A stretch of DNA of 64,000 nucleotides from Nitrospiraceae bacterium (GCA_050246315.1 JBFWWG010000012.1:54543-118542); one strand, 5' to 3'; shown: positions 1 through 64,000, counted from the stretch's first letter. Translations and numbers: made by a program. The notes: generated by a model from the sequence alone, not told the origin.

Positions 1-247
1 CTCGTCTCAGTTCTTGCATCAGTTGGGCAAAAAGATCGATCTTCTCATCAAAATCCACGGTCAGCTCTGGCCGCCAACCACCCTCGTCTCGTTTCCAGGT
101 CATGCGACAGCGATAGCATCGCCACGCCAGCGTTGCCGTTCTCAATGTTCCTATCGCGGCGAGAAAGGCGAGCGGATTGCTGCCATCCAGTCCTTTCAAT
201 AACCAACGGTTCTTCATACGCCACCTTGAGGGACGGTTTAATTTCAT
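1..247 (-). CDS. Type I-G large subunit Cas8g2 (Csb3-like), N-terminal part; runs off the left edge
   Basis: Absent from the ORF track. Manual translation from the ATG at 247 (ATGA overlap with the cas3 stop; alternative ATG at 217) gives MKLNRPSRWRMKNRWLLKGLDGSNPLAFLAAIGTLRTATLAW..., open to base 1. The L.GL.G.NPL.FLAA.G.LR start and the position after cas3 fit Cas8g2. Confidence 0.75.
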   Translation of the reverse strand, partial: MKLNRPSRWRMKNRWLLKGLDGSNPLAFLAAIGTLRTATLAWRCYRCRMTWKRDEGGWRPELTVDFDEKIDLFAQLMQELRR

Positions 248-3200
248 TGTTCAGCTTCACTGCGGCGATGGTCTGCCAGCCGCATGATCGCTTCAAGCCA
301 TGCGAGTCCCCACCAGCCGTATCGTCGCGTGAGCGCCCAAAATCGCTCAGCCACTCCAGAATCCAGAAATTCAAGACCCGTCGCGCTGGAATGGATCAAC
401 TGGCGACCTTGAAACTTCACGGCCACATCCATTGGGATGTCATCAATCACGACGGGCGCAAAAGGCCTGCAATAACCATGATGACTGCCAACCAAATGCA
501 GCACCAACATCGGAAGATACTCATCATCTCGTGGCAACAGGTCAGCGGCTTGTTCGAGAAAACGCACAGAAAGCAATTCGTGTCGGCCGCCGTTAGGGTA
601 GCCGGCACGCCGCCTGGCCTTTTCGCTGGCATGTCTTCCTTGAGGCATATCCGAGGACTTTGCGAGCAAATCACTCCCTACCCAAGGATTGCCGCCCCTG
701 AGCCACGCCTGAAAACGCGGGTCGGCCTTGCCGAGATCGTGCGCCCGAGCCGCCAACTCCACTGCGTTTACCAACGGCTTTGATAAACCGCACCCTTCCG
801 CAAAATGACGAGCAAACTCCGCTACTCCGTCGAGATGCGCCGCAAGCCCTACGCGACAAGTACCAGAAGCAGTGGCATCGTCCTCATCCGAAAAAGCATC
901 GGTCTCGCCTGGGCGTGCGGAGAGCCTCTTGCTACCCCGTACCACCAACCCACCCATTGGGTGCAACATAAGACCATGTGCAAGCTTCTTATCACTAGCG
1001 AGGCTTAATGCGATCTCCCTGAGCCATTCTGGAGCAACCGCATCGCCTCCCATATTCGAAAATGCTGCTCTAAGATCATCAGCCAATAACTCCGGATCTG
1101 CCTCAAGACGATTCGCTGCCTCCGCAGCAAGGCGACGTAGTCGTTCCGTGGATGATGTTTCAGGGAAGATGGACATGACCTCCGGGTGTAACCGAAGCAT
1201 TGCCTTTGCTCGCGCAATGCGATGCGCGCGATCGCCCCAATCCAACACGGGTTGTCCGTTCGGTCCCGCGGGTAGACCACCAAGAACATCCCAGCCACCC
1301 GCCTCTGCGGGAATGACCACGACATCACCGGGGCAAATTTCTTGTGGATCGGAGATGACCCGTGAGTCCTTCCGTCCGCGCCAACGAACGACACAAGAAG
1401 TGCTTAACGCCGTGTCAGACTCCGCGACGAAATCTCTGCTCGCTCCTTCCACATCGGTATCGTTGCTACCGGCAGCTCTGTCTCCCATGAGCCAGTTGCG
1501 TAAAGTGACGATCGTAACAGGCAGGCACTCCATCGCGGCGGGAGGGCAAAGAGCGAGTGTTTCGAGCCAGTCTTCCTCGCCACCAACACGAAGATCGGCC
1601 CGCCAGCACACCTGCACATCAGCCGAGGCTCGTTCCGGGCCGTGCAAGAAGACAGCGACGTCCGGTGTAGGTGTTGGCTCCGGGGCCGTCTGCGCCCAGC
1701 AGTCAACATGGGAAGGAAGTATCACCGGGGCATGCGCAGCGGGAGCGACAAGTTTCGCCAATTTCGCTCCGCTCGGCAGCCTCCCGGCTAATGCCATGAT
1801 GCCCATGCTAAGCACCTTAGCTTTCCCCCCTTGCTCGTTCAGCCATTTCCATGTCTCGGTAAGTGCCGGTCCATACACCGGATCATCTTCACTCTTCTCG
1901 GTTTGATCGGCCCGGATAAGAATCGCAGCCTTGGCGCCACGAGGATGACCGGCCTCGTCCCTTCCATCGATTGTTCGCCCCATTCGGTTGAGTCGCCCAA
2001 AGCGCTGTCGCAGCGCATCAAGACTGGCACACTCGGTCACCAATACGTCGAAATCCAAATTGGCGCCAACTTCCAACGTCTGGGTGGTAACGACGAACAG
2101 AGGACCAGCAAGCTGTCGCTCTTTTGAATGTTCAGCGGAGAGAGCTTCCAGCCGTGCTGCTACCGTATCGTCCTTGTCAATCGCTCGCATCCGTCCAGTG
2201 AGCAACACCGCTGCCTGACCGTAATTCTTCGTGAGCAACCTGTGGATATGGCGTGCGGTGGCTACGCGGTTAGCGAATATCACCGCGGCAACCGCCCGTC
2301 CTGCAACCAGGTCCTCGGCTTTTATTGCTAACGCAGCAGCAAGCATTTCCTCAGCGTTCGCGCGGAGTTCGACAAGCTGCTTGCGCAGGCGTCTTTGTGC
2401 ATTGCTGCCCTTGGCCTCTTTCAGTTGTTTGAGCGTATCTTTGACTCCCCAAGCAAGTTTCTTATCTTTTTCAGTTGGCTGTATAAGCTCAGTGGGCTTC
2501 TCCGCAAGTTGTCTGTCACCGAGCCGATGACCAGCGGTCTTCGGCTCCTCGGAGTTGTCCCTGAACACATCCGACAGCCCATCCGGCGGCGTGGCGCTCA
2601 TGATGACGATATGAAATGGCGCCTTCGGTACGGCATCGCCCCAAAGGCGATACTTTTTTACTGCCTGCAAGGTCTCCAGAAAGGGTTGAGCACAATGGGC
2701 TTCGTCGAGCAACACCAACGCATCGTTACCGGCCATGCCTGCTTGTATGGGCCACGCACGGTGGGAGCGACCGTAGGCCCGGAACAGCAGGCGCGAGCCC
2801 AGTTGATCCACTGTGCTGGCAATCACTGCCGGTTGGATAGGTGAATGTGCCCATGCATCGGAACGATACATGCCGCCGCGTAACTGAAAACAAGCTAAGG
2901 GTTCTTCGCCACCCGAAAGTCGGCGCAGTTGGTTGGCTACGCTGTACAGAATGCCCTTGGTTGCTCCCCGCAACCTGTCGGCGATCTTGCGGGCGCGCTC
3001 ATAGGCTTCATCAACGATCACACGGCGATCCACGACAAAAAAGATGCGCCGCGGAGCGGTCAACGATTGATCCGGTGCCAACATGTCCGCCTGTGCCGCC
3101 AAAGCGAAGACGGCGATGTCGATGCAGACCGTCTTGCCAGAGGCGGTTGGCAGTGCGATTGCGTCAGGCCAAGGCCTCGATGTATTCGACAATACCCTTT

Positions 3201-3294
3201 CAGCCAGGTCTCTCTGCCACTGAAACGGAACATGTCCATGTCCCCAAAGCGCTGTGAAGAAGTCGCTGAAGTCTGCGGCATTCAATTCAGGCAT
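244..3294 (-). CDS. cas3: Type I-G Cas3 helicase-nuclease, HD domain at the C-terminus
   Basis: SF2 motifs LPTASGKT, LLDEAH, MSAT, TQTLEVGANLD, QRFGRLNRMG. C-terminal HD motifs AHDLGKAD, RHELLS, SHHG, LADHRRS. Start set at MPELN (3294), overlapping the csb2 stop. Confidence 0.95.
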   Translation of the reverse strand: MPELNAADFSDFFTALWGHGHVPFQWQRDLAERVLSNTSRPWPDAIALPTASGKTVCIDIAVFALAAQADMLAPDQSLTAPRRIFFVVDRRVIVDEAYERARKIADRLRGATKGILYSVANQLRRLSGGEEPLACFQLRGGMYRSDAWAHSPIQPAVIASTVDQLGSRLLFRAYGRSHRAWPIQAGMAGNDALVLLDEAHCAQPFLETLQAVKKYRLWGDAVPKAPFHIVIMSATPPDGLSDVFRDNSEEPKTAGHRLGDRQLAEKPTELIQPTEKDKKLAWGVKDTLKQLKEAKGSNAQRRLRKQLVELRANAEEMLAAALAIKAEDLVAGRAVAAVIFANRVATARHIHRLLTKNYGQAAVLLTGRMRAIDKDDTVAARLEALSAEHSKERQLAGPLFVVTTQTLEVGANLDFDVLVTECASLDALRQRFGRLNRMGRTIDGRDEAGHPRGAKAAILIRADQTEKSEDDPVYGPALTETWKWLNEQGGKAKVLSMGIMALAGRLPSGAKLAKLVAPAAHAPVILPSHVDCWAQTAPEPTPTPDVAVFLHGPERASADVQVCWRADLRVGGEEDWLETLALCPPAAMECLPVTIVTLRNWLMGDRAAGSNDTDVEGASRDFVAESDTALSTSCVVRWRGRKDSRVISDPQEICPGDVVVIPAEAGGWDVLGGLPAGPNGQPVLDWGDRAHRIARAKAMLRLHPEVMSIFPETSSTERLRRLAAEAANRLEADPELLADDLRAAFSNMGGDAVAPEWLREIALSLASDKKLAHGLMLHPMGGLVVRGSKRLSARPGETDAFSDEDDATASGTCRVGLAAHLDGVAEFARHFAEGCGLSKPLVNAVELAARAHDLGKADPRFQAWLRGGNPWVGSDLLAKSSDMPQGRHASEKARRRAGYPNGGRHELLSVRFLEQAADLLPRDDEYLPMLVLHLVGSHHGYCRPFAPVVIDDIPMDVAVKFQGRQLIHSSATGLEFLDSGVAERFWALTRRYGWWGLAWLEAIMRLADHRRSEAEQ

Positions 3295-4885
3295 GATCTC
3301 TGTCTCCCTGCGAAAGGGGCCGGCAGAGACCATAGCCACGATACCGCCCGGCGCCCACCAACACAGGACCCTCAACGTCTTCTCCGAAATCGATCACAGC
3401 ATGAGCATGGGACATACGCCCACCATCCTTCTTGCGGATCAAATAAGGGAACTCGTTACTTCTCGGAACACCCTCAAACATTGATACCGGATGCAATAAG
3501 ACTTCCTGTGGACGAGGCAGACCAATACGTTTGCATGCGTCCTTGACGCTCTCCGCCGTATGCTCCCATTTATCTTTGCCATTGAAATGACGATCCAACA
3601 CCACTGGCGTGACACTGGCCCATACGCGCGCCGGGCCTGTCCATGTCTCTTGCCTCAGGCTCCACGGTGGTGATTCTCGGGTATCCAGCTCCACACCACA
3701 CTCGAACCATTGTCCATCGAAAAGACGGTGGCGCTTGGGGAGTTCGTATTCATCACGTAACCAATGTCCCAGAACACGTGCTGGTTCGTCCTGTGAAACC
3801 GCTCGCGGCAATGTCAGAGCTACACCCAGCAGCCGACCATCGGCGTGTTCCCTTCCGACAAATGGTAGAGGCACCAAAGCCAAGTGGGGTTTCTCGCTGC
3901 GTCCACCACCAGATGCATGACCGCACAGCCATTCCGGCAGAGGCTGTGAAGCGCCGGCCATCAATGCTCCACGCAACGCTTCGGTAAGCCTGAGAGTAGC
4001 CGGAAGCGACAATCGCGGACCAGAAAGACTCAACACCACCAGGCGAGGATCGAAGATGCTGCCGCGAATCGTTTTCCCAGGCTCTATAAATGGTTTGTTG
4101 TACCCCGTGTAATGCCACGAATTCGGTCGCAACCGATCGATGATGCCATGGAGATAGTTCTCCCGCCTTTTCTTGAGGTCGTTTCTCCGCTTACCATGGG
4201 CCGCTTGCTCCAGCGCCCATAAATCGTCAACTACCGCGATGTGTGCCTCACGCCCACACGTTCTGATTAAATAGTCGAGCCGCCCCGGCCCAAAGATGCG
4301 CAAGCGATGGCGGGTCACACCCTCGCGCTCGACAAGAGTGGGTGCTGGTGGGGAGTCGGTCAACCACATCTGCACCAGTGAAGCGGGATGACCGATGGAG
4401 ACCACCTTCCCGCAAAGGCGGGCAAGCGGTTCGCGGTAAATTTCTGGAATGTCGTCGTTCCATATCAGATGAACGACTGGGTCATGAGGGATGGCGACTG
4501 GGAAAGAACGCTCCTGCCTGGGACGGAACTCTACAGCCACTGTCAGACCGGCCTCCTTCAAATCCTTGAGGGAAGGTTGCGGATCAGCAAGCACTGAAGC
4601 GAGTTTCTTCGATCCGGCCAGTTCCGAGTCGTTCGCTGGCACGTAACTAGTAACCACCTCTCGAAACTCAGCCTCCGAAGCTGCAATCCCCGGTGGGTTA
4701 AGTCGTTCCAACCAGCGAAGGATTTCTCCTTCGGCGGCGTCCTGGTCTGTTTCAAACCACGCCGCCGTAAGCGCCATAAATACCCGATCCGGATGGGGTG
4801 GCCATTCGGCGCGCTCTTTCTTTGGTCCATCTGCCGCCGCCATCACCCACCCATTCAAAAAGTGGATGCCGAGACCAAACATCAT
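3287..4885 (-). CDS. csb2: Type I-G Csb2 (Cas5/Cas6 fusion)
   Basis: N-terminal EWPPHPDRVFMAL, WASVTPVVLDR, and a C-terminal Cas6 G-loop GPVLVGAGRYRGYGLCRP. Confidence 0.93.
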   Translation of the reverse strand: MMFGLGIHFLNGWVMAAADGPKKERAEWPPHPDRVFMALTAAWFETDQDAAEGEILRWLERLNPPGIAASEAEFREVVTSYVPANDSELAGSKKLASVLADPQPSLKDLKEAGLTVAVEFRPRQERSFPVAIPHDPVVHLIWNDDIPEIYREPLARLCGKVVSIGHPASLVQMWLTDSPPAPTLVEREGVTRHRLRIFGPGRLDYLIRTCGREAHIAVVDDLWALEQAAHGKRRNDLKKRRENYLHGIIDRLRPNSWHYTGYNKPFIEPGKTIRGSIFDPRLVVLSLSGPRLSLPATLRLTEALRGALMAGASQPLPEWLCGHASGGGRSEKPHLALVPLPFVGREHADGRLLGVALTLPRAVSQDEPARVLGHWLRDEYELPKRHRLFDGQWFECGVELDTRESPPWSLRQETWTGPARVWASVTPVVLDRHFNGKDKWEHTAESVKDACKRIGLPRPQEVLLHPVSMFEGVPRSNEFPYLIRKKDGGRMSHAHAVIDFGEDVEGPVLVGAGRYRGYGLCRPLSQGDRDHA

Positions 4886-6195
4886 TCGTCTCCTTCTTCA
4901 CCCTCTGCAGCAATTTCGTGACTCCGGCGTACCAACTGGAGCAGGTCGTCGGAGGGAGCAAGTTGGATGACATTCCTTTCCCACGGCAATCCCAACTGTA
5001 CTGCCTCGTCCACAGCCTCATTGAAGAGCACTACTGCATTATCGGCTGTAAGATCGAACGGTGTCTCCCGGCCGGGTCCGCTCAGAAGATTCCACTCAAA
5101 TGGTCCATCAGGAACAAGTTGGCAACGGGATCGTAGATCCGAACCTTCCTCGCGCGCCAGCGTGGCTGCACAGATGCCAAGAGCGGCCAGCACCGTGCGT
5201 GCCGCCTTGTCTACCATGGTCTGTTCTTCAGCATTCTTGCCTTGGAGAGGAAATCGCAGTCGTCGCAGTGCTGTCAGTGATAGCACAGTGGTCTGGCTAG
5301 CTTTGTCGATTGTGAAACCACCTCTGATGCGTGGTTCTCCATTTTTCTCCCGAATAATGTTGTTTCTGTTGTCTTTAGCATAGGCAAAATCTGGCGTTAC
5401 ACCGCCAAGATTGGCTTCAGATGGCTTGCCCTCCTTGCCAATCTTCAGTCTCTTCCCATCCCTTTCACGAGCATCGGACTCGTTCAGAGTCCAATGGGGA
5501 AGAGAGTCAGATTTTTTCTGGCGCTGAAGGAGCGGCCCCGCACTTCTCAGAATATTCAGGTGATCGACCTTGCCACCGGTCGTGATCCCCGGCTGAGCAT
5601 TGATGCCTACAATCTCCGATACGAGTGCCCGTTGGAACTTCGCGCCTAGACCACCGCGCGGTCCTGCAGAGTCCCATAGCCCAAACAGTAACGCTGTTGG
5701 GCAGAGACCAAAGAGCCCGGTTGCATTTCGAAGATCAGCCACATCCAAAACTCTGCCTTTACTCGACCTGCGAAACAGCACCGCCTGGCCAGCTTCCTCA
5801 TGGAGGCTGTCGCGAAACAGGGCGTCTGCAACACGGTGAGGAGCGTCAAGACTCGTTACCTTGATAGTCTTCGGCACTCCCCTCACTTCGAACTCGAACT
5901 TCACCTGCACTATCGGAAGTGAATGGGGTCCGAAACGTTTCGCTTCCCATGCATCCAGCAGCGCCGACTCCATTCGGTTGGCCTGGGATTGCACCGAATC
6001 CAACAGTACGCAGTCCACAACCTTGCTGTCCTTCATCACTCGTTTCTCGGTCGCATACTTTCCACCTTCGTAAGTCGGCGGGAATACCTTGTCCCCAGGC
6101 CCACCGGCGGGCTGATACTCGGTTACGCATCGCAACGCTGCGGCTGAACCACCCACTGCTTGTTTCACTTTCTCCAATGTCAGCGTCTCACTCAT
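4882..6195 (-). CDS. csb1: Type I-G Cas7 backbone protein (Csb1)
   Basis: Motifs QPAGGPGDKVFPPTY, LLDSVQSQANRME, PHRVADA, PTALLFGLWDS, LRSRCQL. Strong SD (AGGAGGAG) upstream. Confidence 0.95.
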   Translation of the reverse strand: MSETLTLEKVKQAVGGSAAALRCVTEYQPAGGPGDKVFPPTYEGGKYATEKRVMKDSKVVDCVLLDSVQSQANRMESALLDAWEAKRFGPHSLPIVQVKFEFEVRGVPKTIKVTSLDAPHRVADALFRDSLHEEAGQAVLFRRSSKGRVLDVADLRNATGLFGLCPTALLFGLWDSAGPRGGLGAKFQRALVSEIVGINAQPGITTGGKVDHLNILRSAGPLLQRQKKSDSLPHWTLNESDARERDGKRLKIGKEGKPSEANLGGVTPDFAYAKDNRNNIIREKNGEPRIRGGFTIDKASQTTVLSLTALRRLRFPLQGKNAEEQTMVDKAARTVLAALGICAATLAREEGSDLRSRCQLVPDGPFEWNLLSGPGRETPFDLTADNAVVLFNEAVDEAVQLGLPWERNVIQLAPSDDLLQLVRRSHEIAAEGEEGDE

Positions 6196-6248
6196 GGACA
6201 GCTCCTCCTTTGTTTACACTCTTCTTCTCAATCCAGAATTTTCCTGAA

Positions 6249-6410
6249 CTACACCCATCCCAGCACCGCCATCGCGGTTTTGCCAAGACCTGTCGGCACA
6301 TCCACCAACGATGGTAAGATTCGCTCGCAGGCGAAGCGGACCTGGAATGGATACGGGACATATCCCGTCGCCTGCTTGAACCATTCAGAGAATTGTCGCT
6401 CCTGACTCAT
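6249..6410 (-). pseudogene. 53-codon N-terminal remnant of a second, different Cas3
   Basis: MSQERQFSEWFKQATGYVPYPFQVRFACERILPSLVDVPTGLGKTAMAVLGWV*: Q-motif (PYPFQ) plus Walker A (PTGLGKT). SD-like GGGGGA upstream; TAG at 6249-6251. Confidence 0.85.
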
Positions 6411-6898
6411 CTGGCTTTCCCCCTGTCACTCTTTACTCTCTCCTGTTCCGACTCCCACTCCCCATCCAGCGGCGTATACGGTATCCGTTGTAAAGGACCT
6501 CTCACGAACTGAGCACGATCGGGACATTCCGTAGACTGAATTCCACATGGAGGATATTTCAATGGGTGTCTCTCAAATTCTGCAAAGGACCAAATTCTGA
6601 TTCCTCGACCACTCCGACGCATACTCGGGTTCAAAGCCGGGGGCAAGGTGCCGTTGATCGAGGAGGCGAGTTAACGTCCCGAGCAGGCATACGCCATTTT
6701 CCTGAATGATTCAATACGCAGAGGATGGACAAACGGTCCTATTGGACCCGCCTCCAATCAGCACCGGTGGCTCGTTCGGCGAGTGGCCTGGTCTTCGCCT
6801 GCTCCTCCTGAGATGCCGACCTGCCGGCCGGCGGCGTTGACGGAAGGCCTGGATGAGACCGGCTTTGTCTTTCCCTGCCGGTGCTGTACAATCCGCGC

Positions 6899-7108
6899 AT
6901 GGCTTTCGATCCGGACAATCCGCCCATCTGGCTGCGCAAGCTCCACGTGACCGCGGTGCAGATCAACCCGACGGACTATCCGACATCGCCCATCGATGGC
7001 CTCCTGGCCGTCTGTCGTCTTTCCGATGCCCAGTACCATTGGATAAGGGCGATGCGCCGCGCCACCACCGAAGCCGATGGCGCCGCATCGCCCTCTTCTC
7101 ACAGCTAG
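6899..7108 (+). CDS. Small hypothetical protein, possible partner of the downstream nucleotidyltransferase
   Basis: 69-aa ORF ending 8 nt before the NTase ATG; two-gene TA-like layout. Confidence 0.5.
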   Translation: MAFDPDNPPIWLRKLHVTAVQINPTDYPTSPIDGLLAVCRLSDAQYHWIRAMRRATTEADGAASPSSHS

Positions 7109-7116
7109 TTCGAACC

Positions 7117-7699
7117 ATGGCCCAACCCGATGCCGTTCATGACGACTACCGCGTCGTGGTCGAGATGGCGCATCGTGCACTGTCCTCCACGCAATCTCCC
7201 TACTGCGTCATCGGGGCCTTGGGCCTCGGCATGTGGGGGACTCCGCGCGCAACCTGCGACGTCGATCTCCTCATTCTCGCTCAACGCACCGATCCTGAGC
7301 CGTTCCTTGGACTGCTGCTCAGCGCGGGGTTTTCGATCAACGAATCGTGGCACCACGCGAATCCGATGGCTCAGGAGGTCGTCCCGCGGCTCTCGCATCC
7401 CAGGGTCCCGCATTTTCCCGTGGACCTGGTGTTTTCGCGAGGGCCATTGGAGCGTGCCGTGCTCGATCGGCGCCAGCCCGTCGATCTTCATGGCTTGACG
7501 ATTTTGGATGAGTTCACCTGAGGACCTCATCCTGATGAAACTACGCGCCGGTCGGCCACGAGATTTTGACGACGTGATCGGTATCGTCAAAAACCCTCGG
7601 CTCCAGCTCGACCTCGACTACCTCTGGAGCTGGGCGGACCGCTTGGGCTTGCAGGGCGAACTGCATTATGTCCTGCAAGCGGCCGGCGCCAAGGCCTAG
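7117..7699 (+). pseudogene. Frameshifted nucleotidyltransferase (DUF6036/AbiEii-like)
   Basis: VIGALGLGMWGTPRATCDVDLL lies in one frame and SPEDLILMKLRAGRPRDFDDV in another. Removing one T from ATTTTGG (7501-7507) joins them. Confidence 0.8.
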
Positions 7700-7777
7700 C
7701 GCACCGGTTCCGACACGTTCCTCCCCGAACAACGTTTGCAGCGCGATGGCGTCCGCACAAGCCGCGTTCGTCCCTCG

Positions 7778-8146
7778 TCACTTATTCCTCCAACTGTTTC
7801 CATCCAACGGCGCAAACGGCACATTGGGGTTGAATTGATTCGCCGGATTCAGCGGGTTATCCGGACGAAACTGGTTGACGGGATTGAACGGATTGTTGGG
7901 ATTGTATTGATTGATCGGGTTTGCGGGATTCCCCGGATCGTAGCGATTGACGGGATTGAAGGGGTTGCTGGGCGCGTACGCGTTCGCGGGATTGAGCGGA
8001 TTGTCAGGCCGATACTGATTGGCGGGATTGAAGATATTGTAGTCTCGCTCGTACTTCTCGTCGAAGCCTTGGTCGGCTGCCCCTCCCGTGGTCCAAGTCG
8101 GCACCATAAGCACCATGATAGTTGCCGCTAACGCAAGCGCACGCAT
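7778..8146 (-). CDS. Secreted protein with six 12-aa Asn-Pro repeats
   Basis: Signal-peptide-like N-terminus and SD AAAGGAGG. Repeats: NPANQYRPDNPL / NPANAYAPSNPF / NPVNRYDPGNPA / NPINQYNPNNPF / NPVNQFRPDNPL / NPANQFNPNVPF. Confidence 0.85.
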   Translation of the reverse strand: MRALALAATIMVLMVPTWTTGGAADQGFDEKYERDYNIFNPANQYRPDNPLNPANAYAPSNPFNPVNRYDPGNPANPINQYNPNNPFNPVNQFRPDNPLNPANQFNPNVPFAPLDGNSWRNK

Positions 8147-8214
8147 GGACGCCTCCTTTCCCCCTCACCGTCGCCCCTCCCCTTGAGGAGAGGGCGGAAC
8201 CCAGGATCGTGAGG

Positions 8215-8349
8215 AGGATACGAAATACGTGTGACATCCGAGGTCACAGGCCATGGAAAAAGACGGAAGCTCAGGCGACCTTGTGTTTCAGGACGTTGCG
8301 CGGCGACTGGCGCACGGAGGTGTTCACTGTCGTGACATCCGAGGTCACA
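8215..8349 (-). promoter_or_regulatory. Two identical palindromic boxes (GTGAC-N7-GTCAC) plus a -10 element; candidate WYL-regulator sites
   Basis: GTGACATCCGAGGTCACA at 8231-8248 and 8332-8349. On the minus strand the proximal box reads TGTCAC-N10-TATCCT. Confidence 0.65.
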
Positions 8350-8376
8350 AGGCCATCCGACGATACGACGACGCGA

Positions 8377-8712
8377 GAGGAAAAAGCCATCCTCGATCTT
8401 CTGATCGATGCCGATGAGGCTGCGCTGGTCGGCCCGGTCCTCGTCGAATTCCTCCAGGGTTGCCGGACTGCTGCGGAACGAGAAACGCTCGCCGAGGCCC
8501 TTCTTGCCTTGCCCTATTTTGAGGTGACCCAATCCACCTGGCTTCGGATCGGCGACCTTTCCACAACCCTTCTTCGTCGAAGAGCGACGATCCCTCTATC
8601 AGACCTCACGATCGCATGCTTGGCGATCGAATGGGACTGTCGGGTCTATAGTCTCGACGCTCACTTCAAGCGGATTCCCGGGGTACAGCTTTACACACCC
8701 GTATCGGCCTAG
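8377..8712 (+). pseudogene. 5'-truncated PIN-domain (VapC-like) gene
   Basis: EFLQG, IPLSDLTIACLA and YSLDAHFKRIPG are present. The N-terminal D-T/S motif, a credible start and an antitoxin are missing. Confidence 0.75.
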
Positions 8713-9062
8713 CAGGATGTTGAAAAAGTCCGCCAGCTTTGTTGGGGCACCCAATGCTGAATTTTCATGCTGCAGTGGGTCTGACGCGAAGAGGCCAACC
8801 CTGTAGGATTTTCTCAAGCGGCGTCAATGGGGAAAGGCTACGCCTGGTGAGCCGCTGGTACACACGAAGTGTGGTATGTACCTCTTCGCCTCTTCACGTG
8901 CTGCGGCCGTGCCCGTGGAGAGGCGCGCTTCGGCGCGCCGGGGTTGGGCGGGTGAGAAAGCCGGCCTTTTTGACCATCCTGTACGTGGTTCTGAAATCAT
9001 CCGTGATCCCTCGCTGTGCCGGCTCTCACGGGTACTCGAAGGGTTTTTCAACAGCCTGCTAG
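8709..9062. mobile_element. MITE-like element, family 1
   Basis: Inverted ends CAGGATGTTGAAAAA (8713-8727) and TTTTTCAACAGCCTG (9044-9058), 14/15 match, flanked by CTAG on both sides. No transposase. Related left end at ~61913-62006. Confidence 0.8.
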
Positions 9063-9112
9063 AAGTCATTTCAACACCCTGCGTTCACCCGGTTCGATAC
9101 ACTCACCGCAGG

Positions 9113-9187
9113 CTTCGACCGGCTCAGAGCGAACGGATCTGTTCATGAACACAGGATATTCCTCCGCTCGTGCTGAGCTTGTCGAAG
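9113..9187. repeat. REP-like inverted pair
   Basis: CTTCGACCGGCTCAGAGCGAACGGA and TCCGCTCGTGCTGAGCTTGTCGAAG. The same family occurs in the three RTX leaders and at 32389-32430. Confidence 0.7.
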
Positions 9188-9462
9188 CACGGTCATGAGG
9201 TCTTGAAATGATTTCTGGCTCTTCCGGAAATCGGATGGGTTGCTGGTAAAACCCACACCCTCGGCGCGGGTGAGACTGGAAGGGCGGCGCGGCCTCAGAG
9301 GCGCGGCGACCACCAGGACGACATGAGAAGAGGACGGCGACACCATCGCATCAGGGCAAGGCCCGCGCATCGGGGCAAGGCCCGGAGACGCCCGGCCTTC
9401 GGCAGCCGAGGCGATAAGGGCTATCCTCGCTCCCCACATGAAAGCCGGAAGAACCATGATTT

Positions 9463-10479
9463 CTAAACTCTTCTCATACTATTGTCCTGTGGCACATACC
9501 CATGAAGAATGGATCGACTCTCCTCCACCACGGCTGCGCGCAACGACTCCGGCTTGACCACCCGAACGCCGCTGCCGAAGCTCAAGATCCATCCCAATAG
9601 TTCCCTGGTATCGGCCACGGTGAGCGCCATGCGGAGCCTGCCGTCCCGGATCGGGGTGAGCTGTTGGCTCGGATGCCAGATGCGATCCCGCACCCAGGCC
9701 GCGGTCGCCTTGTCGAACAACAACTCGACCTCGATGCGCTTTCCGCGCATGACGATGAGGGCATCCTCGATCGATGCCTCCACATCATCATCGATCGGCA
9801 TCTGATAGGGATGGTCCGTGAGCGTGCAGGAGCGAATGCGCTCGACGGCGAACATCCGCAGGTCTTTCCGCCAGTGACAGTAGCCGAGGAGATACAGCCC
9901 GCCGTCGATATACCGCAGGCGGTAGGGATCGACCTCGCGCCTGGTCGTCGCCTGACGGGAGGCCGAGTAGTAGCGCATCTGGACGGTGCGTCCGCGCGTG
10001 ATCGCCCTGGTCAGCAAGTCGATGGTGACGCGATGGTCCCGGTATCGTTTGTGCGGACCCAGCCCGACGGAGAACGAGTGCTCCAGTTGGCGCACGAACT
10101 CCATGGCCGGCGGGGGGATGCTGGCCACAGCCTTCTGCATCGCGGAATCGAGCGCGGCCTTCAGCTCGGTGCCTTCCAACGGAGCCAGCAGGTGCCGGCT
10201 GAAGGCGACGGCCATGACCTCGGTCGGCGAGAGCCCCAGCGTCGGGATATTGCGAAACCCCTCCATGAGTCGCCATCGCACCTGTCCATCCACCCGTTCG
10301 GTGACGAGGGGAAAGTTGACGGCCTCCAGCGCCGCCAGGTCGCGCCGGATCGTGCGGGCATGTTTGGGCAGGTCGTCCGGCAGCTCCGCCAGGAGCGCGT
10401 CCAAGGTCAGGCCTCGCTTCGCCGCTTCCAGACGCCGAAGGATATGCCATTGGCGGGTGACTTGGTCGTTTCTCGGCAT
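9463..10479 (-). CDS. HTH-WYL-WCX transcriptional regulator
   Basis: N-terminal wHTH (RTIRRDLAAL), WYL core (REVDPYRL, LYLLGYCHWRKDLRMFAVERI) and C-terminal WILSFGSGVRVVKPESLR. Confidence 0.95.
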   Translation of the reverse strand: MPRNDQVTRQWHILRRLEAAKRGLTLDALLAELPDDLPKHARTIRRDLAALEAVNFPLVTERVDGQVRWRLMEGFRNIPTLGLSPTEVMAVAFSRHLLAPLEGTELKAALDSAMQKAVASIPPPAMEFVRQLEHSFSVGLGPHKRYRDHRVTIDLLTRAITRGRTVQMRYYSASRQATTRREVDPYRLRYIDGGLYLLGYCHWRKDLRMFAVERIRSCTLTDHPYQMPIDDDVEASIEDALIVMRGKRIEVELLFDKATAAWVRDRIWHPSQQLTPIRDGRLRMALTVADTRELLGWILSFGSGVRVVKPESLRAAVVEESRSILHGYVPQDNSMRRV

Positions 10480-10546
10480 GGCCCCTCCTGAACGACGGAT
10501 ACGCGCAGTACGACGGACCCACAGACATAGACGGACGGCGGGCCAT

Positions 10547-10575
10547 ACAGTAGTCGAAACGGATCAGGTCGGCAA
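10547..10575 (-). promoter_or_regulatory. Candidate sigma70 promoter of the WYL gene
   Basis: TTGCCG-17 nt-TACTGT on the minus strand, about 70 nt upstream of the ATG. Confidence 0.45.
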
Positions 10576-10617
10576 GGCGACGGTAGGAATGCTAGGCCAC
10601 ATTATTCATGACGGTTC

Positions 10618-11082
10618 GTGACGCATCGTCATGAATACTGCGCACTCGCGCTTCAGGCCTATGGCTGGCATGACCGGCCGACTCATGATGTGGATGGCGA
10701 AGTTGCAGGACCGTTCCAACCGCTGGTCACGTTCCTGACTGCGCACGGCGTGCCCGCCGATCTGAGCGAAGATATTTCGGGCTGGTCGCTCGTGGCGATG
10801 CCTCCCGGCTATCGAGACCGCGCGACCGACCTTGTCTCGCGCCCGAATCTTCGCATTCAATTGCTCGCACCCGTCGATTTCGTGATCGCGAAATGGCGGC
10901 GCGGTACCGATCTCGACCTGGAAGATGCCACCTTCGTCGTGAAACGCTTTGGTCTCTCAACTGAATCCATTCAAGCCTCGGCCTCGGCTGCCATCGGCGC
11001 GTCCCGCCAAGATACGGCGTTGTTTCTGTTCCGAAACACTGTTGACCTGTTCTGCCGAAGCCTGACTGACCATCAGACCTGA
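10618..11082 (+). pseudogene. DUF6036-like nucleotidyltransferase, probably 5'-truncated
   Basis: ALQAYG...RPTHDVDGEV and VIAKWRRGTDLDLEDA motifs. The 5' end abuts a family-2 MITE end (10592-10623) and the expected hydrophobic-GG start is missing. Confidence 0.65.
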
Positions 11083-11143
11083 TCACAGACAGTGGAATTG
11101 TTTCCGCCCCACCCAGCCGAGTTGAACTTTCGGAGCAGCGGCG

Positions 11144-12499
11144 TCATCGCTCCCGTAAACTCTCCGTCACGGATTTGAGGAGCGGGCTCAAGAGGTATTC
11201 CATCACCCGGCGCCGGCCGGTCTTCACTTCGACCGTCACGGCCATGCCGGGCGAAAGATGCACCTGCTTGCCCTCCACCGGGATAGTGCTGCGATCCATG
11301 CTCACCCTGGTGGCATAGACCAGTCCACCCTTTTCCTTATCGAGCGGCACCGCATCGTCCGAGACGCTCAGCACCGTTCCGGGAATCGTCCCATAGATGG
11401 TGAAGGGGAACGTCTCGATCTTGATCTCGACCTCTTGGCCTTCTTTGACGAATCCCACGTCCTTATTCTCGACCCGCGCCTCGACCTCCACCGGATGGGC
11501 CTGGGGCACGACCGTCAACAACGGTTGAGCGGGCGTGACGACCCCGCCGACCGTGTGGACGGCGAGTTGCTGCACCACGCCGTCGATCGGCGAGACCAGT
11601 GTCTGGAGCTCGGCTTTCTGACCGGCCTTCACGACTTGCTGCGCCAGGGAGGCCGCCTTCGTTTCGGCCGCAGACAGTTCGGCCTGCTTGCTCTGCTGAA
11701 ACTCCGAGACTAGAGCGCGGGCATTCTTCTCCGCCTCGGCCAGAGCCGCCAGGTCCTGAACCAGCTTCTGCCGGTTCTGCGCCAGTTCCTGTGCCTTATC
11801 GATCCGTTGCTGCTCGAATTGCAGGTAGTCCATCTTCGATACATACTGATGGTCGAGCAGCCGTTTGTAGGCCGCGGCCCGCTCGGCTTCAATGGGGACT
11901 GTCGCTTCCAGCCTTCGAATATTTTCTTTCGTTCCCTCCACCACGGCCCGCCGTTGTTCGACCAGCGATTGCGCCGCATCCAGGCGGGCTTGATATTCGG
12001 TAAGCTGATCGCGCAACAGTTGTTGCTGCAACTCGACCATGGCCGGCTCGGCATCTTCCGGCGCTTCCAGGATCGGGGTGCCGGCGATCAACGCTCGCAG
12101 TCGAGCCGCTTCCGTCCTCGCCGCGCGATATTCGTTGATCGCCTGCGCCCGGTCGGCTCGATTCTGAGTGGGGTCCAGTTCAATGAGCACGTCACCTCTC
12201 CGGACGATCTGTCCGTCCTGTACATGGATCGAGGAGACGACTCCGGTCTCGAAGGGCTGGATGACTTTCGAGTAGCCGCTTGGAATCACCTTTCCCGGCG
12301 CCACCGCGACGATGTCCAGCCAACCGAACCAGGCCCAGGCGACGGCTGCGATGAAAATCCCGATAATGGTCCAGACGATCGCGCGCCCGATTGGAGACGG
12401 CGGTCTCTGTTCGATCTCCAGCACCGCCGGCAAGAATTCGACGGCACGACTGAGCGTGGGGGTTGATGCGCGATTTGACGGCACCGTGCCCTTCGCCAT
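11144..12499 (-). CDS. hlyD: Type I secretion membrane fusion protein
   Basis: EFLPAVLEI, one TM helix, a long coiled coil, SPIDGVVQQLAVHTVGGVV and LSPGMAVTVEVKTGRRRVMEYLLSP. Start set at MAKG. Confidence 0.95.
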   Translation of the reverse strand: MAKGTVPSNRASTPTLSRAVEFLPAVLEIEQRPPSPIGRAIVWTIIGIFIAAVAWAWFGWLDIVAVAPGKVIPSGYSKVIQPFETGVVSSIHVQDGQIVRRGDVLIELDPTQNRADRAQAINEYRAARTEAARLRALIAGTPILEAPEDAEPAMVELQQQLLRDQLTEYQARLDAAQSLVEQRRAVVEGTKENIRRLEATVPIEAERAAAYKRLLDHQYVSKMDYLQFEQQRIDKAQELAQNRQKLVQDLAALAEAEKNARALVSEFQQSKQAELSAAETKAASLAQQVVKAGQKAELQTLVSPIDGVVQQLAVHTVGGVVTPAQPLLTVVPQAHPVEVEARVENKDVGFVKEGQEVEIKIETFPFTIYGTIPGTVLSVSDDAVPLDKEKGGLVYATRVSMDRSTIPVEGKQVHLSPGMAVTVEVKTGRRRVMEYLLSPLLKSVTESLRER

Positions 12500-12612
12500 T
12501 TCAGCCTCAACTCGCCAGGCCGAGACCCAGACTCCAAGATGACTCGCTATCGCATTCCATGACATAAAGTTTAATAGAAGTATGATGTTATAACCTATTG
12601 ATCTAATCGATC

Positions 12613-14784
12613 TCACGCAGCTTCCTGATCTCCCTGCTGATAGCGCGAGAGCCGTGCGTAGGCTCCGTTGCTCCTGAGGAGTTCCTCGTGCGTCCCTTGC
12701 TCGGCGATCTCGCCCTTCTCGATCACGAAAATGCGTTGGGCCGATCGCACCGTGCTCAGCCGGTGCGCGACGATGATGACGGTCCGACCTTGGCAAATCC
12801 GCGCCATGTTTCGCTGGATGACGGCCTCGGATTCGTAATCGAGCGCGCTGGTCGCTTCATCGAAAATCAGGATGCGCGGATTGGCAATCAGCGCACGCGC
12901 AATGGCGATTCGTTGGCGCTGCCCGCCGGAGAGGGAGCAGCCCTGCTCGCCGACGATCGTGTCGTAGCCTTCCGGCAATTCCAGAATGAACTCATGAGCC
13001 CCGGCCAGCATCGCTGCCTGAATGACCCGCTCCATCGAGAGTCCGGGGTCCGCTTGGGCGATGTTGTCGCGTACCGACCGGTTGAACAGAAAGTTTTCTT
13101 GCAGCACCACCCCGACCTGCCGTCGCAGCCAGGCCGGATCGACCTGCGCCAGATCCACCCCGTCCACGAGGACGCGGCCCCGTTCCGGCACATAGAGACG
13201 TTGAATCAGTTTCGCAATCGTACTCTTGCCCGAACCGGATCGTCCGACGATCCCGACCACCTGACCCGGCTGCATCGCGAAGGACAGCTTGCGGAGGACT
13301 TCGCTGCCGTCGGATCGATACCGGAATGTGACCTCGTTGAAGACCACGTGGCCTTTTACGGAAGGCAACGTCGTCCTGTTTGGATTGTACGAGGGCTCGG
13401 GCCTGCTGTTGAGCAGATCGCCCAAGCGCTGCATCGACACACCGACCTGTTGAAACTCCTGCCAGAGGTTCACGATCCGGAGTAACGGCCCCGTCACCTG
13501 CCCGGACAACATGTTGAACGCGATCAACTGACCGATGCTCAAGGTCCCGTCGATCACCAGGTAGGCGCCGGCCCAGAGAATCGCGATGACCGTCAGCTTT
13601 TGGATCAGACCCGCCACCTGGCCGGCCACCGTCATCAGGCTCGTGGTCCGGAAGCTCGCGTGCACATAGTCCGCCAGTTGCCCATCCCATCGACGCTGGA
13701 GGGGCGGCTCCAATGCCAGCGCCTTGACCGTTTGAATGCCGGTCACAGCCTCGACCAGAAAGGCCTGGTTCTCGGCGCCACGCGTAAACTTTTCGTTCAG
13801 CCGCGCTCGGATGACCGGCGTGATGACCAGCGAGAGCGCCGCGTACAACGGCAACGACCCCAGCACGATCAGCGTGAGCCAGGGGCTGTAGAACCACATC
13901 ACGCCTAGAAAGACCGCCGTGAAGAGGAGATCCAAGACGACCGTGACGGCGTGGCCGGTCAGGAACTGTCGGATCTGTTCCAGTTCGCGCACGCGCGCCA
14001 CCGTATCGCCCACTCGCCGGGCTTCGAAGTACGCGAGCGGCAGCGAGAGGACATGTCGAAACAATTGCGCGCCGAGCGCCACGTCGATCCGATTGGTGGT
14101 ATGAGAGAACAAGTAGGTGCGTAGCCCTCCCAGGAGGGCATCGAAGAGCGCCAGGCCCGCCATGCCGATCGCCAACACATGGAGCGTGGTGAAGCCCTTG
14201 TGAACGAGGACCTTGTCGATGACGACTTGGGTAAATAGGGGCGTCAGCAGCGCGAAGAGTTGCAGAAACAGCGACGCGAGCAGGACTTCTCCCAGGAGCC
14301 GACGATGCCTCACCAGTGCGGGAACGAACCAGGTGAAGTCGAACGTCAGATCTTGTGGCCGTCTGTGCGCTCGCTTCGTGAACAGCAGCAATGTGCCGGA
14401 CCAGGCGGCTTCAAACGTTCGGCGGGTGAGGAGGAGAGGTCGCTCGCCCTGGGGATCTTGGATCAGGACCTTGTCGGCTTCGGCCTTGGCCAGCACGACG
14501 AACCGGCCGTCCTTCCGACGGGCCATGGCCGGCAGCGGCAGGGTCGGCAATTCGGACCAACCCACTGTCACCTGTCCGGCCTTCAACCCCAGATGCTTCG
14601 CCGCCCGGATCAGATCGCCTTCGTTGAGCGTTCTGCCGCTTTCCGCAAACTGGTGCCGAATCTGCCCGCCGTCCGCCGGCAAGTCAAAAAACCGCGCGAG
14701 GATCAGGAGACAGAGCAGGCCACTGTCTGGTTCGTGAACTGGTTCTGAACTGGATTGTTGGGATGAGTCGTCGGGCGGGCTCAT
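12613..14784 (-). CDS. hlyB: Type I secretion ABC transporter with a C39-like domain
   Basis: C39-like N-terminus (DSGLLCL), TM domain, Walker A GRSGSGKST, LSGGQRQR and FDEATSALD. Confidence 0.95.
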   Translation of the reverse strand: MSPPDDSSQQSSSEPVHEPDSGLLCLLILARFFDLPADGGQIRHQFAESGRTLNEGDLIRAAKHLGLKAGQVTVGWSELPTLPLPAMARRKDGRFVVLAKAEADKVLIQDPQGERPLLLTRRTFEAAWSGTLLLFTKRAHRRPQDLTFDFTWFVPALVRHRRLLGEVLLASLFLQLFALLTPLFTQVVIDKVLVHKGFTTLHVLAIGMAGLALFDALLGGLRTYLFSHTTNRIDVALGAQLFRHVLSLPLAYFEARRVGDTVARVRELEQIRQFLTGHAVTVVLDLLFTAVFLGVMWFYSPWLTLIVLGSLPLYAALSLVITPVIRARLNEKFTRGAENQAFLVEAVTGIQTVKALALEPPLQRRWDGQLADYVHASFRTTSLMTVAGQVAGLIQKLTVIAILWAGAYLVIDGTLSIGQLIAFNMLSGQVTGPLLRIVNLWQEFQQVGVSMQRLGDLLNSRPEPSYNPNRTTLPSVKGHVVFNEVTFRYRSDGSEVLRKLSFAMQPGQVVGIVGRSGSGKSTIAKLIQRLYVPERGRVLVDGVDLAQVDPAWLRRQVGVVLQENFLFNRSVRDNIAQADPGLSMERVIQAAMLAGAHEFILELPEGYDTIVGEQGCSLSGGQRQRIAIARALIANPRILIFDEATSALDYESEAVIQRNMARICQGRTVIIVAHRLSTVRSAQRIFVIEKGEIAEQGTHEELLRSNGAYARLSRYQQGDQEAA

Positions 14785-15041
14785 CGTCTTGGCATCGGCG
14801 GGACGGCCATCTCGTTGCCTCCTGCACACCTGGAGCAAACGGGCCTATCCTACTCACGCGCCGATGAATCGACGATTCTCCAGATGAATGGGATTCCCCC
14901 CTAATGGCACGGGGCCATACGGGACTCCACTCGGGAGGAATGAATGGACAAGGCCTGATTGGGAAGACCGGGAGAGACCGCGAGCAGGAACTCCCTGGCG
15001 GATCAAGACCGCGACCTGATAGGACACAAGACTCGTGCGGG

Positions 15042-18000
15042 CTAGGACCAACTGGCAGCCAGGATGGCCTGCACGTCCTCCGGTCGCTGAGCAACGGCCG
15101 CTTCCCACGACAGGCCTGTTTGGCTCGTGAAGCCTGCCATCGCTTGGATGAGTTGATCGACCTGGTTGTTCAACAACTGCTGGCCGTTACCTGCAACGAT
15201 GAGCTCCGTCTGATTGGACGTGCCGTCGTACCAATTGTGGATCGTGATCTGATCCGACGTGCCGTAAAGCGCAATCCGCAGGTCATCGGCTTGCCGGCTC
15301 AGCACCAGATCCAACGGATCGATGGTCGCACCGAATCGTACCGTATCCTGGCCGGAGCCTCCGTCTTCGATCAACCGATCCTGACCATCCCCACGTGCGA
15401 AGAGATAGTCGTCGTGGCCTGAGCCTCCGATCAAGAGATCGTTCCCGGTTCCACCAGCAAGCTGATCCGCCCCGCTGCCGGCCAGGAGCAGGTCATCGTC
15501 CGCGCCTCCGCTGAGTTGGTCATCGCCCGATCCACCGTCGAGCATATCGGTGCCGTCGCCTCCATCCAGTAGATCGTGGCCGCTCCCGGCAGTGAGGGCG
15601 TCGTTCCCCAACCCGCCGAGAAGCTGATCGTGGCCGCTGCCGCCGAGCAGAAGATCGTGGCCCTCGCCGCCCTCCAACCGATCCTGGCCCGATCCCCCGT
15701 CAAGCCAGTTCATTCCGGCGTTGCCGATGATGAGATTGTTGAGCGAGTTCCCATGCCCATTGATATTGCCGGTGCCGGTGAGCGTGAGGTTCTCGAGGTT
15801 GCTCCCCAGCGTCCAAGTGACGTTGGTCTGAATCGTATCGATGCCGCCTCCGGCGCTTTCAATCACCGTATCGCCCATCCCCACTACATAGGTGTCATTA
15901 CCGGTTCCGCCGGTCAAGCGGTTCCGCCCGCTGTTGCCGACCAGGAGATTGTCCAGCTCGTTGCCCGTCCCAGTGAGATCCGCCGTGCCGGCGAGGGTGA
16001 GGTTCTCCACATTGGCGCCAAGGCTGTAACTCACGAGACTCTGCACCGTATCGAGACCTTCTCCGGCCATTTCGGTGACGACATCCCCGGGATCGTCTAC
16101 GCTGTAGGTGTCGTGGCCCACCCCACCGGCCATCCGATCCGCTCCAACACCGCCGTCGAGGAGATCGTCGCCTCCACCCGATTGCATGTTGTCATTGCCG
16201 GCCAATCCCATCAGGCGATCCGTCGTGTCGGTGCCGGTGAGCGCATCGTCGTTGGCAGTCCCGACGAAGTCGAACCCGCGCGCGAGCAGGTCTTGATAGG
16301 TCAGGACCGTCCCATCGGCAAAGCGGAACGTCTCGATCGCACGCGGGCCGAACACGTCGGCGGGATCGAAGGAGGTGAGGTGAATAGCATCCCCACCTGC
16401 TCCGACCCGAATCACCAGTGACCCTAATCCGAGGCTCAGATCGGCCGGCGTGATGCCGGCTCCAAATTGGAGGCTGTTCCCCTCGCCGGGCAGCGCCTGA
16501 TCGGTAATGGTATCGACGCCATCTCCCAGATTGAACAGATACGTGTCGTCGCCGGGTCCGCCGGTCAGCGTATCGTTCCCGGTTCCGCCGGCAATCCTGT
16601 CATTCCCCGCGCCGGCGTCCACGACGTCGTTCCCGTCCAACGCCTCGATCTCATCGTCGGCGAGGCCGCCCTCCAGCAGATCGTCGCTATCGGTCGCCCG
16701 CGGTCCCAGCAGGTCCGCCACCCGCACCGTCGTCCCGTCGGCAAATGCGAGGGTCTCGACCACCAGCGAGCCGTTCAAATCGTTCGGATCGAAGTTTACC
16801 AGCCGCAGCGCATCGCCGTTGGTCCCAATCTGAATCGTCAGGAGACCGCTGGATTGAACGAGGGTCAGATCAGCCCGTGAAATTCCGGCGCCGAATTGGA
16901 TCACGTTGCCGTCGCCCGGAACGGCACGATCGTCGATCGTATCGATGCCATCGCCGGCGTTGAACAGATAGGTGTCGTGGCCTGCGCCGCCAAGCATCCG
17001 ATCATTTCCCTGCTTTCCTGCCAACACGTTGGCGGCTTGATTGCCCACCAAGACATTGTTGAGTGCATTTCCGGTCCCTGTGCTAGGCCCCTCCCCGATG
17101 AGTGTGAGGTTTTCCAGATGATCACCCAGCACATAACTCACGGCACTGGCCACGGTATCGATACCCTCACCCGCCGCTTCAACGATGGTATCGGGCAGGC
17201 CCGTATCGGAGGCCAGGCCCATCACGGCATAGGTGTCGTTGCCAGTTCCTCCGATGAGCAGATCATTTACCCCGTCATCCGACATGCTTTCGGCGAGCGC
17301 CTCGTTGATCGAAAGGGAGGGGCGCAGGCTCCCGCCCGCCAACGTATCGTCCCCCGCTCCACCGGACAACACGTCGGCATTCCGGCTGCCGATCAGGAGG
17401 TTATCGAGGGCATTGCCCGTACCAGTCATCGCCGGCCCATCGCCCGGCGGCAGGCCCCAGGTCGTCAGTTGAAGATTCTCGACATGATCGGGCAGCTCAT
17501 AGGAAACGGAACTCCGGACCGTATCGATCCCGCCATCCGTCTGCTCCGCAATGATTTCGCCGGAATTGTAGATCACATAGGTGTCGTCCCCGGCGCCGCC
17601 AACCAAGACATCATCAGCCAGGATAGAGGACGGGTTGCTGACCGGGAGAATCGCTTCCTGCCCGGACATGAATCGGACGGTACCTCCGATCGGCGCCAAG
17701 ATGTCGTCGCCTGCTCCACCGATCAGCATGTCGCTCTGCGACTCGTCGAACGCCACGGACGACGCCCGGACATATCCTCCAACGAGGACATCGTTGCCGG
17801 CGCCGCCGTCGATCGTGCTGGCTCCGCCGTTCTCCACGAGAACATTGTCGAGTTCGTTCCCGATGAGCTGGAAGTTCGACGAGGCCGCCCGTAGCGCCTC
17901 CACATGAGTGGGCAAGGTGTAGACGGACGGCACATCCCCGGTCACCGTATCGAATCCCTCTCCGGGCTGCTCCACGACTGTGTCGTCGCCGACCGAATCG

Positions 18001-21000
18001 ATCCGATAGACATCGTCGCCGGTACCGCCGATCAACGTGTCGGCGCCAACAGCACTGACAAACCGATCCGGAACTGCCGTGCCGATTAGAGTCTCGTCCC
18101 CACTCGTACCGACAATAGACGCCGGCGCTTCACGGCGTTGCGTCAGATGTCTCCAATCGGTTGTGTCGAACGGTGAGAAGGCCGCTTTCCAGAGTCCAAC
18201 CACCGTGGTCTTCTCCCATGTCGTGCCATCCTGAAATCGGACGATCGGGGGCGCTGCCTGATCGAAATATCCGACGACCCGCAACTTGTCCCCCGTCGAG
18301 CCGATCGCCAAAACCAGATTGTTGGGAATCGCCAAGATCTCATTGGAGTTGGACAGTACCCGAATATCGCCGGGAGCGATGCCGTCGCCCAGTTGAATCG
18401 TTTCACTGCCGGTGAAATCGCTGATCTGATCCAGGCCCGATCCGATGCCGAAACGATAGGTGTCGTTTCCAGAGCCACCATCCAGGAGATCGTTCCCGCC
18501 GCCGCCGTCCATCAGATTCGCGCCGCTATTACCGATGAGGATGTTGTCGAGTCCATTCCCGAGACCCGCAATATCCGCGATTCCGGTCAGGACCAGACGC
18601 TCCAGATGATCGGATAATTGAAAAGAGGCGCTGCTCTCGACTGTATCGTAACCCTCGGCGATCCGTTCAATCACCACGTCGCCTGAATGATCCACGACGT
18701 ACAGATCATCGCCGGCGCCGCCGATCAGGGTGTCCATGCCGGCCCCGCCGTCGAGACGATTGACGCCACGATTGCCCACCAGCGTATTATCGAGGCCATT
18801 GCCGAAACCGTCCACCGTCGGAGACTCCACACCCTGGATCTCGAGCAGGCTGAGATCGGAATCTCTGAGCACCAGATTCTCCAGGTTGGCTCCCAAGCGA
18901 TAGGTCCTCGCGCTTTCGACCGTATCGATTCCCTGCCCTGCCTCTTCGACAATCTGCTCGAACCCTTTTACGATGTACGTGTCGTTCCCCGCTCTTCCGG
19001 CCAGGATATTGACCGATCCGTTTCCGCTCAACACATTATCCAGCTCATTGCCGGTGCCGTTGATCGATCCCGTTCCACACAGCACGAGGTTTTCGATGTG
19101 GGCGCCTAATGTCGCCGTCGCCGTCGTTTGGACTGTGTCCGTGCCAGCGCCCGGTAACTCAACAACCGTATCCCCCTCCCCAATTAGATAGGTGTCGTTG
19201 CCTTGACCGCCTGCCAGAACGTTGGCCGCAGCGTTTCCAATCAAGACGTTGTCGAGATCATTGCCGGTCCCATCGACAGCGCCCGTCCCGGTCAAGGTCA
19301 ACCGCTCAAGATTGGGGGCCAGCGCATGGCTCACGGCGCTGAACACCGAATCGATGCCCTCGCCGGGCAGTTCCACGATCGTGTCCCCCGGAGCGTCAAC
19401 GAGATACTGGTCGTCGCCGGTCCCGCCGATGAGCCGATCGTCGCCGGTTCCACCATCCAGCACATCGTCGCCGTCGAGCCCGCGGAGTTCGTCATTGCCG
19501 CTGAGCCCGGTCAATATATCCACTCCGGTCCCTCCGACGACCACATCATCGGCAACAGTCCCGGCCAGTCTGGTTTGCGTCGCGGCTTCCAAATCGGCGG
19601 TATCCCAAACGGTGCCGTCGGCAAAGTGGACCTGTTCGATCTGGAAGGTCGAGGCGAGGAAAAACTCAGATAGCGTCAGGCGATCGGTTGTCCCATTGAT
19701 GCTCAGGACAAGATCTCGCCCCTGGCGCCTCACGGCGACGTCACTGGGCAGCACATCCGTCCCGAAATGAATCGCATCCGCCATGCCGGCTCGATCGAGC
19801 ACCCGATCCCACCCATCGCCCCGATTGAAGACATAGACATCGTCGCCGTCTTTACCTTGCAACACGTCATTCTCAGCTCCTCCCACCATCCGATCGGCGC
19901 CGTTCGTGCCGGCAAGCGTATCGGCGCCGGGGGTGCCCGCCACCTCAAACCCTCGCGCGATAAGCTGGTTGTATGAGAGCACCGTGCCGTCGCTGAATCG
20001 AAAAGTCTCAACCGCATGCAGGCCGAACACATCGTCAGGATTGAAGCCGGAGAGTCGAAGCTCATCGCCGCCCGTCCCGACGCGAATCGTCAAGATCGAG
20101 TCGTTTCGGAGAAACCCCAAGCGGAGCATGCCAGGTGTGATGCCGGGACCGAACACCATTTCATTTCCTTCACCGGCGGTCGTAGAATCGGTGATCGTGT
20201 CGATACCGTCCCCAAGGTTGAAGACGTACTGATCGTGGCCGGCCATTCCAACCAGTTGATCATCTCCCGCGCCACCCTGAAGCCGATCGGGCAAGGCCGT
20301 GCCGAATAGGTTGTCGCTGCCGGACGTGCCGACCAGCGTGAACCCACGCGCTACCAACTCGGCGTAGGTCAGGGTCGTACCGTCGGCAAATTGGAACGTC
20401 TCGATATCGTGAGCGCCCGTGGGATTCGTGCGGCGCGCATTGGCCAACACGATGTCCTCCCCCGGCACGCCGGTTTGCACTGTCAAATTGCTCCCGTCCA
20501 CGCCAAGCCTGACGGACTGCGACGAAATCCCCGGACCGAACCGCAAGACGTTGCCGGCGCCGGCCACCGCCGTATCGGCAATCACATCCCGCCCGTCTCC
20601 CTGCATGTGGAGATAGGTATCGTGGCCAGGCCCGCCATCGAGAAAATCCTCTCCCCGCCCGCCGATGAGCAGATCATCTCCGTCTTCACCACGCAGGCTG
20701 TCATTCCCCTCGCCACCCTCAAGCCGATCGTGGCCCAGGCCGCCGTAGAGGGTGTCATTCCCGGATTCCGCTCGTAGGATGTCGTCGCCGGCCAGTCCGC
20801 TGAGCTGATCATGACCGTCGCCGGCCTGCATCTCATCCGCCAGATCGCTCCCAATCATCTCCTCGTTCCCAGGCCCGCCGAGGGTCAGAACACCTTTGGT
20901 TTGCAGTTGGGCAAGTAGGGCGGTCCAGGCGATGGTCGTCCCATCGGCAAAGACCGCTTGGTCAAAGGCGTTCCCGTTATGCCGAATTCGATCATCCGGC

Positions 21001-24000
21001 GTCCCCACTATCAGAAAGGATCCCTGTCGATCTTGTCCCAACCGGAGCAAATCGATCGTGATGCCGCTGCCAAACTCAATGACATTGCCACCGGAGACAT
21101 CAAAGACTTGATCCTCGCCATCGCCGAGGTTGAACCGATACCGATCGGCTCCATCCCCGCCAAGGACGGCATCATTGCCGGCCCCCCCTTCGAGCCGATC
21201 GGCGCCGGCCCCACCGTCTAACGTATCGGCCCCCTCGTCGCCGAACAATTGATCCTCGTCCTCGTCGCCATACAACGTGTCATTTCCCGTTCCACCGGTG
21301 AGCACGTCTCGATCGAGACCGCCGACCAACGTATCCTGTCCGTCCTCGCCAAAGAGTGTATCGTTCCCTTCTTGACCGAAGAGCCGGTCGTTGCCCGTAT
21401 CGCCCACGAGCAGGTCGTCGCCGAGGTTGCCCTGCAGCTCGTCGTCCCCGGCATTTCCAAAGAGTCGGTCGTTGCCATCTTGGCCGAAGAGCAGATCATT
21501 GCCGGTCCCGCCGTCCAACTCATCCGTACCGATCCCTCCATCCAATTGATCGTCGCCGTCCTCGCCGAACAGCCAATCATCGCCCGCCTCGCCGAACAGC
21601 AGATCGGCCCCCTCCTCTCCCACTAAGGCATCGGCCCCGTCCCCGCCGGCCAGTTGATCGTTGCCGGTCCCGCCGTAGAGGCTGTCATCGCCAGCGTCGC
21701 CGAACAACCGATCCTGCTCGCTGCCGCCGTCCAGCAGATCGTGACCGCCGCCCCCTTGCAATTCATCGCTCCCCGCGCCCCCATCGAGCGTGTCGTCAAA
21801 GCCCTGCGTAAGATTGTTGAGATAATCCCCCACCAAGAAATCATCGCCGTCACCTCCGAACAGCGCATCCTCGCCACCCCCGCCGATGAGTTCATCGTCC
21901 CCGAGCCCGCCGTCCAGCCAATCCTTGCCTTCTTGGATCACGCCGAGCTGAAGATCGTCTCCGGCCAGCACATCGACACCGGCTCCGCCAAGCAGCACAT
22001 CGCCGCCCGCATCGCCTTGGAGATAGTCGTCTCCCTCACCGCCGTCGAGATAGTCCGCACCACCCGTGACGCTATCAAAGGCCATACCACTTTGCGGCGT
22101 CACCACGCCCGGGTAGGCCAGTTCGAAGTTCGGCGCCGTAGCTGGCGCCTGATCGCCATACAGCCGGTCATTCTCGGTGCCTCCCACCAACACATCCTCC
22201 CCGAGCATCCCCATCAACCAGTCCGCGCCGGCTCCGCCGTCCAGATAATCGTTGCCTGTCGTGGTCGCTCCCAGCGCCAGAGATTCCCCGGAGAGTAGAT
22301 CGTTGCCGTCCTGCCCAAACAGCACATCGTCCCCGGAACCGCCATCGAGTCCGTCATCCCCGAGCCCGCCGGACAACGCATCCTGGCCGGTGCCTCCCTT
22401 GAGCAAATCAATGTCGTCCCCACCGTCCAGGACATCGTCGCCGCCGAACCCGCCCAGAACGAGATCCCGTCCACTCCCCCCGAACACCCGATCATGGCCG
22501 TTGCCCCCGCGCAGCTCATCGTGGCCGTCGCCCCCGAAGATCTGATGATGGAAGAGCATGCTCCCGCTTTCGAAGTTGAGAATGTCGTTGCCGCCATATC
22601 CGTAGGCTTCATGGTTTGCGGCAGCGGTGAAGATGGGCTGATTGTCCGTCGCGTCGCCGTCGTAGCGGATGGTCGCTTCACCGTTGTTGTAGTTGATAGT
22701 CGGGCCGGCGCTATCGACGAGGTTGCCTACATCGGCCAGCTTGATCCCCAACGCGCCATTGGCGAAATCGAAGCTCTCGATGATAAGCGCATTATTGATC
22801 ACGAGGTTCGCACCGGACTTCACGAAGGTAACCTGGCCGTCGGGACTCCGGTACGTATCGATAGGATCACCCTGCCGTCGAATCCCCCCGACCAGCGTCT
22901 GCCCATCGAAGACAATCGTGCCGATTCTGTCGGCATCGACGATGCGATCCAGTCCTTGGCCCGAATGATAGAAATAGGTATCGAGGCCGGTGCCGCCGTC
23001 GAGCCGATCATCGCCGAGTCCGCCATTGAGCCGGTCGTTCTCGGCTTCGCCAAACAGTTGATCGTCGCCCTGCTGGCCCAAGAGAATATCGTTCTCGCTG
23101 CCACCGTAGAGTTCGTCACTCCCCGCGTTGCCTTCGAGATAATCTTGCCCACCTTGCCCGATCAGAAGATCGTCGCCGGCTCCACCATAGAGATGATCCC
23201 CGCCGGCATGGCCCGTGAGATCGCGGTTGTCCTGGGCATCGCCGAAGATCACCTCGTTCGCAGAGGCGACGCTACCCAGTTCCAATCCGGTCTGTTTGTC
23301 CACGTAATGCGTGTCGGTTGGAACCGTGTCGCCATCGTTGATATTCACCGCCAATCGCTTGGCCAGTAGCTCCGCTCGATCGCTCAAGGCATTCAAGGTC
23401 CAGGCGCCTTGCCCCGTCACCGTATCGTAGAGGTCCAGCGAGCCGTCTTGACTGTGCATGGCCTGATAGTCCACGCCGCGCACAACGAACGGATTGAGTT
23501 CTTTGAGTGCATATCGATACGCCAGGCCATCGGCAGTTGAGGCTTTGGCTTGGCTATACACCATACTATTGGAAACTCCGGCAAGACTGTCGAGACGATA
23601 GGAACTGACTGACGGCAGGTTGTCTCGGAAGGCGAAGAGATTGGTGTAGTAGGCGTCGCGATCACCCACTGGTGTTGTGGTTTGATTAGGTCCCAGGACC
23701 ACCTTCCGGAGGGCGTCGAGGCCATTTTCTAGGCTATTGACCGCTGTTGCGGAGGCAGCATTGAGGATGGTTGTCACACTGGAGACAGACAGGCTCGGGT
23801 CGATGCGTGCGAACACATCGTACAAAGCCAACGCATCAACAAGAGACCGGGCGCTATGATTGGTCAGCGGGTTCAGACTCGTCTCGATAAATGCATGTTC
23901 TACCTCTCCGAGTTGGCGGCCCTGACTGGAGACAAAAGAGGGGCCCTCCGCAATGAGGTTCGTAATCAAATGGTTGTCTATGGAAGCACCGGCCACGCCA

Positions 24001-24521
24001 AGAGAACCAAACGGATTGACCAGCACCCCACCGAACCCGGGAGCATTGTAGGTATAGGTATGGGATACGTTCAGTGGATGGTCGACGGTAAAGGCTTGAG
24101 CAAGATAACCACCCAGCGAATGTCCGGTGATAGTGAGATTGTCCGTGGGTAACAGCTTGCCCTCGGTGGTGAGTTGCAAATAGAAATTCTTCAACGAGAC
24201 ATATTGATCGGCTAGACCAAATAGGCCGATCTGGAGATCTGAAAGGAGGAGGTCTACGACGTCGTTCGTCCCGCGGATTGCCAGAACCTTTTCGTTCGTG
24301 CCGATCCGCTGAAACAACGTCGCCGCAAATCCCGTCGTAACGTCGTTGAAGGTGCTGACAATCGAGTATCGATTTGCAAACTCGGCTGCCTCAAGCGAGG
24401 CAAAGCCCCGCTCCTTCAACTCTTGGATATAGTCCGGCAAAGGCATTCCCACAAACAGCTCGGCATAGGCCGCATCCGCAAGTTGGGCCTGATCGTAATA
24501 CGTACGGATTAAACCGCTCAT
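15042..24521 (-). CDS. 3159-aa RTX exoprotein with an N-terminal lipase (alpha/beta-hydrolase) domain
   Basis: AIRGT, TGHSLGG nucleophile elbow and YNAPG in the first ~170 aa. Many GGxGxDxLx repeats follow. C-terminal QLIQAMAGF...LAASWS resembles a T1SS signal. Adjacent to hlyB/hlyD. Confidence 0.93.
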   Translation of the reverse strand: MSGLIRTYYDQAQLADAAYAELFVGMPLPDYIQELKERGFASLEAAEFANRYSIVSTFNDVTTGFAATLFQRIGTNEKVLAIRGTNDVVDLLLSDLQIGLFGLADQYVSLKNFYLQLTTEGKLLPTDNLTITGHSLGGYLAQAFTVDHPLNVSHTYTYNAPGFGGVLVNPFGSLGVAGASIDNHLITNLIAEGPSFVSSQGRQLGEVEHAFIETSLNPLTNHSARSLVDALALYDVFARIDPSLSVSSVTTILNAASATAVNSLENGLDALRKVVLGPNQTTTPVGDRDAYYTNLFAFRDNLPSVSSYRLDSLAGVSNSMVYSQAKASTADGLAYRYALKELNPFVVRGVDYQAMHSQDGSLDLYDTVTGQGAWTLNALSDRAELLAKRLAVNINDGDTVPTDTHYVDKQTGLELGSVASANEVIFGDAQDNRDLTGHAGGDHLYGGAGDDLLIGQGGQDYLEGNAGSDELYGGSENDILLGQQGDDQLFGEAENDRLNGGLGDDRLDGGTGLDTYFYHSGQGLDRIVDADRIGTIVFDGQTLVGGIRRQGDPIDTYRSPDGQVTFVKSGANLVINNALIIESFDFANGALGIKLADVGNLVDSAGPTINYNNGEATIRYDGDATDNQPIFTAAANHEAYGYGGNDILNFESGSMLFHHQIFGGDGHDELRGGNGHDRVFGGSGRDLVLGGFGGDDVLDGGDDIDLLKGGTGQDALSGGLGDDGLDGGSGDDVLFGQDGNDLLSGESLALGATTTGNDYLDGGAGADWLMGMLGEDVLVGGTENDRLYGDQAPATAPNFELAYPGVVTPQSGMAFDSVTGGADYLDGGEGDDYLQGDAGGDVLLGGAGVDVLAGDDLQLGVIQEGKDWLDGGLGDDELIGGGGEDALFGGDGDDFLVGDYLNNLTQGFDDTLDGGAGSDELQGGGGHDLLDGGSEQDRLFGDAGDDSLYGGTGNDQLAGGDGADALVGEEGADLLFGEAGDDWLFGEDGDDQLDGGIGTDELDGGTGNDLLFGQDGNDRLFGNAGDDELQGNLGDDLLVGDTGNDRLFGQEGNDTLFGEDGQDTLVGGLDRDVLTGGTGNDTLYGDEDEDQLFGDEGADTLDGGAGADRLEGGAGNDAVLGGDGADRYRFNLGDGEDQVFDVSGGNVIEFGSGITIDLLRLGQDRQGSFLIVGTPDDRIRHNGNAFDQAVFADGTTIAWTALLAQLQTKGVLTLGGPGNEEMIGSDLADEMQAGDGHDQLSGLAGDDILRAESGNDTLYGGLGHDRLEGGEGNDSLRGEDGDDLLIGGRGEDFLDGGPGHDTYLHMQGDGRDVIADTAVAGAGNVLRFGPGISSQSVRLGVDGSNLTVQTGVPGEDIVLANARRTNPTGAHDIETFQFADGTTLTYAELVARGFTLVGTSGSDNLFGTALPDRLQGGAGDDQLVGMAGHDQYVFNLGDGIDTITDSTTAGEGNEMVFGPGITPGMLRLGFLRNDSILTIRVGTGGDELRLSGFNPDDVFGLHAVETFRFSDGTVLSYNQLIARGFEVAGTPGADTLAGTNGADRMVGGAENDVLQGKDGDDVYVFNRGDGWDRVLDRAGMADAIHFGTDVLPSDVAVRRQGRDLVLSINGTTDRLTLSEFFLASTFQIEQVHFADGTVWDTADLEAATQTRLAGTVADDVVVGGTGVDILTGLSGNDELRGLDGDDVLDGGTGDDRLIGGTGDDQYLVDAPGDTIVELPGEGIDSVFSAVSHALAPNLERLTLTGTGAVDGTGNDLDNVLIGNAAANVLAGGQGNDTYLIGEGDTVVELPGAGTDTVQTTATATLGAHIENLVLCGTGSINGTGNELDNVLSGNGSVNILAGRAGNDTYIVKGFEQIVEEAGQGIDTVESARTYRLGANLENLVLRDSDLSLLEIQGVESPTVDGFGNGLDNTLVGNRGVNRLDGGAGMDTLIGGAGDDLYVVDHSGDVVIERIAEGYDTVESSASFQLSDHLERLVLTGIADIAGLGNGLDNILIGNSGANLMDGGGGNDLLDGGSGNDTYRFGIGSGLDQISDFTGSETIQLGDGIAPGDIRVLSNSNEILAIPNNLVLAIGSTGDKLRVVGYFDQAAPPIVRFQDGTTWEKTTVVGLWKAAFSPFDTTDWRHLTQRREAPASIVGTSGDETLIGTAVPDRFVSAVGADTLIGGTGDDVYRIDSVGDDTVVEQPGEGFDTVTGDVPSVYTLPTHVEALRAASSNFQLIGNELDNVLVENGGASTIDGGAGNDVLVGGYVRASSVAFDESQSDMLIGGAGDDILAPIGGTVRFMSGQEAILPVSNPSSILADDVLVGGAGDDTYVIYNSGEIIAEQTDGGIDTVRSSVSYELPDHVENLQLTTWGLPPGDGPAMTGTGNALDNLLIGSRNADVLSGGAGDDTLAGGSLRPSLSINEALAESMSDDGVNDLLIGGTGNDTYAVMGLASDTGLPDTIVEAAGEGIDTVASAVSYVLGDHLENLTLIGEGPSTGTGNALNNVLVGNQAANVLAGKQGNDRMLGGAGHDTYLFNAGDGIDTIDDRAVPGDGNVIQFGAGISRADLTLVQSSGLLTIQIGTNGDALRLVNFDPNDLNGSLVVETLAFADGTTVRVADLLGPRATDSDDLLEGGLADDEIEALDGNDVVDAGAGNDRIAGGTGNDTLTGGPGDDTYLFNLGDGVDTITDQALPGEGNSLQFGAGITPADLSLGLGSLVIRVGAGGDAIHLTSFDPADVFGPRAIETFRFADGTVLTYQDLLARGFDFVGTANDDALTGTDTTDRLMGLAGNDNMQSGGGDDLLDGGVGADRMAGGVGHDTYSVDDPGDVVTEMAGEGLDTVQSLVSYSLGANVENLTLAGTADLTGTGNELDNLLVGNSGRNRLTGGTGNDTYVVGMGDTVIESAGGGIDTIQTNVTWTLGSNLENLTLTGTGNINGHGNSLNNLIIGNAGMNWLDGGSGQDRLEGGEGHDLLLGGSGHDQLLGGLGNDALTAGSGHDLLDGGDGTDMLDGGSGDDQLSGGADDDLLLAGSGADQLAGGTGNDLLIGGSGHDDYLFARGDGQDRLIEDGGSGQDTVRFGATIDPLDLVLSRQADDLRIALYGTSDQITIHNWYDGTSNQTELIVAGNGQQLLNNQVDQLIQAMAGFTSQTGLSWEAAVAQRPEDVQAILAASWS

Positions 24522-24533
24522 TCTAACTTCCTC

Positions 24534-25064
24534 CTATTGCTCGCTTGCATTTTGGCGAACGACCTGACGCCACAGGGTGCCGTAGAGATCACGACCAAAT
24601 TGCGGACAAGGATCCGGGGCAGCTTCAATCAAGATCGTCGTATGCAACCAACCACCGAAGTAAGAGAATCCTGTTGCCATACCCAAATGTTCTCCGTTTT
24701 CTTTATCAATGAGGACGCCTTGATGTTTTGTCATATGAAACACTCTCGAAAAGGCGCGGTCCATTGTCGTTTGCCAGTCGAGCCGTTCGAGTAGCAATTT
24801 CTTCTCATCCAGTCGTCCGTCAGGCATGAAATATGTCTTGTCCACCTCAATAGTCTTGAAGACTTCTACCCCTCCCTCTTTCTGGCAAATGTATTGATGG
24901 TACAGCCGTCCAGGAATGATGTCCCACGTGGGGATCAATACAAAGATCGCGATGGTTGCGTATTTTGCAAGCTTGCTCTGCGTACGCACTTCCATTCGCT
25001 GGGCCATATACCGCGCAAGCCCGACATAAAGCCCGCAGAGGAGAAGAACCGCTAAGCCAAACAT
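24534..25064 (-). CDS. Membrane-anchored putative immunity protein, cassette A (cognate to the full-length RTX lipase)
   Basis: Two N-terminal hydrophobic helices, then WDIIPGRLYHQYICQKEGGVEVFKTIEV and a distal Cys. Ends 12 nt before the RTX ATG. Immunity role inferred from position. Confidence 0.75.
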   Translation of the reverse strand: MFGLAVLLLCGLYVGLARYMAQRMEVRTQSKLAKYATIAIFVLIPTWDIIPGRLYHQYICQKEGGVEVFKTIEVDKTYFMPDGRLDEKKLLLERLDWQTTMDRAFSRVFHMTKHQGVLIDKENGEHLGMATGFSYFGGWLHTTILIEAAPDPCPQFGRDLYGTLWRQVVRQNASEQ

Positions 25065-25154
25065 CCACGCCGCCTTTCGCTTGTGGTGATTGCCAAGTCG
25101 CCGTTGCCTAAGGTCATCACCCTTACCGGCATACCTATGGGCGTTCAGAGAGGG

Positions 25155-25805
25155 CGTTCCGGACATCTTCCCAATGATTTCATCGCGAAGCGTCCGTGTC
25201 CCAAGTACCGCGGCCTGACCCCACCCGCAAGCCGCGGCATCCTAGGTGATTGCCCGATTGAAATGCGATTCTTCAGAGGAGGAGTGGGCTCCCCTACTGG
25301 TAGGTGCCCTGCGCGTCGCGAAGGACGACTCGCATCGAACCGCCGGGCATTGCTGATTGAGACTGATTGTCTCGGGATCGGGAGGACTTGTCGAGGATTT
25401 CCGCCGAGATGGACGGCGCGCACCACGACCATCACGAAAATGGGACCATTGCTACTTTGAATCGTGATCAGCCTCCAATCACTTCGCCAACTCGAACGGC
25501 CTGTCCAGATACGGCCCCCACCCAGGGTTGTGCGACAGTCTTTTGCCTGCCAAGACCAACTTGGACGAGCCGAAGAACGCGCCTGCAATTGAGAAGAAGC
25601 ACCGGCGGTCCTCGCGGAGCATCCCAGAAGTCCGTTCGTGGTGAGCCTGTTGAACCGTGAAGGGAACTGCTTCAGCCCGGGCGCTCTTCGAGCGGCTCAG
25701 GACGAATGGATTATCACAGGAACTTAAAGGACACTACTACGGTGGCTGAGTCTGAAGGGCGGCCAGCCGGACGGGCTCGACAGCCGAGTATCAAGTCAAG
25801 CAACG
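25155..25805 (-). repeat. Repeated leader, copy A (651 bp)
   Basis: Near-identical to 28571-29221 (offset 3416) and similar to 27108-27680. Confidence 0.95.
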
Positions 25806-26086
25806 CCCCCTAAGCAGGTATCGAAGATCAGCGTCGCCGAGAACCCTGTCGCATCGTTGGCGTGATGATCGAGGATTTGGTAGCGCTGGATGAATTGCTG
25901 CGCTTGAAGAGCGGTGAAACGAGTCTTACCCATGAACTGGTCAAGGGGAACTACACGGCGGTCATTATTGCCGTCTATAAGGACTTGTTGAAGTGTACTA
26001 CCCTGCACCACAAACTGATCAAGATAAGACTCCGCTGCCGTTTGTTGAAGAGCAAAATCGAGCCAAGTCTTGATGCTAGTTGCCAT
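25796..26086 (-). pseudogene. Truncated RTX/lipase 5' end, cassette B
   Basis: MATSIKTWLDFALQQTAAESYL...RYQILDHHANDATGFSATLIFDT then CLGGVA*. Shares the ND.(T)TGF.ATL motif with the intact RTX. The stop lies inside leader A. Confidence 0.8.
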
Positions 26087-27047
26087 CTTTCTGCTCCTTC
26101 ACGTCGAATGGAAAAGGTTTCAGAACTTTTTGTATAAATTTGAAAGTATGGTTGGTTCCTCGATTTGGACAACTAGGCCCTGTCAACCACCAGACACCCG
26201 TCATGTTGTTGCGAACTAAGCCGGTTCGCATATACCCACGGCGGACGGCCAGTACCTCGTTCGTCTTGAGATCAAGAACGATGAGCTCACCGCCAGCAAT
26301 TCCCAATGTCCTCTCATGTGGCCGATTGATTCCCCGCCACGTGTAACCATATCGGCTCTTGATCTCTGACACGGTCGCTTCTGCAACAACATAAGGAACA
26401 AACACTCCTTGCTCGTTTATTGCCGTCTGATATTTTCTTCCCGGGTGTGCGTTCTCGTCTCGGAAGTACCGTCGATATCGTTCAGCCTCACCAGATGATC
26501 CTGATAAGGGCACCTCCAAGAACTGATACTTGCCGGTAGCTGGTTGAACATATGTATCCTGCACAAGATAGGATTCATCTGTTGTGTGGCCATAGGGGTC
26601 TTCTAGAGCATACAGATGACTCAGTTCATCATCCGTGGCTTCCTTCCTCGGCCGCATCATGTACAGCCCTTCCACATTCTCTACGGTCTTGTAGATAAAC
26701 TCCCCGGCTTCGGCCTTGCAGAGATGTTCGAAATACTGCTCGGGTGTCATGCCCGGCTTGTACCCGCTGTCTGCCGGCACTGGATTGGGAATCTTGAGTG
26801 AGTGCGCGAACCGACCTTCTTCGGTCGCCAGCGGATCGGCGGGTTGAAGCTTCGTGATGTCGCACCGGTGGTTGGCGGGTTTGATCTTATGCGTGGCACA
26901 GTATTCAGCTTCTCGTTTGATCGCTTTCCGAAATCGCTCGCCGGGTGTCTCGTCCTGCGACAGCAACCCGGCGATGGCATACGAGGCACTCAACAGCCCA
27001 ATCACGAAGACCATCATGCTGCGGCCTCCCTTCATTTCGATGCTCAT
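26076..27047 (-). CDS. Exported putative immunity protein of a second type, cassette B
   Basis: SD TAAGGAGG and a signal peptide; LCKAEAGEFIYKTVENVEG, SRYGYTW, W....SCP. The stop overlaps the stub start. The C..E.G...YKT.E motif echoes the A/C proteins. Confidence 0.75.
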   Translation of the reverse strand: MSIEMKGGRSMMVFVIGLLSASYAIAGLLSQDETPGERFRKAIKREAEYCATHKIKPANHRCDITKLQPADPLATEEGRFAHSLKIPNPVPADSGYKPGMTPEQYFEHLCKAEAGEFIYKTVENVEGLYMMRPRKEATDDELSHLYALEDPYGHTTDESYLVQDTYVQPATGKYQFLEVPLSGSSGEAERYRRYFRDENAHPGRKYQTAINEQGVFVPYVVAEATVSEIKSRYGYTWRGINRPHERTLGIAGGELIVLDLKTNEVLAVRRGYMRTGLVRNNMTGVWWLTGPSCPNRGTNHTFKFIQKVLKPFPFDVKEQKDGN

Positions 27048-27107
27048 CCCATCCTCCTTAGCTCCATGGCCTTCTCCACCCGGAGCCGCAGGCGGACTCA
27101 CATCCGC

Positions 27108-27680
27108 AGCCGCGGCATCCTAGGTGCTTGCCCGATTGAAATGCGATTCTTCAGAGGAGGAGTGGGCTCCCCTACTGGTAGGTGCCCTGCGCGTCGCGAA
27201 GGACCGTTATCCTTCAGCCGCCGAACATTGTTGATTGAGGCTGATTGTCTCGGGATCAGAAGGACTTGTCGAGGAGTTCCGCCGAGATGGACGGCGCGCA
27301 CCACGACCATCACGAAAATGGGACCATTGCTACTTTGAATCGTGATCAGGCTCCATTCACTTCGCCAACTCGAACGGCCTGTCCAGATACGGCCCCCACC
27401 CAGGGTTGTGCGACAGTCTTTTGCCTGCCAAGACCAACTTGGACGAGCCGAAGAACGCGCCTGCAATTGAGAAGAAGCAACGGCGGTCCTCGCGGAGCAT
27501 GCCAGAAGTCCGTTCGTGGTGAGCCTGTCGAACCATGAACGGAACTCCTTGAGCTCGGGCGCTCTTCGAGCGGCTCAGGACGAATGGATTATCACAGGAA
27601 CTTAGAGGACAGTACTGCGGTGGCTGAGTCTGAACGGCCAGCCGGACGGGCTCGACAGCCGAGTATCCAGTCAAGCAACG
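27108..27680 (-). repeat. Repeated leader, copy B (573 bp, more diverged)
   Basis: Colinear with 25230-25805, with scattered substitutions. Confidence 0.95.
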
Positions 27681-27684
27681 ACCC

Positions 27685-27939
27685 TCAAGCAACGTCATGA
27701 CCCTCAAGCAACATCCTGCCGTTCCGTTGGAACAACGTCGCGGCAAATCCCGTCGTAACGTCGTTGAAGGTGCTGACAATCGAGTATCGATTTGCAAACT
27801 CGGTTGCCTCAAGCGAGGTAAAGCCCCTGTCTGTTAAGGCTCGGACATAAATATCTTCAAGCATACCCACGGCCAAATTGGCATATGCCGCATCGGACAA
27901 TTCGGCGTGCTCATAATACGTGCGGATTGCCTCGTTCAT
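27685..27939 (-). pseudogene. Truncated RTX/lipase 5' end, cassette C
   Basis: MNEAIRTYYEHAELSDAAY...NRYSIVSTFNDVTTGFAATLFQR then NGRMLLEGHDVA*. Bases 27731-27827 match 24313-24409 of the intact gene with 3 mismatches. Confidence 0.9.
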
Positions 27940-27940
27940 T

Positions 27941-28480
27941 TCAGGTACCTCCAGAATTCGTTTCTGTCTTGGGACGAAAGACCTCCTGCCAAATCTTCTC
28001 ATAGGGATCAGGGCTGAACTGCGGACAAGGATCTGGCGCAGCCTCACTTAGGATTGTCGTATGGAGCCAGCCGCCGAAGTAGGAGAACTGTGTCGCTGTC
28101 CCCAATTTATCTCCGGTTTGCCTATCAAGAATGGAAAGTTGATGCTTCGTGATACGGAATACTTTCGAAAATCCTCGAACTATGCTTGTTTGCCTATCGA
28201 AGCGCTTTTGAAGTTCTTTTTCATCCAGTCGTCCGTCAGGCATGAAATACGTCTTGTCCACCTCAATAGTCTTGAAGACTTCTACCCCTCCCTCTTTCTG
28301 GCAAATGTATTGATGGTACAGCCGTCCAGGAATGATGTCCCACGTGGGGATCAATACAAACATCGCGATGGTTGCGTATTTGCCAAGCTTGCTCTGCGTA
28401 CGCACTTCCATTCGCTGGGCCATATACCGCGCAAGCCCGACATAAAGCCCGCAGAGGAGAAGAACCGCTAAGCCAAACAT
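27941..28480 (-). CDS. Putative immunity protein, cassette C (paralog of 24534-25064)
   Basis: N-terminal half nearly identical to the cassette A protein; C-terminal half diverged. Confidence 0.8.
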   Translation of the reverse strand: MFGLAVLLLCGLYVGLARYMAQRMEVRTQSKLGKYATIAMFVLIPTWDIIPGRLYHQYICQKEGGVEVFKTIEVDKTYFMPDGRLDEKELQKRFDRQTSIVRGFSKVFRITKHQLSILDRQTGDKLGTATQFSYFGGWLHTTILSEAAPDPCPQFSPDPYEKIWQEVFRPKTETNSGGT

Positions 28481-28570
28481 CCACGCCGCCTTTCGCTTGT
28501 GGTGCTAGCCAAGTTGTAATTACCTAATCTCATTGCTCCTGGTTACATACCTATGGACTCTTCGAGATGA

Positions 28571-29221
28571 CGTTCCGGACATCTTCCCAATGATTTCATC
28601 GCGAAGCGTCCGTGTCCCAAGTACCGCGGCCTGACCCCACCCGCAAGCCGCGGCATTCGAGGTGCTTGCCCGATTGAAATGCGATTCTTCAGAGGAGGAG
28701 TGGGCTCCCCTACTGGTAGGTGCCCTGCGCGTCGCGAAGGACGACTCGCATCGAACCGCCGGGCATTGCTGATTGAGACTGATTGTCTCGGGATCGGGAG
28801 GACTTGTCGAGGATTTCCGCCGAGATGGACGGCGCGCACCACGACCATCACGAAAATGGGACCATTGCTACTTTGAATCGTGATCAGCCTCCAATCACTT
28901 CGCCAACTCGAACGGCCTGTCCAGATACGGCCCCCACCCAGGGTTGTGCGACAGTCTTTTGCCTGCCAAGACCAACTTGGACGAGCCGAAGAACGCGCCT
29001 GCAATTGAGAAGAAGCACCGGCGGTCCTCGCGGAGCATCCCAGAAGTCCGTTCGTGGTGAGCCTGTTGAACCGTGAAGGGAACTGCTTCAGCCCGGGCGC
29101 TCTTCGAGCGGCTCAGGACGAATGGATTATCACAGGAACTTAAAGGACACTACTACGGTGGCTGAGTCTGAAGGGCGGCCAGCCGGACGGGCTCGACAGC
29201 CGAGCATCCAGTCAAGCAACG
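28571..29221 (-). repeat. Repeated leader, copy C (651 bp)
   Basis: Near-identical to copy A. Confidence 0.95.
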
Positions 29222-29396
29222 ACCACAAGGCCTCGACTCCACCGGCTTGGGCAGGGTATCAGCCAACCGCGACATCCGGGGTCACTGGATTGGCCTGATC
29301 AGCCTGTGAATCAGAAAGGAAAGTGCGGGCTGGACGCAGATTGCCTACGCTGCAAGCTGGCGAGAGCCGACAGCGCCGCTCGCTCACGTGATCCCG

Positions 29397-29828
29397 TTAT
29401 GGAGCGGCGGGCAGGATCGTTCTGGCGAGGGCGGTGGCGGTGAAGTCGCTTCCGATCGAGCTCTTGACGTTGTCAGGGGGCGCTTCGATCAACGCTTCGA
29501 CCTGCATGACCATCCCGTGGCGTGCGGGTTGGGTCAGGCTTTCATCCTCCTGGCATCGCACCAGATAGACCACTCTGATCGTTCCCGTGCTGTCTTCCAG
29601 ATCGAAGTCCTGTCCACAGAGCGATTGGACCGCGACATTCCTGCCCGACCTCGTCCCGATCACATGGACTTTCCCTTGTATGCGGACCACCTTTCGGTGA
29701 AAGCCTGTCGGATTGGACAGGATCTTCTCAATCGGGATGATCTGGTCTGCTGCGAACGCGGGCACGCCTCCAACGCAAACCGTCAAGACACCGATGCCGA
29801 AGACGGTTTGGACAAACCCTGTTCTCAT
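29397..29828 (-). CDS. Exported hypothetical protein, OB-fold-like
   Basis: Signal peptide ending AFA; IEKILSNP..FHRKVVRIQGKV and FDLEDSTGTIRV resemble small OB-fold proteins. Confidence 0.65.
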   Translation of the reverse strand: MRTGFVQTVFGIGVLTVCVGGVPAFAADQIIPIEKILSNPTGFHRKVVRIQGKVHVIGTRSGRNVAVQSLCGQDFDLEDSTGTIRVVYLVRCQEDESLTQPARHGMVMQVEALIEAPPDNVKSSIGSDFTATALARTILPAAP

Positions 29829-29968
29829 CGGTCTACTCCCTTCTGATTGTTGCCCCATCCAGACTGTACGACAGGCCGCGTCAATGCCCAACTAATTCTG
29901 CGCTTTGGTCTCGTTGACAAGCCGGTTGCTCCCACCTAAGATTCGCCCCGTTCATCTATCCGACTGTT

Positions 29969-30625
29969 ATGGCGATGACACTCCAAGAACTCAGCACCTC
30001 GCTCCACAACTGCCAGCGTTGTAAGCTCGCCAAGCTCGGCCGGTCTCAAGTGGTCTTCGGCGTCGGCAACCCTCACGCCTCGATCATGTTCGTCGGCGAG
30101 GCGCCCGGTTTTTACGAAGATCAGAAGGGAGAGCCGTTCGTCGGCGCAGCGGGCAAACTCTTGAACGATCTTTTGCAGTCTGCGGGACTGTCACGTTCCG
30201 AAATCTACATTGCGAACGTCATCAAGTGCCGGCCGCCCAACAACCGCGACCCGGAGCCGGACGAGGTCGAAACCTGTAAGCCCTTCCTCATGGAACAGAT
30301 CGGCCTGATCAAGCCGAAGCTTGTCTGCACGCTCGGCAACTGGGCGACCCAGACCTTGATGGAGCGGAAGGTGGGGATTACGAAGGTGCGGGGACAGGCG
30401 TTTTATTTGAAGGACTTCGTGCTGTTTCCATTGTTCCATCCGGCCGCAGCACTGCACCAGGGCAATTTGATGGATTCGTTGCGGGAGGATTTCAAGAAAC
30501 TGAAGACGTATCTCGATAAGATGCGCGCGGAGCCACCGCCCGCATCCACGCCGGCACAGCCCGATCAGTCTTCATCGGAGACAAAGGAGGGGGAGGCCGC
30601 GACTCAGATGAGCCTCTTCGGCTAG
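29969..30625 (+). CDS. udg: Uracil-DNA glycosylase, family 4
   Basis: CQRC Fe-S ligands, VGEAPG, PFVGAAGKLL, NVIKCRPPNNRDP, HPAA. Confidence 0.95.
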   Translation: MAMTLQELSTSLHNCQRCKLAKLGRSQVVFGVGNPHASIMFVGEAPGFYEDQKGEPFVGAAGKLLNDLLQSAGLSRSEIYIANVIKCRPPNNRDPEPDEVETCKPFLMEQIGLIKPKLVCTLGNWATQTLMERKVGITKVRGQAFYLKDFVLFPLFHPAAALHQGNLMDSLREDFKKLKTYLDKMRAEPPPASTPAQPDQSSSETKEGEAATQMSLFG

Positions 30626-30666
30626 TCTTTCCGGTCGAGGCGCGTGGGATCGCCGCCGCGAGCCGA

Positions 30667-31134
30667 TTACTTCGAAGCGGGCGACTTGGCATCGGAGGAA
30701 CTCGCCGACGATTCCTTCTCAGGCTGCATCCCTTCCTCTCCAGGCTGTTCGCTCGGTTCCGGCTCATCGAACCAGGCCGCCAGCATGTCTTCCCACCAGG
30801 CCTCATTCACCTCGTCACCGGGATCAACACCGATGCCGGCCACATCGGTCGCCGTGAGGGAAGCCCCGGCCGCAGACGGAGTCGCCTTGAGGTGATCGAT
30901 GACCTGTTTGGTGGCGAAACCGCCGACCATCCAGCTATCGGGGTCGGCACGGCGCGATTTATAGGCCTTCAGGTTTTGTTTCAAATAGAGAAAGATGGCG
31001 CGTTGTGGGTCATCGCCCACGCCGGACTGAGGCAGGCTCAAGATCTTCTCGATCTTTTTTCGCCATTTCCAGTCGTTGTACCGTGAGGTGATCAACTGCA
31101 ACATCTTTCCGCCCAGTTCAGCGTCCAGCGCCAT
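30667..31134 (-). CDS. Hypothetical protein
   Basis: 155-aa ORF with SD AGGTGG, 7 nt downstream of the preceding gene. Confidence 0.7.
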   Translation of the reverse strand: MALDAELGGKMLQLITSRYNDWKWRKKIEKILSLPQSGVGDDPQRAIFLYLKQNLKAYKSRRADPDSWMVGGFATKQVIDHLKATPSAAGASLTATDVAGIGVDPGDEVNEAWWEDMLAAWFDEPEPSEQPGEEGMQPEKESSASSSDAKSPASK

Positions 31135-31141
31135 AGTCCAC

Positions 31142-31432
31142 CTAATTCCTCTCCTCTTCCCGCAATGCCACGGTGTCGTTCAGCCCGGCCGCCTCGAGAA
31201 TCTCGCACACCGGCCGGTGGTAGACGCGCGGCACATAAAAAAACAGCCCCTTATAGACACTGCCGAAGATCGCCCCCAGCATCGACTCATTCCGATATTC
31301 TTCCAGGCTGAGCGCGTAGTCCACTCCTTGCGCCGTCAAGGCCTGCTCCGCCGCTTCCGCCTCGCGAGACGTGCCGGCGATATAGACCAAGCTCAGCGGG
31401 GCTGCAAACCACTCTGTCGTGCGCCGCGCCAC
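31142..31432 (-). CDS. Small hypothetical protein
   Basis: 96-aa GTG-start ORF with SD CAGGA, co-oriented with its neighbours. Confidence 0.65.
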   Translation of the reverse strand: MARRTTEWFAAPLSLVYIAGTSREAEAAEQALTAQGVDYALSLEEYRNESMLGAIFGSVYKGLFFYVPRVYHRPVCEILEAAGLNDTVALREEERN

Positions 31433-31453
31433 GTCTGAATTCCTGCGGTGACG

Positions 31454-31649
31454 TTAGCCCGCATTATTCATGACGGTTCGTTGCGTTCCACCCGTTGCAG
31501 TGAAAGCGCAACGGGTACCCGGCAGTCGCCAAGCGAGACGGGCAAGCGCAGCCGCGAAAGACTGAGCGGCGAGCGCGCCCGCCGTCAGGCTCTGTCGCAG
31601 CGGCGAATCCGCGATTGCAGCAGGAGTGTTCATAAATAATGCAGCTTAG
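31454..31649. mobile_element. MITE-like element, family 2
   Basis: Ends TAGCCCGCATTATTCATGA and TCATAAATAATGCAGCTTAG; homologous to 47222-47438 and 49954-50168. Confidence 0.8.
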
Positions 31650-32347
31650 GCCAGGTGCTGGCGAAAGAAGGCCACTGCCCGTCCCCACGCATCTTGCGCC
31701 TCGGCCGGCCGATACACTTCCTTCCTCGTATCGTTAAAGAAGGCGTGCGTCGCTCCCGGATAGGTCTTGATCTCACCTGCCTTACCATATTTCTTCAACG
31801 CTCCGGCCAACCGTTGCACATCGGCCCTGGTGATCCAGCCGTCGTCCTCTCCATAGATATAGAGGATCGGACAGGCCAGGTTCTGGATCGGATTGTCCGG
31901 ATTCGGCACCTGCCCGTAGAAAGGCACCGCGGCTCTAATGTCCCGACTCACACAGGGCAACATCAGCGTATAGGACCCGCCCATACAAAACCCGATGACC
32001 CCGATGCGACCGGCATCGACCTCCGGTGCCAGCCTGAGATAGGTCACCGTCGCGACGAGATCGTTGAGGCCGTCCTCCTGTTTCAGCTTGTTCATCAGTT
32101 GACCGGCTTCGTTCGCATTGGTGGTGACGACATGGCCAAAGCGCGAATAGAGATCCGGTGCGATCGCCACATACCCCTCCCTGGCCACACGCCGCGCAAT
32201 GTCCTTGATATGGTCGTTCAGCCCCCACCATTCCTGGACGACGATGATCGTGGGCCTCGGTTCTTTGGCCGCTTCCGAGACGAGGAGCGCGCGGATGGTG
32301 CCCCCCTCGCCGGGATACTGCACCATGGTTTCGTTCAGTTCCGGCAT
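31646..32347 (-). CDS. Dienelactone hydrolase family protein
   Basis: QEWWGLN, GFCMGG nucleophile, HAFFND. Confidence 0.95.
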   Translation of the reverse strand: MPELNETMVQYPGEGGTIRALLVSEAAKEPRPTIIVVQEWWGLNDHIKDIARRVAREGYVAIAPDLYSRFGHVVTTNANEAGQLMNKLKQEDGLNDLVATVTYLRLAPEVDAGRIGVIGFCMGGSYTLMLPCVSRDIRAAVPFYGQVPNPDNPIQNLACPILYIYGEDDGWITRADVQRLAGALKKYGKAGEIKTYPGATHAFFNDTRKEVYRPAEAQDAWGRAVAFFRQHLA

Positions 32348-32388
32348 GATGCTCAGTTACTACCGTTACTACCGTAGCGTCGTAGAAG

Positions 32389-32430
32389 TTCGTTCGTGGT
32401 GAGCCCTTCGACTGGCTCAGGGCGAACGGA
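32389..32430. repeat. REP-like hairpin
   Basis: TTCGTTCGTGGTGAGCC-CTTCGACT-GGCTCAGGGCGAACGGA; same family as 9113-9187. Confidence 0.7.
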
Positions 32431-32458
32431 TCTTCACCTGAAGGAAAGGAAGACAATA

Positions 32459-33838
32459 CTAACTACCGGCGACGGTCATCTCATGCAACTTGATCGTCGG
32501 ACTGGCGATCCGCCCGCGGAAACGCAAGTCGTTCCCGATCTCCTCGATGTTCAACCACATGTCTTTCAGATTGCCGGCGATGGTGATCTCTTCCACTGGA
32601 AAAGCCAGCTCCCCATCCTTGATCCAAAACCCCACCGCTCCGCGGGAGTAATCTCCTGTCACCATGTTCACGCCGAAGCCGATCAACTCCGTCACGTACA
32701 GCCCTTCCTTGATTCCGCCGATGATCTGCTCGGCGGATTGTGTGCCGGGGCTCAGGTAAAAGTTTGTCGGCCCCACACCGGGACTGTCCCCGACGCTTCT
32801 GGAGGCATTGCCCGTCGACGCCAATCCTAATTTGCGTCCGGAATAGGTATCGAGGAGGTAACTCTTCAGGAGACCCTGCTCGACGACAACGGTCCGCCTG
32901 GTCGGCAACCCGTCTCCGTCGAAGGGCTTGGAGCCCAATCCGCCGACCACGCGGCCGTCATCGTAGAGCGTGACGGTCTCCGGCGCGATCTTCTGACCCA
33001 GTTGGCCGACCAGGTAGGACGCTCCTTTATAGAGCGCGTAGCCGGAGAGGGCGCTACAAAGTTGGCTCAACAACCCGCCGGCCATCTCCTGATCGAATAC
33101 GACCGGGACCCGCTTGGTCGCCACTCTTCTTGCACCGAGCCTTCGGATGGTCCGGCGCGCGGCTTCGAGACCGATCGATTCGGGACTGTCCAGCTTGGCG
33201 TACTTACGTTGCACGGCGTACCAGCTATCGCGCTGCATCGTACCGTTGTCCGGGTCGCGGGCGACCGGCGCGACGGAGAGGGAATAATTGGTGGCGCGAT
33301 ACTGTCCGGAAAATCCGCGGCTATTGGCGAGCACGATGGACCCGGTGGACCAGTCGAATTCCGCTCCTTCGGAATTAATGATGCGCGGATCGGCCGACAG
33401 GGCCGTCCGCTCGGCGGCGCGGGCGTGATCAATCTGCTGTTCGGTCGTGAGACGGGTCTCGTCATACAGGTCCAGATCCGGGAGTTCTCCGGCACATTGA
33501 TCCCCTTCGGGCAACCCGGACATCTCATCCTCGACCACGGCCCTCGCCAGCGCGCAGGTATCGGCGACCAACTGTGTCAACGACGCCTTCGAGAAATCCG
33601 ACGTGGAGGTGGTCGCCGAGCGCTTGCCGATAAAGACCCTCAGTCCCAGCCGCTTTTCCCTGGCCTTTGTAAGCCGATCCACCGCCGACATACGGACCTG
33701 CACCGACAGCGTCTCGCCGTCAACCACCATGACTTCCGCGTCGGTCGCCCCGTCGCCCTTCGCCTGATCCAGCAGATCCAAGGCCAGCTCAACATACGAG
33801 CCGCCGGATGTCACGGCCGTCGTCATGCCCAACTCCAT
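32459..33838 (-). CDS. pmbA: PmbA/TldE metalloprotease subunit
   Basis: PFDGDG, GFGVNMVTGDYSRGA, PVEEITIAGNL; directly downstream of tldD. Confidence 0.93.
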   Translation of the reverse strand: MELGMTTAVTSGGSYVELALDLLDQAKGDGATDAEVMVVDGETLSVQVRMSAVDRLTKAREKRLGLRVFIGKRSATTSTSDFSKASLTQLVADTCALARAVVEDEMSGLPEGDQCAGELPDLDLYDETRLTTEQQIDHARAAERTALSADPRIINSEGAEFDWSTGSIVLANSRGFSGQYRATNYSLSVAPVARDPDNGTMQRDSWYAVQRKYAKLDSPESIGLEAARRTIRRLGARRVATKRVPVVFDQEMAGGLLSQLCSALSGYALYKGASYLVGQLGQKIAPETVTLYDDGRVVGGLGSKPFDGDGLPTRRTVVVEQGLLKSYLLDTYSGRKLGLASTGNASRSVGDSPGVGPTNFYLSPGTQSAEQIIGGIKEGLYVTELIGFGVNMVTGDYSRGAVGFWIKDGELAFPVEEITIAGNLKDMWLNIEEIGNDLRFRGRIASPTIKLHEMTVAGS

Positions 33839-33943
33839 TCGTCAACCGTCATGTCGCCAACCGTCATACATCAATCGTTGAATTGAGGACCCCTGCCCGT
33901 TCTGCTCGCTTGACGTTTGACGCGTGACGAGCGCCTCTATGCC

Positions 33944-35383
33944 TCACGAGGCCTGCGTTCCGCCGACCGTCAGCTCATCGATCTTGATCGTCGGCAGTCC
34001 CACTCCAACCGGCACCGACTGACCTTCCTTCCCACAGGTGCCGATCCCCTCGTCCAATGCGAGGTCGTGGCCGACCATCGAGACCTTAGTCAGCACATCC
34101 GGTCCGTTCCCGATGAGGGTGGCGCCCTTCACGGGACGCGTCATCCGGCCGTCTTCGATCAGATAGGCCTCGCTCGCCGAAAACACGAACTTGCCGCTCG
34201 TAATATCGACCTGTCCACCCCCGAAGGAGACGGCATAGAGCCCGCGCTTCACCGAACGGAGAATATCCTGCGGATCGTCCTGGCCTGCCAGCATGAAGGT
34301 ATTGGTCATGCGCGGGAGCACCACACTTTGATAGCTCTCTCGCCGGCCGTTCCCCGTCAGAGGAATCCCCATCAACCTCGCATTGAGCCGGTCCGTGATA
34401 TACCCGCGCAGCAAGCCCTTCTCGATGAGGACCGTTCGAGTGGTCGGCGTCCCCTCGTCGTCCATGTTCAACGACCCACGGCGAAACGGCAGGGTTCCGT
34501 CGTCCACGATGGTGCAAAGCTCCGAGGCCACCCTCGTCCCGACGCGGTCGGAGAAGGCCGATGTCTTTCGCCGGTTGAAATCTGCCTCCAATCCATGCCC
34601 GATGGCCTCATGGAGCAGAATCCCGGGCCAGCCCCCGCCTAGGACGACCGGCATCACGCCGGCCGGCGCTTCGACGGCGCTGAGATTCAAGATGGCCTGG
34701 CGAGCCGCTTCCTTGGCGTAGCGTGCGTAGCGGTCCTGCTCACGGAACCAGTGGAAGTCGATTCGGCCGCCCCCGCCGAAACTCCCGACCTGACGATTCC
34801 CGTTCTCCTCCGCAATGCAGGTCACTTGCAGCCGGGCCAACGGCTGTACGTCGCCGACCGCCATCCCTTCATGGTTCACGACCATCACGAGCTTGTATTC
34901 CATATTGATGGAGGCGAACACGTTCTTGATGCGCGGGTCGCAGCGCCTCGCCTCCTGGTCGATCAGGTTCAACAACGCCACTCGATCCTGAGTCGCCACC
35001 TCCGCCACGGTCTGCTCAAGCGGGTAGAGATTATGTGCGGGTTGTCGGCGCTGGGTGACGGGGACAGGGCTGCCGCCCTGAGGAGAGGCGGCGATATACC
35101 GGGCCGCGTCGGCTGCGATTTCGAGATCCTTCTTGGTCAGCTCGTCGGAGTAGGCGAACCCGGTCTTCTCTCCTGCCGTGGCCCGGACACCGACACCCTG
35201 TGAAATGCTCTTGGTGGCGCGCTTGACGAGGCCCTCCTCCATCGAGACCGATTCCGATCGGCTGACCTCGAAGTAGAGATCGGCGTAATCGACCGCGGGC
35301 GCCTTCACACGAGCGACCGCCCGGAGCGCTTCCTGCTCCGTCACGCCGAATTGGCTGAGTTCCGTCTGCGGTTGTGTCGGCAT
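33944..35383 (-). CDS. tldD: TldD metalloprotease
   Basis: GWPGILLHEAIGHGLEADFNR, PRMTNT, CGKEGQSVPV. Start set at MPTQ. Confidence 0.95.
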   Translation of the reverse strand: MPTQPQTELSQFGVTEQEALRAVARVKAPAVDYADLYFEVSRSESVSMEEGLVKRATKSISQGVGVRATAGEKTGFAYSDELTKKDLEIAADAARYIAASPQGGSPVPVTQRRQPAHNLYPLEQTVAEVATQDRVALLNLIDQEARRCDPRIKNVFASINMEYKLVMVVNHEGMAVGDVQPLARLQVTCIAEENGNRQVGSFGGGGRIDFHWFREQDRYARYAKEAARQAILNLSAVEAPAGVMPVVLGGGWPGILLHEAIGHGLEADFNRRKTSAFSDRVGTRVASELCTIVDDGTLPFRRGSLNMDDEGTPTTRTVLIEKGLLRGYITDRLNARLMGIPLTGNGRRESYQSVVLPRMTNTFMLAGQDDPQDILRSVKRGLYAVSFGGGQVDITSGKFVFSASEAYLIEDGRMTRPVKGATLIGNGPDVLTKVSMVGHDLALDEGIGTCGKEGQSVPVGVGLPTIKIDELTVGGTQAS

Positions 35384-35649
35384 ACGATTCCGTCCGGGTC
35401 GAGCAACACGTTCACCACGAACAAGGCGAACGGAGTATAACTGATGCGTTTTTGCCGGCGCAATGTGAGCCTTCGCTGGCATCGAGGCGAGCAGTCTCTC
35501 CTCTCGGATTGTGCCCGCGCGCGGATCCCGATGAGAGACCGCCACGGGACTCTCGCTGCAACCGATGGGTTGTTTGACTTTTGTTCGGCTCCCCTTTAGA
35601 CTTTGCCATCCCGCCACCGTTCGAGATAAAAGGGAACCCTACCACCTTC

Positions 35650-36450
35650 ATGATAGGCAACAGCGCCCCGGCCGGCACCGCCGTGCTTTCCGACAGCGAG
35701 TTGATCGCGAGGCTCACGCCAGACTCGCTGCCCCGACACGTCGCCATCATCATGGACGGCAACGGGCGGTGGGCGAGAGCCCGAGGTCTACCCCGCATCG
35801 CCGGCCATTCGGAGGGCATCAAATCACTCCAGGAAGTCATCGGGCTGTTCCTTGAATTGAGCATTCCCGCCCTCACGATTTACGCCTTCTCCCAAGAAAA
35901 TTGGAACCGTCCGGCAGGCGAAATCAAGGCATTGATGGGGCTGTTGGAACATTACCTTTCGACAGAGCAGGGCCGATTGGTGGAGCGCGGCATCCGCCTG
36001 CGGACGATCGGCCGAGTTGAAATGCTGCCGACCGGCGCGCTAGCGCGACTGCGGGCAAGCGAGGAGGAATCGAGGCACTGCGACAAGCTGGTATTGACTG
36101 TCGGGCTGAGCTACGGCGGGCGATCGGAAATCGTGGACGCCGTTCGAAAGGTCGCCGCCGACTGTCAAGCCAGGCGTCTTCAGCCCGACGACATCGACGA
36201 AGGGCTCTTCGAACAGTACCTCTCGACGACCGGCCTTCCCGACCCAGATCTGTTGATCCGCACGAGCGGTGAGTCGCGCATCAGCAATTTTCTGCTCTGG
36301 CAGTTGGCCTACACCGAACTTTACTTCACTCCCACCCTCTGGCCCGATTTTCGGCGGCGAGAAGCGTTGCTCGCGTTGATCGAGTTCCAACAGCGCGATC
36401 GCCGGTTTGGACGCATCAAGCCGTCCATGACGCCCTCCACCACCCGGTGA
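35650..36450 (+). CDS. uppS: Undecaprenyl diphosphate synthase
   Basis: HVAIIMDGNGRWA, YAFSQENWNRP, DLLIRTSGESRISNFLLWQ. Confidence 0.96.
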   Translation: MIGNSAPAGTAVLSDSELIARLTPDSLPRHVAIIMDGNGRWARARGLPRIAGHSEGIKSLQEVIGLFLELSIPALTIYAFSQENWNRPAGEIKALMGLLEHYLSTEQGRLVERGIRLRTIGRVEMLPTGALARLRASEEESRHCDKLVLTVGLSYGGRSEIVDAVRKVAADCQARRLQPDDIDEGLFEQYLSTTGLPDPDLLIRTSGESRISNFLLWQLAYTELYFTPTLWPDFRRREALLALIEFQQRDRRFGRIKPSMTPSTTR

Positions 36451-37334
36451 ACGAGTCGTCGATTGAACGATCGCCCGACAGTCTCGGGGCCTCCGCGGCC
36501 CCTTCCGTTGCGCCTCGCCGGTTCGATCCGCGACGTGTCTACGTGGCTCTCATCTTCCTTCCCATCGTCTACGCGATTATTCGCTACGTTCCGCCGGCGG
36601 GATTGTTCCTCCTCGTCTTGTTGACCGCCCTGTTGGCGCTGGGCGAACTTTACCGCATGCACCTCGGCGCAAGGCCGTTTCCCCCGGTCATGCGCTGCGG
36701 GTTTCTCGGTTGCACCCTCCTGTTGGCGGCGGTGCAATGGCCGGAACTCCTGGACGGACCGGCAGCCTTCGCCTTCTCCATCCTCCTGATGTTATGCGCC
36801 ACGCTCTGGCCGGGAGATGCTCGCCCAAGCGTTCTCGCCGACACGGCCCTGGCTGGATTCGGGCTCCTCTACGTCGGCTGGACGCTCTCGTACGTCCTCA
36901 AAATCCGGTCGTTGTCCGAGGGATTGTGGTTGATCTTTTTTCTCGTCCTGGTCACTTGGGCCGGCGACACGGGAGCCTACTACACTGGGATTTCGCTCGG
37001 ACGTCGGCCGTTGGCGCCCAAGCTCAGTCCGAAGAAAACGGTGGAGGGATTGATCGGCGGCTGGATCTTTGCGATGGCGGCGGCCCTTGCCTCGTCATAC
37101 TGGTTCCTCCCGAGCTTCGGCCCGCTCGATGCGATCGCCGCAAGCTTTGTATTGACAGGAGCGGGTCTGATAGGCGACTTATCTGAGTCGGCGCTGAAGC
37201 GCAGCGCGGGAGTCAAGGATTCCGGCTGGTTACTTCCGGGGCATGGCGGCGTGTTGGATCGGATCGACAGCTTATTGTTCACCTCGCCGGTTTTCTACTA
37301 TTATGTGGTCCTGACTCAGGGAACCCCTGTATGA
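36447..37334 (+). CDS. cdsA: Phosphatidate cytidylyltransferase
   Basis: DTGAY, SPKKTVEG, KDSG..LPGHGGVLDRIDS. Confidence 0.95.
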   Translation: MNESSIERSPDSLGASAAPSVAPRRFDPRRVYVALIFLPIVYAIIRYVPPAGLFLLVLLTALLALGELYRMHLGARPFPPVMRCGFLGCTLLLAAVQWPELLDGPAAFAFSILLMLCATLWPGDARPSVLADTALAGFGLLYVGWTLSYVLKIRSLSEGLWLIFFLVLVTWAGDTGAYYTGISLGRRPLAPKLSPKKTVEGLIGGWIFAMAAALASSYWFLPSFGPLDAIAASFVLTGAGLIGDLSESALKRSAGVKDSGWLLPGHGGVLDRIDSLLFTSPVFYYYVVLTQGTPV

Positions 37335-37461
37335 CGACATTCCGCGGAGCGCGAAGGATCCCCTGGATGCGCCTCGCCGTCACGGCCACGCCGGGCATCC
37401 GCGCCGTTGCCGCATCTCCCCATCCCGATCGTTTGATTCCACGACTGCAAAGGACAGCCCT

Positions 37462-38622
37462 ATGAAAGAGATTGTGCTGCTCGGATCAACCGGATCGATC
37501 GGGACGAATACGCTCGATATTGTGGACCGATTTCCCGACGAGTTTCGTGTCGTCGGCCTCACGGCCGGCAGCAACGACGAAAAACTGGAAGAACAGATCC
37601 GTCGTTTCCGTCCAACCGTCGTCGCCATGGCCGACCCCTCTGCCGCCGTCCGGCTTTGCGATCGCTGCCGGGACCTGCCGGTGGAGATCCTCACCGGTCC
37701 GGAAGGCGTCGCCGAGGTGGCGCGAGTCCCTGGACCGACGTTGGCCATTTCCGCCATCGTCGGCGCCGCCGGTCTGCTCCCCACGCTTTCGGCGATTCGA
37801 ACCGGAAAGCACGTCGCGCTGGCGAACAAGGAACCCATGGTGATGGCCGGGCAACTGATGCGGGAAGAGGCGGAGATGCATGGGATCCGCATCCTGCCGG
37901 TGGACAGCGAACACAGTGCGATCTTTCAATCGCTGGAAGGACATCGCCGCGAAGATGTGCGAAAGGTCGTGCTCACCGCCTCAGGAGGCCCGCTGTGGGA
38001 CATGTCTCGGGCGGACATGCAGGACGTGAAGCCGGAACGGGCGCTGCAGCACCCCAACTGGAAAATGGGCGCGAAGATCACGATCGACTCGGCCACGCTC
38101 ATGAACAAGGGCCTCGAAGTGATCGAGGCCCGCTGGCTCTTCGACATTCCGGCCTCGCAGATCGAGGTACTGGTCCACCGGGAGAGCATCATTCATTCTC
38201 TGGTAGAATATACTGACCGGTCGATCATCGCGCAGCTCGGACTCCCGGATATGCGGACTCCGATCTCCTACGCGATGAAGTATCCGGAACGGCTTGTCCT
38301 GGACCTGCCCTCGCTGGATCTGGCCGACATCGGCAAACTCACGTTTCACCGTCCCGACCACGATCGCTTCCCCTGTCTTCGACTCGGGTACGATTCGTTG
38401 ACGGAGGGAGGGACCATGCCGGCGACCCTGAACGCCGCCAACGAGGTGGCGGTGGAGGCCTATCTGAACGGCGGTATTCGGTTCGGCGAAATTGCTGAGG
38501 TGATCCGCGGCACCATGGAATCTCACACCCGTCGTGGGTTAGAGTGTCTGGAGAACGCGTTGGATGCGGACCGCTGGGCCAGAGAGAAGGCTCTGTCGCT
38601 GGTCACGGCGCTGGCACGATAA
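37462..38622 (+). CDS. dxr: 1-deoxy-D-xylulose 5-phosphate reductoisomerase
   Basis: LGSTGSIG, LANKE, PVDSEHSAIFQ, HPNWKMGAKITIDSATLMNKGLE. Confidence 0.97.
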   Translation: MKEIVLLGSTGSIGTNTLDIVDRFPDEFRVVGLTAGSNDEKLEEQIRRFRPTVVAMADPSAAVRLCDRCRDLPVEILTGPEGVAEVARVPGPTLAISAIVGAAGLLPTLSAIRTGKHVALANKEPMVMAGQLMREEAEMHGIRILPVDSEHSAIFQSLEGHRREDVRKVVLTASGGPLWDMSRADMQDVKPERALQHPNWKMGAKITIDSATLMNKGLEVIEARWLFDIPASQIEVLVHRESIIHSLVEYTDRSIIAQLGLPDMRTPISYAMKYPERLVLDLPSLDLADIGKLTFHRPDHDRFPCLRLGYDSLTEGGTMPATLNAANEVAVEAYLNGGIRFGEIAEVIRGTMESHTRRGLECLENALDADRWAREKALSLVTALAR

Positions 38623-38668
38623 GGATCGCGATGAAAATCGAAGAGCAATACGGACGAGAGAAATCCTG

Positions 38669-40063
38669 ATGATGCTGCCGGCATTCACATGGTCGCCGGA
38701 TGCGATGTGGGTCCTCCTGCAGAAGGCTTGGTGGTTTCTCGTTGTCCTGGGCGTGTTGGTGGCCTTCCACGAATTGGGGCATTTCCTGGCTGCACGATGG
38801 GTCGGGGTCAAGGTCCTTAAGTTTTCGCTTGGATTCGGTCCGAAACTGTTCAGCCGCCAGGCCGGCGAAACCGAGTATCTGTTGTCGGCCATCCCCTTGG
38901 GCGGGTACGTGAAACTCTTCGGCGAGGAGGAAAGCGAGGCTCTGACCCAGGACGATCGCCAACGCTCGTTTGCTCACCAGGACCTCTGGAAACGGATGTT
39001 GATCGTGGCGGCCGGCCCCGGATTCAACTTTATCCTCGCCTATTTGATTTTCGCCGGATGGCTGTCCACTGGATCGCCCCTCTTCGTACCGACGTTCCAG
39101 GATCTGAGCCCCGACGTGGAGGCCGTGTTGCCGGACTCGCCTGCGGGCCAGGCCGGCATTCAAGTCGGCGACCGGATCATCCGTGTCAACGACCACGACA
39201 TCTCAACCCGCAACGAGCTGTTCGACGCGATTGCCAAGAGCAGCGGCAACTCAATGACCCTGGATGTCCGGCGCAAGGGACAGGTCAAGACCCTGGTGCT
39301 GACACCTGAGCCGGTCCCCGGCCATGAAGCAGGCAGCGAGGAACCGGCGTTCCGGATCGGCGTCGAGGATCCGGCTCCCGTGGTGACCGGTGTCATGGCC
39401 GGCTCCCCTGCGACCGCGGCGGGATTCCAACCGGGCGATCGGATCGTTCGCATTGAAGAGCAGCCGATATATTCGTGGGTTCAGATGACCGGGATCGTCA
39501 AAGACAGTCCCGACAAACCGCTTCAGGTGGGGATCGACCGAGACGGCACGTTGATGACGTTGACCGTGACGCCGGCGCCGGAAAAGACCACCATCGGCGG
39601 CAAAGAGGTGGTGATCGGCAAGATCGGGGTGTCCGGGCCTGGTCGAGCGCTCATGCGCGCTTCGAATCCTTTGCAGGCGGTCTTCTATGGCGTCCAAGCC
39701 ACCTGGGGTTGGACGGAGCTGACGACCGTGGGCATCTATAAGATGATCGTCGGTGAGATTTCGAGCAAGAACATCGGCGGCCCGCTGACGATCGCCAACA
39801 TTTCGGGGGAAGCCGCGACACAGGGGGCGTCCAGCGTCGTCTTCCTGATCGCGATCCTGAGCATCAATCTTGGCGTATTGAACCTGTTGCCGATCCCGAT
39901 TTTGGACGGCGGTCATCTCTTTTTTTTCATGCTCGAAGGCATCCTCCGCAAGCCGCTCGGCGAGCGCCAGCGCGAGATCGCCCAGCAGGTGGGATTGGTC
40001 CTCCTGGTCGGCATCATGGTCTTTGCCTTCTGGAACGATCTCGAACGGTTGTTCCTCCGCTAG
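38669..40063 (+). CDS. rseP: RIP metalloprotease RseP
   Basis: HELGH, two PDZ-like domains, NLLPIPILDGG. Confidence 0.95.
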   Translation: MMLPAFTWSPDAMWVLLQKAWWFLVVLGVLVAFHELGHFLAARWVGVKVLKFSLGFGPKLFSRQAGETEYLLSAIPLGGYVKLFGEEESEALTQDDRQRSFAHQDLWKRMLIVAAGPGFNFILAYLIFAGWLSTGSPLFVPTFQDLSPDVEAVLPDSPAGQAGIQVGDRIIRVNDHDISTRNELFDAIAKSSGNSMTLDVRRKGQVKTLVLTPEPVPGHEAGSEEPAFRIGVEDPAPVVTGVMAGSPATAAGFQPGDRIVRIEEQPIYSWVQMTGIVKDSPDKPLQVGIDRDGTLMTLTVTPAPEKTTIGGKEVVIGKIGVSGPGRALMRASNPLQAVFYGVQATWGWTELTTVGIYKMIVGEISSKNIGGPLTIANISGEAATQGASSVVFLIAILSINLGVLNLLPIPILDGGHLFFFMLEGILRKPLGERQREIAQQVGLVLLVGIMVFAFWNDLERLFLR

Positions 40064-40069
40064 ACTCGC

Positions 40070-41770
40070 ATGCGCGTCTCCCGTGCCCTGATCCCCACAC
40101 TTCGTGAAGATCCCGGAGAAGCCGAAACGGTCAGTCATCGGCTGATGCTGCGGGCCGGACTAATTCGCAAGGTCGCCGCCGGCATCTACACCTATTTGCC
40201 GCTCGGGCTCCGCATCATCCGGAACATCGAAGCGATCGTCCGCGAGGAGATGAATCGCGCCGGTGCCCAGGAGATTCTGATGCCGATCGCTTCTCCGGCG
40301 GAATTATGGAAGGAGACCGGCCGATGGGATTTCTACGGCAAGGAACTGCTCCGGTTCAAAGACCGCCACGAACGCGATTTCTGCCTCGGCCCGACGCATG
40401 AAGAAGTGGTGACGGATCTCTTCCGTCGCGAGGTCCGCTCGTACCGGCAACTGCCGATGAATTTCTACCAAATCCAGACCAAGTTCCGGGATGAGATCCG
40501 CCCGCGATTCGGCCTCATGCGGGGGCGCGAGTTTATCATGAAGGACGCCTATTCCTTCGACCGCGATGAGGCCGGCGCCAAGCTCAGCTACCAGAAGATG
40601 TATGACGCCTACGCACGGATCTTCACCCGATGTGGCCTGACCTTCCGCGCGGTCGAGGCGGACACCGGGCTGATCGGCGGTACGTCCTCCCATGAGTTCA
40701 TGGTCCTCGCGGACACCGGCGAAGAAACGATCGTCTATACCGAAGGCGGCACTTATGCGGCCAATGTCGAGCGGGCCGAGCTACAAGCCGAGGCGACCGT
40801 GCCTTCTGATCCACTGCAGCCGCTTCAGTCGGTCCCAACGCCGCAAGCCTCTACGGTGGAACAGGTCACAACGCTGCTCAAGATTTCGCCCAAGCAATTG
40901 GTGAAGACGCTGCTGTATTCGGCCGGTCCGGAAACGGTGGCCGTCCTGGTCCGCGGCGATCACGAGGTCAATCCGATCAAGCTCGCACGCCTTCTGGGGG
41001 TCGTGGAAGTCACGATGGCGCCACCGGAGACCGTCACAGCCGTCACCGGCGCGCCGGTCGGCTTTGCCGGCCCGATCGAACTCCGCGATGTTCGTCTCTT
41101 CGCCGACCATGCGGTCAAGCAGGTCCGGAACATGGTGGTCGGCGCCAACAAGGCCGAGACCCATTACCTCAATGCGAATTGGGATCGTGATTTCACGGTC
41201 ACCCAGTTCGCCGATTTGCGCAATGCCCAAGCCGGCGACCCCTCCCCGCGCGGCGACGGTCCGCTACGGGTCGTCAAGGGCATCGAGGTGGGGCATGTCT
41301 TTATGCTGGGCACCAAGTATAGCCAGGCCATGAATGCGAAATACCTCGACGCACAGGGGCAGGAGCAACTCGCCGTCATGGGCTGTTACGGTATTGGGAT
41401 CGGACGGACGGCCGCTTCCGCCGTCGAACAGAACCATGACGCCAAGGGCATTATCTGGCCGCTGCCTATCGCTCCGTTCCATGTCCATCTCTTGCCGCTG
41501 AGCCCGTCCGACGCGGTCAGCAAGAAGGCCGAGGACCTGTACCACCGGCTCACTCAGGCCGGCGTCGAAGTCCTGTGGGATGACCGGGACGAACGGGCCG
41601 GCGTCAAGTTCAACGATGCCGATTTGATCGGAATCCCCTATCAGTTGCTGATCGGCGAGAAGAACCTGGCGCAAGGTCTCGTCGAATGGAAGGAACGCAA
41701 GACCGGTCAAGTGCAGAAGCTGACGCCGGACCAGGTTTTGGCCCTCGCCTCCACCCTTCGAGCCCGCTGA
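40070..41770 (+). CDS. proS: Proline--tRNA ligase
   Basis: LGPTHEE, KFRDEIRPRFGLMRGREF, GIEVGHVF, MGCYGIG. Confidence 0.97.
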   Translation: MRVSRALIPTLREDPGEAETVSHRLMLRAGLIRKVAAGIYTYLPLGLRIIRNIEAIVREEMNRAGAQEILMPIASPAELWKETGRWDFYGKELLRFKDRHERDFCLGPTHEEVVTDLFRREVRSYRQLPMNFYQIQTKFRDEIRPRFGLMRGREFIMKDAYSFDRDEAGAKLSYQKMYDAYARIFTRCGLTFRAVEADTGLIGGTSSHEFMVLADTGEETIVYTEGGTYAANVERAELQAEATVPSDPLQPLQSVPTPQASTVEQVTTLLKISPKQLVKTLLYSAGPETVAVLVRGDHEVNPIKLARLLGVVEVTMAPPETVTAVTGAPVGFAGPIELRDVRLFADHAVKQVRNMVVGANKAETHYLNANWDRDFTVTQFADLRNAQAGDPSPRGDGPLRVVKGIEVGHVFMLGTKYSQAMNAKYLDAQGQEQLAVMGCYGIGIGRTAASAVEQNHDAKGIIWPLPIAPFHVHLLPLSPSDAVSKKAEDLYHRLTQAGVEVLWDDRDERAGVKFNDADLIGIPYQLLIGEKNLAQGLVEWKERKTGQVQKLTPDQVLALASTLRAR

Positions 41771-41952
41771 GATCTGCACGCGTTCGCGACCATCGTCCCG
41801 AGATTGCATTCTACTTGCCTTCGGACCCGATTCCGCTAGACTGACCTTGAGACGTACATCAGCCCGCACCCGGCGGACTTGTCCGTCGCACACGCGACAC
41901 GCCAGGGCTCGACCATCGCCGCATCAAGTACGACGGCACCCAACGGTCACGC

Positions 41953-44277
41953 ATGACGATCCCGTCCAAGGCCACTCCCGGCGCGCCAGGCGACCTTCAA
42001 AAATCCGGCCACCTGGATCTGGTCAAGCGCATCGCCGCCAAGATTTCGGCCGCTCCAGACCTCGATGAAATCCTGCTCGACCTTCACAAAGAAATCCTCA
42101 CCCTGTTCGAAGCGGAAGATCTCACCCTCTACGCCATCGATTCGGACAAGAAGGAGATCTATTCCAAGACGCCGAATCTCCAGGCCGAAGAGATCCTCCG
42201 GCTGCCCATCAACGAGCAGAGCCTCCCCGGCTTCACCGCAAAATATCTGCGCCCTGTCAACATTGTGGATGCCTATAATCCCATCGAATTGAGCAGCATC
42301 CATGCCTCTCTGTCCTTCGACCCGACGATGGACAAGAACACCGGGTTTCGGACCAAGCAGGTGCTGACCTACCCCATTGTCGCCGAGAACAAGTACCTGA
42401 TGGGCGTCATCCAACTGCTGAACAAGCGGGGCGGTTCGAAGTTCACGAGAAAGGACGAGGAGTACGCGGGAGAGATCGCCAAAGCGCTGGGCGCCTCACT
42501 GCACGGTCATCGGAACCGCTCCAAGAAGCCTCCCGCCAAATTCGATTACCTGCTGACCACGAGTCGCATTTCTCAGAACGACCTCGACAACGCGCTCGCC
42601 GAAGCAAAGAAAGGCCATCAAGATCTCGAGTCGATTCTGATCGAGAAATACAAGGTGCCGCGCGCCGATCTGGGAAAGTCGCTCAGCCAGTACTACAAAT
42701 GTCCCTACATCGAATACAGTGAACGCACGATCGTCGACGTCGAGCTATTGAAGAATCTCAACGTGGATTACCTCAAGAATCATCATTGGATGCCCTTGAA
42801 GCGCGATCGGCTATCCATCGAAATCCTGACGGACGATCCCAGCGACCTCGACCGCGTGCAGGACATCAAGCGCACCTTTCCCGGCTTGAACATCCGATTC
42901 GCGGTCAGCCTCCGACGTGACATCGCCCAATTTCTGTCGAGTACGACCGGCCAGAGCGAAACGGCCAAACCCGCGTTCGCCGAGGGGAATATTTCCGACA
43001 TTCTGGGCGAACTGGTCAGCGAGGCCCAGGAAGAGGCCGCACAGGAGGGTAGCGGCGGCGGGCTGGACGAGAACGACAGTGCGATCGTGCGCTTGGCCAA
43101 TCAGATCATCTTTGAAGCGTACAAGGCCGGCACGTCGGATATTCACATTGAGCCGTACGGTGAAAAGCGGGATACCGTCGTCCGATTCCGCGTGGACGGC
43201 AGTTGTTTCGAGTATATGAAGATTCCCCCGAGCTACCGTCGCGCCATCGTGTCGCGCCTGAAGATCATGGCCAACCTGGACATCGCCGAGCGCCGTAAGC
43301 CGCAGGACGGCAAGATCAAGTTCAAGATGGGGGCCGACAAGGAAATCGAACTGCGCGTCGCCACCATTCCGACGGCCGGGTACAACGAAGACGTGGTCAT
43401 GCGCATCCTGGCTGCGAGCGAACCGTTGCCCCTGGAAAAGATGGGGTTCTCGGAACGGAATCTACGCGAATTGAAGGAGATCGCCGAGAAGCCGTACGGC
43501 ATCGTCCTCTGCGTCGGTCCGACCGGCTCCGGAAAAACGACCACGCTGCATTCGGTGCTCGGCTACATCAACACACCGGACATCAAGATCTGGACAGCGG
43601 AAGACCCGGTCGAAATCACCCAGATCGGATTACGCCAGGTTCAGGTTCAGCCGAAAATCGGCTTTACCTTCGCCGCCGCCATGCGAGCCTTTCTGCGGGC
43701 TGATCCCGACGTCATCATGGTAGGCGAAATGCGCGACAAGGAAACGGCGGACATCGGCATCGAGGCCTCGCTGACCGGACACCTCGTCCTCAGCACCCTG
43801 CACACCAACAGCTCCGTCGAAACGGTCACGCGGCTGCTCGACATGGGCTGCGACTCGTTCAGTTTCGCCGACGCGATGCTGGGCGTACTGGCTCAACGAC
43901 TGACGAGACGCATCTGTAAAGAGTGCAAAGAGAGCTACCACCCTGATGAAGCCGAATTTCTCGAACTGCGTGACTGTTACGGTCCGGGGTTATTCGACAA
44001 GAATGTGGGCGTCAAATATGACCCGAGCTTCAAACTCTGGCGTGGCAAGGGATGCGACACCTGCAATCGCAGCGGCTTCAAGGGTCGGATCGCCCTGCAT
44101 GAACTCCTACTGGGAACCGACCAGATGAAGCGGTTGGTCCAGGCCAAAGCCAAGACGGAGGATCTGCTCAAGGCCGCTATTGAAGACGGCATGACCACCC
44201 TGGTGCAAGACGGCATTGAGAAGGTCCTGCAAGGCCAGACCACCTTCAAGGAAGTGAAAGCGGTAGCCATCAAGTAG
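41953..44277 (+). CDS. GspE/PilB-family ATPase with an N-terminal GAF domain
   Basis: GAF-like N-terminus (GVIQLLNK), SDIHIEP, GPTGSGKTTT, RADPDVIMVGEMRD, CxxC pairs. Confidence 0.92.
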   Translation: MTIPSKATPGAPGDLQKSGHLDLVKRIAAKISAAPDLDEILLDLHKEILTLFEAEDLTLYAIDSDKKEIYSKTPNLQAEEILRLPINEQSLPGFTAKYLRPVNIVDAYNPIELSSIHASLSFDPTMDKNTGFRTKQVLTYPIVAENKYLMGVIQLLNKRGGSKFTRKDEEYAGEIAKALGASLHGHRNRSKKPPAKFDYLLTTSRISQNDLDNALAEAKKGHQDLESILIEKYKVPRADLGKSLSQYYKCPYIEYSERTIVDVELLKNLNVDYLKNHHWMPLKRDRLSIEILTDDPSDLDRVQDIKRTFPGLNIRFAVSLRRDIAQFLSSTTGQSETAKPAFAEGNISDILGELVSEAQEEAAQEGSGGGLDENDSAIVRLANQIIFEAYKAGTSDIHIEPYGEKRDTVVRFRVDGSCFEYMKIPPSYRRAIVSRLKIMANLDIAERRKPQDGKIKFKMGADKEIELRVATIPTAGYNEDVVMRILAASEPLPLEKMGFSERNLRELKEIAEKPYGIVLCVGPTGSGKTTTLHSVLGYINTPDIKIWTAEDPVEITQIGLRQVQVQPKIGFTFAAAMRAFLRADPDVIMVGEMRDKETADIGIEASLTGHLVLSTLHTNSSVETVTRLLDMGCDSFSFADAMLGVLAQRLTRRICKECKESYHPDEAEFLELRDCYGPGLFDKNVGVKYDPSFKLWRGKGCDTCNRSGFKGRIALHELLLGTDQMKRLVQAKAKTEDLLKAAIEDGMTTLVQDGIEKVLQGQTTFKEVKAVAIK

Positions 44278-44485
44278 AATGGTCGGCCCCTCGGTTTCGC
44301 CGTCGATTCCATAGAGCCAGCACCGATCCAAGCTGCCCGTGCGCCAGCAATCCCCCGTTTTACAGACTCCCGCTTCATCGTGCCTCGCGGGCCGGATCCA
44401 GACCATTTGAGGAACAGCCCGGAGGATGGGGATTCCGTGTCCCATCGAGGATCGGTATAATGCACGACATTCACGCGGAGAATTC

Positions 44486-45037
44486 ATGGCATCGGCCTTC
44501 GCACATGCCGCAGCGGCCTCGGCCTTGAGCGCTGCGGCGGGGATTCCGTTACAAGCCAGGCGAGCTTGGCTGCTGGGGATTGGCTGTTCGATCCTGCCGG
44601 ATCTTGATTCCGTTGGATACCTATTTGGAATTCCTTATGAGCATGTATTGGGCCATCGCGGCCTGACCCATTCGCTCCCGTTCGCGGCGGCGCTGGCGTG
44701 GGGAGTCGGACGAGGCCTGTTCCCCGAGATGGACGGCTCCTTCCGACACCGACTCTACCTCTACTTTTTTCTTTGTACCGCCTCGCACGGCCTCTTGGAC
44801 GCCATGACCGACGGCGGGCTGGGTGTGGCCTTCCTGGCGCCGTTTTCCAATGACCGCTATTTTGCTCCATTTCGCCCGATCATTGTGTCCCCCCTGGAAC
44901 CCTACAAATTCTTTTCCCGCCGGGGACTTGGTATCCTGCGCAGTGAGTTCATCTGGGTCTGGCTTCCCTCGATCGGTCTTGCCATATTTGCATGGATGTG
45001 GCGCTCGGCCACCACGCGTGAACATTCATCGTCATAA
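44486..45037 (+). CDS. Membrane metal-dependent hydrolase (YbcI/YdjM-like)
   Basis: LPDLD, HRGLTHS, SHGLLDAMTDGG. Confidence 0.88.
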   Translation: MASAFAHAAAASALSAAAGIPLQARRAWLLGIGCSILPDLDSVGYLFGIPYEHVLGHRGLTHSLPFAAALAWGVGRGLFPEMDGSFRHRLYLYFFLCTASHGLLDAMTDGGLGVAFLAPFSNDRYFAPFRPIIVSPLEPYKFFSRRGLGILRSEFIWVWLPSIGLAIFAWMWRSATTREHSSS

Positions 45038-45191
45038 AGCGATCGGTTCACGCCCGGAGAGCGCAGAGGAGGTGGACGCGCCAGGCGAAGCTGTCGTCAG
45101 CAGCAATGCAACATCGAACCGGAGAGGACGGGCCTGAGTTCAGTCCATGATGGGATTCCGCTCAACAACGGAAGACCGGGTTTCCAGACCG

Positions 45192-45650
45192 TCAGTCGAT
45201 AATCTCGACCTTTTTCCCCAGAGCCTTGGCGCGCTTGAGACAATCCGCATCGGTCGCGGTGCACCGCAGCACATCCAATTCCGCCTCATCCACGATCTCC
45301 ACCTTTTTCCCCTCCTGCTTAGCCGTCTTTAAGCAAGCGGTGTCCGTGACCACGCACTTCACGGAATCGGCGGGCTGGGCGGATTCCACCATGACGACCT
45401 TTTTCCCCTGCTCCTGAGCACGCGTCAGGCATTCTCGGTCCGTGGCGACACACTTGACCGTTTCCTCCGTCTTATTGATCGCCTTGTCAATTGTTTGATC
45501 CACCTGCTGATTCATCCGATTTTCCGCCTTCTGCTTGGCGCTGTTGGCGGAGCGATCAAACAGCCCTTCCAGGAAGCTTTCCGCATACCCCTCCGCACTC
45601 CCCATCGTCCATAGCAGCACAGCGACACATCCGAGCGTTCGGTACCACAT
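45192..45650 (-). CDS. Exported protein with three Cys-pair repeats
   Basis: SD AAGGAGG and a signal peptide; VKCVATDRECLTRAQEQGKKVVMV, VKCVVTDTACLKTAKQEGKKVEIV, LRCTATDADCLKRAKALGKKVEII. Confidence 0.8.
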   Translation of the reverse strand: MWYRTLGCVAVLLWTMGSAEGYAESFLEGLFDRSANSAKQKAENRMNQQVDQTIDKAINKTEETVKCVATDRECLTRAQEQGKKVVMVESAQPADSVKCVVTDTACLKTAKQEGKKVEIVDEAELDVLRCTATDADCLKRAKALGKKVEIID

Positions 45651-45883
45651 CGTGTTCCTCCTTTCGATCCGGCCGCCTCCGATCCACCGCGTTGTCCCAT
45701 GGCCCTCTCCCATAGCTCTGAACTGACCACCCAGGGGTTTTCCTCCGACAGGACCAGTGACTCGCATCCGCAATCTCGTGCAGGGTTCTCGGCGTTGTTT
45801 CACTTGTCTTTCCCGACAATTCCGTGCAAACTCCCGCCCTTGCGCCTCCGCGGATACGGCTTCCCACAGGGGCGGACAGACCA

Positions 45884-46264
45884 ATGCCACGCTCCGTGAC
45901 GCTGCTCCTGATGGCGACCCTGCTTTCGCTGTTGATGGCCGATTCCGCCAAGGCAGACGGAGACCAAGAAGAACTGCTTCGTCACCTCGACGCCATGTGG
46001 TTGAACCGCAATCCGGTTCCTCACGAACACTGCCTCTCGTTTATCGTCAAAGCCTGGGCTGATCACTTGCTCCGCGGCCGCATTTCTCCTCACGATTGCG
46101 TCGCCTTCGCAATTCGCGAGTATCGGAAGGGGGATCACGAACAGGCGCTGGGATGGCTCCAAGCCGGCCTCTGCCCGGATCGGGATGCCCAACAGGAGCT
46201 TGTCCGCCGGGCGCCGGCTGTGTTTCAGTTTCTCCTCTCTACCTATGGGCCTCAGGTTCCCTAA
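45884..46264 (+). CDS. Exported hypothetical protein
   Basis: Signal-peptide-like start (MPRSVTLLLMATLLSLL...AKA) and a helical body. Confidence 0.55.
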   Translation: MPRSVTLLLMATLLSLLMADSAKADGDQEELLRHLDAMWLNRNPVPHEHCLSFIVKAWADHLLRGRISPHDCVAFAIREYRKGDHEQALGWLQAGLCPDRDAQQELVRRAPAVFQFLLSTYGPQVP

Positions 46265-46549
46265 CCTACACATTATTAGTCATGAACGTCTCCACTGCAA
46301 CCGCCCGCCTGCCGACAGGCAGGCTGATTCGCCGCAGGGACCTGTTGATCCTGGCTTCCAACGGGTCCCTGGCCAACCTATGCGCTCGAAGCACAGCGCC
46401 TCTCCACCGCGAGATGATCCTCGCCCGTTGCATGGGAAAGGCCAACGGGTGCAACGTCACGAACCGTCAGGAATCAGGGGCTACCACGCTCGGGTGAGGC
46501 CGGCTGGCGTACCGCAGGGATTCGGCTCCTCGATGGGCGTGAGAGGCTC

Positions 46550-46936
46550 TTACTTGGCAGGCTGCGCGTTCAGGGCGAGATATTTCCTGAGCCGCAGTTC
46601 CGTGGCGCGTGAGACCGACTGAAACTCCACCCCGAACGTCTGGCCGTTCGCCCACCGCACCGTCGCCATGTCCACCGTGGCTGGCGAGGCCTGCTTCGGA
46701 AGGTTGAGTCGCAGCGCCATCCGGTCTCCCAGCTTGATCGGAGTTTCTGACATGACCTTCGCCCCTCCAATCGACACATCGAACACCACCCCCAGGCCAT
46801 TGCGATCCTGTGAGAACCACCGTGCTAACCCTCGGCGTGAAAGGGCGCAAGCAAACGGCGCCGGCACGCGAACGCGGCGATGGCGACGAGCATCCACGAC
46901 GGTCCCTTCGATCTCCAGTTCAAAAGCAGGCTCCAT
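46550..46936 (-). CDS. PilZ-domain protein
   Basis: RxxxR (RRHRR) and DxSxGG (DVSIGG) c-di-GMP motifs; FGVEF; SD AGGAGG. Confidence 0.88.
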   Translation of the reverse strand: MEPAFELEIEGTVVDARRHRRVRVPAPFACALSRRGLARWFSQDRNGLGVVFDVSIGGAKVMSETPIKLGDRMALRLNLPKQASPATVDMATVRWANGQTFGVEFQSVSRATELRLRKYLALNAQPAK

Positions 46937-47221
46937 GCATCCCCTCCTGGTTGAACAAACTCTATCCCAGAAGGCAGGGTTCGTGAATCAATTTTCAAGA
47001 TTCGCCACGCTTCGGTCCGGCACGTGTCGCGGCATCCTCCAACGGATTCGGAGTCGGTGCGCCGATGCGCTCATCCCAACGACCGAAGTAGCGCCCGCAT
47101 GTCTGAGCACCAAATCGCCGTCTCCGTTGGATCGGCTGGAGCGGCCCGCATCGATGCCCGCTCGCAAGACCCGCTGGTCCTCCTCCTTCCATCTCCGGCG
47201 CGATCAGGGCCTGACTCAAGA

Positions 47222-47438
47222 CTAGCCCGCATTATTCATGAACGCTTCTACTGCAATTGCGGATTCGCCGCTGCGACAGGCCTGCGTGCGGAGTTTCGGC
47301 ACGCAAACGGGCGGGCTCGCCGCTCGCCCCCTCAACATACTGTTTTAAGTATGCTTCGGCGTCTCGCGCCTCCACGCGCCCGTCTCGCCACGCGACTCCG
47401 CTCTTTCGTCACGAACCGTCATGAATAATGCCGGCTAG
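47222..47438. mobile_element. MITE-like element, family 2 (opposite orientation to the other two copies)
   Basis: CTAGCCCGCATTATTCATGA ... TCATGAATAATGCCGGCTAG, a 19/20 inverted match. Confidence 0.85.
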
Positions 47439-47956
47439 GGCCCTGTCCGACATTGCCGTTTGTGACAAAACCGACAAGGGGCCAGGCGTTTGGCCTATTC
47501 TTCCGACATGCATCCAACTTCATGGTCGCACCTTCACGTATCCCGACATCGTCCGTAGGTCACCCCGCGTCACGAGTCAGTTCGGAGAAGGGTTGTATCA
47601 CCGTCATCAAGGAACGACGAACCAGGCATCCACCCTACGGCTGATTCCTCTGATGATCACCGTTTGACTCCGTCTTCCCCACATGATAGCGTTGCCCCCT
47701 GGATAAGCCCCGATGAGTGCCCTACGTCACGCGCCTCCCGTCGGCGACTCGACGTGCCCACGCGACAAATCGTCTCGTGCTTGCTCTCTACGGCCTAGCT
47801 GATCCCAAGATATGGCTTCCAACATAGATGATTCGACGATCTCTGGGTGCCCGTGTGCAGGCACACCTATGGATGAGAGCCATTCCTGATGAGATTAGCG
47901 AGTCCGGCACCACACCTGTGTACCTTGAGCACCTTCGGCGCAGGAACGCTCCTCGT

Positions 47957-48247
47957 ATGGGATTGATGAACGCGGAGCCGATCGCCACATTCTCGGATGG
48001 CTCTGAATTACTGATCAGCACGGAGTCCGGACGAGACGGTCGATTCGCCTGCGCATTGTATCGGTCCAAACCATCTGAGGCGGGAGTCCGCGGCATGCAG
48101 ATGGTGTCCAGCTATCACGAGGGCGCTACCTGCTTGGAAGCCCAGCACCATGCGTACGGACAGGCCCAGCGGCTGTACCCTCGTCTGGCTGACACGATGC
48201 GAAGGCCTCCCTACTTGATCTGGAAAGGTCCTTATCTTGTTTCGTAA
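47957..48247 (+). CDS. Hypothetical protein
   Basis: ~96-aa ORF with protein-like composition; start uncertain. Confidence 0.55.
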   Translation: MGLMNAEPIATFSDGSELLISTESGRDGRFACALYRSKPSEAGVRGMQMVSSYHEGATCLEAQHHAYGQAQRLYPRLADTMRRPPYLIWKGPYLVS

Positions 48248-48699
48248 CCGTCGATTGAGACCAAGCGGACCACAGGTTTGACAATCCGCATACCAGAGCG
48301 GGGGGCGAGATATGCCACTGCAGTCGTGGCGGAGAAGTCCAGCACACAATGCCAGAATCCATCGGCCGGTCGTCAAGATCAGATGCCCTCAGGTCGGGCT
48401 TCCTGTTCCTCCTGACCGCCGGCCTCCCTCAGTCGAGGAAATTCGACAACAAGGTCTGGCGCGCTCGACCTGTGGACTTGCTCCACGGCAGCTTGGGAAC
48501 CGGTACCGCAATCGCCCACAACGCGACCACGACTCGCCAGCCTGGAACCAGCAACAGAGCGTCACAAACGCGCAGCCTGAGTTGGGGCTGGAACAGTGAC
48601 GAAGTCAGAAACGCAACCCTCATGGGAGGCTTCCACGTTTTCTTATCCATGCAGAATGCCGCGGTCCAAACCTCACGTTCATCACCAGAGAGGAGCATC

Positions 48700-49014
48700 A
48701 TGGGAACAAAGATTTATGTCGGCGGGCTACCGTACTCCACGACCGAAGCGCAATTGAACGACCTGTTCGCCACCCACGGCACGGTCCAATCGGCGCGCAT
48801 TATCACGGACAAGTTTACCGGCCAATCGCGAGGATTTGGGTTCGTAGAGATGGGCTCCGCCGAAGAAGCCAAGAAGGCCATCACAGCGCTCAACGGCACC
48901 CAATTCGAAGGCCGGACCCTGACCGTCAATGAAGCCAAGCCGCAGGAACCGCGATCAGGTGGGGGTGGTGGCGGGCGCGGCGGTGATCGCGGCGGACGCG
49001 GCGGGCGCTGGTAA
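48700..49014 (+). CDS. RRM RNA-binding protein with a Gly/Arg tail
   Basis: RNP2 IYVGGL, RNP1 RGFGFVEM, SD GAGGAG. Confidence 0.95.
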   Translation: MGTKIYVGGLPYSTTEAQLNDLFATHGTVQSARIITDKFTGQSRGFGFVEMGSAEEAKKAITALNGTQFEGRTLTVNEAKPQEPRSGGGGGGRGGDRGGRGGRW

Positions 49015-49128
49015 CGAGGCCTCCCCGGAATCCATGTCCGTCGAGGCACCGCGATTGGGCGGAGGCAGTCGACCGAGGAGTAGTAGGTTCATCCCTCGCG
49101 GGCCTCATAACGCGGGAAGGAGGGCATC

Positions 49129-49320
49129 ATCGCACGAGCTGGAAAAACGACCCTCGCGAAGCGAGATCGAGAAAAAGCTAGACAGGTCAAGCAGCGTGAG
49201 AAGGAGGCTCGGCGGGCGCAGCGAAAGGCCGAGAAGGCGACGCGGCCGCCGCCTGGTGAGAGCGGGGAAGATCCGGATCTCGCAGGCCTGACCTGGGGTC
49301 CGCAGGCGCCTCAATTCTGA
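49129..49320 (+). CDS. Small basic protein with an apparent ATC start codon
   Basis: AAGGAGG at 49117-49123, then ATC-GCA-CGA...: (M)ARAGKTTLAKRDREKARQVKQREKEARRAQRKAEKATRPPPGESGEDPDLAGLTWGPQAPQF*. In-frame TAA at 49108; no ATG/GTG/TTG in frame. Confidence 0.7.
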   Translation: MARAGKTTLAKRDREKARQVKQREKEARRAQRKAEKATRPPPGESGEDPDLAGLTWGPQAPQF

Positions 49321-49337
49321 TTCAGGCCGACCTGCTT

Positions 49338-49370
49338 CCGTCCGACGCCGATCGACTCGGCGTCGGACGG
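49338..49370. terminator. Perfect 14-bp hairpin between convergent genes
   Basis: CCGTCCGACGCCGA-TCGAC-TCGGCGTCGGACGG; no U-tract. Confidence 0.55.
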
Positions 49371-49377
49371 CGGGACA

Positions 49378-49716
49378 TTACGAAGAGGATTTGACGAACC
49401 GCTCCGCCGCAAAGGCGGCCCGTAGCTGCGTACTGATGTAGGATCGGTAGGGCACTTTTTCACGCAACATCAAGACCAACCCGTCCTGATCAGTGAGGAT
49501 CAGAAGATCCTCATCGATCGCGAGAAGGCGCTCTCCATCGCCGGTATTGATTCGATATTGCGTCCGCCCGTCTGGATTCCTGCCGGGTCCTATGCCGAGC
49601 TCGGTCAACCCATCGATGTATCCCTGCGGTCCTCCATCACGGTGTCGCACCATCGTTCCGTTGGGAATCCGCACCCAGGGCTTTTGCGTCGTCGTGTCCG
49701 TTCGGTTTGGCGCCAT
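49378..49716 (-). CDS. Hypothetical protein
   Basis: SD AAGGAGAG before MAPNRT; 112 aa. Confidence 0.7.
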   Translation of the reverse strand: MAPNRTDTTTQKPWVRIPNGTMVRHRDGGPQGYIDGLTELGIGPGRNPDGRTQYRINTGDGERLLAIDEDLLILTDQDGLVLMLREKVPYRSYISTQLRAAFAAERFVKSSS

Positions 49717-49953
49717 GGTGGGGCTCTCTCCTTCTTTCCTGCCGCGACAACCGTCGCAGGTTCTGTATGGTCGGGAACGACGACTGAGTATCAATCGCGC
49801 GGAACGCGCACGAGGGATTGGGCAGTCAGCGTTGTCCAGCAAGCACTCTTCTCAGCGACTTATAGTACTCGAAGCACGGTCGAAGGTCAAAGCCGAATCC
49901 AGATGTACGGGAAGCTACCGTTCCAACAGTCCCGCACGAACCTCATCCGTTGC

Positions 49954-50168
49954 CTAGCCCGCATGATTCATGACGGTTCGTCGCGAAATCGCGGAGATGC
50001 CATGCGAGACGGGCGCGCGGAGCCGCGAGAGCCCGAGGCCTACTTGCAACAGTATGTCGAGGGGGTGAGCGGCGAGCCTGCCCGATTGGCTGTCCTTCAG
50101 GCGCAGCCAACCTTGTCGCAGCGGCATATCGGCGGTTGCAGTAGAAGTCATCGTGAATGATTCGGGTT
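49954..50168. mobile_element. MITE-like element, family 2 (right end degenerate)
   Basis: Starts CTAGCCCGCATGATTCATGACGGTTCG; interior homologous to the 31454 and 47222 copies. Confidence 0.75.
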
Positions 50169-50350
50169 CGATCGTTGCTGCGCACGCGGGCCGGCCTAGC
50201 CGAGCCGTATTCACTCGTCGGACCGCCTCGGTGCGCTCGACGAGCTTAAATCCTACCTATTGTTTCGTAAGCTATATGATCGGTTGAAATGGCTCCGCCT
50301 CCTCCGGCATTCTGACGCCCCGATCACGCCCTATCCATTGGGAGGCGCCC

Positions 50351-50971
50351 GTGACCAAGAACGAGCAGACCACTCGGCAGATCGACGTCCTTGCTATCGG
50401 ATTGTTCGGACTCGCCGTCGCCGCACTGACCCTGGGCATCGCGCAACTCGGAGGCATTCCTGACCGGGATCAGATCGGCACGCTGGTGATCGCCCTAGCT
50501 TTCGGAGGAATTGTTCAGATTCTCGCCGGGATTACCGACATTCGATATCACGAACAGCTTGGCGGCACCGCACTGACCATGTACGGCTTTTTCTGGACCA
50601 CGATCTGCACGGCAAAATTGGTCGGCGAGAGCACCTCGTTTCACTTCGACCAAGTTTTATATGCACCGATTAACATGGTCTATGCGGTCTTCTCCGTGGT
50701 CATGGTCTATCTTACCGCCTACCGGAACACCACCCTCAGCCTTCTCCACGCCATCATCGCCGCCACGTTTGTGGTCACCTCGCTGGAACGGCTCGACATG
50801 ATCAGTGAAACCTTGCCTGGCGTCGGCCATGTCTTGGTGGGTCTCCTCGCATTCTACTATGCGGTCGCCAGCCTCACCCAGGCTTTTACCGGCGAACCCC
50901 TCCTCCCGCTCGGACCACCGCTCTTGGCCAAGCCGGTCGTCATTCGAATGAGCGAGGCGAGCGCGCTGTGA
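50351..50971 (+). CDS. GPR1/FUN34/YaaH (SatP-like) acetate transporter
   Basis: About six TM helices; AIGLFGLA, FGGIVQILAGI, YGFFW. Confidence 0.85.
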   Translation: MTKNEQTTRQIDVLAIGLFGLAVAALTLGIAQLGGIPDRDQIGTLVIALAFGGIVQILAGITDIRYHEQLGGTALTMYGFFWTTICTAKLVGESTSFHFDQVLYAPINMVYAVFSVVMVYLTAYRNTTLSLLHAIIAATFVVTSLERLDMISETLPGVGHVLVGLLAFYYAVASLTQAFTGEPLLPLGPPLLAKPVVIRMSEASAL

Positions 50972-51152
50972 TACCGGTCGTTGAGACGGCTTTCGCCTTG
51001 AAAGTTGCCCATGAAAAGATCGGAGCGGACCGGGGACCTCGGCTTAGAGCAAGACCGGCGCCCAGAGATAAGGCGTTCCATGAACGGCGCTTCCTCGGCA
51101 AATGGCCGGTTGATCTGACACTGGCTCGAATGTCACGTACGGTGGCACCGGA

Positions 51153-51641
51153 TCAGTAATCGACGAGGTGATGCTGTGTTTCCTCATGCTCGACTGCGCG
51201 GCGGAGCCGGTTGATCCCCTCTCGGCAATAGCCCAAGCGCAACCAGCGACAGTTGCCACAGATAGCAGGTAACTCGTCGCCGTCGATCGAATTGCGAATC
51301 CGATCGAGGAGGTCTCCCCACCGCAACCGATCGCCCACGTTCAGTCCGAGCCTTCGCATGACGACGTGATCCTGCTCTATCATCACCTCCTCCGATCGCT
51401 CGCCATTGGCCCTGCATCCAGTAGGTTGCCGGTGAGGGCACGCTGCACAGATCACGTCGGGGGCCGCGATGACCTCAATCTGACTGCCGTGAGACTGTGT
51501 CAGCGCCTGATGGATCGCCGCCATATTGGCGACGAATTCGGGACTATACCCTTCCCCGCGAAACCCTTGCAGGCACAACAGCGTGTGGCCACGGAGGCGG
51601 ATCGGAGGGGATGGATCGCGAGGTTGGTGAAGCTCGGCCAT
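51153..51641 (-). CDS. DUF1284-like Cys/His-rich protein
   Basis: LRGHTLLCLQGFRGEGYSPEFVANM, DVICAACP, CGNCRW...C. Confidence 0.85.
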   Translation of the reverse strand: MAELHQPRDPSPPIRLRGHTLLCLQGFRGEGYSPEFVANMAAIHQALTQSHGSQIEVIAAPDVICAACPHRQPTGCRANGERSEEVMIEQDHVVMRRLGLNVGDRLRWGDLLDRIRNSIDGDELPAICGNCRWLRLGYCREGINRLRRAVEHEETQHHLVDY

Positions 51642-51780
51642 GGGAAAGCCCGGCAGATGGATAGACTGTGTCACCGGCGGTGAGCCAAGTCAACCACCGA
51701 CGCCGGCATCCTGACTGATGCGCATCTTTCAATCCATGCTTGTTGCCATGGCACAGATGGGGTACGGTCGGAGATGAACC

Positions 51781-53433
51781 ATGTCCGAAATTTATCCAGA
51801 CAGTCCTTGGTGGCAATCGGCCATCGTCTATCAGATCTATCCCTGGTCGTTTCAGGATTCCAACGGAGACGGGATCGGCGATCTGCCTGGGATCATCAGC
51901 CGGCTCGATTATCTCAAGGGGAGGCCCGACTCACTTGGCATCGACGCGATCTGGCTGTCTCCGCTCTACCCCTCCCCCATGCACGACTTCGGCTATGACG
52001 TGATGGACTTTTGCAACATCGATTCCCGTTTCGGGACGCTGGCGGACTTCGACCGTCTCGTGGCGGAAGCCCATCGCCGCGGCATCCGCGTCGTCATGGA
52101 TCTCGTCCTCAATCACTCATCCGATCAGCATCCGTGGTTCATCGAATCGCGATCATCACGAACGTCTTCGAAGCGCAACTGGTATTACTGGGCCGATGGC
52201 AAAGCAGGACATCGGCCTCCCAACAACTGGGCCGCTCGCTTCGGAGGATCGGCCTGGACCAGGGATCCGCACACAGGTCAATACTATCTGCATTCGTTCC
52301 TGCCGGAGCAGCCCGATCTGAACTGGACCAATCCAGCCGTGCGCGACGCGCTCATCGACGTGGTTCGATTCTGGCTCACGCGAGGCGTGGACGGCTTCCG
52401 GCTCGATGCGATCAACTGGCTTGGAAAAGACACCCGTTGGCCGGACAATCCTCGCCGGCTGGCCTGGCGCAGCTATTATCGCCAGGTACACCGCTACGAC
52501 CGCGACCAACCCCAAGCCCATGAGGTCCTACGAGCCCTCCGGGCTGTCGTCAAAGATTGGCCCAAGACGGTGCTCGTCGGCGAGGCTTCATCCGACACCC
52601 CTGGCGGACCTGCCACATTCTATGGGACCGGCACGGACGAACTTCATGAAGTGTTCGATTTCCGCCTCCTGCGGTCACCATGGCGAGCGGACCGGTTTCG
52701 CCGTTTGATCCTGGAGAGCGACCAGGCCGTGCCTCGCGGCGGCTGGCCGCCGATCGTGTTCAGCAACCACGATCAATCCCGGCACATCGACCGGTACGGC
52801 AAGGGAGGAGATCCCGTCCGACGCGCAAGGGCCGCCGCCCTGCTGCTTTTCGCGCTTCGCGGTACGCCGTTTCTCTATTACGGAGAAGAATTGGGCCTGC
52901 GGGATGGACGACTCCGACGGTCGGACCTGCGTGATCCCTACACCATCCGGTACTGGCCGTGGAAAACCGGACGGGACCCGGCGAGAACCCCGATGCCCTG
53001 GGAGGATTCTCCTCAGGCCGGCTTCACGACCGGCACGCCCTGGCTGCCCCTGTCATCGGAGTGGCGGCAGACGAACGTGGCCCGCGAACAGCAGGAGGCC
53101 GGCTCAATGCTGTCGCTCTACAAGCGGCTCATCCGATTGAAGAAGGGCTCGCGGGCGCTGACTGTTGGAACGTACGAGCCGATCGACGGCGGTCCGAACC
53201 AATGTGTGCTGTACCAGCGGGTATTCCGAGCCGAAAATCAATCGGAAGCGATGCTGATCGCCGTCAATTTCAGTCCTCGATCGCTGACTGTGATGCTTCC
53301 AACAACGATCACGACGCGTGGCCGTACCGGAACGCTGATGCTCTCTACCGATCCGAAACGAGGCGAGGAACGGTGGACCGCCGACCGATTTCCGCTCGGC
53401 CCGGACGAAGGCATCGTGGTTCGGCTGGAGTAG
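51781..53433 (+). CDS. GH13 alpha-glucosidase
   Basis: YQIYPWSFQDSNGDGIGDL, DLVLNHSS, GVDGFRLDAI, SNHD, RDPARTPM. Confidence 0.93.
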   Translation: MSEIYPDSPWWQSAIVYQIYPWSFQDSNGDGIGDLPGIISRLDYLKGRPDSLGIDAIWLSPLYPSPMHDFGYDVMDFCNIDSRFGTLADFDRLVAEAHRRGIRVVMDLVLNHSSDQHPWFIESRSSRTSSKRNWYYWADGKAGHRPPNNWAARFGGSAWTRDPHTGQYYLHSFLPEQPDLNWTNPAVRDALIDVVRFWLTRGVDGFRLDAINWLGKDTRWPDNPRRLAWRSYYRQVHRYDRDQPQAHEVLRALRAVVKDWPKTVLVGEASSDTPGGPATFYGTGTDELHEVFDFRLLRSPWRADRFRRLILESDQAVPRGGWPPIVFSNHDQSRHIDRYGKGGDPVRRARAAALLLFALRGTPFLYYGEELGLRDGRLRRSDLRDPYTIRYWPWKTGRDPARTPMPWEDSPQAGFTTGTPWLPLSSEWRQTNVAREQQEAGSMLSLYKRLIRLKKGSRALTVGTYEPIDGGPNQCVLYQRVFRAENQSEAMLIAVNFSPRSLTVMLPTTITTRGRTGTLMLSTDPKRGEERWTADRFPLGPDEGIVVRLE

Positions 53434-53524
53434 TGCCTTTCTGACCCTGGCGTGAAAGAACCGAACGGAAAGGACGGAAAGGAGAATGTTTCTCCGATCT
53501 TAGCAATATGGTCGCTTCTGTCCT

Positions 53525-53929
53525 CTACTCCGCCGGCAGGGTTCTCAGAAAATCCACGAGACGCACAATTGGAATCTCTTCGAAGTGCTTGAGCGCGAGC
53601 AAACGGCGATCTCCTGTCACAATGAGATCCGCATCTGCGGTCACGGCACACTCCAGGATGCGGTTGTCGGGGACATCCGCCAGCACCGCCACCTTGCGGG
53701 ATGGCCAAACAATGGTGGCTGCCCGACCAATCACTTTTAGGGCTTCGATGACGTCCTGTTCTGATTGGTCGAACTTGGTGCGGAGAATGCGGGCAGTCTC
53801 GGTGAGAATAGGAACGGAGCTATAGAGTTCGACTTTGCGGCGTTGTGCGAGGAGCAGTGCTTGCTCGCCTTGACTTCCAGGCACGAGGAACGCGGACACG
53901 AACACATTCGTGTCAAGGACCACCTTCAT
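53525..53929 (-). CDS. PIN-domain toxin of a TA pair
   Basis: VVLDTNVFVSA, DNRILECA, IVTGDRRLL; start overlaps the antitoxin stop. Confidence 0.9.
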   Translation of the reverse strand: MKVVLDTNVFVSAFLVPGSQGEQALLLAQRRKVELYSSVPILTETARILRTKFDQSEQDVIEALKVIGRAATIVWPSRKVAVLADVPDNRILECAVTADADLIVTGDRRLLALKHFEEIPIVRLVDFLRTLPAE

Positions 53930-54174
53930 CAGCGGTCTTCAAACACGATTCGTTCCACCTCCTCTTCGGTCAACACACCGGTCTTGCGGGCACGGCGAGT
54001 CATCTTCCGCTGAAGCGTGAAGAACTCTTGCTCCTCACGCTCCGCCTTGTATGTGTTCACCATACGACGGAACAGGTCACTCTTCGTCGTGCCTTCACGC
54101 TCGGCAAGCCTCTCGTACTCTCGGGCCAGGGCCGGACTGACCGAAAACCCCAGGATCGCAGTTCGCCTTGCCAT
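53929..54174 (-). CDS. Ribbon-helix-helix (CopG-like) antitoxin
   Basis: ILGFSVSPALAREYERLAEREGTTKSDLFRRM, directly upstream of the PIN gene. Confidence 0.88.
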   Translation of the reverse strand: MARRTAILGFSVSPALAREYERLAEREGTTKSDLFRRMVNTYKAEREEQEFFTLQRKMTRRARKTGVLTEEEVERIVFEDR

Positions 54175-54313
54175 GGGCCACCTCTGTGAGTTTAACCAAG
54201 TTAAACTCTATCATAATCGCCACCGGTGGGCAAACACTGGAACCTCACGTGCCGGGAGCGGCCAGTAAGCCGGTGCCATGAGGTAGCCTCTTGATGCCGA
54301 TCCGTGTCCTGCT

Positions 54314-54338
54314 AATGTGTTGATGCAAGGCCTGACCC
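54314..54338 (-). repeat. GGGTCAGG(C/T)CTTG motif, copy 1
   Basis: Minus strand GGGTCAGGCCTTGCATCAACACAT; 22/24 identical to 62473-62496. Confidence 0.7.
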
Positions 54339-54743
54339 TCTACTTCTGTGCTCTACTTCTGTGGGTGAGAGTTTCCCGTTCGCACCCCTGAATCCCCTTA
54401 ATGAGCATGAAGCCAACCGTGATCAAGACATGAAATAATTCCTTGCTCATGCACACCTCCCCTACCCTTTCACCCGCTACATCGATGTCCCAGTATGACT
54501 GACAGGTTCCTCCCATGCCAACAGACCTGTTGCCTCGTAGCATCATGGATTCTGATCGATTATGCTTCATGACCTAGGTGAGTCAAGCCCACCATCCAGA
54601 CTGAGTCAACCTCTGCCGCGTGCAAGGGTTTCGTTCTTCCGTAACCTGTGCGCGTCCTTGACCACCTACGCGACGAGTGGTAGCCTCGGTCCGCCTGGTC
54701 GCCCAAGCGCAGCGGAGATCCTTTTCCCAGACGGACATACGCG

Positions 54744-56249
54744 ATGAATCGTCCTCTTCTGAGCCTCCTATGCATCTGCATTTCGCTGTTGCTGTCTGTC
54801 ACCGCGTCTGGTCAGCACCTGCCGGAGGAGCACGACCTGACGCCTTCCATTATTCTCAAGCCATGGACGGGCGACCTCGACGGGATGGTCGAACGCCGTG
54901 TCATTCGTGCGTTGGTGGCACCATCCCGCACGTCGTACTGGCTCACCGGCGCGAGGCAAACCGGCGCCGAATATGAACTCCTCAAGGCATTCCAGGAAGA
55001 CATCAACCGTCGTTACAAGACACAGGGCAAGCACATCCTCGTCCATGTGGTCTTTATCCCCACGACCCGCGACCAGCTAATCCCGAGCCTCTTGGAGGGA
55101 CGTGGCGATATCGCAGCCGGCATTTTGACCGTCACACCGGAACGTCTCGAGCAAGTGGATTTCGGCGAGCCCTTCTTCCGTGGAGTGAAGGAGATCGCCG
55201 TGACCGGACCTGCATCGCCCCCACTCACATCCGTCGAGGATCTCTCAGGCAAAGAGGTGTTTGCCCGCAAATCATCAAGCTACTGGACTCACCTTGAACA
55301 TCTCAACGAGCGGTTCGCTCACGAGCACAAACCACCGGTACGGCTCAAGGCCGCGCCGGAGGATCTGCAGGATGACGACCTCCTGGAAATGGTCAATGCG
55401 GGGCTCGTTGAAATCATCGTCGTGGACCGCTACCAAGCCCTCCTTTGGGCAAAGGTCTTTAAGAAGCTCAAGCCGCACAATGATGTCGTCGTCAACGCAG
55501 GCGGCGACTTGGCCTGGATGATCCGTAAGGATAGTCCGAAGTTGAAAGCGGAGATCGCCGAGTTTGCCAAAAAGCATGGCCAGAAATCAGACTTTGGAAA
55601 GACCTTAATCAAGAAATACGGCGGCGATGGCAATCCACGAGTCGTAAAACAGGCCACATCGGCCGGCGAGATCAAGAAATTCCAGAATACAGTCGAGTTC
55701 TTTCGGAAATACGGTGCCCAGTACGACATGGACTACCTCTTGATGGTCGCCCAGGGGTACCAGGAGTCCTTGCTCGATCAGAATGCCAGAAGCAGCGTCG
55801 GCGCAATCGGAATCATGCAGTTGATGCCCGCGACCGGCAACGAGATGCAGACCGGCGACATTACACAGCTCGAACCGAACATTCACGCCGGCATCAAGTA
55901 CATCCGCTTGCTCCGCGACCAATTCTTTGAAAACCAGCCCATGGATACGCGGAATAAGATCCTGTTCTCGTTCGCCGCCTACAACGCCGGACCAGGTCGC
56001 ATTCAGAAACTCCGGAAGGAAGCCGCACAACGCGGCCTCAATCCGAACGTCTGGTTTAACAACGTCGAGATCATCGCGGCGCGACGAATCGGTGAGGAAA
56101 CGGTCACCTACGTGGCCAACATCTACAAGTACTACATCGCCTATAGGCTGGTCGAAGAGCAGCGAGCCGAGAAGGAGAAAGCCCGTCACGAACTGCTCCA
56201 GAGCGTTTCGAAACCTCAGTCACCTTCCACGCATTCCGGCCAGCCGTGA
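54744..56249 (+). CDS. MltF-like lytic transglycosylase (substrate-binding + SLT domains)
   Basis: Signal peptide, SBP3-like domain, YQES, GAIGIMQLMPATG, AAYNAGPG, ETVTYV. Confidence 0.9.
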   Translation: MNRPLLSLLCICISLLLSVTASGQHLPEEHDLTPSIILKPWTGDLDGMVERRVIRALVAPSRTSYWLTGARQTGAEYELLKAFQEDINRRYKTQGKHILVHVVFIPTTRDQLIPSLLEGRGDIAAGILTVTPERLEQVDFGEPFFRGVKEIAVTGPASPPLTSVEDLSGKEVFARKSSSYWTHLEHLNERFAHEHKPPVRLKAAPEDLQDDDLLEMVNAGLVEIIVVDRYQALLWAKVFKKLKPHNDVVVNAGGDLAWMIRKDSPKLKAEIAEFAKKHGQKSDFGKTLIKKYGGDGNPRVVKQATSAGEIKKFQNTVEFFRKYGAQYDMDYLLMVAQGYQESLLDQNARSSVGAIGIMQLMPATGNEMQTGDITQLEPNIHAGIKYIRLLRDQFFENQPMDTRNKILFSFAAYNAGPGRIQKLRKEAAQRGLNPNVWFNNVEIIAARRIGEETVTYVANIYKYYIAYRLVEEQRAEKEKARHELLQSVSKPQSPSTHSGQP

Positions 56250-56598
56250 AGCGTCAGAAGATCAGGATCGTCCATACCCGCTTCTTCTTCGCAGTCATCC
56301 AGGCCCATCGAGTCCATCCCGGCGCTCCAGCCGGCGGCCACTGACTTGGCCGCCGGCTGGTCATCCGTCCATGCTGGAAACACATTCGCTCACTCGATCG
56401 CGGAAGAGCGGATGTACGAGGCGCTCTTCTCGCGTTTCCCTGGAGGGTCGGAGGTGCCGGTTAGGGATGGATCATGTATGCGCCAAAGCCTACGTATTTA
56501 TTCATTGCCCTCAAACTGGATGATAGAGTAGACTCCTCTCGCCGTAGCACGCGCTGACAAGCGTACAATCATCTCATCGTTGCTGAGGAGGCCTCGTT

Positions 56599-58704
56599 AT
56601 GGCAGACGGATGGCGTAAGTGGCGATCTCGGATTGTCCGGAACGGGATGCTCGCGGCGACCCTCGCCCTGACGTTGATGAATACGACCGGAGCGACAGGT
56701 AGCCGCATTCCGACCATTGACGGGCTGGTGTCGAGCCAGGGTGTCGGTTTGGCCGGTTATCGCGTGACGCTGTACGCGAGTTACGGCGCTCGTCACGGGC
56801 GCTACGAGGCCCTCGGCTCAGACACAACCGACCAACATGGTCGTTTCCAAATCCACTTTTTCGAGTATTTTGGTCATCACGATTCCGAACATTCCGACAC
56901 CCACAGCGAATCGAACCACAGATCGAAGCCCGTGCTGTTTGTCATCGCGAAAAAAGGTCCCGTCACGCTCGCAAGCGCCATCGGAATCGGCGACAGTGTT
57001 CCCGACCACGTGTCAGTGAACGAACGGACCACGGTGGCCGTCGGGAACGCCTTCGCGCAATTCGTGAACCGGGACGAGGTTAGAGGTAACGTTTACGGCA
57101 TCCGCAATGCCGTGCAAATGGCGGCGAACCTGGCGAACCCGGAGACGGGAGCGATCGGAGTTGTCCTCGATTCGTCCCCGAATGGCATCGAAACCTCGAC
57201 GCTTCGCACCTTCAACTCGCTGGCGAATGTGGTGGCCGGCTGCGTCGCCGATGCCCGCATCTGCGCCGAACTCTTTGACGCCACGACTCGACCAGGGGGC
57301 TCACCGCCAAGGAATGTGCTGCAGGCGCTGGCGAATCTCGTGAAAGATCCCTCCTACCCCGGATACCCAACGGATGCGGATGATCCGATCTTCCTCCTTT
57401 CTCAAGCCACGCCGATCTACCAGCCGGCGCTCGAGCACCGACCGACGAACTGGCTGCTATTCCTCAAAATTACCGGCGGATTCTATAGCGAGCAGGACAG
57501 CGACAATCTCATGAACGGGCCGGGCAACTTCGCGATCGATCGGAAGGGCTTCGTCTGGGCGAACGACAATGCCGTACCTCAACCACGTGATCAGTACGCC
57601 TGCGCAGGACGCCGACTGCTCAAGTTCTACCCCTGGGGTCAACCCTTCCCCGGCTCACCCTACATCGGCGGCGGTCTGAGCGGCGCCGGTTACGGGATCA
57701 CGCTCGATCCCAACGGCAGGGTCTGGATCGGCAATTTTGGCTTCCAGGATCCGCCCTGCGCGCTGCTTCCCGATGCTGCCACACATGACAGCGTCTCGGT
57801 CTTCCGTCCGGACGGCCGGCCCATCACGGGTGTGGGAGGTTTTACGAACGGCGATATTTCGTGGCCGCAGGGCACGGTATCCGATCGCGAGGGGAATATC
57901 TGGATCGCCAACTGCGGCAACGACTCGGTCACGAAAATCCCGAAAGGCGATCACACTCGGGCTTTCAACATTCCGTTAGGCCCTACACCACCCGCCCGCG
58001 ATCCGCAAATGAAGCCGTTCGGGGCCGTCGTCGATCTGGATGGAAACGTCTGGATCAACAACAACCGGAGCAACACCATTTCGATCGTTTCTCCAAGGGG
58101 CCAGCTCATCGAGACCTTACCGGGTCTCGTGCATGGTAAGACGGTGCTCAGCCATCCTGTGGGCAACGCGGCCGACAGCAAAGGCAATATCTGGGTTGCG
58201 AATTCCGATTGGCTTGATTCCCCTTGTCCGACCAGGGGGAATCTCGGCTCCGCCGAAAATCCGTCGATCACCCTGTACCAGATGGCAACGCGGCAACCCT
58301 ATCCAGGATCGCCGTTCACCGGAGGAGGCCTCACGCTTCCCTGGGGAATCGCGGTTGACGGCAACGATACGGTCTGGGTGTTCAACTTCGGCGTCGAGCC
58401 TGTCCTGACACCCACGGAGATTCCGACAGGGATCAGCCGATTCTGCGGGATGACCACGCACAAATGTCCGAGAGGTCTGAAGGTGGGAGACCCGATCTCT
58501 CCGTACACCGGCTATCGCAGCGATGCACTGGAGCGGATCACGGGAGGCCAGATCGATCCGTCGGGGAACATCTGGTTGACCAACAACTGGAAACGGGATG
58601 CCAATCCCGTTCAAAACCCGTTCGGCAACGCTATCGTGATCGCGATCGGCGCCGCCGGCCCGATCAACACGCCGCTGATCGGGCCACCAATCCCGTTTCA
58701 GTGA
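56599..58704 (+). CDS. Secreted NHL-repeat beta-propeller protein
   Basis: Signal peptide; repeated P.G.A.D..GN.W..N units. Confidence 0.85.
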   Translation: MADGWRKWRSRIVRNGMLAATLALTLMNTTGATGSRIPTIDGLVSSQGVGLAGYRVTLYASYGARHGRYEALGSDTTDQHGRFQIHFFEYFGHHDSEHSDTHSESNHRSKPVLFVIAKKGPVTLASAIGIGDSVPDHVSVNERTTVAVGNAFAQFVNRDEVRGNVYGIRNAVQMAANLANPETGAIGVVLDSSPNGIETSTLRTFNSLANVVAGCVADARICAELFDATTRPGGSPPRNVLQALANLVKDPSYPGYPTDADDPIFLLSQATPIYQPALEHRPTNWLLFLKITGGFYSEQDSDNLMNGPGNFAIDRKGFVWANDNAVPQPRDQYACAGRRLLKFYPWGQPFPGSPYIGGGLSGAGYGITLDPNGRVWIGNFGFQDPPCALLPDAATHDSVSVFRPDGRPITGVGGFTNGDISWPQGTVSDREGNIWIANCGNDSVTKIPKGDHTRAFNIPLGPTPPARDPQMKPFGAVVDLDGNVWINNNRSNTISIVSPRGQLIETLPGLVHGKTVLSHPVGNAADSKGNIWVANSDWLDSPCPTRGNLGSAENPSITLYQMATRQPYPGSPFTGGGLTLPWGIAVDGNDTVWVFNFGVEPVLTPTEIPTGISRFCGMTTHKCPRGLKVGDPISPYTGYRSDALERITGGQIDPSGNIWLTNNWKRDANPVQNPFGNAIVIAIGAAGPINTPLIGPPIPFQ

Positions 58705-58885
58705 ATCCGATCAATTTGGGGTCTACCGGGGCGAAGGAGTCGGGGGAGTCAGCAACGATTTTGTCCGGGGCTACCCCTTGTCGGGGACTTCGATGTAATT
58801 GGCCTTTGGATGAGGAGAAACAAGTGTGCTGTAAAGGTACGCCGCCGGTGCAGACTGGACACCGATGACTGACGGCCGGTGCGCA

Positions 58886-59368
58886 TTAACCTCCCATACA
58901 ATCCGTACCTCGATCGAGGCGATAGACGTGCGCCGCGGTCAATCCCAGTACCTGATCGCGTTCCCCAGGCGGCCGCCGCGCGAAGAGACGCTTCATTTCC
59001 AGCCGGACAGACGCGTAGCCGCCGCCCAAGTTGGAAACCGGCCAATCGCTGCCCCACATCAGCCGCCCGGCGCCGAATGCGTCAAGGGCATGATCGACAT
59101 GGCGCGAGAGATCATCGGCGGTCCAACCTGCCTGGGCCGCCGTGTCGAGGCCCGATATTTTGGCGAAGACATTCGGAACCCCGGCCGCGCGAGTGATCCA
59201 AGATGCCCAGGGTTCCCATTCGCGTGCCGCGATCGGAGGTTTGGCCAAATGGTCGATGATCAACCTGAGACCCGGCGCTTTCGCCGCGATCGTGGGAACG
59301 TGTTCGAGATGACGAGGGAGAATGGCGACCAGATCGAACGTCAGGCGCCGCGCCGCGAGCAGCCTCAA
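58886..59368 (-). pseudogene. C-terminal fragment of an amidohydrolase_2 (lactonase-like) gene
   Basis: IIDHLAKP, NVFAKISGL and RLMWGSDWPV are present; the N-terminal HxH half is absent. Confidence 0.8.
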
Positions 59369-59949
59369 TCATTCCAACACAGCCGGACACACGATCCAAT
59401 TCCGCAAGGCGAAATCCTCGTCTCGACCTTCACAGCCGGCATGCATCCCAAGCAGCCGATGGAGGGCCAGATCATGCCGGTCATCTTCAGGTGGCAACTG
59501 GGCATCGAGAGCAACGCCTTCGCCAAGTCTGCGCTGGGCCAACTGAATCTTGAGAATTTTGGGTCGCCTGGGTACGGGGCAATCAGATGAAGACCGATCT
59601 CTTCGCGCGAGATTGGGGTCTTGGTGGTGTGATCAACCAGCCCATCGCGGAGGTCCAAGAGCGATTTCTGGTTCCGGACATCGATCCTGCCATGCCGCCG
59701 CGCCTCCTGATCCGGCCTCACCCTCGGCCTGATCAATTCCGCAGGCCTTTTGACTTTCTAGTCCCGACTCCGGCAGGCCGTATGGTGAGGACTTGGGATG
59801 TGTGCTTTCATTGTCAGGAATCTACGATAGTGGCCCGTTCGCTTCGACTAGGACGAATGGCCGCCCGTGCAGGTGCCATCGGAGTGCACGGCCTTTGATC
59901 TCTTTGAGTCGATGACCAGTATGCCGAGGCCGCACAGATATCGGCGCAG

Positions 59950-60265
59950 CGTTTGCTCGCCCTGACTGCCAGGCACGAGGAACACGGACACGAACACATG
60001 CGTGTCGAACACCACCTTCATCAGCGGTCCTTAAACGCGATTCGTTCCACCTCCGCTTCGGTCCACATGCCGGTCTTGCGGACACGGCGAGCCAGCTTTC
60101 GCTGAAGCGCGAAGAACACTGCTCCTCACAATCCGCCTTGAATATGGTCACCATACGTCGGAACAGGTCACTCTTCATCGTGCCTTCACGCTCGGCAAGC
60201 CTCTCGTACTTTCGCGCCAGGGCCGGACTGACCGCGAATCCCAGGATCGCAGTTCTCCCTGCCAT
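59950..60265 (-). pseudogene. Decayed second copy of the RHH-PIN TA pair
   Basis: Paralog of ~53860-54174. The antitoxin is frameshifted near 60120; the PIN gene (ATG 60021, MKVVFDTHVFVSVFLVPGSQGEQ) loses homology after ~23 codons. Confidence 0.88.
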
Positions 60266-60407
60266 GAACCACCTCTATGAGTGTTCCCGAGCTAAGCTCT
60301 ATCATCACCGCAATCGGGCGATTAAACGCTGGAATCTCATGTGCTCCGCGCCGTCAGCTTGGCCGCTGCCATGAAGTAGCCTATTGATACAGGCCCGTGC
60401 CCTGCCC

Positions 60408-60431
60408 ATATGTTAATACAAGACCTGACCC
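60408..60431 (-). repeat. GGGTCAGG(C/T)CTTG motif, copy 2
   Basis: Minus strand GGGTCAGGTCTTGTATTAACATAT; 20/24 identical to 62473-62496. Confidence 0.65.
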
Positions 60432-60583
60432 TTCACTTTCACTTGTGACCTTGTGCCGCTTAATTGCCTTCTATTCTACGATGAGGAGAAGTTGCCGCAT
60501 CGCGGGTTGCACGGCCCGCTAGCCCTCTGTATGATGTCACCGTGCGACTGTTCCCCTGGTTGTTACAGAACTGAGACCTATCG

Positions 60584-61885
60584 ATGGATGATTCAGGAGA
60601 AAGGTCGATAACCCCACAGCCTGAGGATCAGGCAGTCGGAGCGACGGAAGGCTCTTTGGACGAGCATCGGCATGAGCCGCTGGTAAACCGTCGCGCGTGG
60701 CTCAGTCAGGCGGCCGCGGTCGTGGGAGTCGCCGTCGGCGAGGCCATGCTCGGTCCCGTTCGCGCAGAAGAGCCGTCGCCCCCGGCCGATCCGACGAAGG
60801 TACCCGGGTCTCCACCCAGCGGATACGGACAGCGCTCGGCATTCGAGGCAAGCACGCGGGTGGGTCGATCCTGGTGGTCTTCTCTCACTCCTCTCCAGGA
60901 TCTTCACGGCATCGTCACCCCCGCATCCTTGCACTTCGAACGCCACCACAACGGCATCCCGACCATCGATCCATCTCGTCACCGGCTTCTCGTCCATGGG
61001 CTGGTCGAGCGACCGCTGATCTTCACCGTCGAAGAGCTGAAGCGATTTCCCTCAGTGTCGCGTCTCCTCTTCATCGAGTGCTCGGGAAATTCGGCTCCCG
61101 AATGGCGAACCTCCAACGGACAGACCGCCCAGCAGACCCACGGACTCACGAGCACCAATGAATGGACCGGCGTGCCCCTGTCGACGATCCTCGAAGAAGT
61201 CGGCGTCAAACGCGAGGGCACCTGGATGCTGGCGGAAGGCAGCGACGCCGCAGCCATGACCCGTAGCCTCCCCCTGGCCGACATCCTGGGCGACGCGCTC
61301 CTCTGTTATGCGCAAAACGGTGAGGCTCTCAGGCCGGAACAGGGCTACCCGCTTCGGTTGGTGATTCCCGGTTGGGAGGGCAACACCTGCATCAAGTGGC
61401 TCAGACGTTTGAAGCTGGGGACCGCTCCCTTTATGACGCGCGAGGAGACGTCGCAATATACCGATCTCATGCCGGACGGTACGGCGCGGCAATTCACGAT
61501 GGTGATGGAGGCCAAGTCCGTCATCACCAGTCCTTCGGGTGGACAGACCATCCTGCCTGGCTTCATCGAAATCCGCGGACTCGCCTGGAGCGGACGCGGG
61601 ACGATCACCAAGGTGGAGGTCAGTACCGACGGAGGTCGTTCGTGGGAACAGGCTCGGCTTCAGGAGCCAGTCCTCTCCAAATGCCACACGCGGTTTCGTT
61701 TCCCCTGGCGGTGGGACGGAACCGAAACCATTCTTCAGAGTCGCTGCACGGACGAAACCGGATACGTGCAACCCAGCCGCGCGGCCCTTGTTGCCGTGCG
61801 CGGGGTCAATTCCGTCTACCACTACAACGCCATTCAGAGCTGGAAGATTTCGCCGGTCGGGCAGATCACCAATATCCATATCTAG
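60584..61885 (+). CDS. soxC: SoxC-type sulfite dehydrogenase, molybdopterin subunit
   Basis: Tat-like NRRAWL, TPLQDLHGIVTP.SLHFERHHNG, IECSGNS, EQGYPLRL..PGWEGN, NSVYHYNAIQSW. Confidence 0.9.
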   Translation: MDDSGERSITPQPEDQAVGATEGSLDEHRHEPLVNRRAWLSQAAAVVGVAVGEAMLGPVRAEEPSPPADPTKVPGSPPSGYGQRSAFEASTRVGRSWWSSLTPLQDLHGIVTPASLHFERHHNGIPTIDPSRHRLLVHGLVERPLIFTVEELKRFPSVSRLLFIECSGNSAPEWRTSNGQTAQQTHGLTSTNEWTGVPLSTILEEVGVKREGTWMLAEGSDAAAMTRSLPLADILGDALLCYAQNGEALRPEQGYPLRLVIPGWEGNTCIKWLRRLKLGTAPFMTREETSQYTDLMPDGTARQFTMVMEAKSVITSPSGGQTILPGFIEIRGLAWSGRGTITKVEVSTDGGRSWEQARLQEPVLSKCHTRFRFPWRWDGTETILQSRCTDETGYVQPSRAALVAVRGVNSVYHYNAIQSWKISPVGQITNIHI

Positions 61886-61912
61886 GGAAGGTCTGATCCA
61901 TTCCAAGTTCTA

Positions 61913-62006
61913 AGCAGCATGTTGAAAAAGACCGCCAGCATTGTTGAGACATCCCTTACGGTCTTCGATTGATGCAATGGGTCTGACGCGAGGAGGCCCA
62001 ACCCTG
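61913..62006. mobile_element. Partial family-1 MITE (left end)
   Basis: AGCAGCATGTTGAAAAAGACCGCCAGC...GGGTCTGACGCGAGGAGGCCCAACCCTG aligns with 8711-8802. Confidence 0.65.
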
Positions 62007-62065
62007 GAGGAGCGAAAGGGGTCTTTTTTTGACACGGACGTCCCGCGTTCGCTACCAGCTTCTTC

Positions 62066-62239
62066 ATGCCCTGCCGTCCCCGCATCGCGACAGGCGATCT
62101 CGCCTATCATGTCCTGAACCGGCGTGTCAGTCGCCTCCCCTTGCTCGGGCAGCCAGGTGACTACGCCGCGGTTGAGAGGATTCTGAAACGCAATGTGCTC
62201 CGTGGCGGAATAATGGTGTCACGGAATAGGTGGGAATAA
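62066..62239 (+). pseudogene. N-terminal fragment of a REP-associated tyrosine (Y1/HUH) transposase
   Basis: Manual translation MPCRPRIATGDLAYHVLNRRVSRLPLLGQPGDYAAVERIL; fits the MPR.PR......YHV.NR start of this family. Confidence 0.8.
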
Positions 62240-62279
62240 AGGTGTCACGAACCTTTGTCGATCTTTGGCTGCCCGCGTG

Positions 62280-62405
62280 GTCTGTCTGCTCCGCCACCGA
62301 CTGGACCAGCGCCACTCTTCCGCCTGAGTCACAAGGTTAGCTCGCAACGCATTCCGCTCAACATACTGACACACCGATAGGCAGTACTCATTCACCTGCA
62401 CGGAG
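62280..62405 (-). pseudogene. C-terminal fragment of a REP-associated tyrosine transposase, on the opposite strand
   Basis: VQVNEYCLSVCQYVERNALRANLVTQAEEWRWSS includes the catalytic Y..N region and the W.WSS motif. Confidence 0.8.
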
Positions 62406-62438
62406 AGGATTTGAACCGCCACTGATAGAGATGGCCCG

Positions 62439-62496
62439 AGGGTCAACTGACGGGGTCAAGGGTCAACTGACGGGGTCAGGCCTTGCATTGACACAT
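62439..62496 (+). repeat. 20-bp tandem duplication running into motif copy 3
   Basis: AGGGTCAACTGACGGGGTCA twice (62439-62478), continuing as GGGGTCAGGCCTTGCATTGACACAT (62472-62496). Confidence 0.8.
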
Positions 62497-62530
62497 CAAT
62501 TCACTTTTGGATCGAAATCATTCCCCCCAA

Positions 62531-62881
62531 TTATCCTCGCGGCTTGTTTCGAAGGCGTTGAGCGACCTCATGCACGTAGTCCGTATCCAACAATGTCAGT
62601 TCTAACCTGGTACTCGCGATGGAAAGGTCGTCGGCATCAAGACCAAAGTCGCCGACCGTACTGAGATCAGTAACCAGGGCATCTGGATGGTCCAGGGCCT
62701 CCAGCACAAATTCGACATACGACTCCAGCGTGTCTACCAAGGCCGTAGACGCGAGTTCGATGCGTCCATCCTCAGCGGCTTGGCGGATGGTTGCGATCCT
62801 TCGGCAATCAATGCAATCGAACTGCGGAATTTCGTGAGCAGGACAAGCGCGGCCCATTGGTTCTGGCGTTCTCCGTATCAC
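62531..62881 (-). CDS. Hypothetical protein
   Basis: 116-aa ORF with an N-terminal C..H......C..C and an acidic helical body. Confidence 0.55.
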   Translation of the reverse strand: MIRRTPEPMGRACPAHEIPQFDCIDCRRIATIRQAAEDGRIELASTALVDTLESYVEFVLEALDHPDALVTDLSTVGDFGLDADDLSIASTRLELTLLDTDYVHEVAQRLRNKPRG

Positions 62882-63054
62882 ATCACGAGGAGTATAACCT
62901 CTGTTCTTCAGAATAAAAGGCCGTCCATTCCTGGTTTCGTTCTAGGCAGTCACGTGATGAACAGGGCTATTCAATCGTACGAGGAGGAGAAAAGCGGAAG
63001 GGACCGCTGTTGGAGATAGGTCATGTCTGAAGGACACCGAGCTGGCCAATGAGC

Positions 63055-63285
63055 CTATCCTGCGGCAGCGATGGCCTGTTCAGCTTCACGCGGTAATTCA
63101 ACACGGAAAAAATAGGAGGCCGGATACAGGTAATCCTCACCAGATTCGTCGATCACGCGCAGATATCCGTCCTTCTCCACCTTTTCATCCGCGAGCACGC
63201 GATAGACCTTGCGCTTCTCAAGGTCCTCACAATCGTCATTCTTCACGCACAGCACAAACTTGCGGTCTCGCTGTTTTCGACGCAT
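63055..63285 (-). CDS. Small hypothetical protein, second gene of a TA-like pair
   Basis: SD GAGGA; FVLCVKN, LEKRKVY, LRVIDESGEDYLYPASYF. Confidence 0.8.
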   Translation of the reverse strand: MRRKQRDRKFVLCVKNDDCEDLEKRKVYRVLADEKVEKDGYLRVIDESGEDYLYPASYFFRVELPREAEQAIAAAG

Positions 63286-63295
63286 CCTGATCCTC

Positions 63296-63529
63296 TCAAT
63301 CCAAGAATCGCTTGATCTTCATATTCTTCCGACCGATCGCATGCTCCTCATGCCAATGGACTTCGGCCAATCGAGTTCCGCCATTCGTGAATTGCACCTG
63401 TGCCCGCCCTTTGAGCTTTCTCCATCGTCCAGCGCCATATTTCCGCCGCAGCCGCATAATATCCCTGATTCTGCCACCGATGGCTATTGTTTCAATTTCT
63501 TCGATCTCACCGACAATCTCGAAATACAA
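63296..63529 (-). CDS. Small basic hypothetical protein, first gene of a TA-like pair
   Basis: TTG start; YFEIVGEIEEIETIAIG..IRD..RLRRKYGAGRWRKLKG...AEVHW...IG....KIKRFLD. Confidence 0.75.
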   Translation of the reverse strand: MYFEIVGEIEEIETIAIGGRIRDIMRLRRKYGAGRWRKLKGRAQVQFTNGGTRLAEVHWHEEHAIGRKNMKIKRFLD

Positions 63530-63908
63530 ATGGCCATTGTAGGTTGAACCAGGGGAGGAGGCAATCTCCTCACCAGTGCTCAATCAGAAACCACGACACT
63601 GTGGCGATTCAAGGCGATCTTCTATCGCGCAGTTCCGTTCAAGCGCAGCTTCCAACGGAACGAGCGCTATCCCCCCTCCAGCGCTGTCGTGTGAATCGAA
63701 TGCCTGCTCCCAAAGGAGTTCCCGCAGGGCCTTCTTGTCATGCAGACGACCCTTGTGGCCGATGGCGTGATTGATCCTCACACTGCGCGCATCGACCGAG
63801 CACCGCCCATAATTTAATCATTCGATGGGTCCCGCGTGCGCGGTTGGCGAGCACAGAGGATCGGTCACGCCGTCGGCCCGCTGATTAAGAGTCAGCGCCC
63901 GGAAAATA

Positions 63909-63944
63909 AAAAAGCCTGCTGACCTTTCGATCAGCAGGCTTTTT
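63909..63944. terminator. Bidirectional intrinsic terminator downstream of 5S rRNA
   Basis: AAAAAGCCTGCTGA-CCTTTCGA-TCAGCAGGCTTTTT. Confidence 0.9.
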
Positions 63945-63947
63945 GAA

Positions 63948-64000
63948 CCCCGGCAGCGTTCTACTTTCCCACTGCCTCACAGCAGCAGTATCATCGACCC
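63948..64000 (-). rRNA. rrf: 5S rRNA, 3' part; runs off the right edge
   Basis: Reverse complement GGGTCGATGATACTGCTGCTGTGAGGCAGTGGGAAAGTAGAACGCTGCCGGG fits the 5S loop E/helix IV pattern (CGATGxTA...GxAAGTAG) and is followed by a terminator. Confidence 0.9.

Follow-up and report, generated by a model that had tools for sequence, protein, structure and literature searches.

Analysis of a 64,000-nucleotide stretch of Nitrospiraceae DNA (the window) revealed a locus that is best explained as a polymorphic toxin system served by type I secretion, in which the lipase head of a giant RTX protein is swapped together with an upstream immunity partner and the displaced partners are kept further upstream (probability roughly 0.6). 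Comparison between strains shows that the head, about 355 residues long, is exchanged with the gene immediately upstream. The leader and the conserved body just past an AYRYALxELNPF motif delimit the recombination by which this exchange takes place. We infer that the partner is the cognate immunity protein of the lipase.

Organisation of the array

The locus is composed of three tandem units on the minus strand, each containing a leader of ~620 nt, a gene encoding an exported or membrane partner, and the 5′ end of an RTX gene (Table 1). In the order of transcription these are units C, B and A, and unit A alone continues into the gene of a 3159-aa RTX lipase, followed by genes encoding an ABC exporter and a HlyD-type protein. 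A repeat search distinguished two families, of 300 nt (25230-25529, 27108-27407 and 28646-28945; 94-99% identity) and 57 nt (25760-25816, 27635-27691 and 29176-29232), while a three-way alignment revealed ~620 nt common to all three units. These repeats are genuine and go well past what chance would produce. Together with the open reading frames (ORFs), they bear out the arrangement proposed in the initial annotation, i.e. three tandem units upstream of an RTX lipase of which only A is full-length. The ORF lengths also reproduce the intact partners and the toxin stubs of only 84-96 codons described for units B and C.

Table 1. Features of the RTX lipase locus, with positions in the window.
Feature	Position	Strand	Evidence or remarks
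HlyD-family membrane-fusion protein of type I secretion system	11144..12796	-	Pfam HlyD_3 (E 2.4e-20), HlyD_D23
ABC exporter, N-terminal C39 peptidase-like domain (HlyB type)	12613..14838	-	Pfam ABC_membrane (6.4e-61), ABC_tran, Peptidase_C39 (1e-18)
RTX gene, 3159 aa, GHSLGG	15042-24521	-	ORF
Conserved RTX body, residues 356-3159	15042..23456	-	Pfam HemolysinCabind, HCBP_related; at least 90% identity to G002 from ~360
Variable N-terminal module of toxin A, residues 1-355	23457..24521	-	AF2 model, Foldseek, alignment
Partner A, 176 aa from conserved start	24534-25064	-	ORF can be read back to 25166
Leader A, non-coding repeat	25065..25817	-	promoter-like site 25366-25394
Stub B, 96 codons: first ~90 B-type toxin codons and 6 from junction	25796-26086	-	
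Partner B, 341-aa ORF; likely start ATG 27047 (323 aa)	26076-27101	-	
Leader B, 93-94% identical to leader A	27102..27717	-	promoter-like site 27244-27272
Stub C, 84 codons, ATG 27939 to stop 27685: first ~74 A-type toxin codons and 10 from junction	27685..27939	-	
Partner C, 179 aa, intact A-type partner	27941-28480	-	79% identity to partner A
Leader C, 99-100% identical to leader A	28481..29240	-	promoter-like site 28782-28810
Upstream flanking gene, weak OB-fold match (Pfam)	29397..29891	-	marks same chromosomal site in all four genomes of genus

Leader A comprises a dispersed REP-like element (~25619-25737) and a conserved core (~25209-25414). In each unit the promoter-like site is located in the most conserved part of the leader, in agreement with the earlier proposal that every unit has a leader of its own. 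Screening of positions 23500-30500 against Rfam produced no credible match, only two sub-threshold chance matches of snoRNA type. When the leader core was folded from an alignment (5 sequences, of which three are near-identical), 7 pairs showed double changes and the covariation term was positive, a signal that is not convincing, and the REP-like element folded no better than its shuffles (z = -0.13). Outside the genus, no blastn match to the leader was found in 18 + 10 loci of other genomes; it is therefore no general recombination site. An integron array was also considered and rejected, as no recombinase family was detected in the 7 flanking ORFs of the window that were scanned. Integrons have an integrase gene and short attC sites between promoterless cassettes, whereas the inter-unit repeat of the window, a leader of 620 nt, is too long for an attC site and carries a promoter-like site itself.

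A leader of this length, near-identical between units, is beyond the span of short reads, no single long read or contig covers all three units, and the genome assembly consists of 30 contigs, so the tandem units might be an assembly artefact, e.g. strain variants stitched together across the repeat. However, the junction between units B and A was bridged by difference-free contigs in all four metagenome runs whose contigs were compared, from four studies (25763-27151 or 25763-26643), and that between C and B, among the matches listed, by a difference-free contig (27638-27772) in at least one of the four. Within each of these runs the unique parts of units A, B and C had equal word depth, and arrays like this one exist in many other assemblies, one of them a closed chromosome of a gammaproteobacterium (L028). 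The 5-kb stretch of the array was found at 0.88 or more of its words in 20 metagenome runs from 6 studies. Misassembly of the array is unlikely, to the point that we give the stitching of strain variants almost no credence. The leaders themselves were partly patchy or very high in contig depth, because the REP-like element also occurs in other loci and organisms.

The RTX toxin, its exchangeable head and the partner proteins

The RTX protein carries nonapeptide (GGxGxD) repeats, recognized by Pfam HemolysinCabind in its first 600 aa (E 3.1e-22) and last 499 aa (E 1.8e-32). Its body holds these repeats, HCBP_related domains and the C-terminal end, which is conserved between the window protein and that of locus L049. 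The gene is adjoined by those of the ABC exporter and the HlyD-family protein, a neighbourhood expected of a type I secretion substrate; these correspond to the hlyB/hlyD genes of the initial annotation, and Pfam identified the former product by its C39 domain as well. The exporter is 90% identical to the homologue adjoining the B-type RTX gene of genome G003.

Modelling indicates a class-3 lipase or phospholipase for the toxin head, which has invariant serine, histidine and acidic residues (Ser135, Glu213, His222 and Asp229 in an alignment of 12 head sequences). In the AF2 model of residues 1-355 of toxin A (pLDDT 83.9, pTM 0.85), a class-3 lipase fold is followed by a helical part ending in the AYRYALxELNPF motif. 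Foldseek retrieved class-3 lipases (3o0d, E 1.3e-6) and, at rank 18, a type VI secretion system (T6SS) lipase effector (9cys_A, E 8.3e-5, TM about 0.34-0.43), than which fungal class-3 lipases are better fold matches.

Three genomes of the same genus (loci L040, L041 and L042) contain one cassette each at the same site, adjoined by homologues of the upstream flanking gene (71-96% identity). Two of these cassettes (L040 and L041) are of B type and the third is A-like. As had been anticipated, a full-length B-type RTX gene is located behind the B-type partner in both L040 and L041, and the number and type of cassettes vary between relatives, with no one fixed cassette. Toxin A and the toxin of the same-genus genome G002 share 20-50% identity over residues 1-355 and 88-100% from ~360. 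Because identity jumps near residue 360, the exchange module consists of the partner gene and the first ~355 codons. The predicted variability of the toxin N-terminus was thereby recovered, the variable region travelling with the upstream partner gene. As in the polymorphic toxins of Zhang et al. 2012, a trafficking part that is conserved is fused to a toxin domain that differs between strains by recombination (breakpoint ~355-360), and different head types occupy the same locus in the genus. In the classical layout the variable domain is C-terminal and the immunity gene and spare cassettes follow downstream; here this domain is at the N-terminus, with the partner and the spare units upstream.

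Partner type equals toxin type in all 34 typed units (19 A-A, 15 B-B, none mixed), a count that leaves aside nine further partner loci without a typed toxin; the partner A family is directly upstream of an A-type toxin in 19/19 cases. The partner-then-toxin order is kept in Nitrospirota, Gamma- and Betaproteobacteria and one Cyclobacteriaceae MAG. Heads of further types are paired with partners of further types: in L049 a lipoprotein-like partner of 349 aa precedes a third kind of lipase head, and the head of L028, hydrophobic and not a lipase, follows a multi-pass membrane partner. The system is common: the B-type partner was identified in 82 of the 301 Nitrospiraceae genomes searched, including the unpublished genome G009, and 882 protein clusters contain the junction region.

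Partner A has two N-terminal membrane helices followed by a domain of ~110 aa with two conserved cysteines (AF2 pLDDT 88.6). Partner B, only distantly related to A and C, is an exported protein that has 4 cysteines and begins with a signal or anchor, and its stop codon overlaps the start of stub B. The consensus of the B family carries a lipobox-like LLxxGCA, and many B-type partners possess a lipobox; the partner B of the window lacks the lipobox cysteine of this consensus, a point against the best explanation. No Pfam family is found in the 59 homologues of partner A or the 1570 of partner B, and Pfam gave only sub-threshold matches for the partners, the stubs and a 147-aa ORF inside the leader. 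In a protein atlas, partner B matched unnamed clusters only. The C-terminal 74 columns of partner B match the profile of partner A (hhalign probability 94.6%, E 6.6e-8), and the two families share a homologous core.

The model of partner A had no match in PDB at E ≤ 0.001 (Foldseek), and in a wide VIA search only its N-terminal helical hairpin (residues 1-47) was matched. Complex prediction for the lipase head (1-355) and partner A (42-176), run without controls alongside, scored 0.00 in both runs, a result that speaks neither for nor against binding. The predicted fold of the partner matches nothing known and so does not link it structurally to the lipase immunity proteins already described, which counts against the immunity reading.

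The partner might instead be an accessory factor that serves the lipase head specifically (a folding helper, an activator or a membrane tether), with the upstream units as mere leftovers of module exchange. The need to fit its head would make such a helper co-vary with it, and close adjacency and co-variation are equally expected of a specific helper. A chain of the Enterobacter cloacae toxin/immunity complex (9cys_A) is among the fold matches of the head, and the Tli protein of this species reportedly both neutralises and activates its T6SS lipase (10.1101/2023.03.28.534661, PMC10294624), so that the two roles need not be exclusive. However, a helper without its toxin should decay, yet 14 of the 15 orphan partners in arrays of other genomes are intact ORFs beside truncated toxins. 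Partner C is also under purifying selection relative to partner A (dN/dS of 0.24 for codons 1-95 and 0.16 in the rest, where dS is ~1.8); since this holds even where dS is saturated, partner C is a separate allele in working order and no copy in decay. Moreover, type I secretion bypasses the periplasm, taking its substrate from the cytoplasm to the outside in one step, and a periplasm-facing helper makes little sense for such a substrate. A role as accessory factor is, in our opinion, improbable.

Origin and fate of the upstream units

Stub C is 70% identical to residues 2-75 of toxin A (dN/dS 0.43), and the homology ends at ~27717. Stub B shares 34% identity over 44 residues with toxin A and 55-56% with the N-termini of the full-length B-type toxins of L040 and L041, its homology to the G002 gene ending at ~25818. 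With its distantly related partner, unit B does have a different partner and a different toxin start, as first noticed. The two stubs break within 1-2 codons of each other, though the junction sequences differ; these matching break points are unforeseen by a model of random displacement and count against the best explanation. Nothing beyond short microhomology and small duplications is seen at the junctions of the array. The suggestion that the stubs supply donors for swapping the RTX 5′ end had to be abandoned for the window: ending at codons 84 and 96, they stop before the catalytic Ser135 and so hold no usable toxin domain. Only long remnants in other genomes (~530-824 aa, reaching the conserved body) could act as donors.

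Similar arrays were identified in other Nitrospiraceae and in one gammaproteobacterium (loci L018, L028 and L043-L050). Their toxin remnants are cut at 49 to ~824 aa, two of them being broken in addition, and a fixed truncation site was rejected as a general rule. The gammaproteobacterial stub ends ~15 residues beyond the ends of the window stubs. The stacking of spare genes upstream, as originally described, recurs with the partners nearly always intact, while their function as immunity genes is what we infer.

Alternatively, units B and C could be neutral debris made by tandem duplication and illegitimate recombination, unmaintained and bound to decay. Units A and C are 100% identical across 25770-25171 and the 5′ halves of their partners 95-100% identical, a sign that duplication or conversion took place very recently. 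The character of the junctions, the stubs without a catalytic serine, the frameshifted orphan partner of L049 and the three same-genus relatives that manage on a single cassette are in line with such an origin. Because leaders A and C are fully identical, the array may at least partly be the product of very recent duplication or gene conversion and not of serial acquisition. The intact orphan partner genes could likewise just be young, which counts against the best explanation. On the other hand, independent arrays are present in at least 10 further loci, in different genera and a different phylum, where the partner is kept whole and the toxin is cut at very different points. The orphans of the window each keep the conserved promoter-bearing core, and the same three-unit array occurs in the 20 runs of 6 studies. 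Neutral debris is an unlikely account of the array.

Under the preferred explanation, i.e. a polymorphic toxin with displaced partners, the partner would face the periplasm (by a membrane hairpin, a signal peptide or, in relatives, as a lipoprotein) and block lipase delivered by sister or rival cells. An incoming module would push the old partner gene and the old toxin start upstream, without their loss. We propose that the old partner is kept because without this immunity a cell would fall victim to its kin. Units C and B would be the resulting orphans, whose own promoter-like leaders could allow partner production against older toxin types, and the stubs themselves would be dead ends. The original interpretation is partly supported: N-terminal variability and the stacked spare partners stand, whereas the window stubs as swap donors do not.

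Comparison with known toxin systems

The window could represent one case of a class of polymorphic toxins, widespread but not yet described, that depend on type I secretion for delivery and have an N-terminal head and immunity cassettes. We see about an even chance that all elements of this proposal hold jointly: that an N-terminal head of ~230-500 residues in giant RTX proteins is swapped with a cognate, periplasm-facing immunity gene; that the heads include at least three lipase subtypes as well as non-lipase, membrane-active-looking ones; that a conserved junction just past AYRYALxELNPF bounds the exchange and the displaced cassettes form an upstream immunity archive; and that the class is spread over Nitrospirota, Gamma- and Betaproteobacteria and Bacteroidota. 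If so, type I secretion would be a route of strain-against-strain warfare among the nitrifiers of wastewater and sludge communities. Should the partners be immunity proteins, important nitrite oxidisers of wastewater plants would fight each other with secreted lipases and the cassette arrays would record past toxin types; this raises the question of how a type I-secreted giant protein gets its lipase into the envelope of a rival. For the best explanation this is a difficulty, as type I secretion bypasses the periplasm in which a 3159-aa protein would have to place its head.

Polymorphic toxin/immunity systems with orphan arrays are textbook examples for type V, VI and VII systems, and our literature search found none described for type I secretion. 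In the available part of Zhang et al. 2012 (PMC3482391), type I secretion is a route for large RTX toxins, not a polymorphic toxin class. The closest known analogue, judging from the available text of PMC10730906, is TslA/TilA of Staphylococcus aureus, a ‘reverse’ lipase toxin that uses the type VII secretion system. There too, an N-terminal phospholipase toxin domain, polymorphic between strains, precedes a C-terminal secretion-targeting part, the immunity gene is located immediately upstream, beside the toxin domain, and additional immunity homologues, non-identical and varying in number, are stacked further upstream (PMC10730906), the partners described here being candidate immunity proteins. 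The mirror-image design claimed in the initial annotation was found as a layout, but it is not new in principle, as TslA/TilA has the same one (PMC10730906). The locus has truncated toxin 5′ ends between its spare partners, of which the available text makes no mention for TslA; the latter is Gram-positive and type VII-dependent, with an LXG-like helical C-terminus and DUF576 lipoprotein immunity (PMC10730906). Neither of these last two traits was found at the locus, which, unlike TslA, uses type I secretion, a 2800-aa RTX and HCBP_related body, and partners without a Pfam family.

With T6SS Tle/Tli pairs, the locus shares a GxSxG alpha/beta-hydrolase lipase head (GHSLGG, Ser135) and an adjacent exported partner; unlike in Tle, this head is fused to a giant RTX protein beside type I secretion genes, and no sequence match of the locus proteins to a Tle or Tli family was obtained. 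The bacteria-killing type IV effectors of Xanthomonadales (X-Tfe/X-Tfi) have a variable N-terminal toxin and a conserved C-terminal secretion signal, and the X-Tfi immunity gene, usually upstream, encodes a periplasmic lipoprotein. N-terminal toxin, C-terminal signal and upstream gene are common to both, whereas the secretion system and the signal differ; we know of no tandem orphan stubs in X-Tfe/X-Tfi systems.

In CDI (CdiA-CT/CdiI) and Rhs systems the toxin is C-terminal and orphan modules are located downstream. Like these, the locus has a conserved motif between the part for delivery, which is conserved, and the toxin part, which varies; its cognate gene adjoins the toxin end, and its orphans consist of a toxin fragment and an intact partner or immunity gene. 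The whole arrangement is nevertheless mirrored, because a C-terminal type I signal would require so.

Three tandem units at the RTX gene

The initial annotation described three tandem units of leader, partner gene and RTX toxin 5′ end, and this array was confirmed by ORFs, repeats, bridging contigs and equal depth. All three units are encoded on the minus strand, from position 29240 to 24521 for the stacked part, and only unit A contains a full toxin gene. Features of the locus are summarized in the table.

Features of the array and adjacent genes in the window
Feature	Coordinates	Strand	Remarks
Leader C	29240-28481	-	unit C
Partner C, 179 aa	28480-27941	-	unit C
Toxin start C, 84 codons	27939-27685	-	unit C
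Leader B	27717-27102	-	unit B
Partner B, 341 or 323 aa	27101/27047-26076	-	unit B
Toxin start B, 96 codons	26086-25796	-	unit B
Leader A	25817-25065	-	unit A
Partner A, 176 aa	25064-24534	-	unit A
Full RTX gene, 3159 aa	24521-15042	-	unit A
ABC exporter with C39-like domain	14838-12613	-	after the RTX gene
HlyD-family gene	12796-11144	-	after the ABC exporter
Divergent patch, units A vs C	24392-24810 vs 27810-28226	-	partner C-terminal half and toxin codons 1-43
Toxin stub breaks	about 25818 and about 27717	-	ends of homology
REP-like element	25619-25737; copies near 27494-27612, 29035-29153		one inside each leader
Leader core	25209-25414, 27087-27292, 28625-28830		non-coding
Neighbouring genes	32459-35617 (-), 29969-30625 (+), 31646-32347 (-)		as a set: TldD/PmbA pair, uracil-DNA glycosylase family, dienelactone hydrolase

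The 5-kb array stretch was present almost completely in 20 public runs from six studies (wastewater, sludge, landfill, aquatic and bioreactor metagenomes), one of which may be the source sample. Contigs were compared in four runs, one from each of four studies. The B→A junction was crossed without differences in all four, by a contig of 1389 nt (25763-27151) or 881 nt (25763-26643), and the C→B junction in one of the four, among the matches listed, by a 135-nt contig (27638-27772). The unique parts of units A, B and C had the same depth within each run (e.g. 49.8/47.5/53.2 and 18.3/16.8/16.8). No single record spanning the whole array was found in the runs examined.

Around the array lie genes for a TldD/PmbA metallopeptidase pair, a member of the uracil-DNA glycosylase family and a dienelactone hydrolase, all of them unremarkable; neither a recombinase nor a mobile-element gene was observed next to it. 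The ABC exporter and HlyD-family ORFs overlap by 184 nt (12613-12796) as listed; the true start of the latter is probably further downstream. The HlyD-family gene is followed, some 660 nt downstream and on the same strand, by a gene (9463-10479) for a WYL/WCX-domain protein that may regulate transcription. A genome search found no second copy of the partner, toxin or leader-core parts elsewhere in the same genome.

Lipase head, partner families and leader

The head of toxin A (residues 1-355) was modelled with a pLDDT of 83.9 and a pTM of 0.85. The model matches class-3 lipases, i.e. Yarrowia Lip2 (3o0d, E 1.3e-6) and the Rhizopus, Rhizomucor and Thermomyces enzymes, and at rank 18 it also matches 9cys_A (E 8.3e-5), the T6SS lipase effector chain of a complex between toxin and immunity protein. 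Across 12 diverse sequences, Ser135 (within GHSLGG), Glu213, His222 and Asp229 do not vary; all lipase and hydrolase matches of the head in Pfam were sub-threshold.

Partner A has 59 homologues, nearly all metagenomic, and no family in Pfam. Its family is marked by two conserved cysteines and by an invariant motif resembling IPTWDIIPG; in its model, a helical hairpin in the membrane precedes a further helix and a beta sheet. We predict that the C-terminal domain is located outside the cytoplasm, because the loop between the two helices is positively charged. Partner B, with 1570 homologues found mainly in Nitrospira, likewise belongs to no known family. The consensus of its homologues starts with a lipobox-like LLxxGCA; the protein of the window has a signal or anchor without the lipobox cysteine of that consensus. 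The two families have a homologous C-terminal core (hhalign probability 94.6%, E 6.6e-8, 74 columns) and a common YxxxLCxxExG..KT.E motif.

The leaders of the three units are 93-100% identical over approximately 620 nt. Leader positions 80-198 form a REP-like element of about 120 nt that includes an inverted repeat; 15 further full-length copies (73-83% identity) are spread over 13 contigs of this genome, with three more partial, shorter matches. The Nitrospira genome G002 carries this element twice in tandem before its single cassette. A 147-aa ORF within the leader had no family match, and the conservation pattern of the leader is not codon-like in appearance. The leader core retains 78-97% nt identity across the genus, as against 37-72% aa identity of the adjacent proteins; it was not found in the loci searched from genomes outside the genus. 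A sigma-70-like site (TCGACA-17-GACAAT) is present within a perfectly conserved stretch of all three copies, and the core includes a long conserved 5′ untranslated stretch. We interpret the core as a probable promoter and 5′ untranslated region that may also supply homology for recombination. It had no match in Rfam, and the evidence for a structured RNA element is too thin to call one.

Exchange of the N-terminal module

Judging by the source names recorded for its close homologues, the window comes from a Nitrospira. In all three other genomes of the genus, the locus lies beside the same flanking gene (a homologue of 29397-29891). The initial annotation had expected a full-length B-type RTX gene behind a B-type partner in relatives, and this arrangement was seen in two of them. 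The closed genome G003 has a single B-type partner (57% identity to that of the window), followed by a B-type toxin start (55%) that runs on into a full-length RTX gene; its exporter is 90% identical. A single B-type partner (71%), together with a B-type toxin start, is also present in G002; when its RTX protein is aligned with toxin A, identity is 20-50% within residues 1-355 and rises to 88-100% beyond approximately residue 360. The third genome, G001, has a single A-like cassette, and its contig ends inside the toxin gene. Comparison of these sequences delimits the exchange unit as the partner gene together with the first ~355 toxin codons. Its upstream limit is the leader core, and its downstream limit is the body, just past the AYRYALxELNPF..QDGSLDLYD motif.

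Pairing was assessed for 43 partner loci, from the window plus 29 fetched loci. All 34 typed units were concordant (19 A-A, 15 B-B, none mixed); the other nine loci lack a typed toxin – four of these lie at contig ends, in one the stub falls below the applied cut-off, in one a further cassette comes next, and three fit none of these cases. The A-type pair occurs in Nitrospirota, Gamma- and Betaproteobacteria, Gallionellaceae and a Cyclobacteriaceae MAG, and the B-type partner in 82 of the 301 Nitrospiraceae genomes searched (14 of 39 genera; the 82 include the unpublished G009).

Arrays resembling that of the window were distinguished at loci L018, L028 and L043-L050 of other genomes, and that of L050 also mixes B-type and A-type units. 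Across these arrays and the window, 14 of 15 orphan partner ORFs (those of displaced units) are whole, the exception being the frameshifted first partner of L049. The toxin remnants have 49, 65-75, 84, 96, 107, 156, 187 or 235 aa, and the longer ones ~551, ~556, ~590 (frameshifted, L018), 723, 796 (internal stop, L028), 819 or 824 aa. Some junctions contain a leader-like spacer; in others the remnant directly abuts the next partner gene.

Other head types were also found. Behind two orphan B-type partners, L049 carries a third cassette type, with a lipoprotein-like 349-aa partner (LGAC lipobox; 5498-6547) whose end overlaps the start of an RTX gene (6516-13841; 2441 aa). This RTX protein has a different lipase head (GQSLGG) and the same C-terminal end as the window protein. 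The last unit of L028, a closed gammaproteobacterial chromosome, encodes a partner that crosses the membrane several times and a hydrophobic head, rich in Gly and Ala, that lacks a lipase motif; after this head, toxin A homology resumes at residues 236-348. A search with the junction region (residues 236-420) yielded 882 clusters at E ≤ 0.001; most of the best 150 have a lipase head from residue 1, and at least five of them either begin with another, unannotated N-terminus or have next to none.

Each L028 unit opens with a ~99-aa ORF before the partner gene (9591-9890, 12141-12434 and 15752-16051), probably encoding a coiled-coil protein, for which neither a family match nor a Nitrospira counterpart was found. 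Genes for a Phd/YefM-type antitoxin and a weakly PemK-like toxin (11084-11792) are inserted directly after the first toxin stub of this locus.

Within the window, units A and C are mosaics. Their leaders are 100% and partner codons 1-95 are 95-100% identical, whereas the remaining partner codons and toxin codons 1-43 show only 55-72% identity; the following 60 nt are 98% identical, and then homology breaks. In the divergent patch dS is saturated (~1.8) and dN/dS is 0.16, while dN/dS for the toxin start is 0.43. This pattern argues that a foreign allele of the partner outer domain and first head helices sits in a freshly duplicated or converted frame. The patch may represent the specificity interface, and it leads us to predict contact between the first head helices and the partner. 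The toxin-side breaks fall after the equivalents of residues 74 (C) and 90 (B), 1-2 codons apart in the protein alignment. Although they nearly coincide, the leader-side joins of the two stubs differ: the B→A join has a 5-nt GATAC in common with the native upstream flank, and the C→B join has a short duplicated filler containing GTTGCTTGA. We interpret them as two illegitimate joins.

Proposed mechanism and relation to known systems

The polymorphic toxin/immunity system proposed in the initial annotation is partly supported: the N-terminal module can be swapped and its partner varies along with it, displaced units upstream recur across lineages, the partner is exported and the head has a lipase fold. 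The stubs had also been proposed as donors for swapping the RTX 5′ end; as donors of toxin domains they find no support here, because both window stubs end before Ser135.

The partner would be a periplasm-facing immunity protein. A new module could enter by homologous crossover in the RTX body combined with an illegitimate or leader-based join upstream; such a crossover plus illegitimate join is known as homology-facilitated illegitimate recombination. Recombinants keeping the old partner would survive attack by kin, and therefore partners would stay whole while toxins could be cut anywhere. The orphans of the window could be transcribed from their own leaders. Less probably, the partner is an accessory factor that helps the lipase. 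This explanation is kept alive by analogy with Enterobacter cloacae Tli, which is reported both to activate and to block its lipase (10.1101/2023.03.28.534661, PMC10294624).

The orphan arrays of CDI and Rhs systems are the classical C-terminal counterpart. Where the 2012 survey of polymorphic toxins refers to RTX, those passages give type I secretion only as the route for large RTX toxins (PMC3482391). In literature outside subscription journals we found no description of RTX proteins secreted by a type I system in which N-terminal toxin modules can be exchanged and orphan cassettes lie upstream. The locus is best filed as a putative polymorphic toxin/immunity variant with type I secretion, a mirrored layout and unannotated partner families. 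Its nearest analogue is TslA/TilA of the Staphylococcus aureus type VII system. TslA combines a phospholipase at the N-terminus with a targeting domain at the C-terminus, and the gene for the immunity lipoprotein TilA lies directly upstream, preceded by additional TilA homologues that vary in number and are interpreted as protection from variant toxins (PMC10730906).
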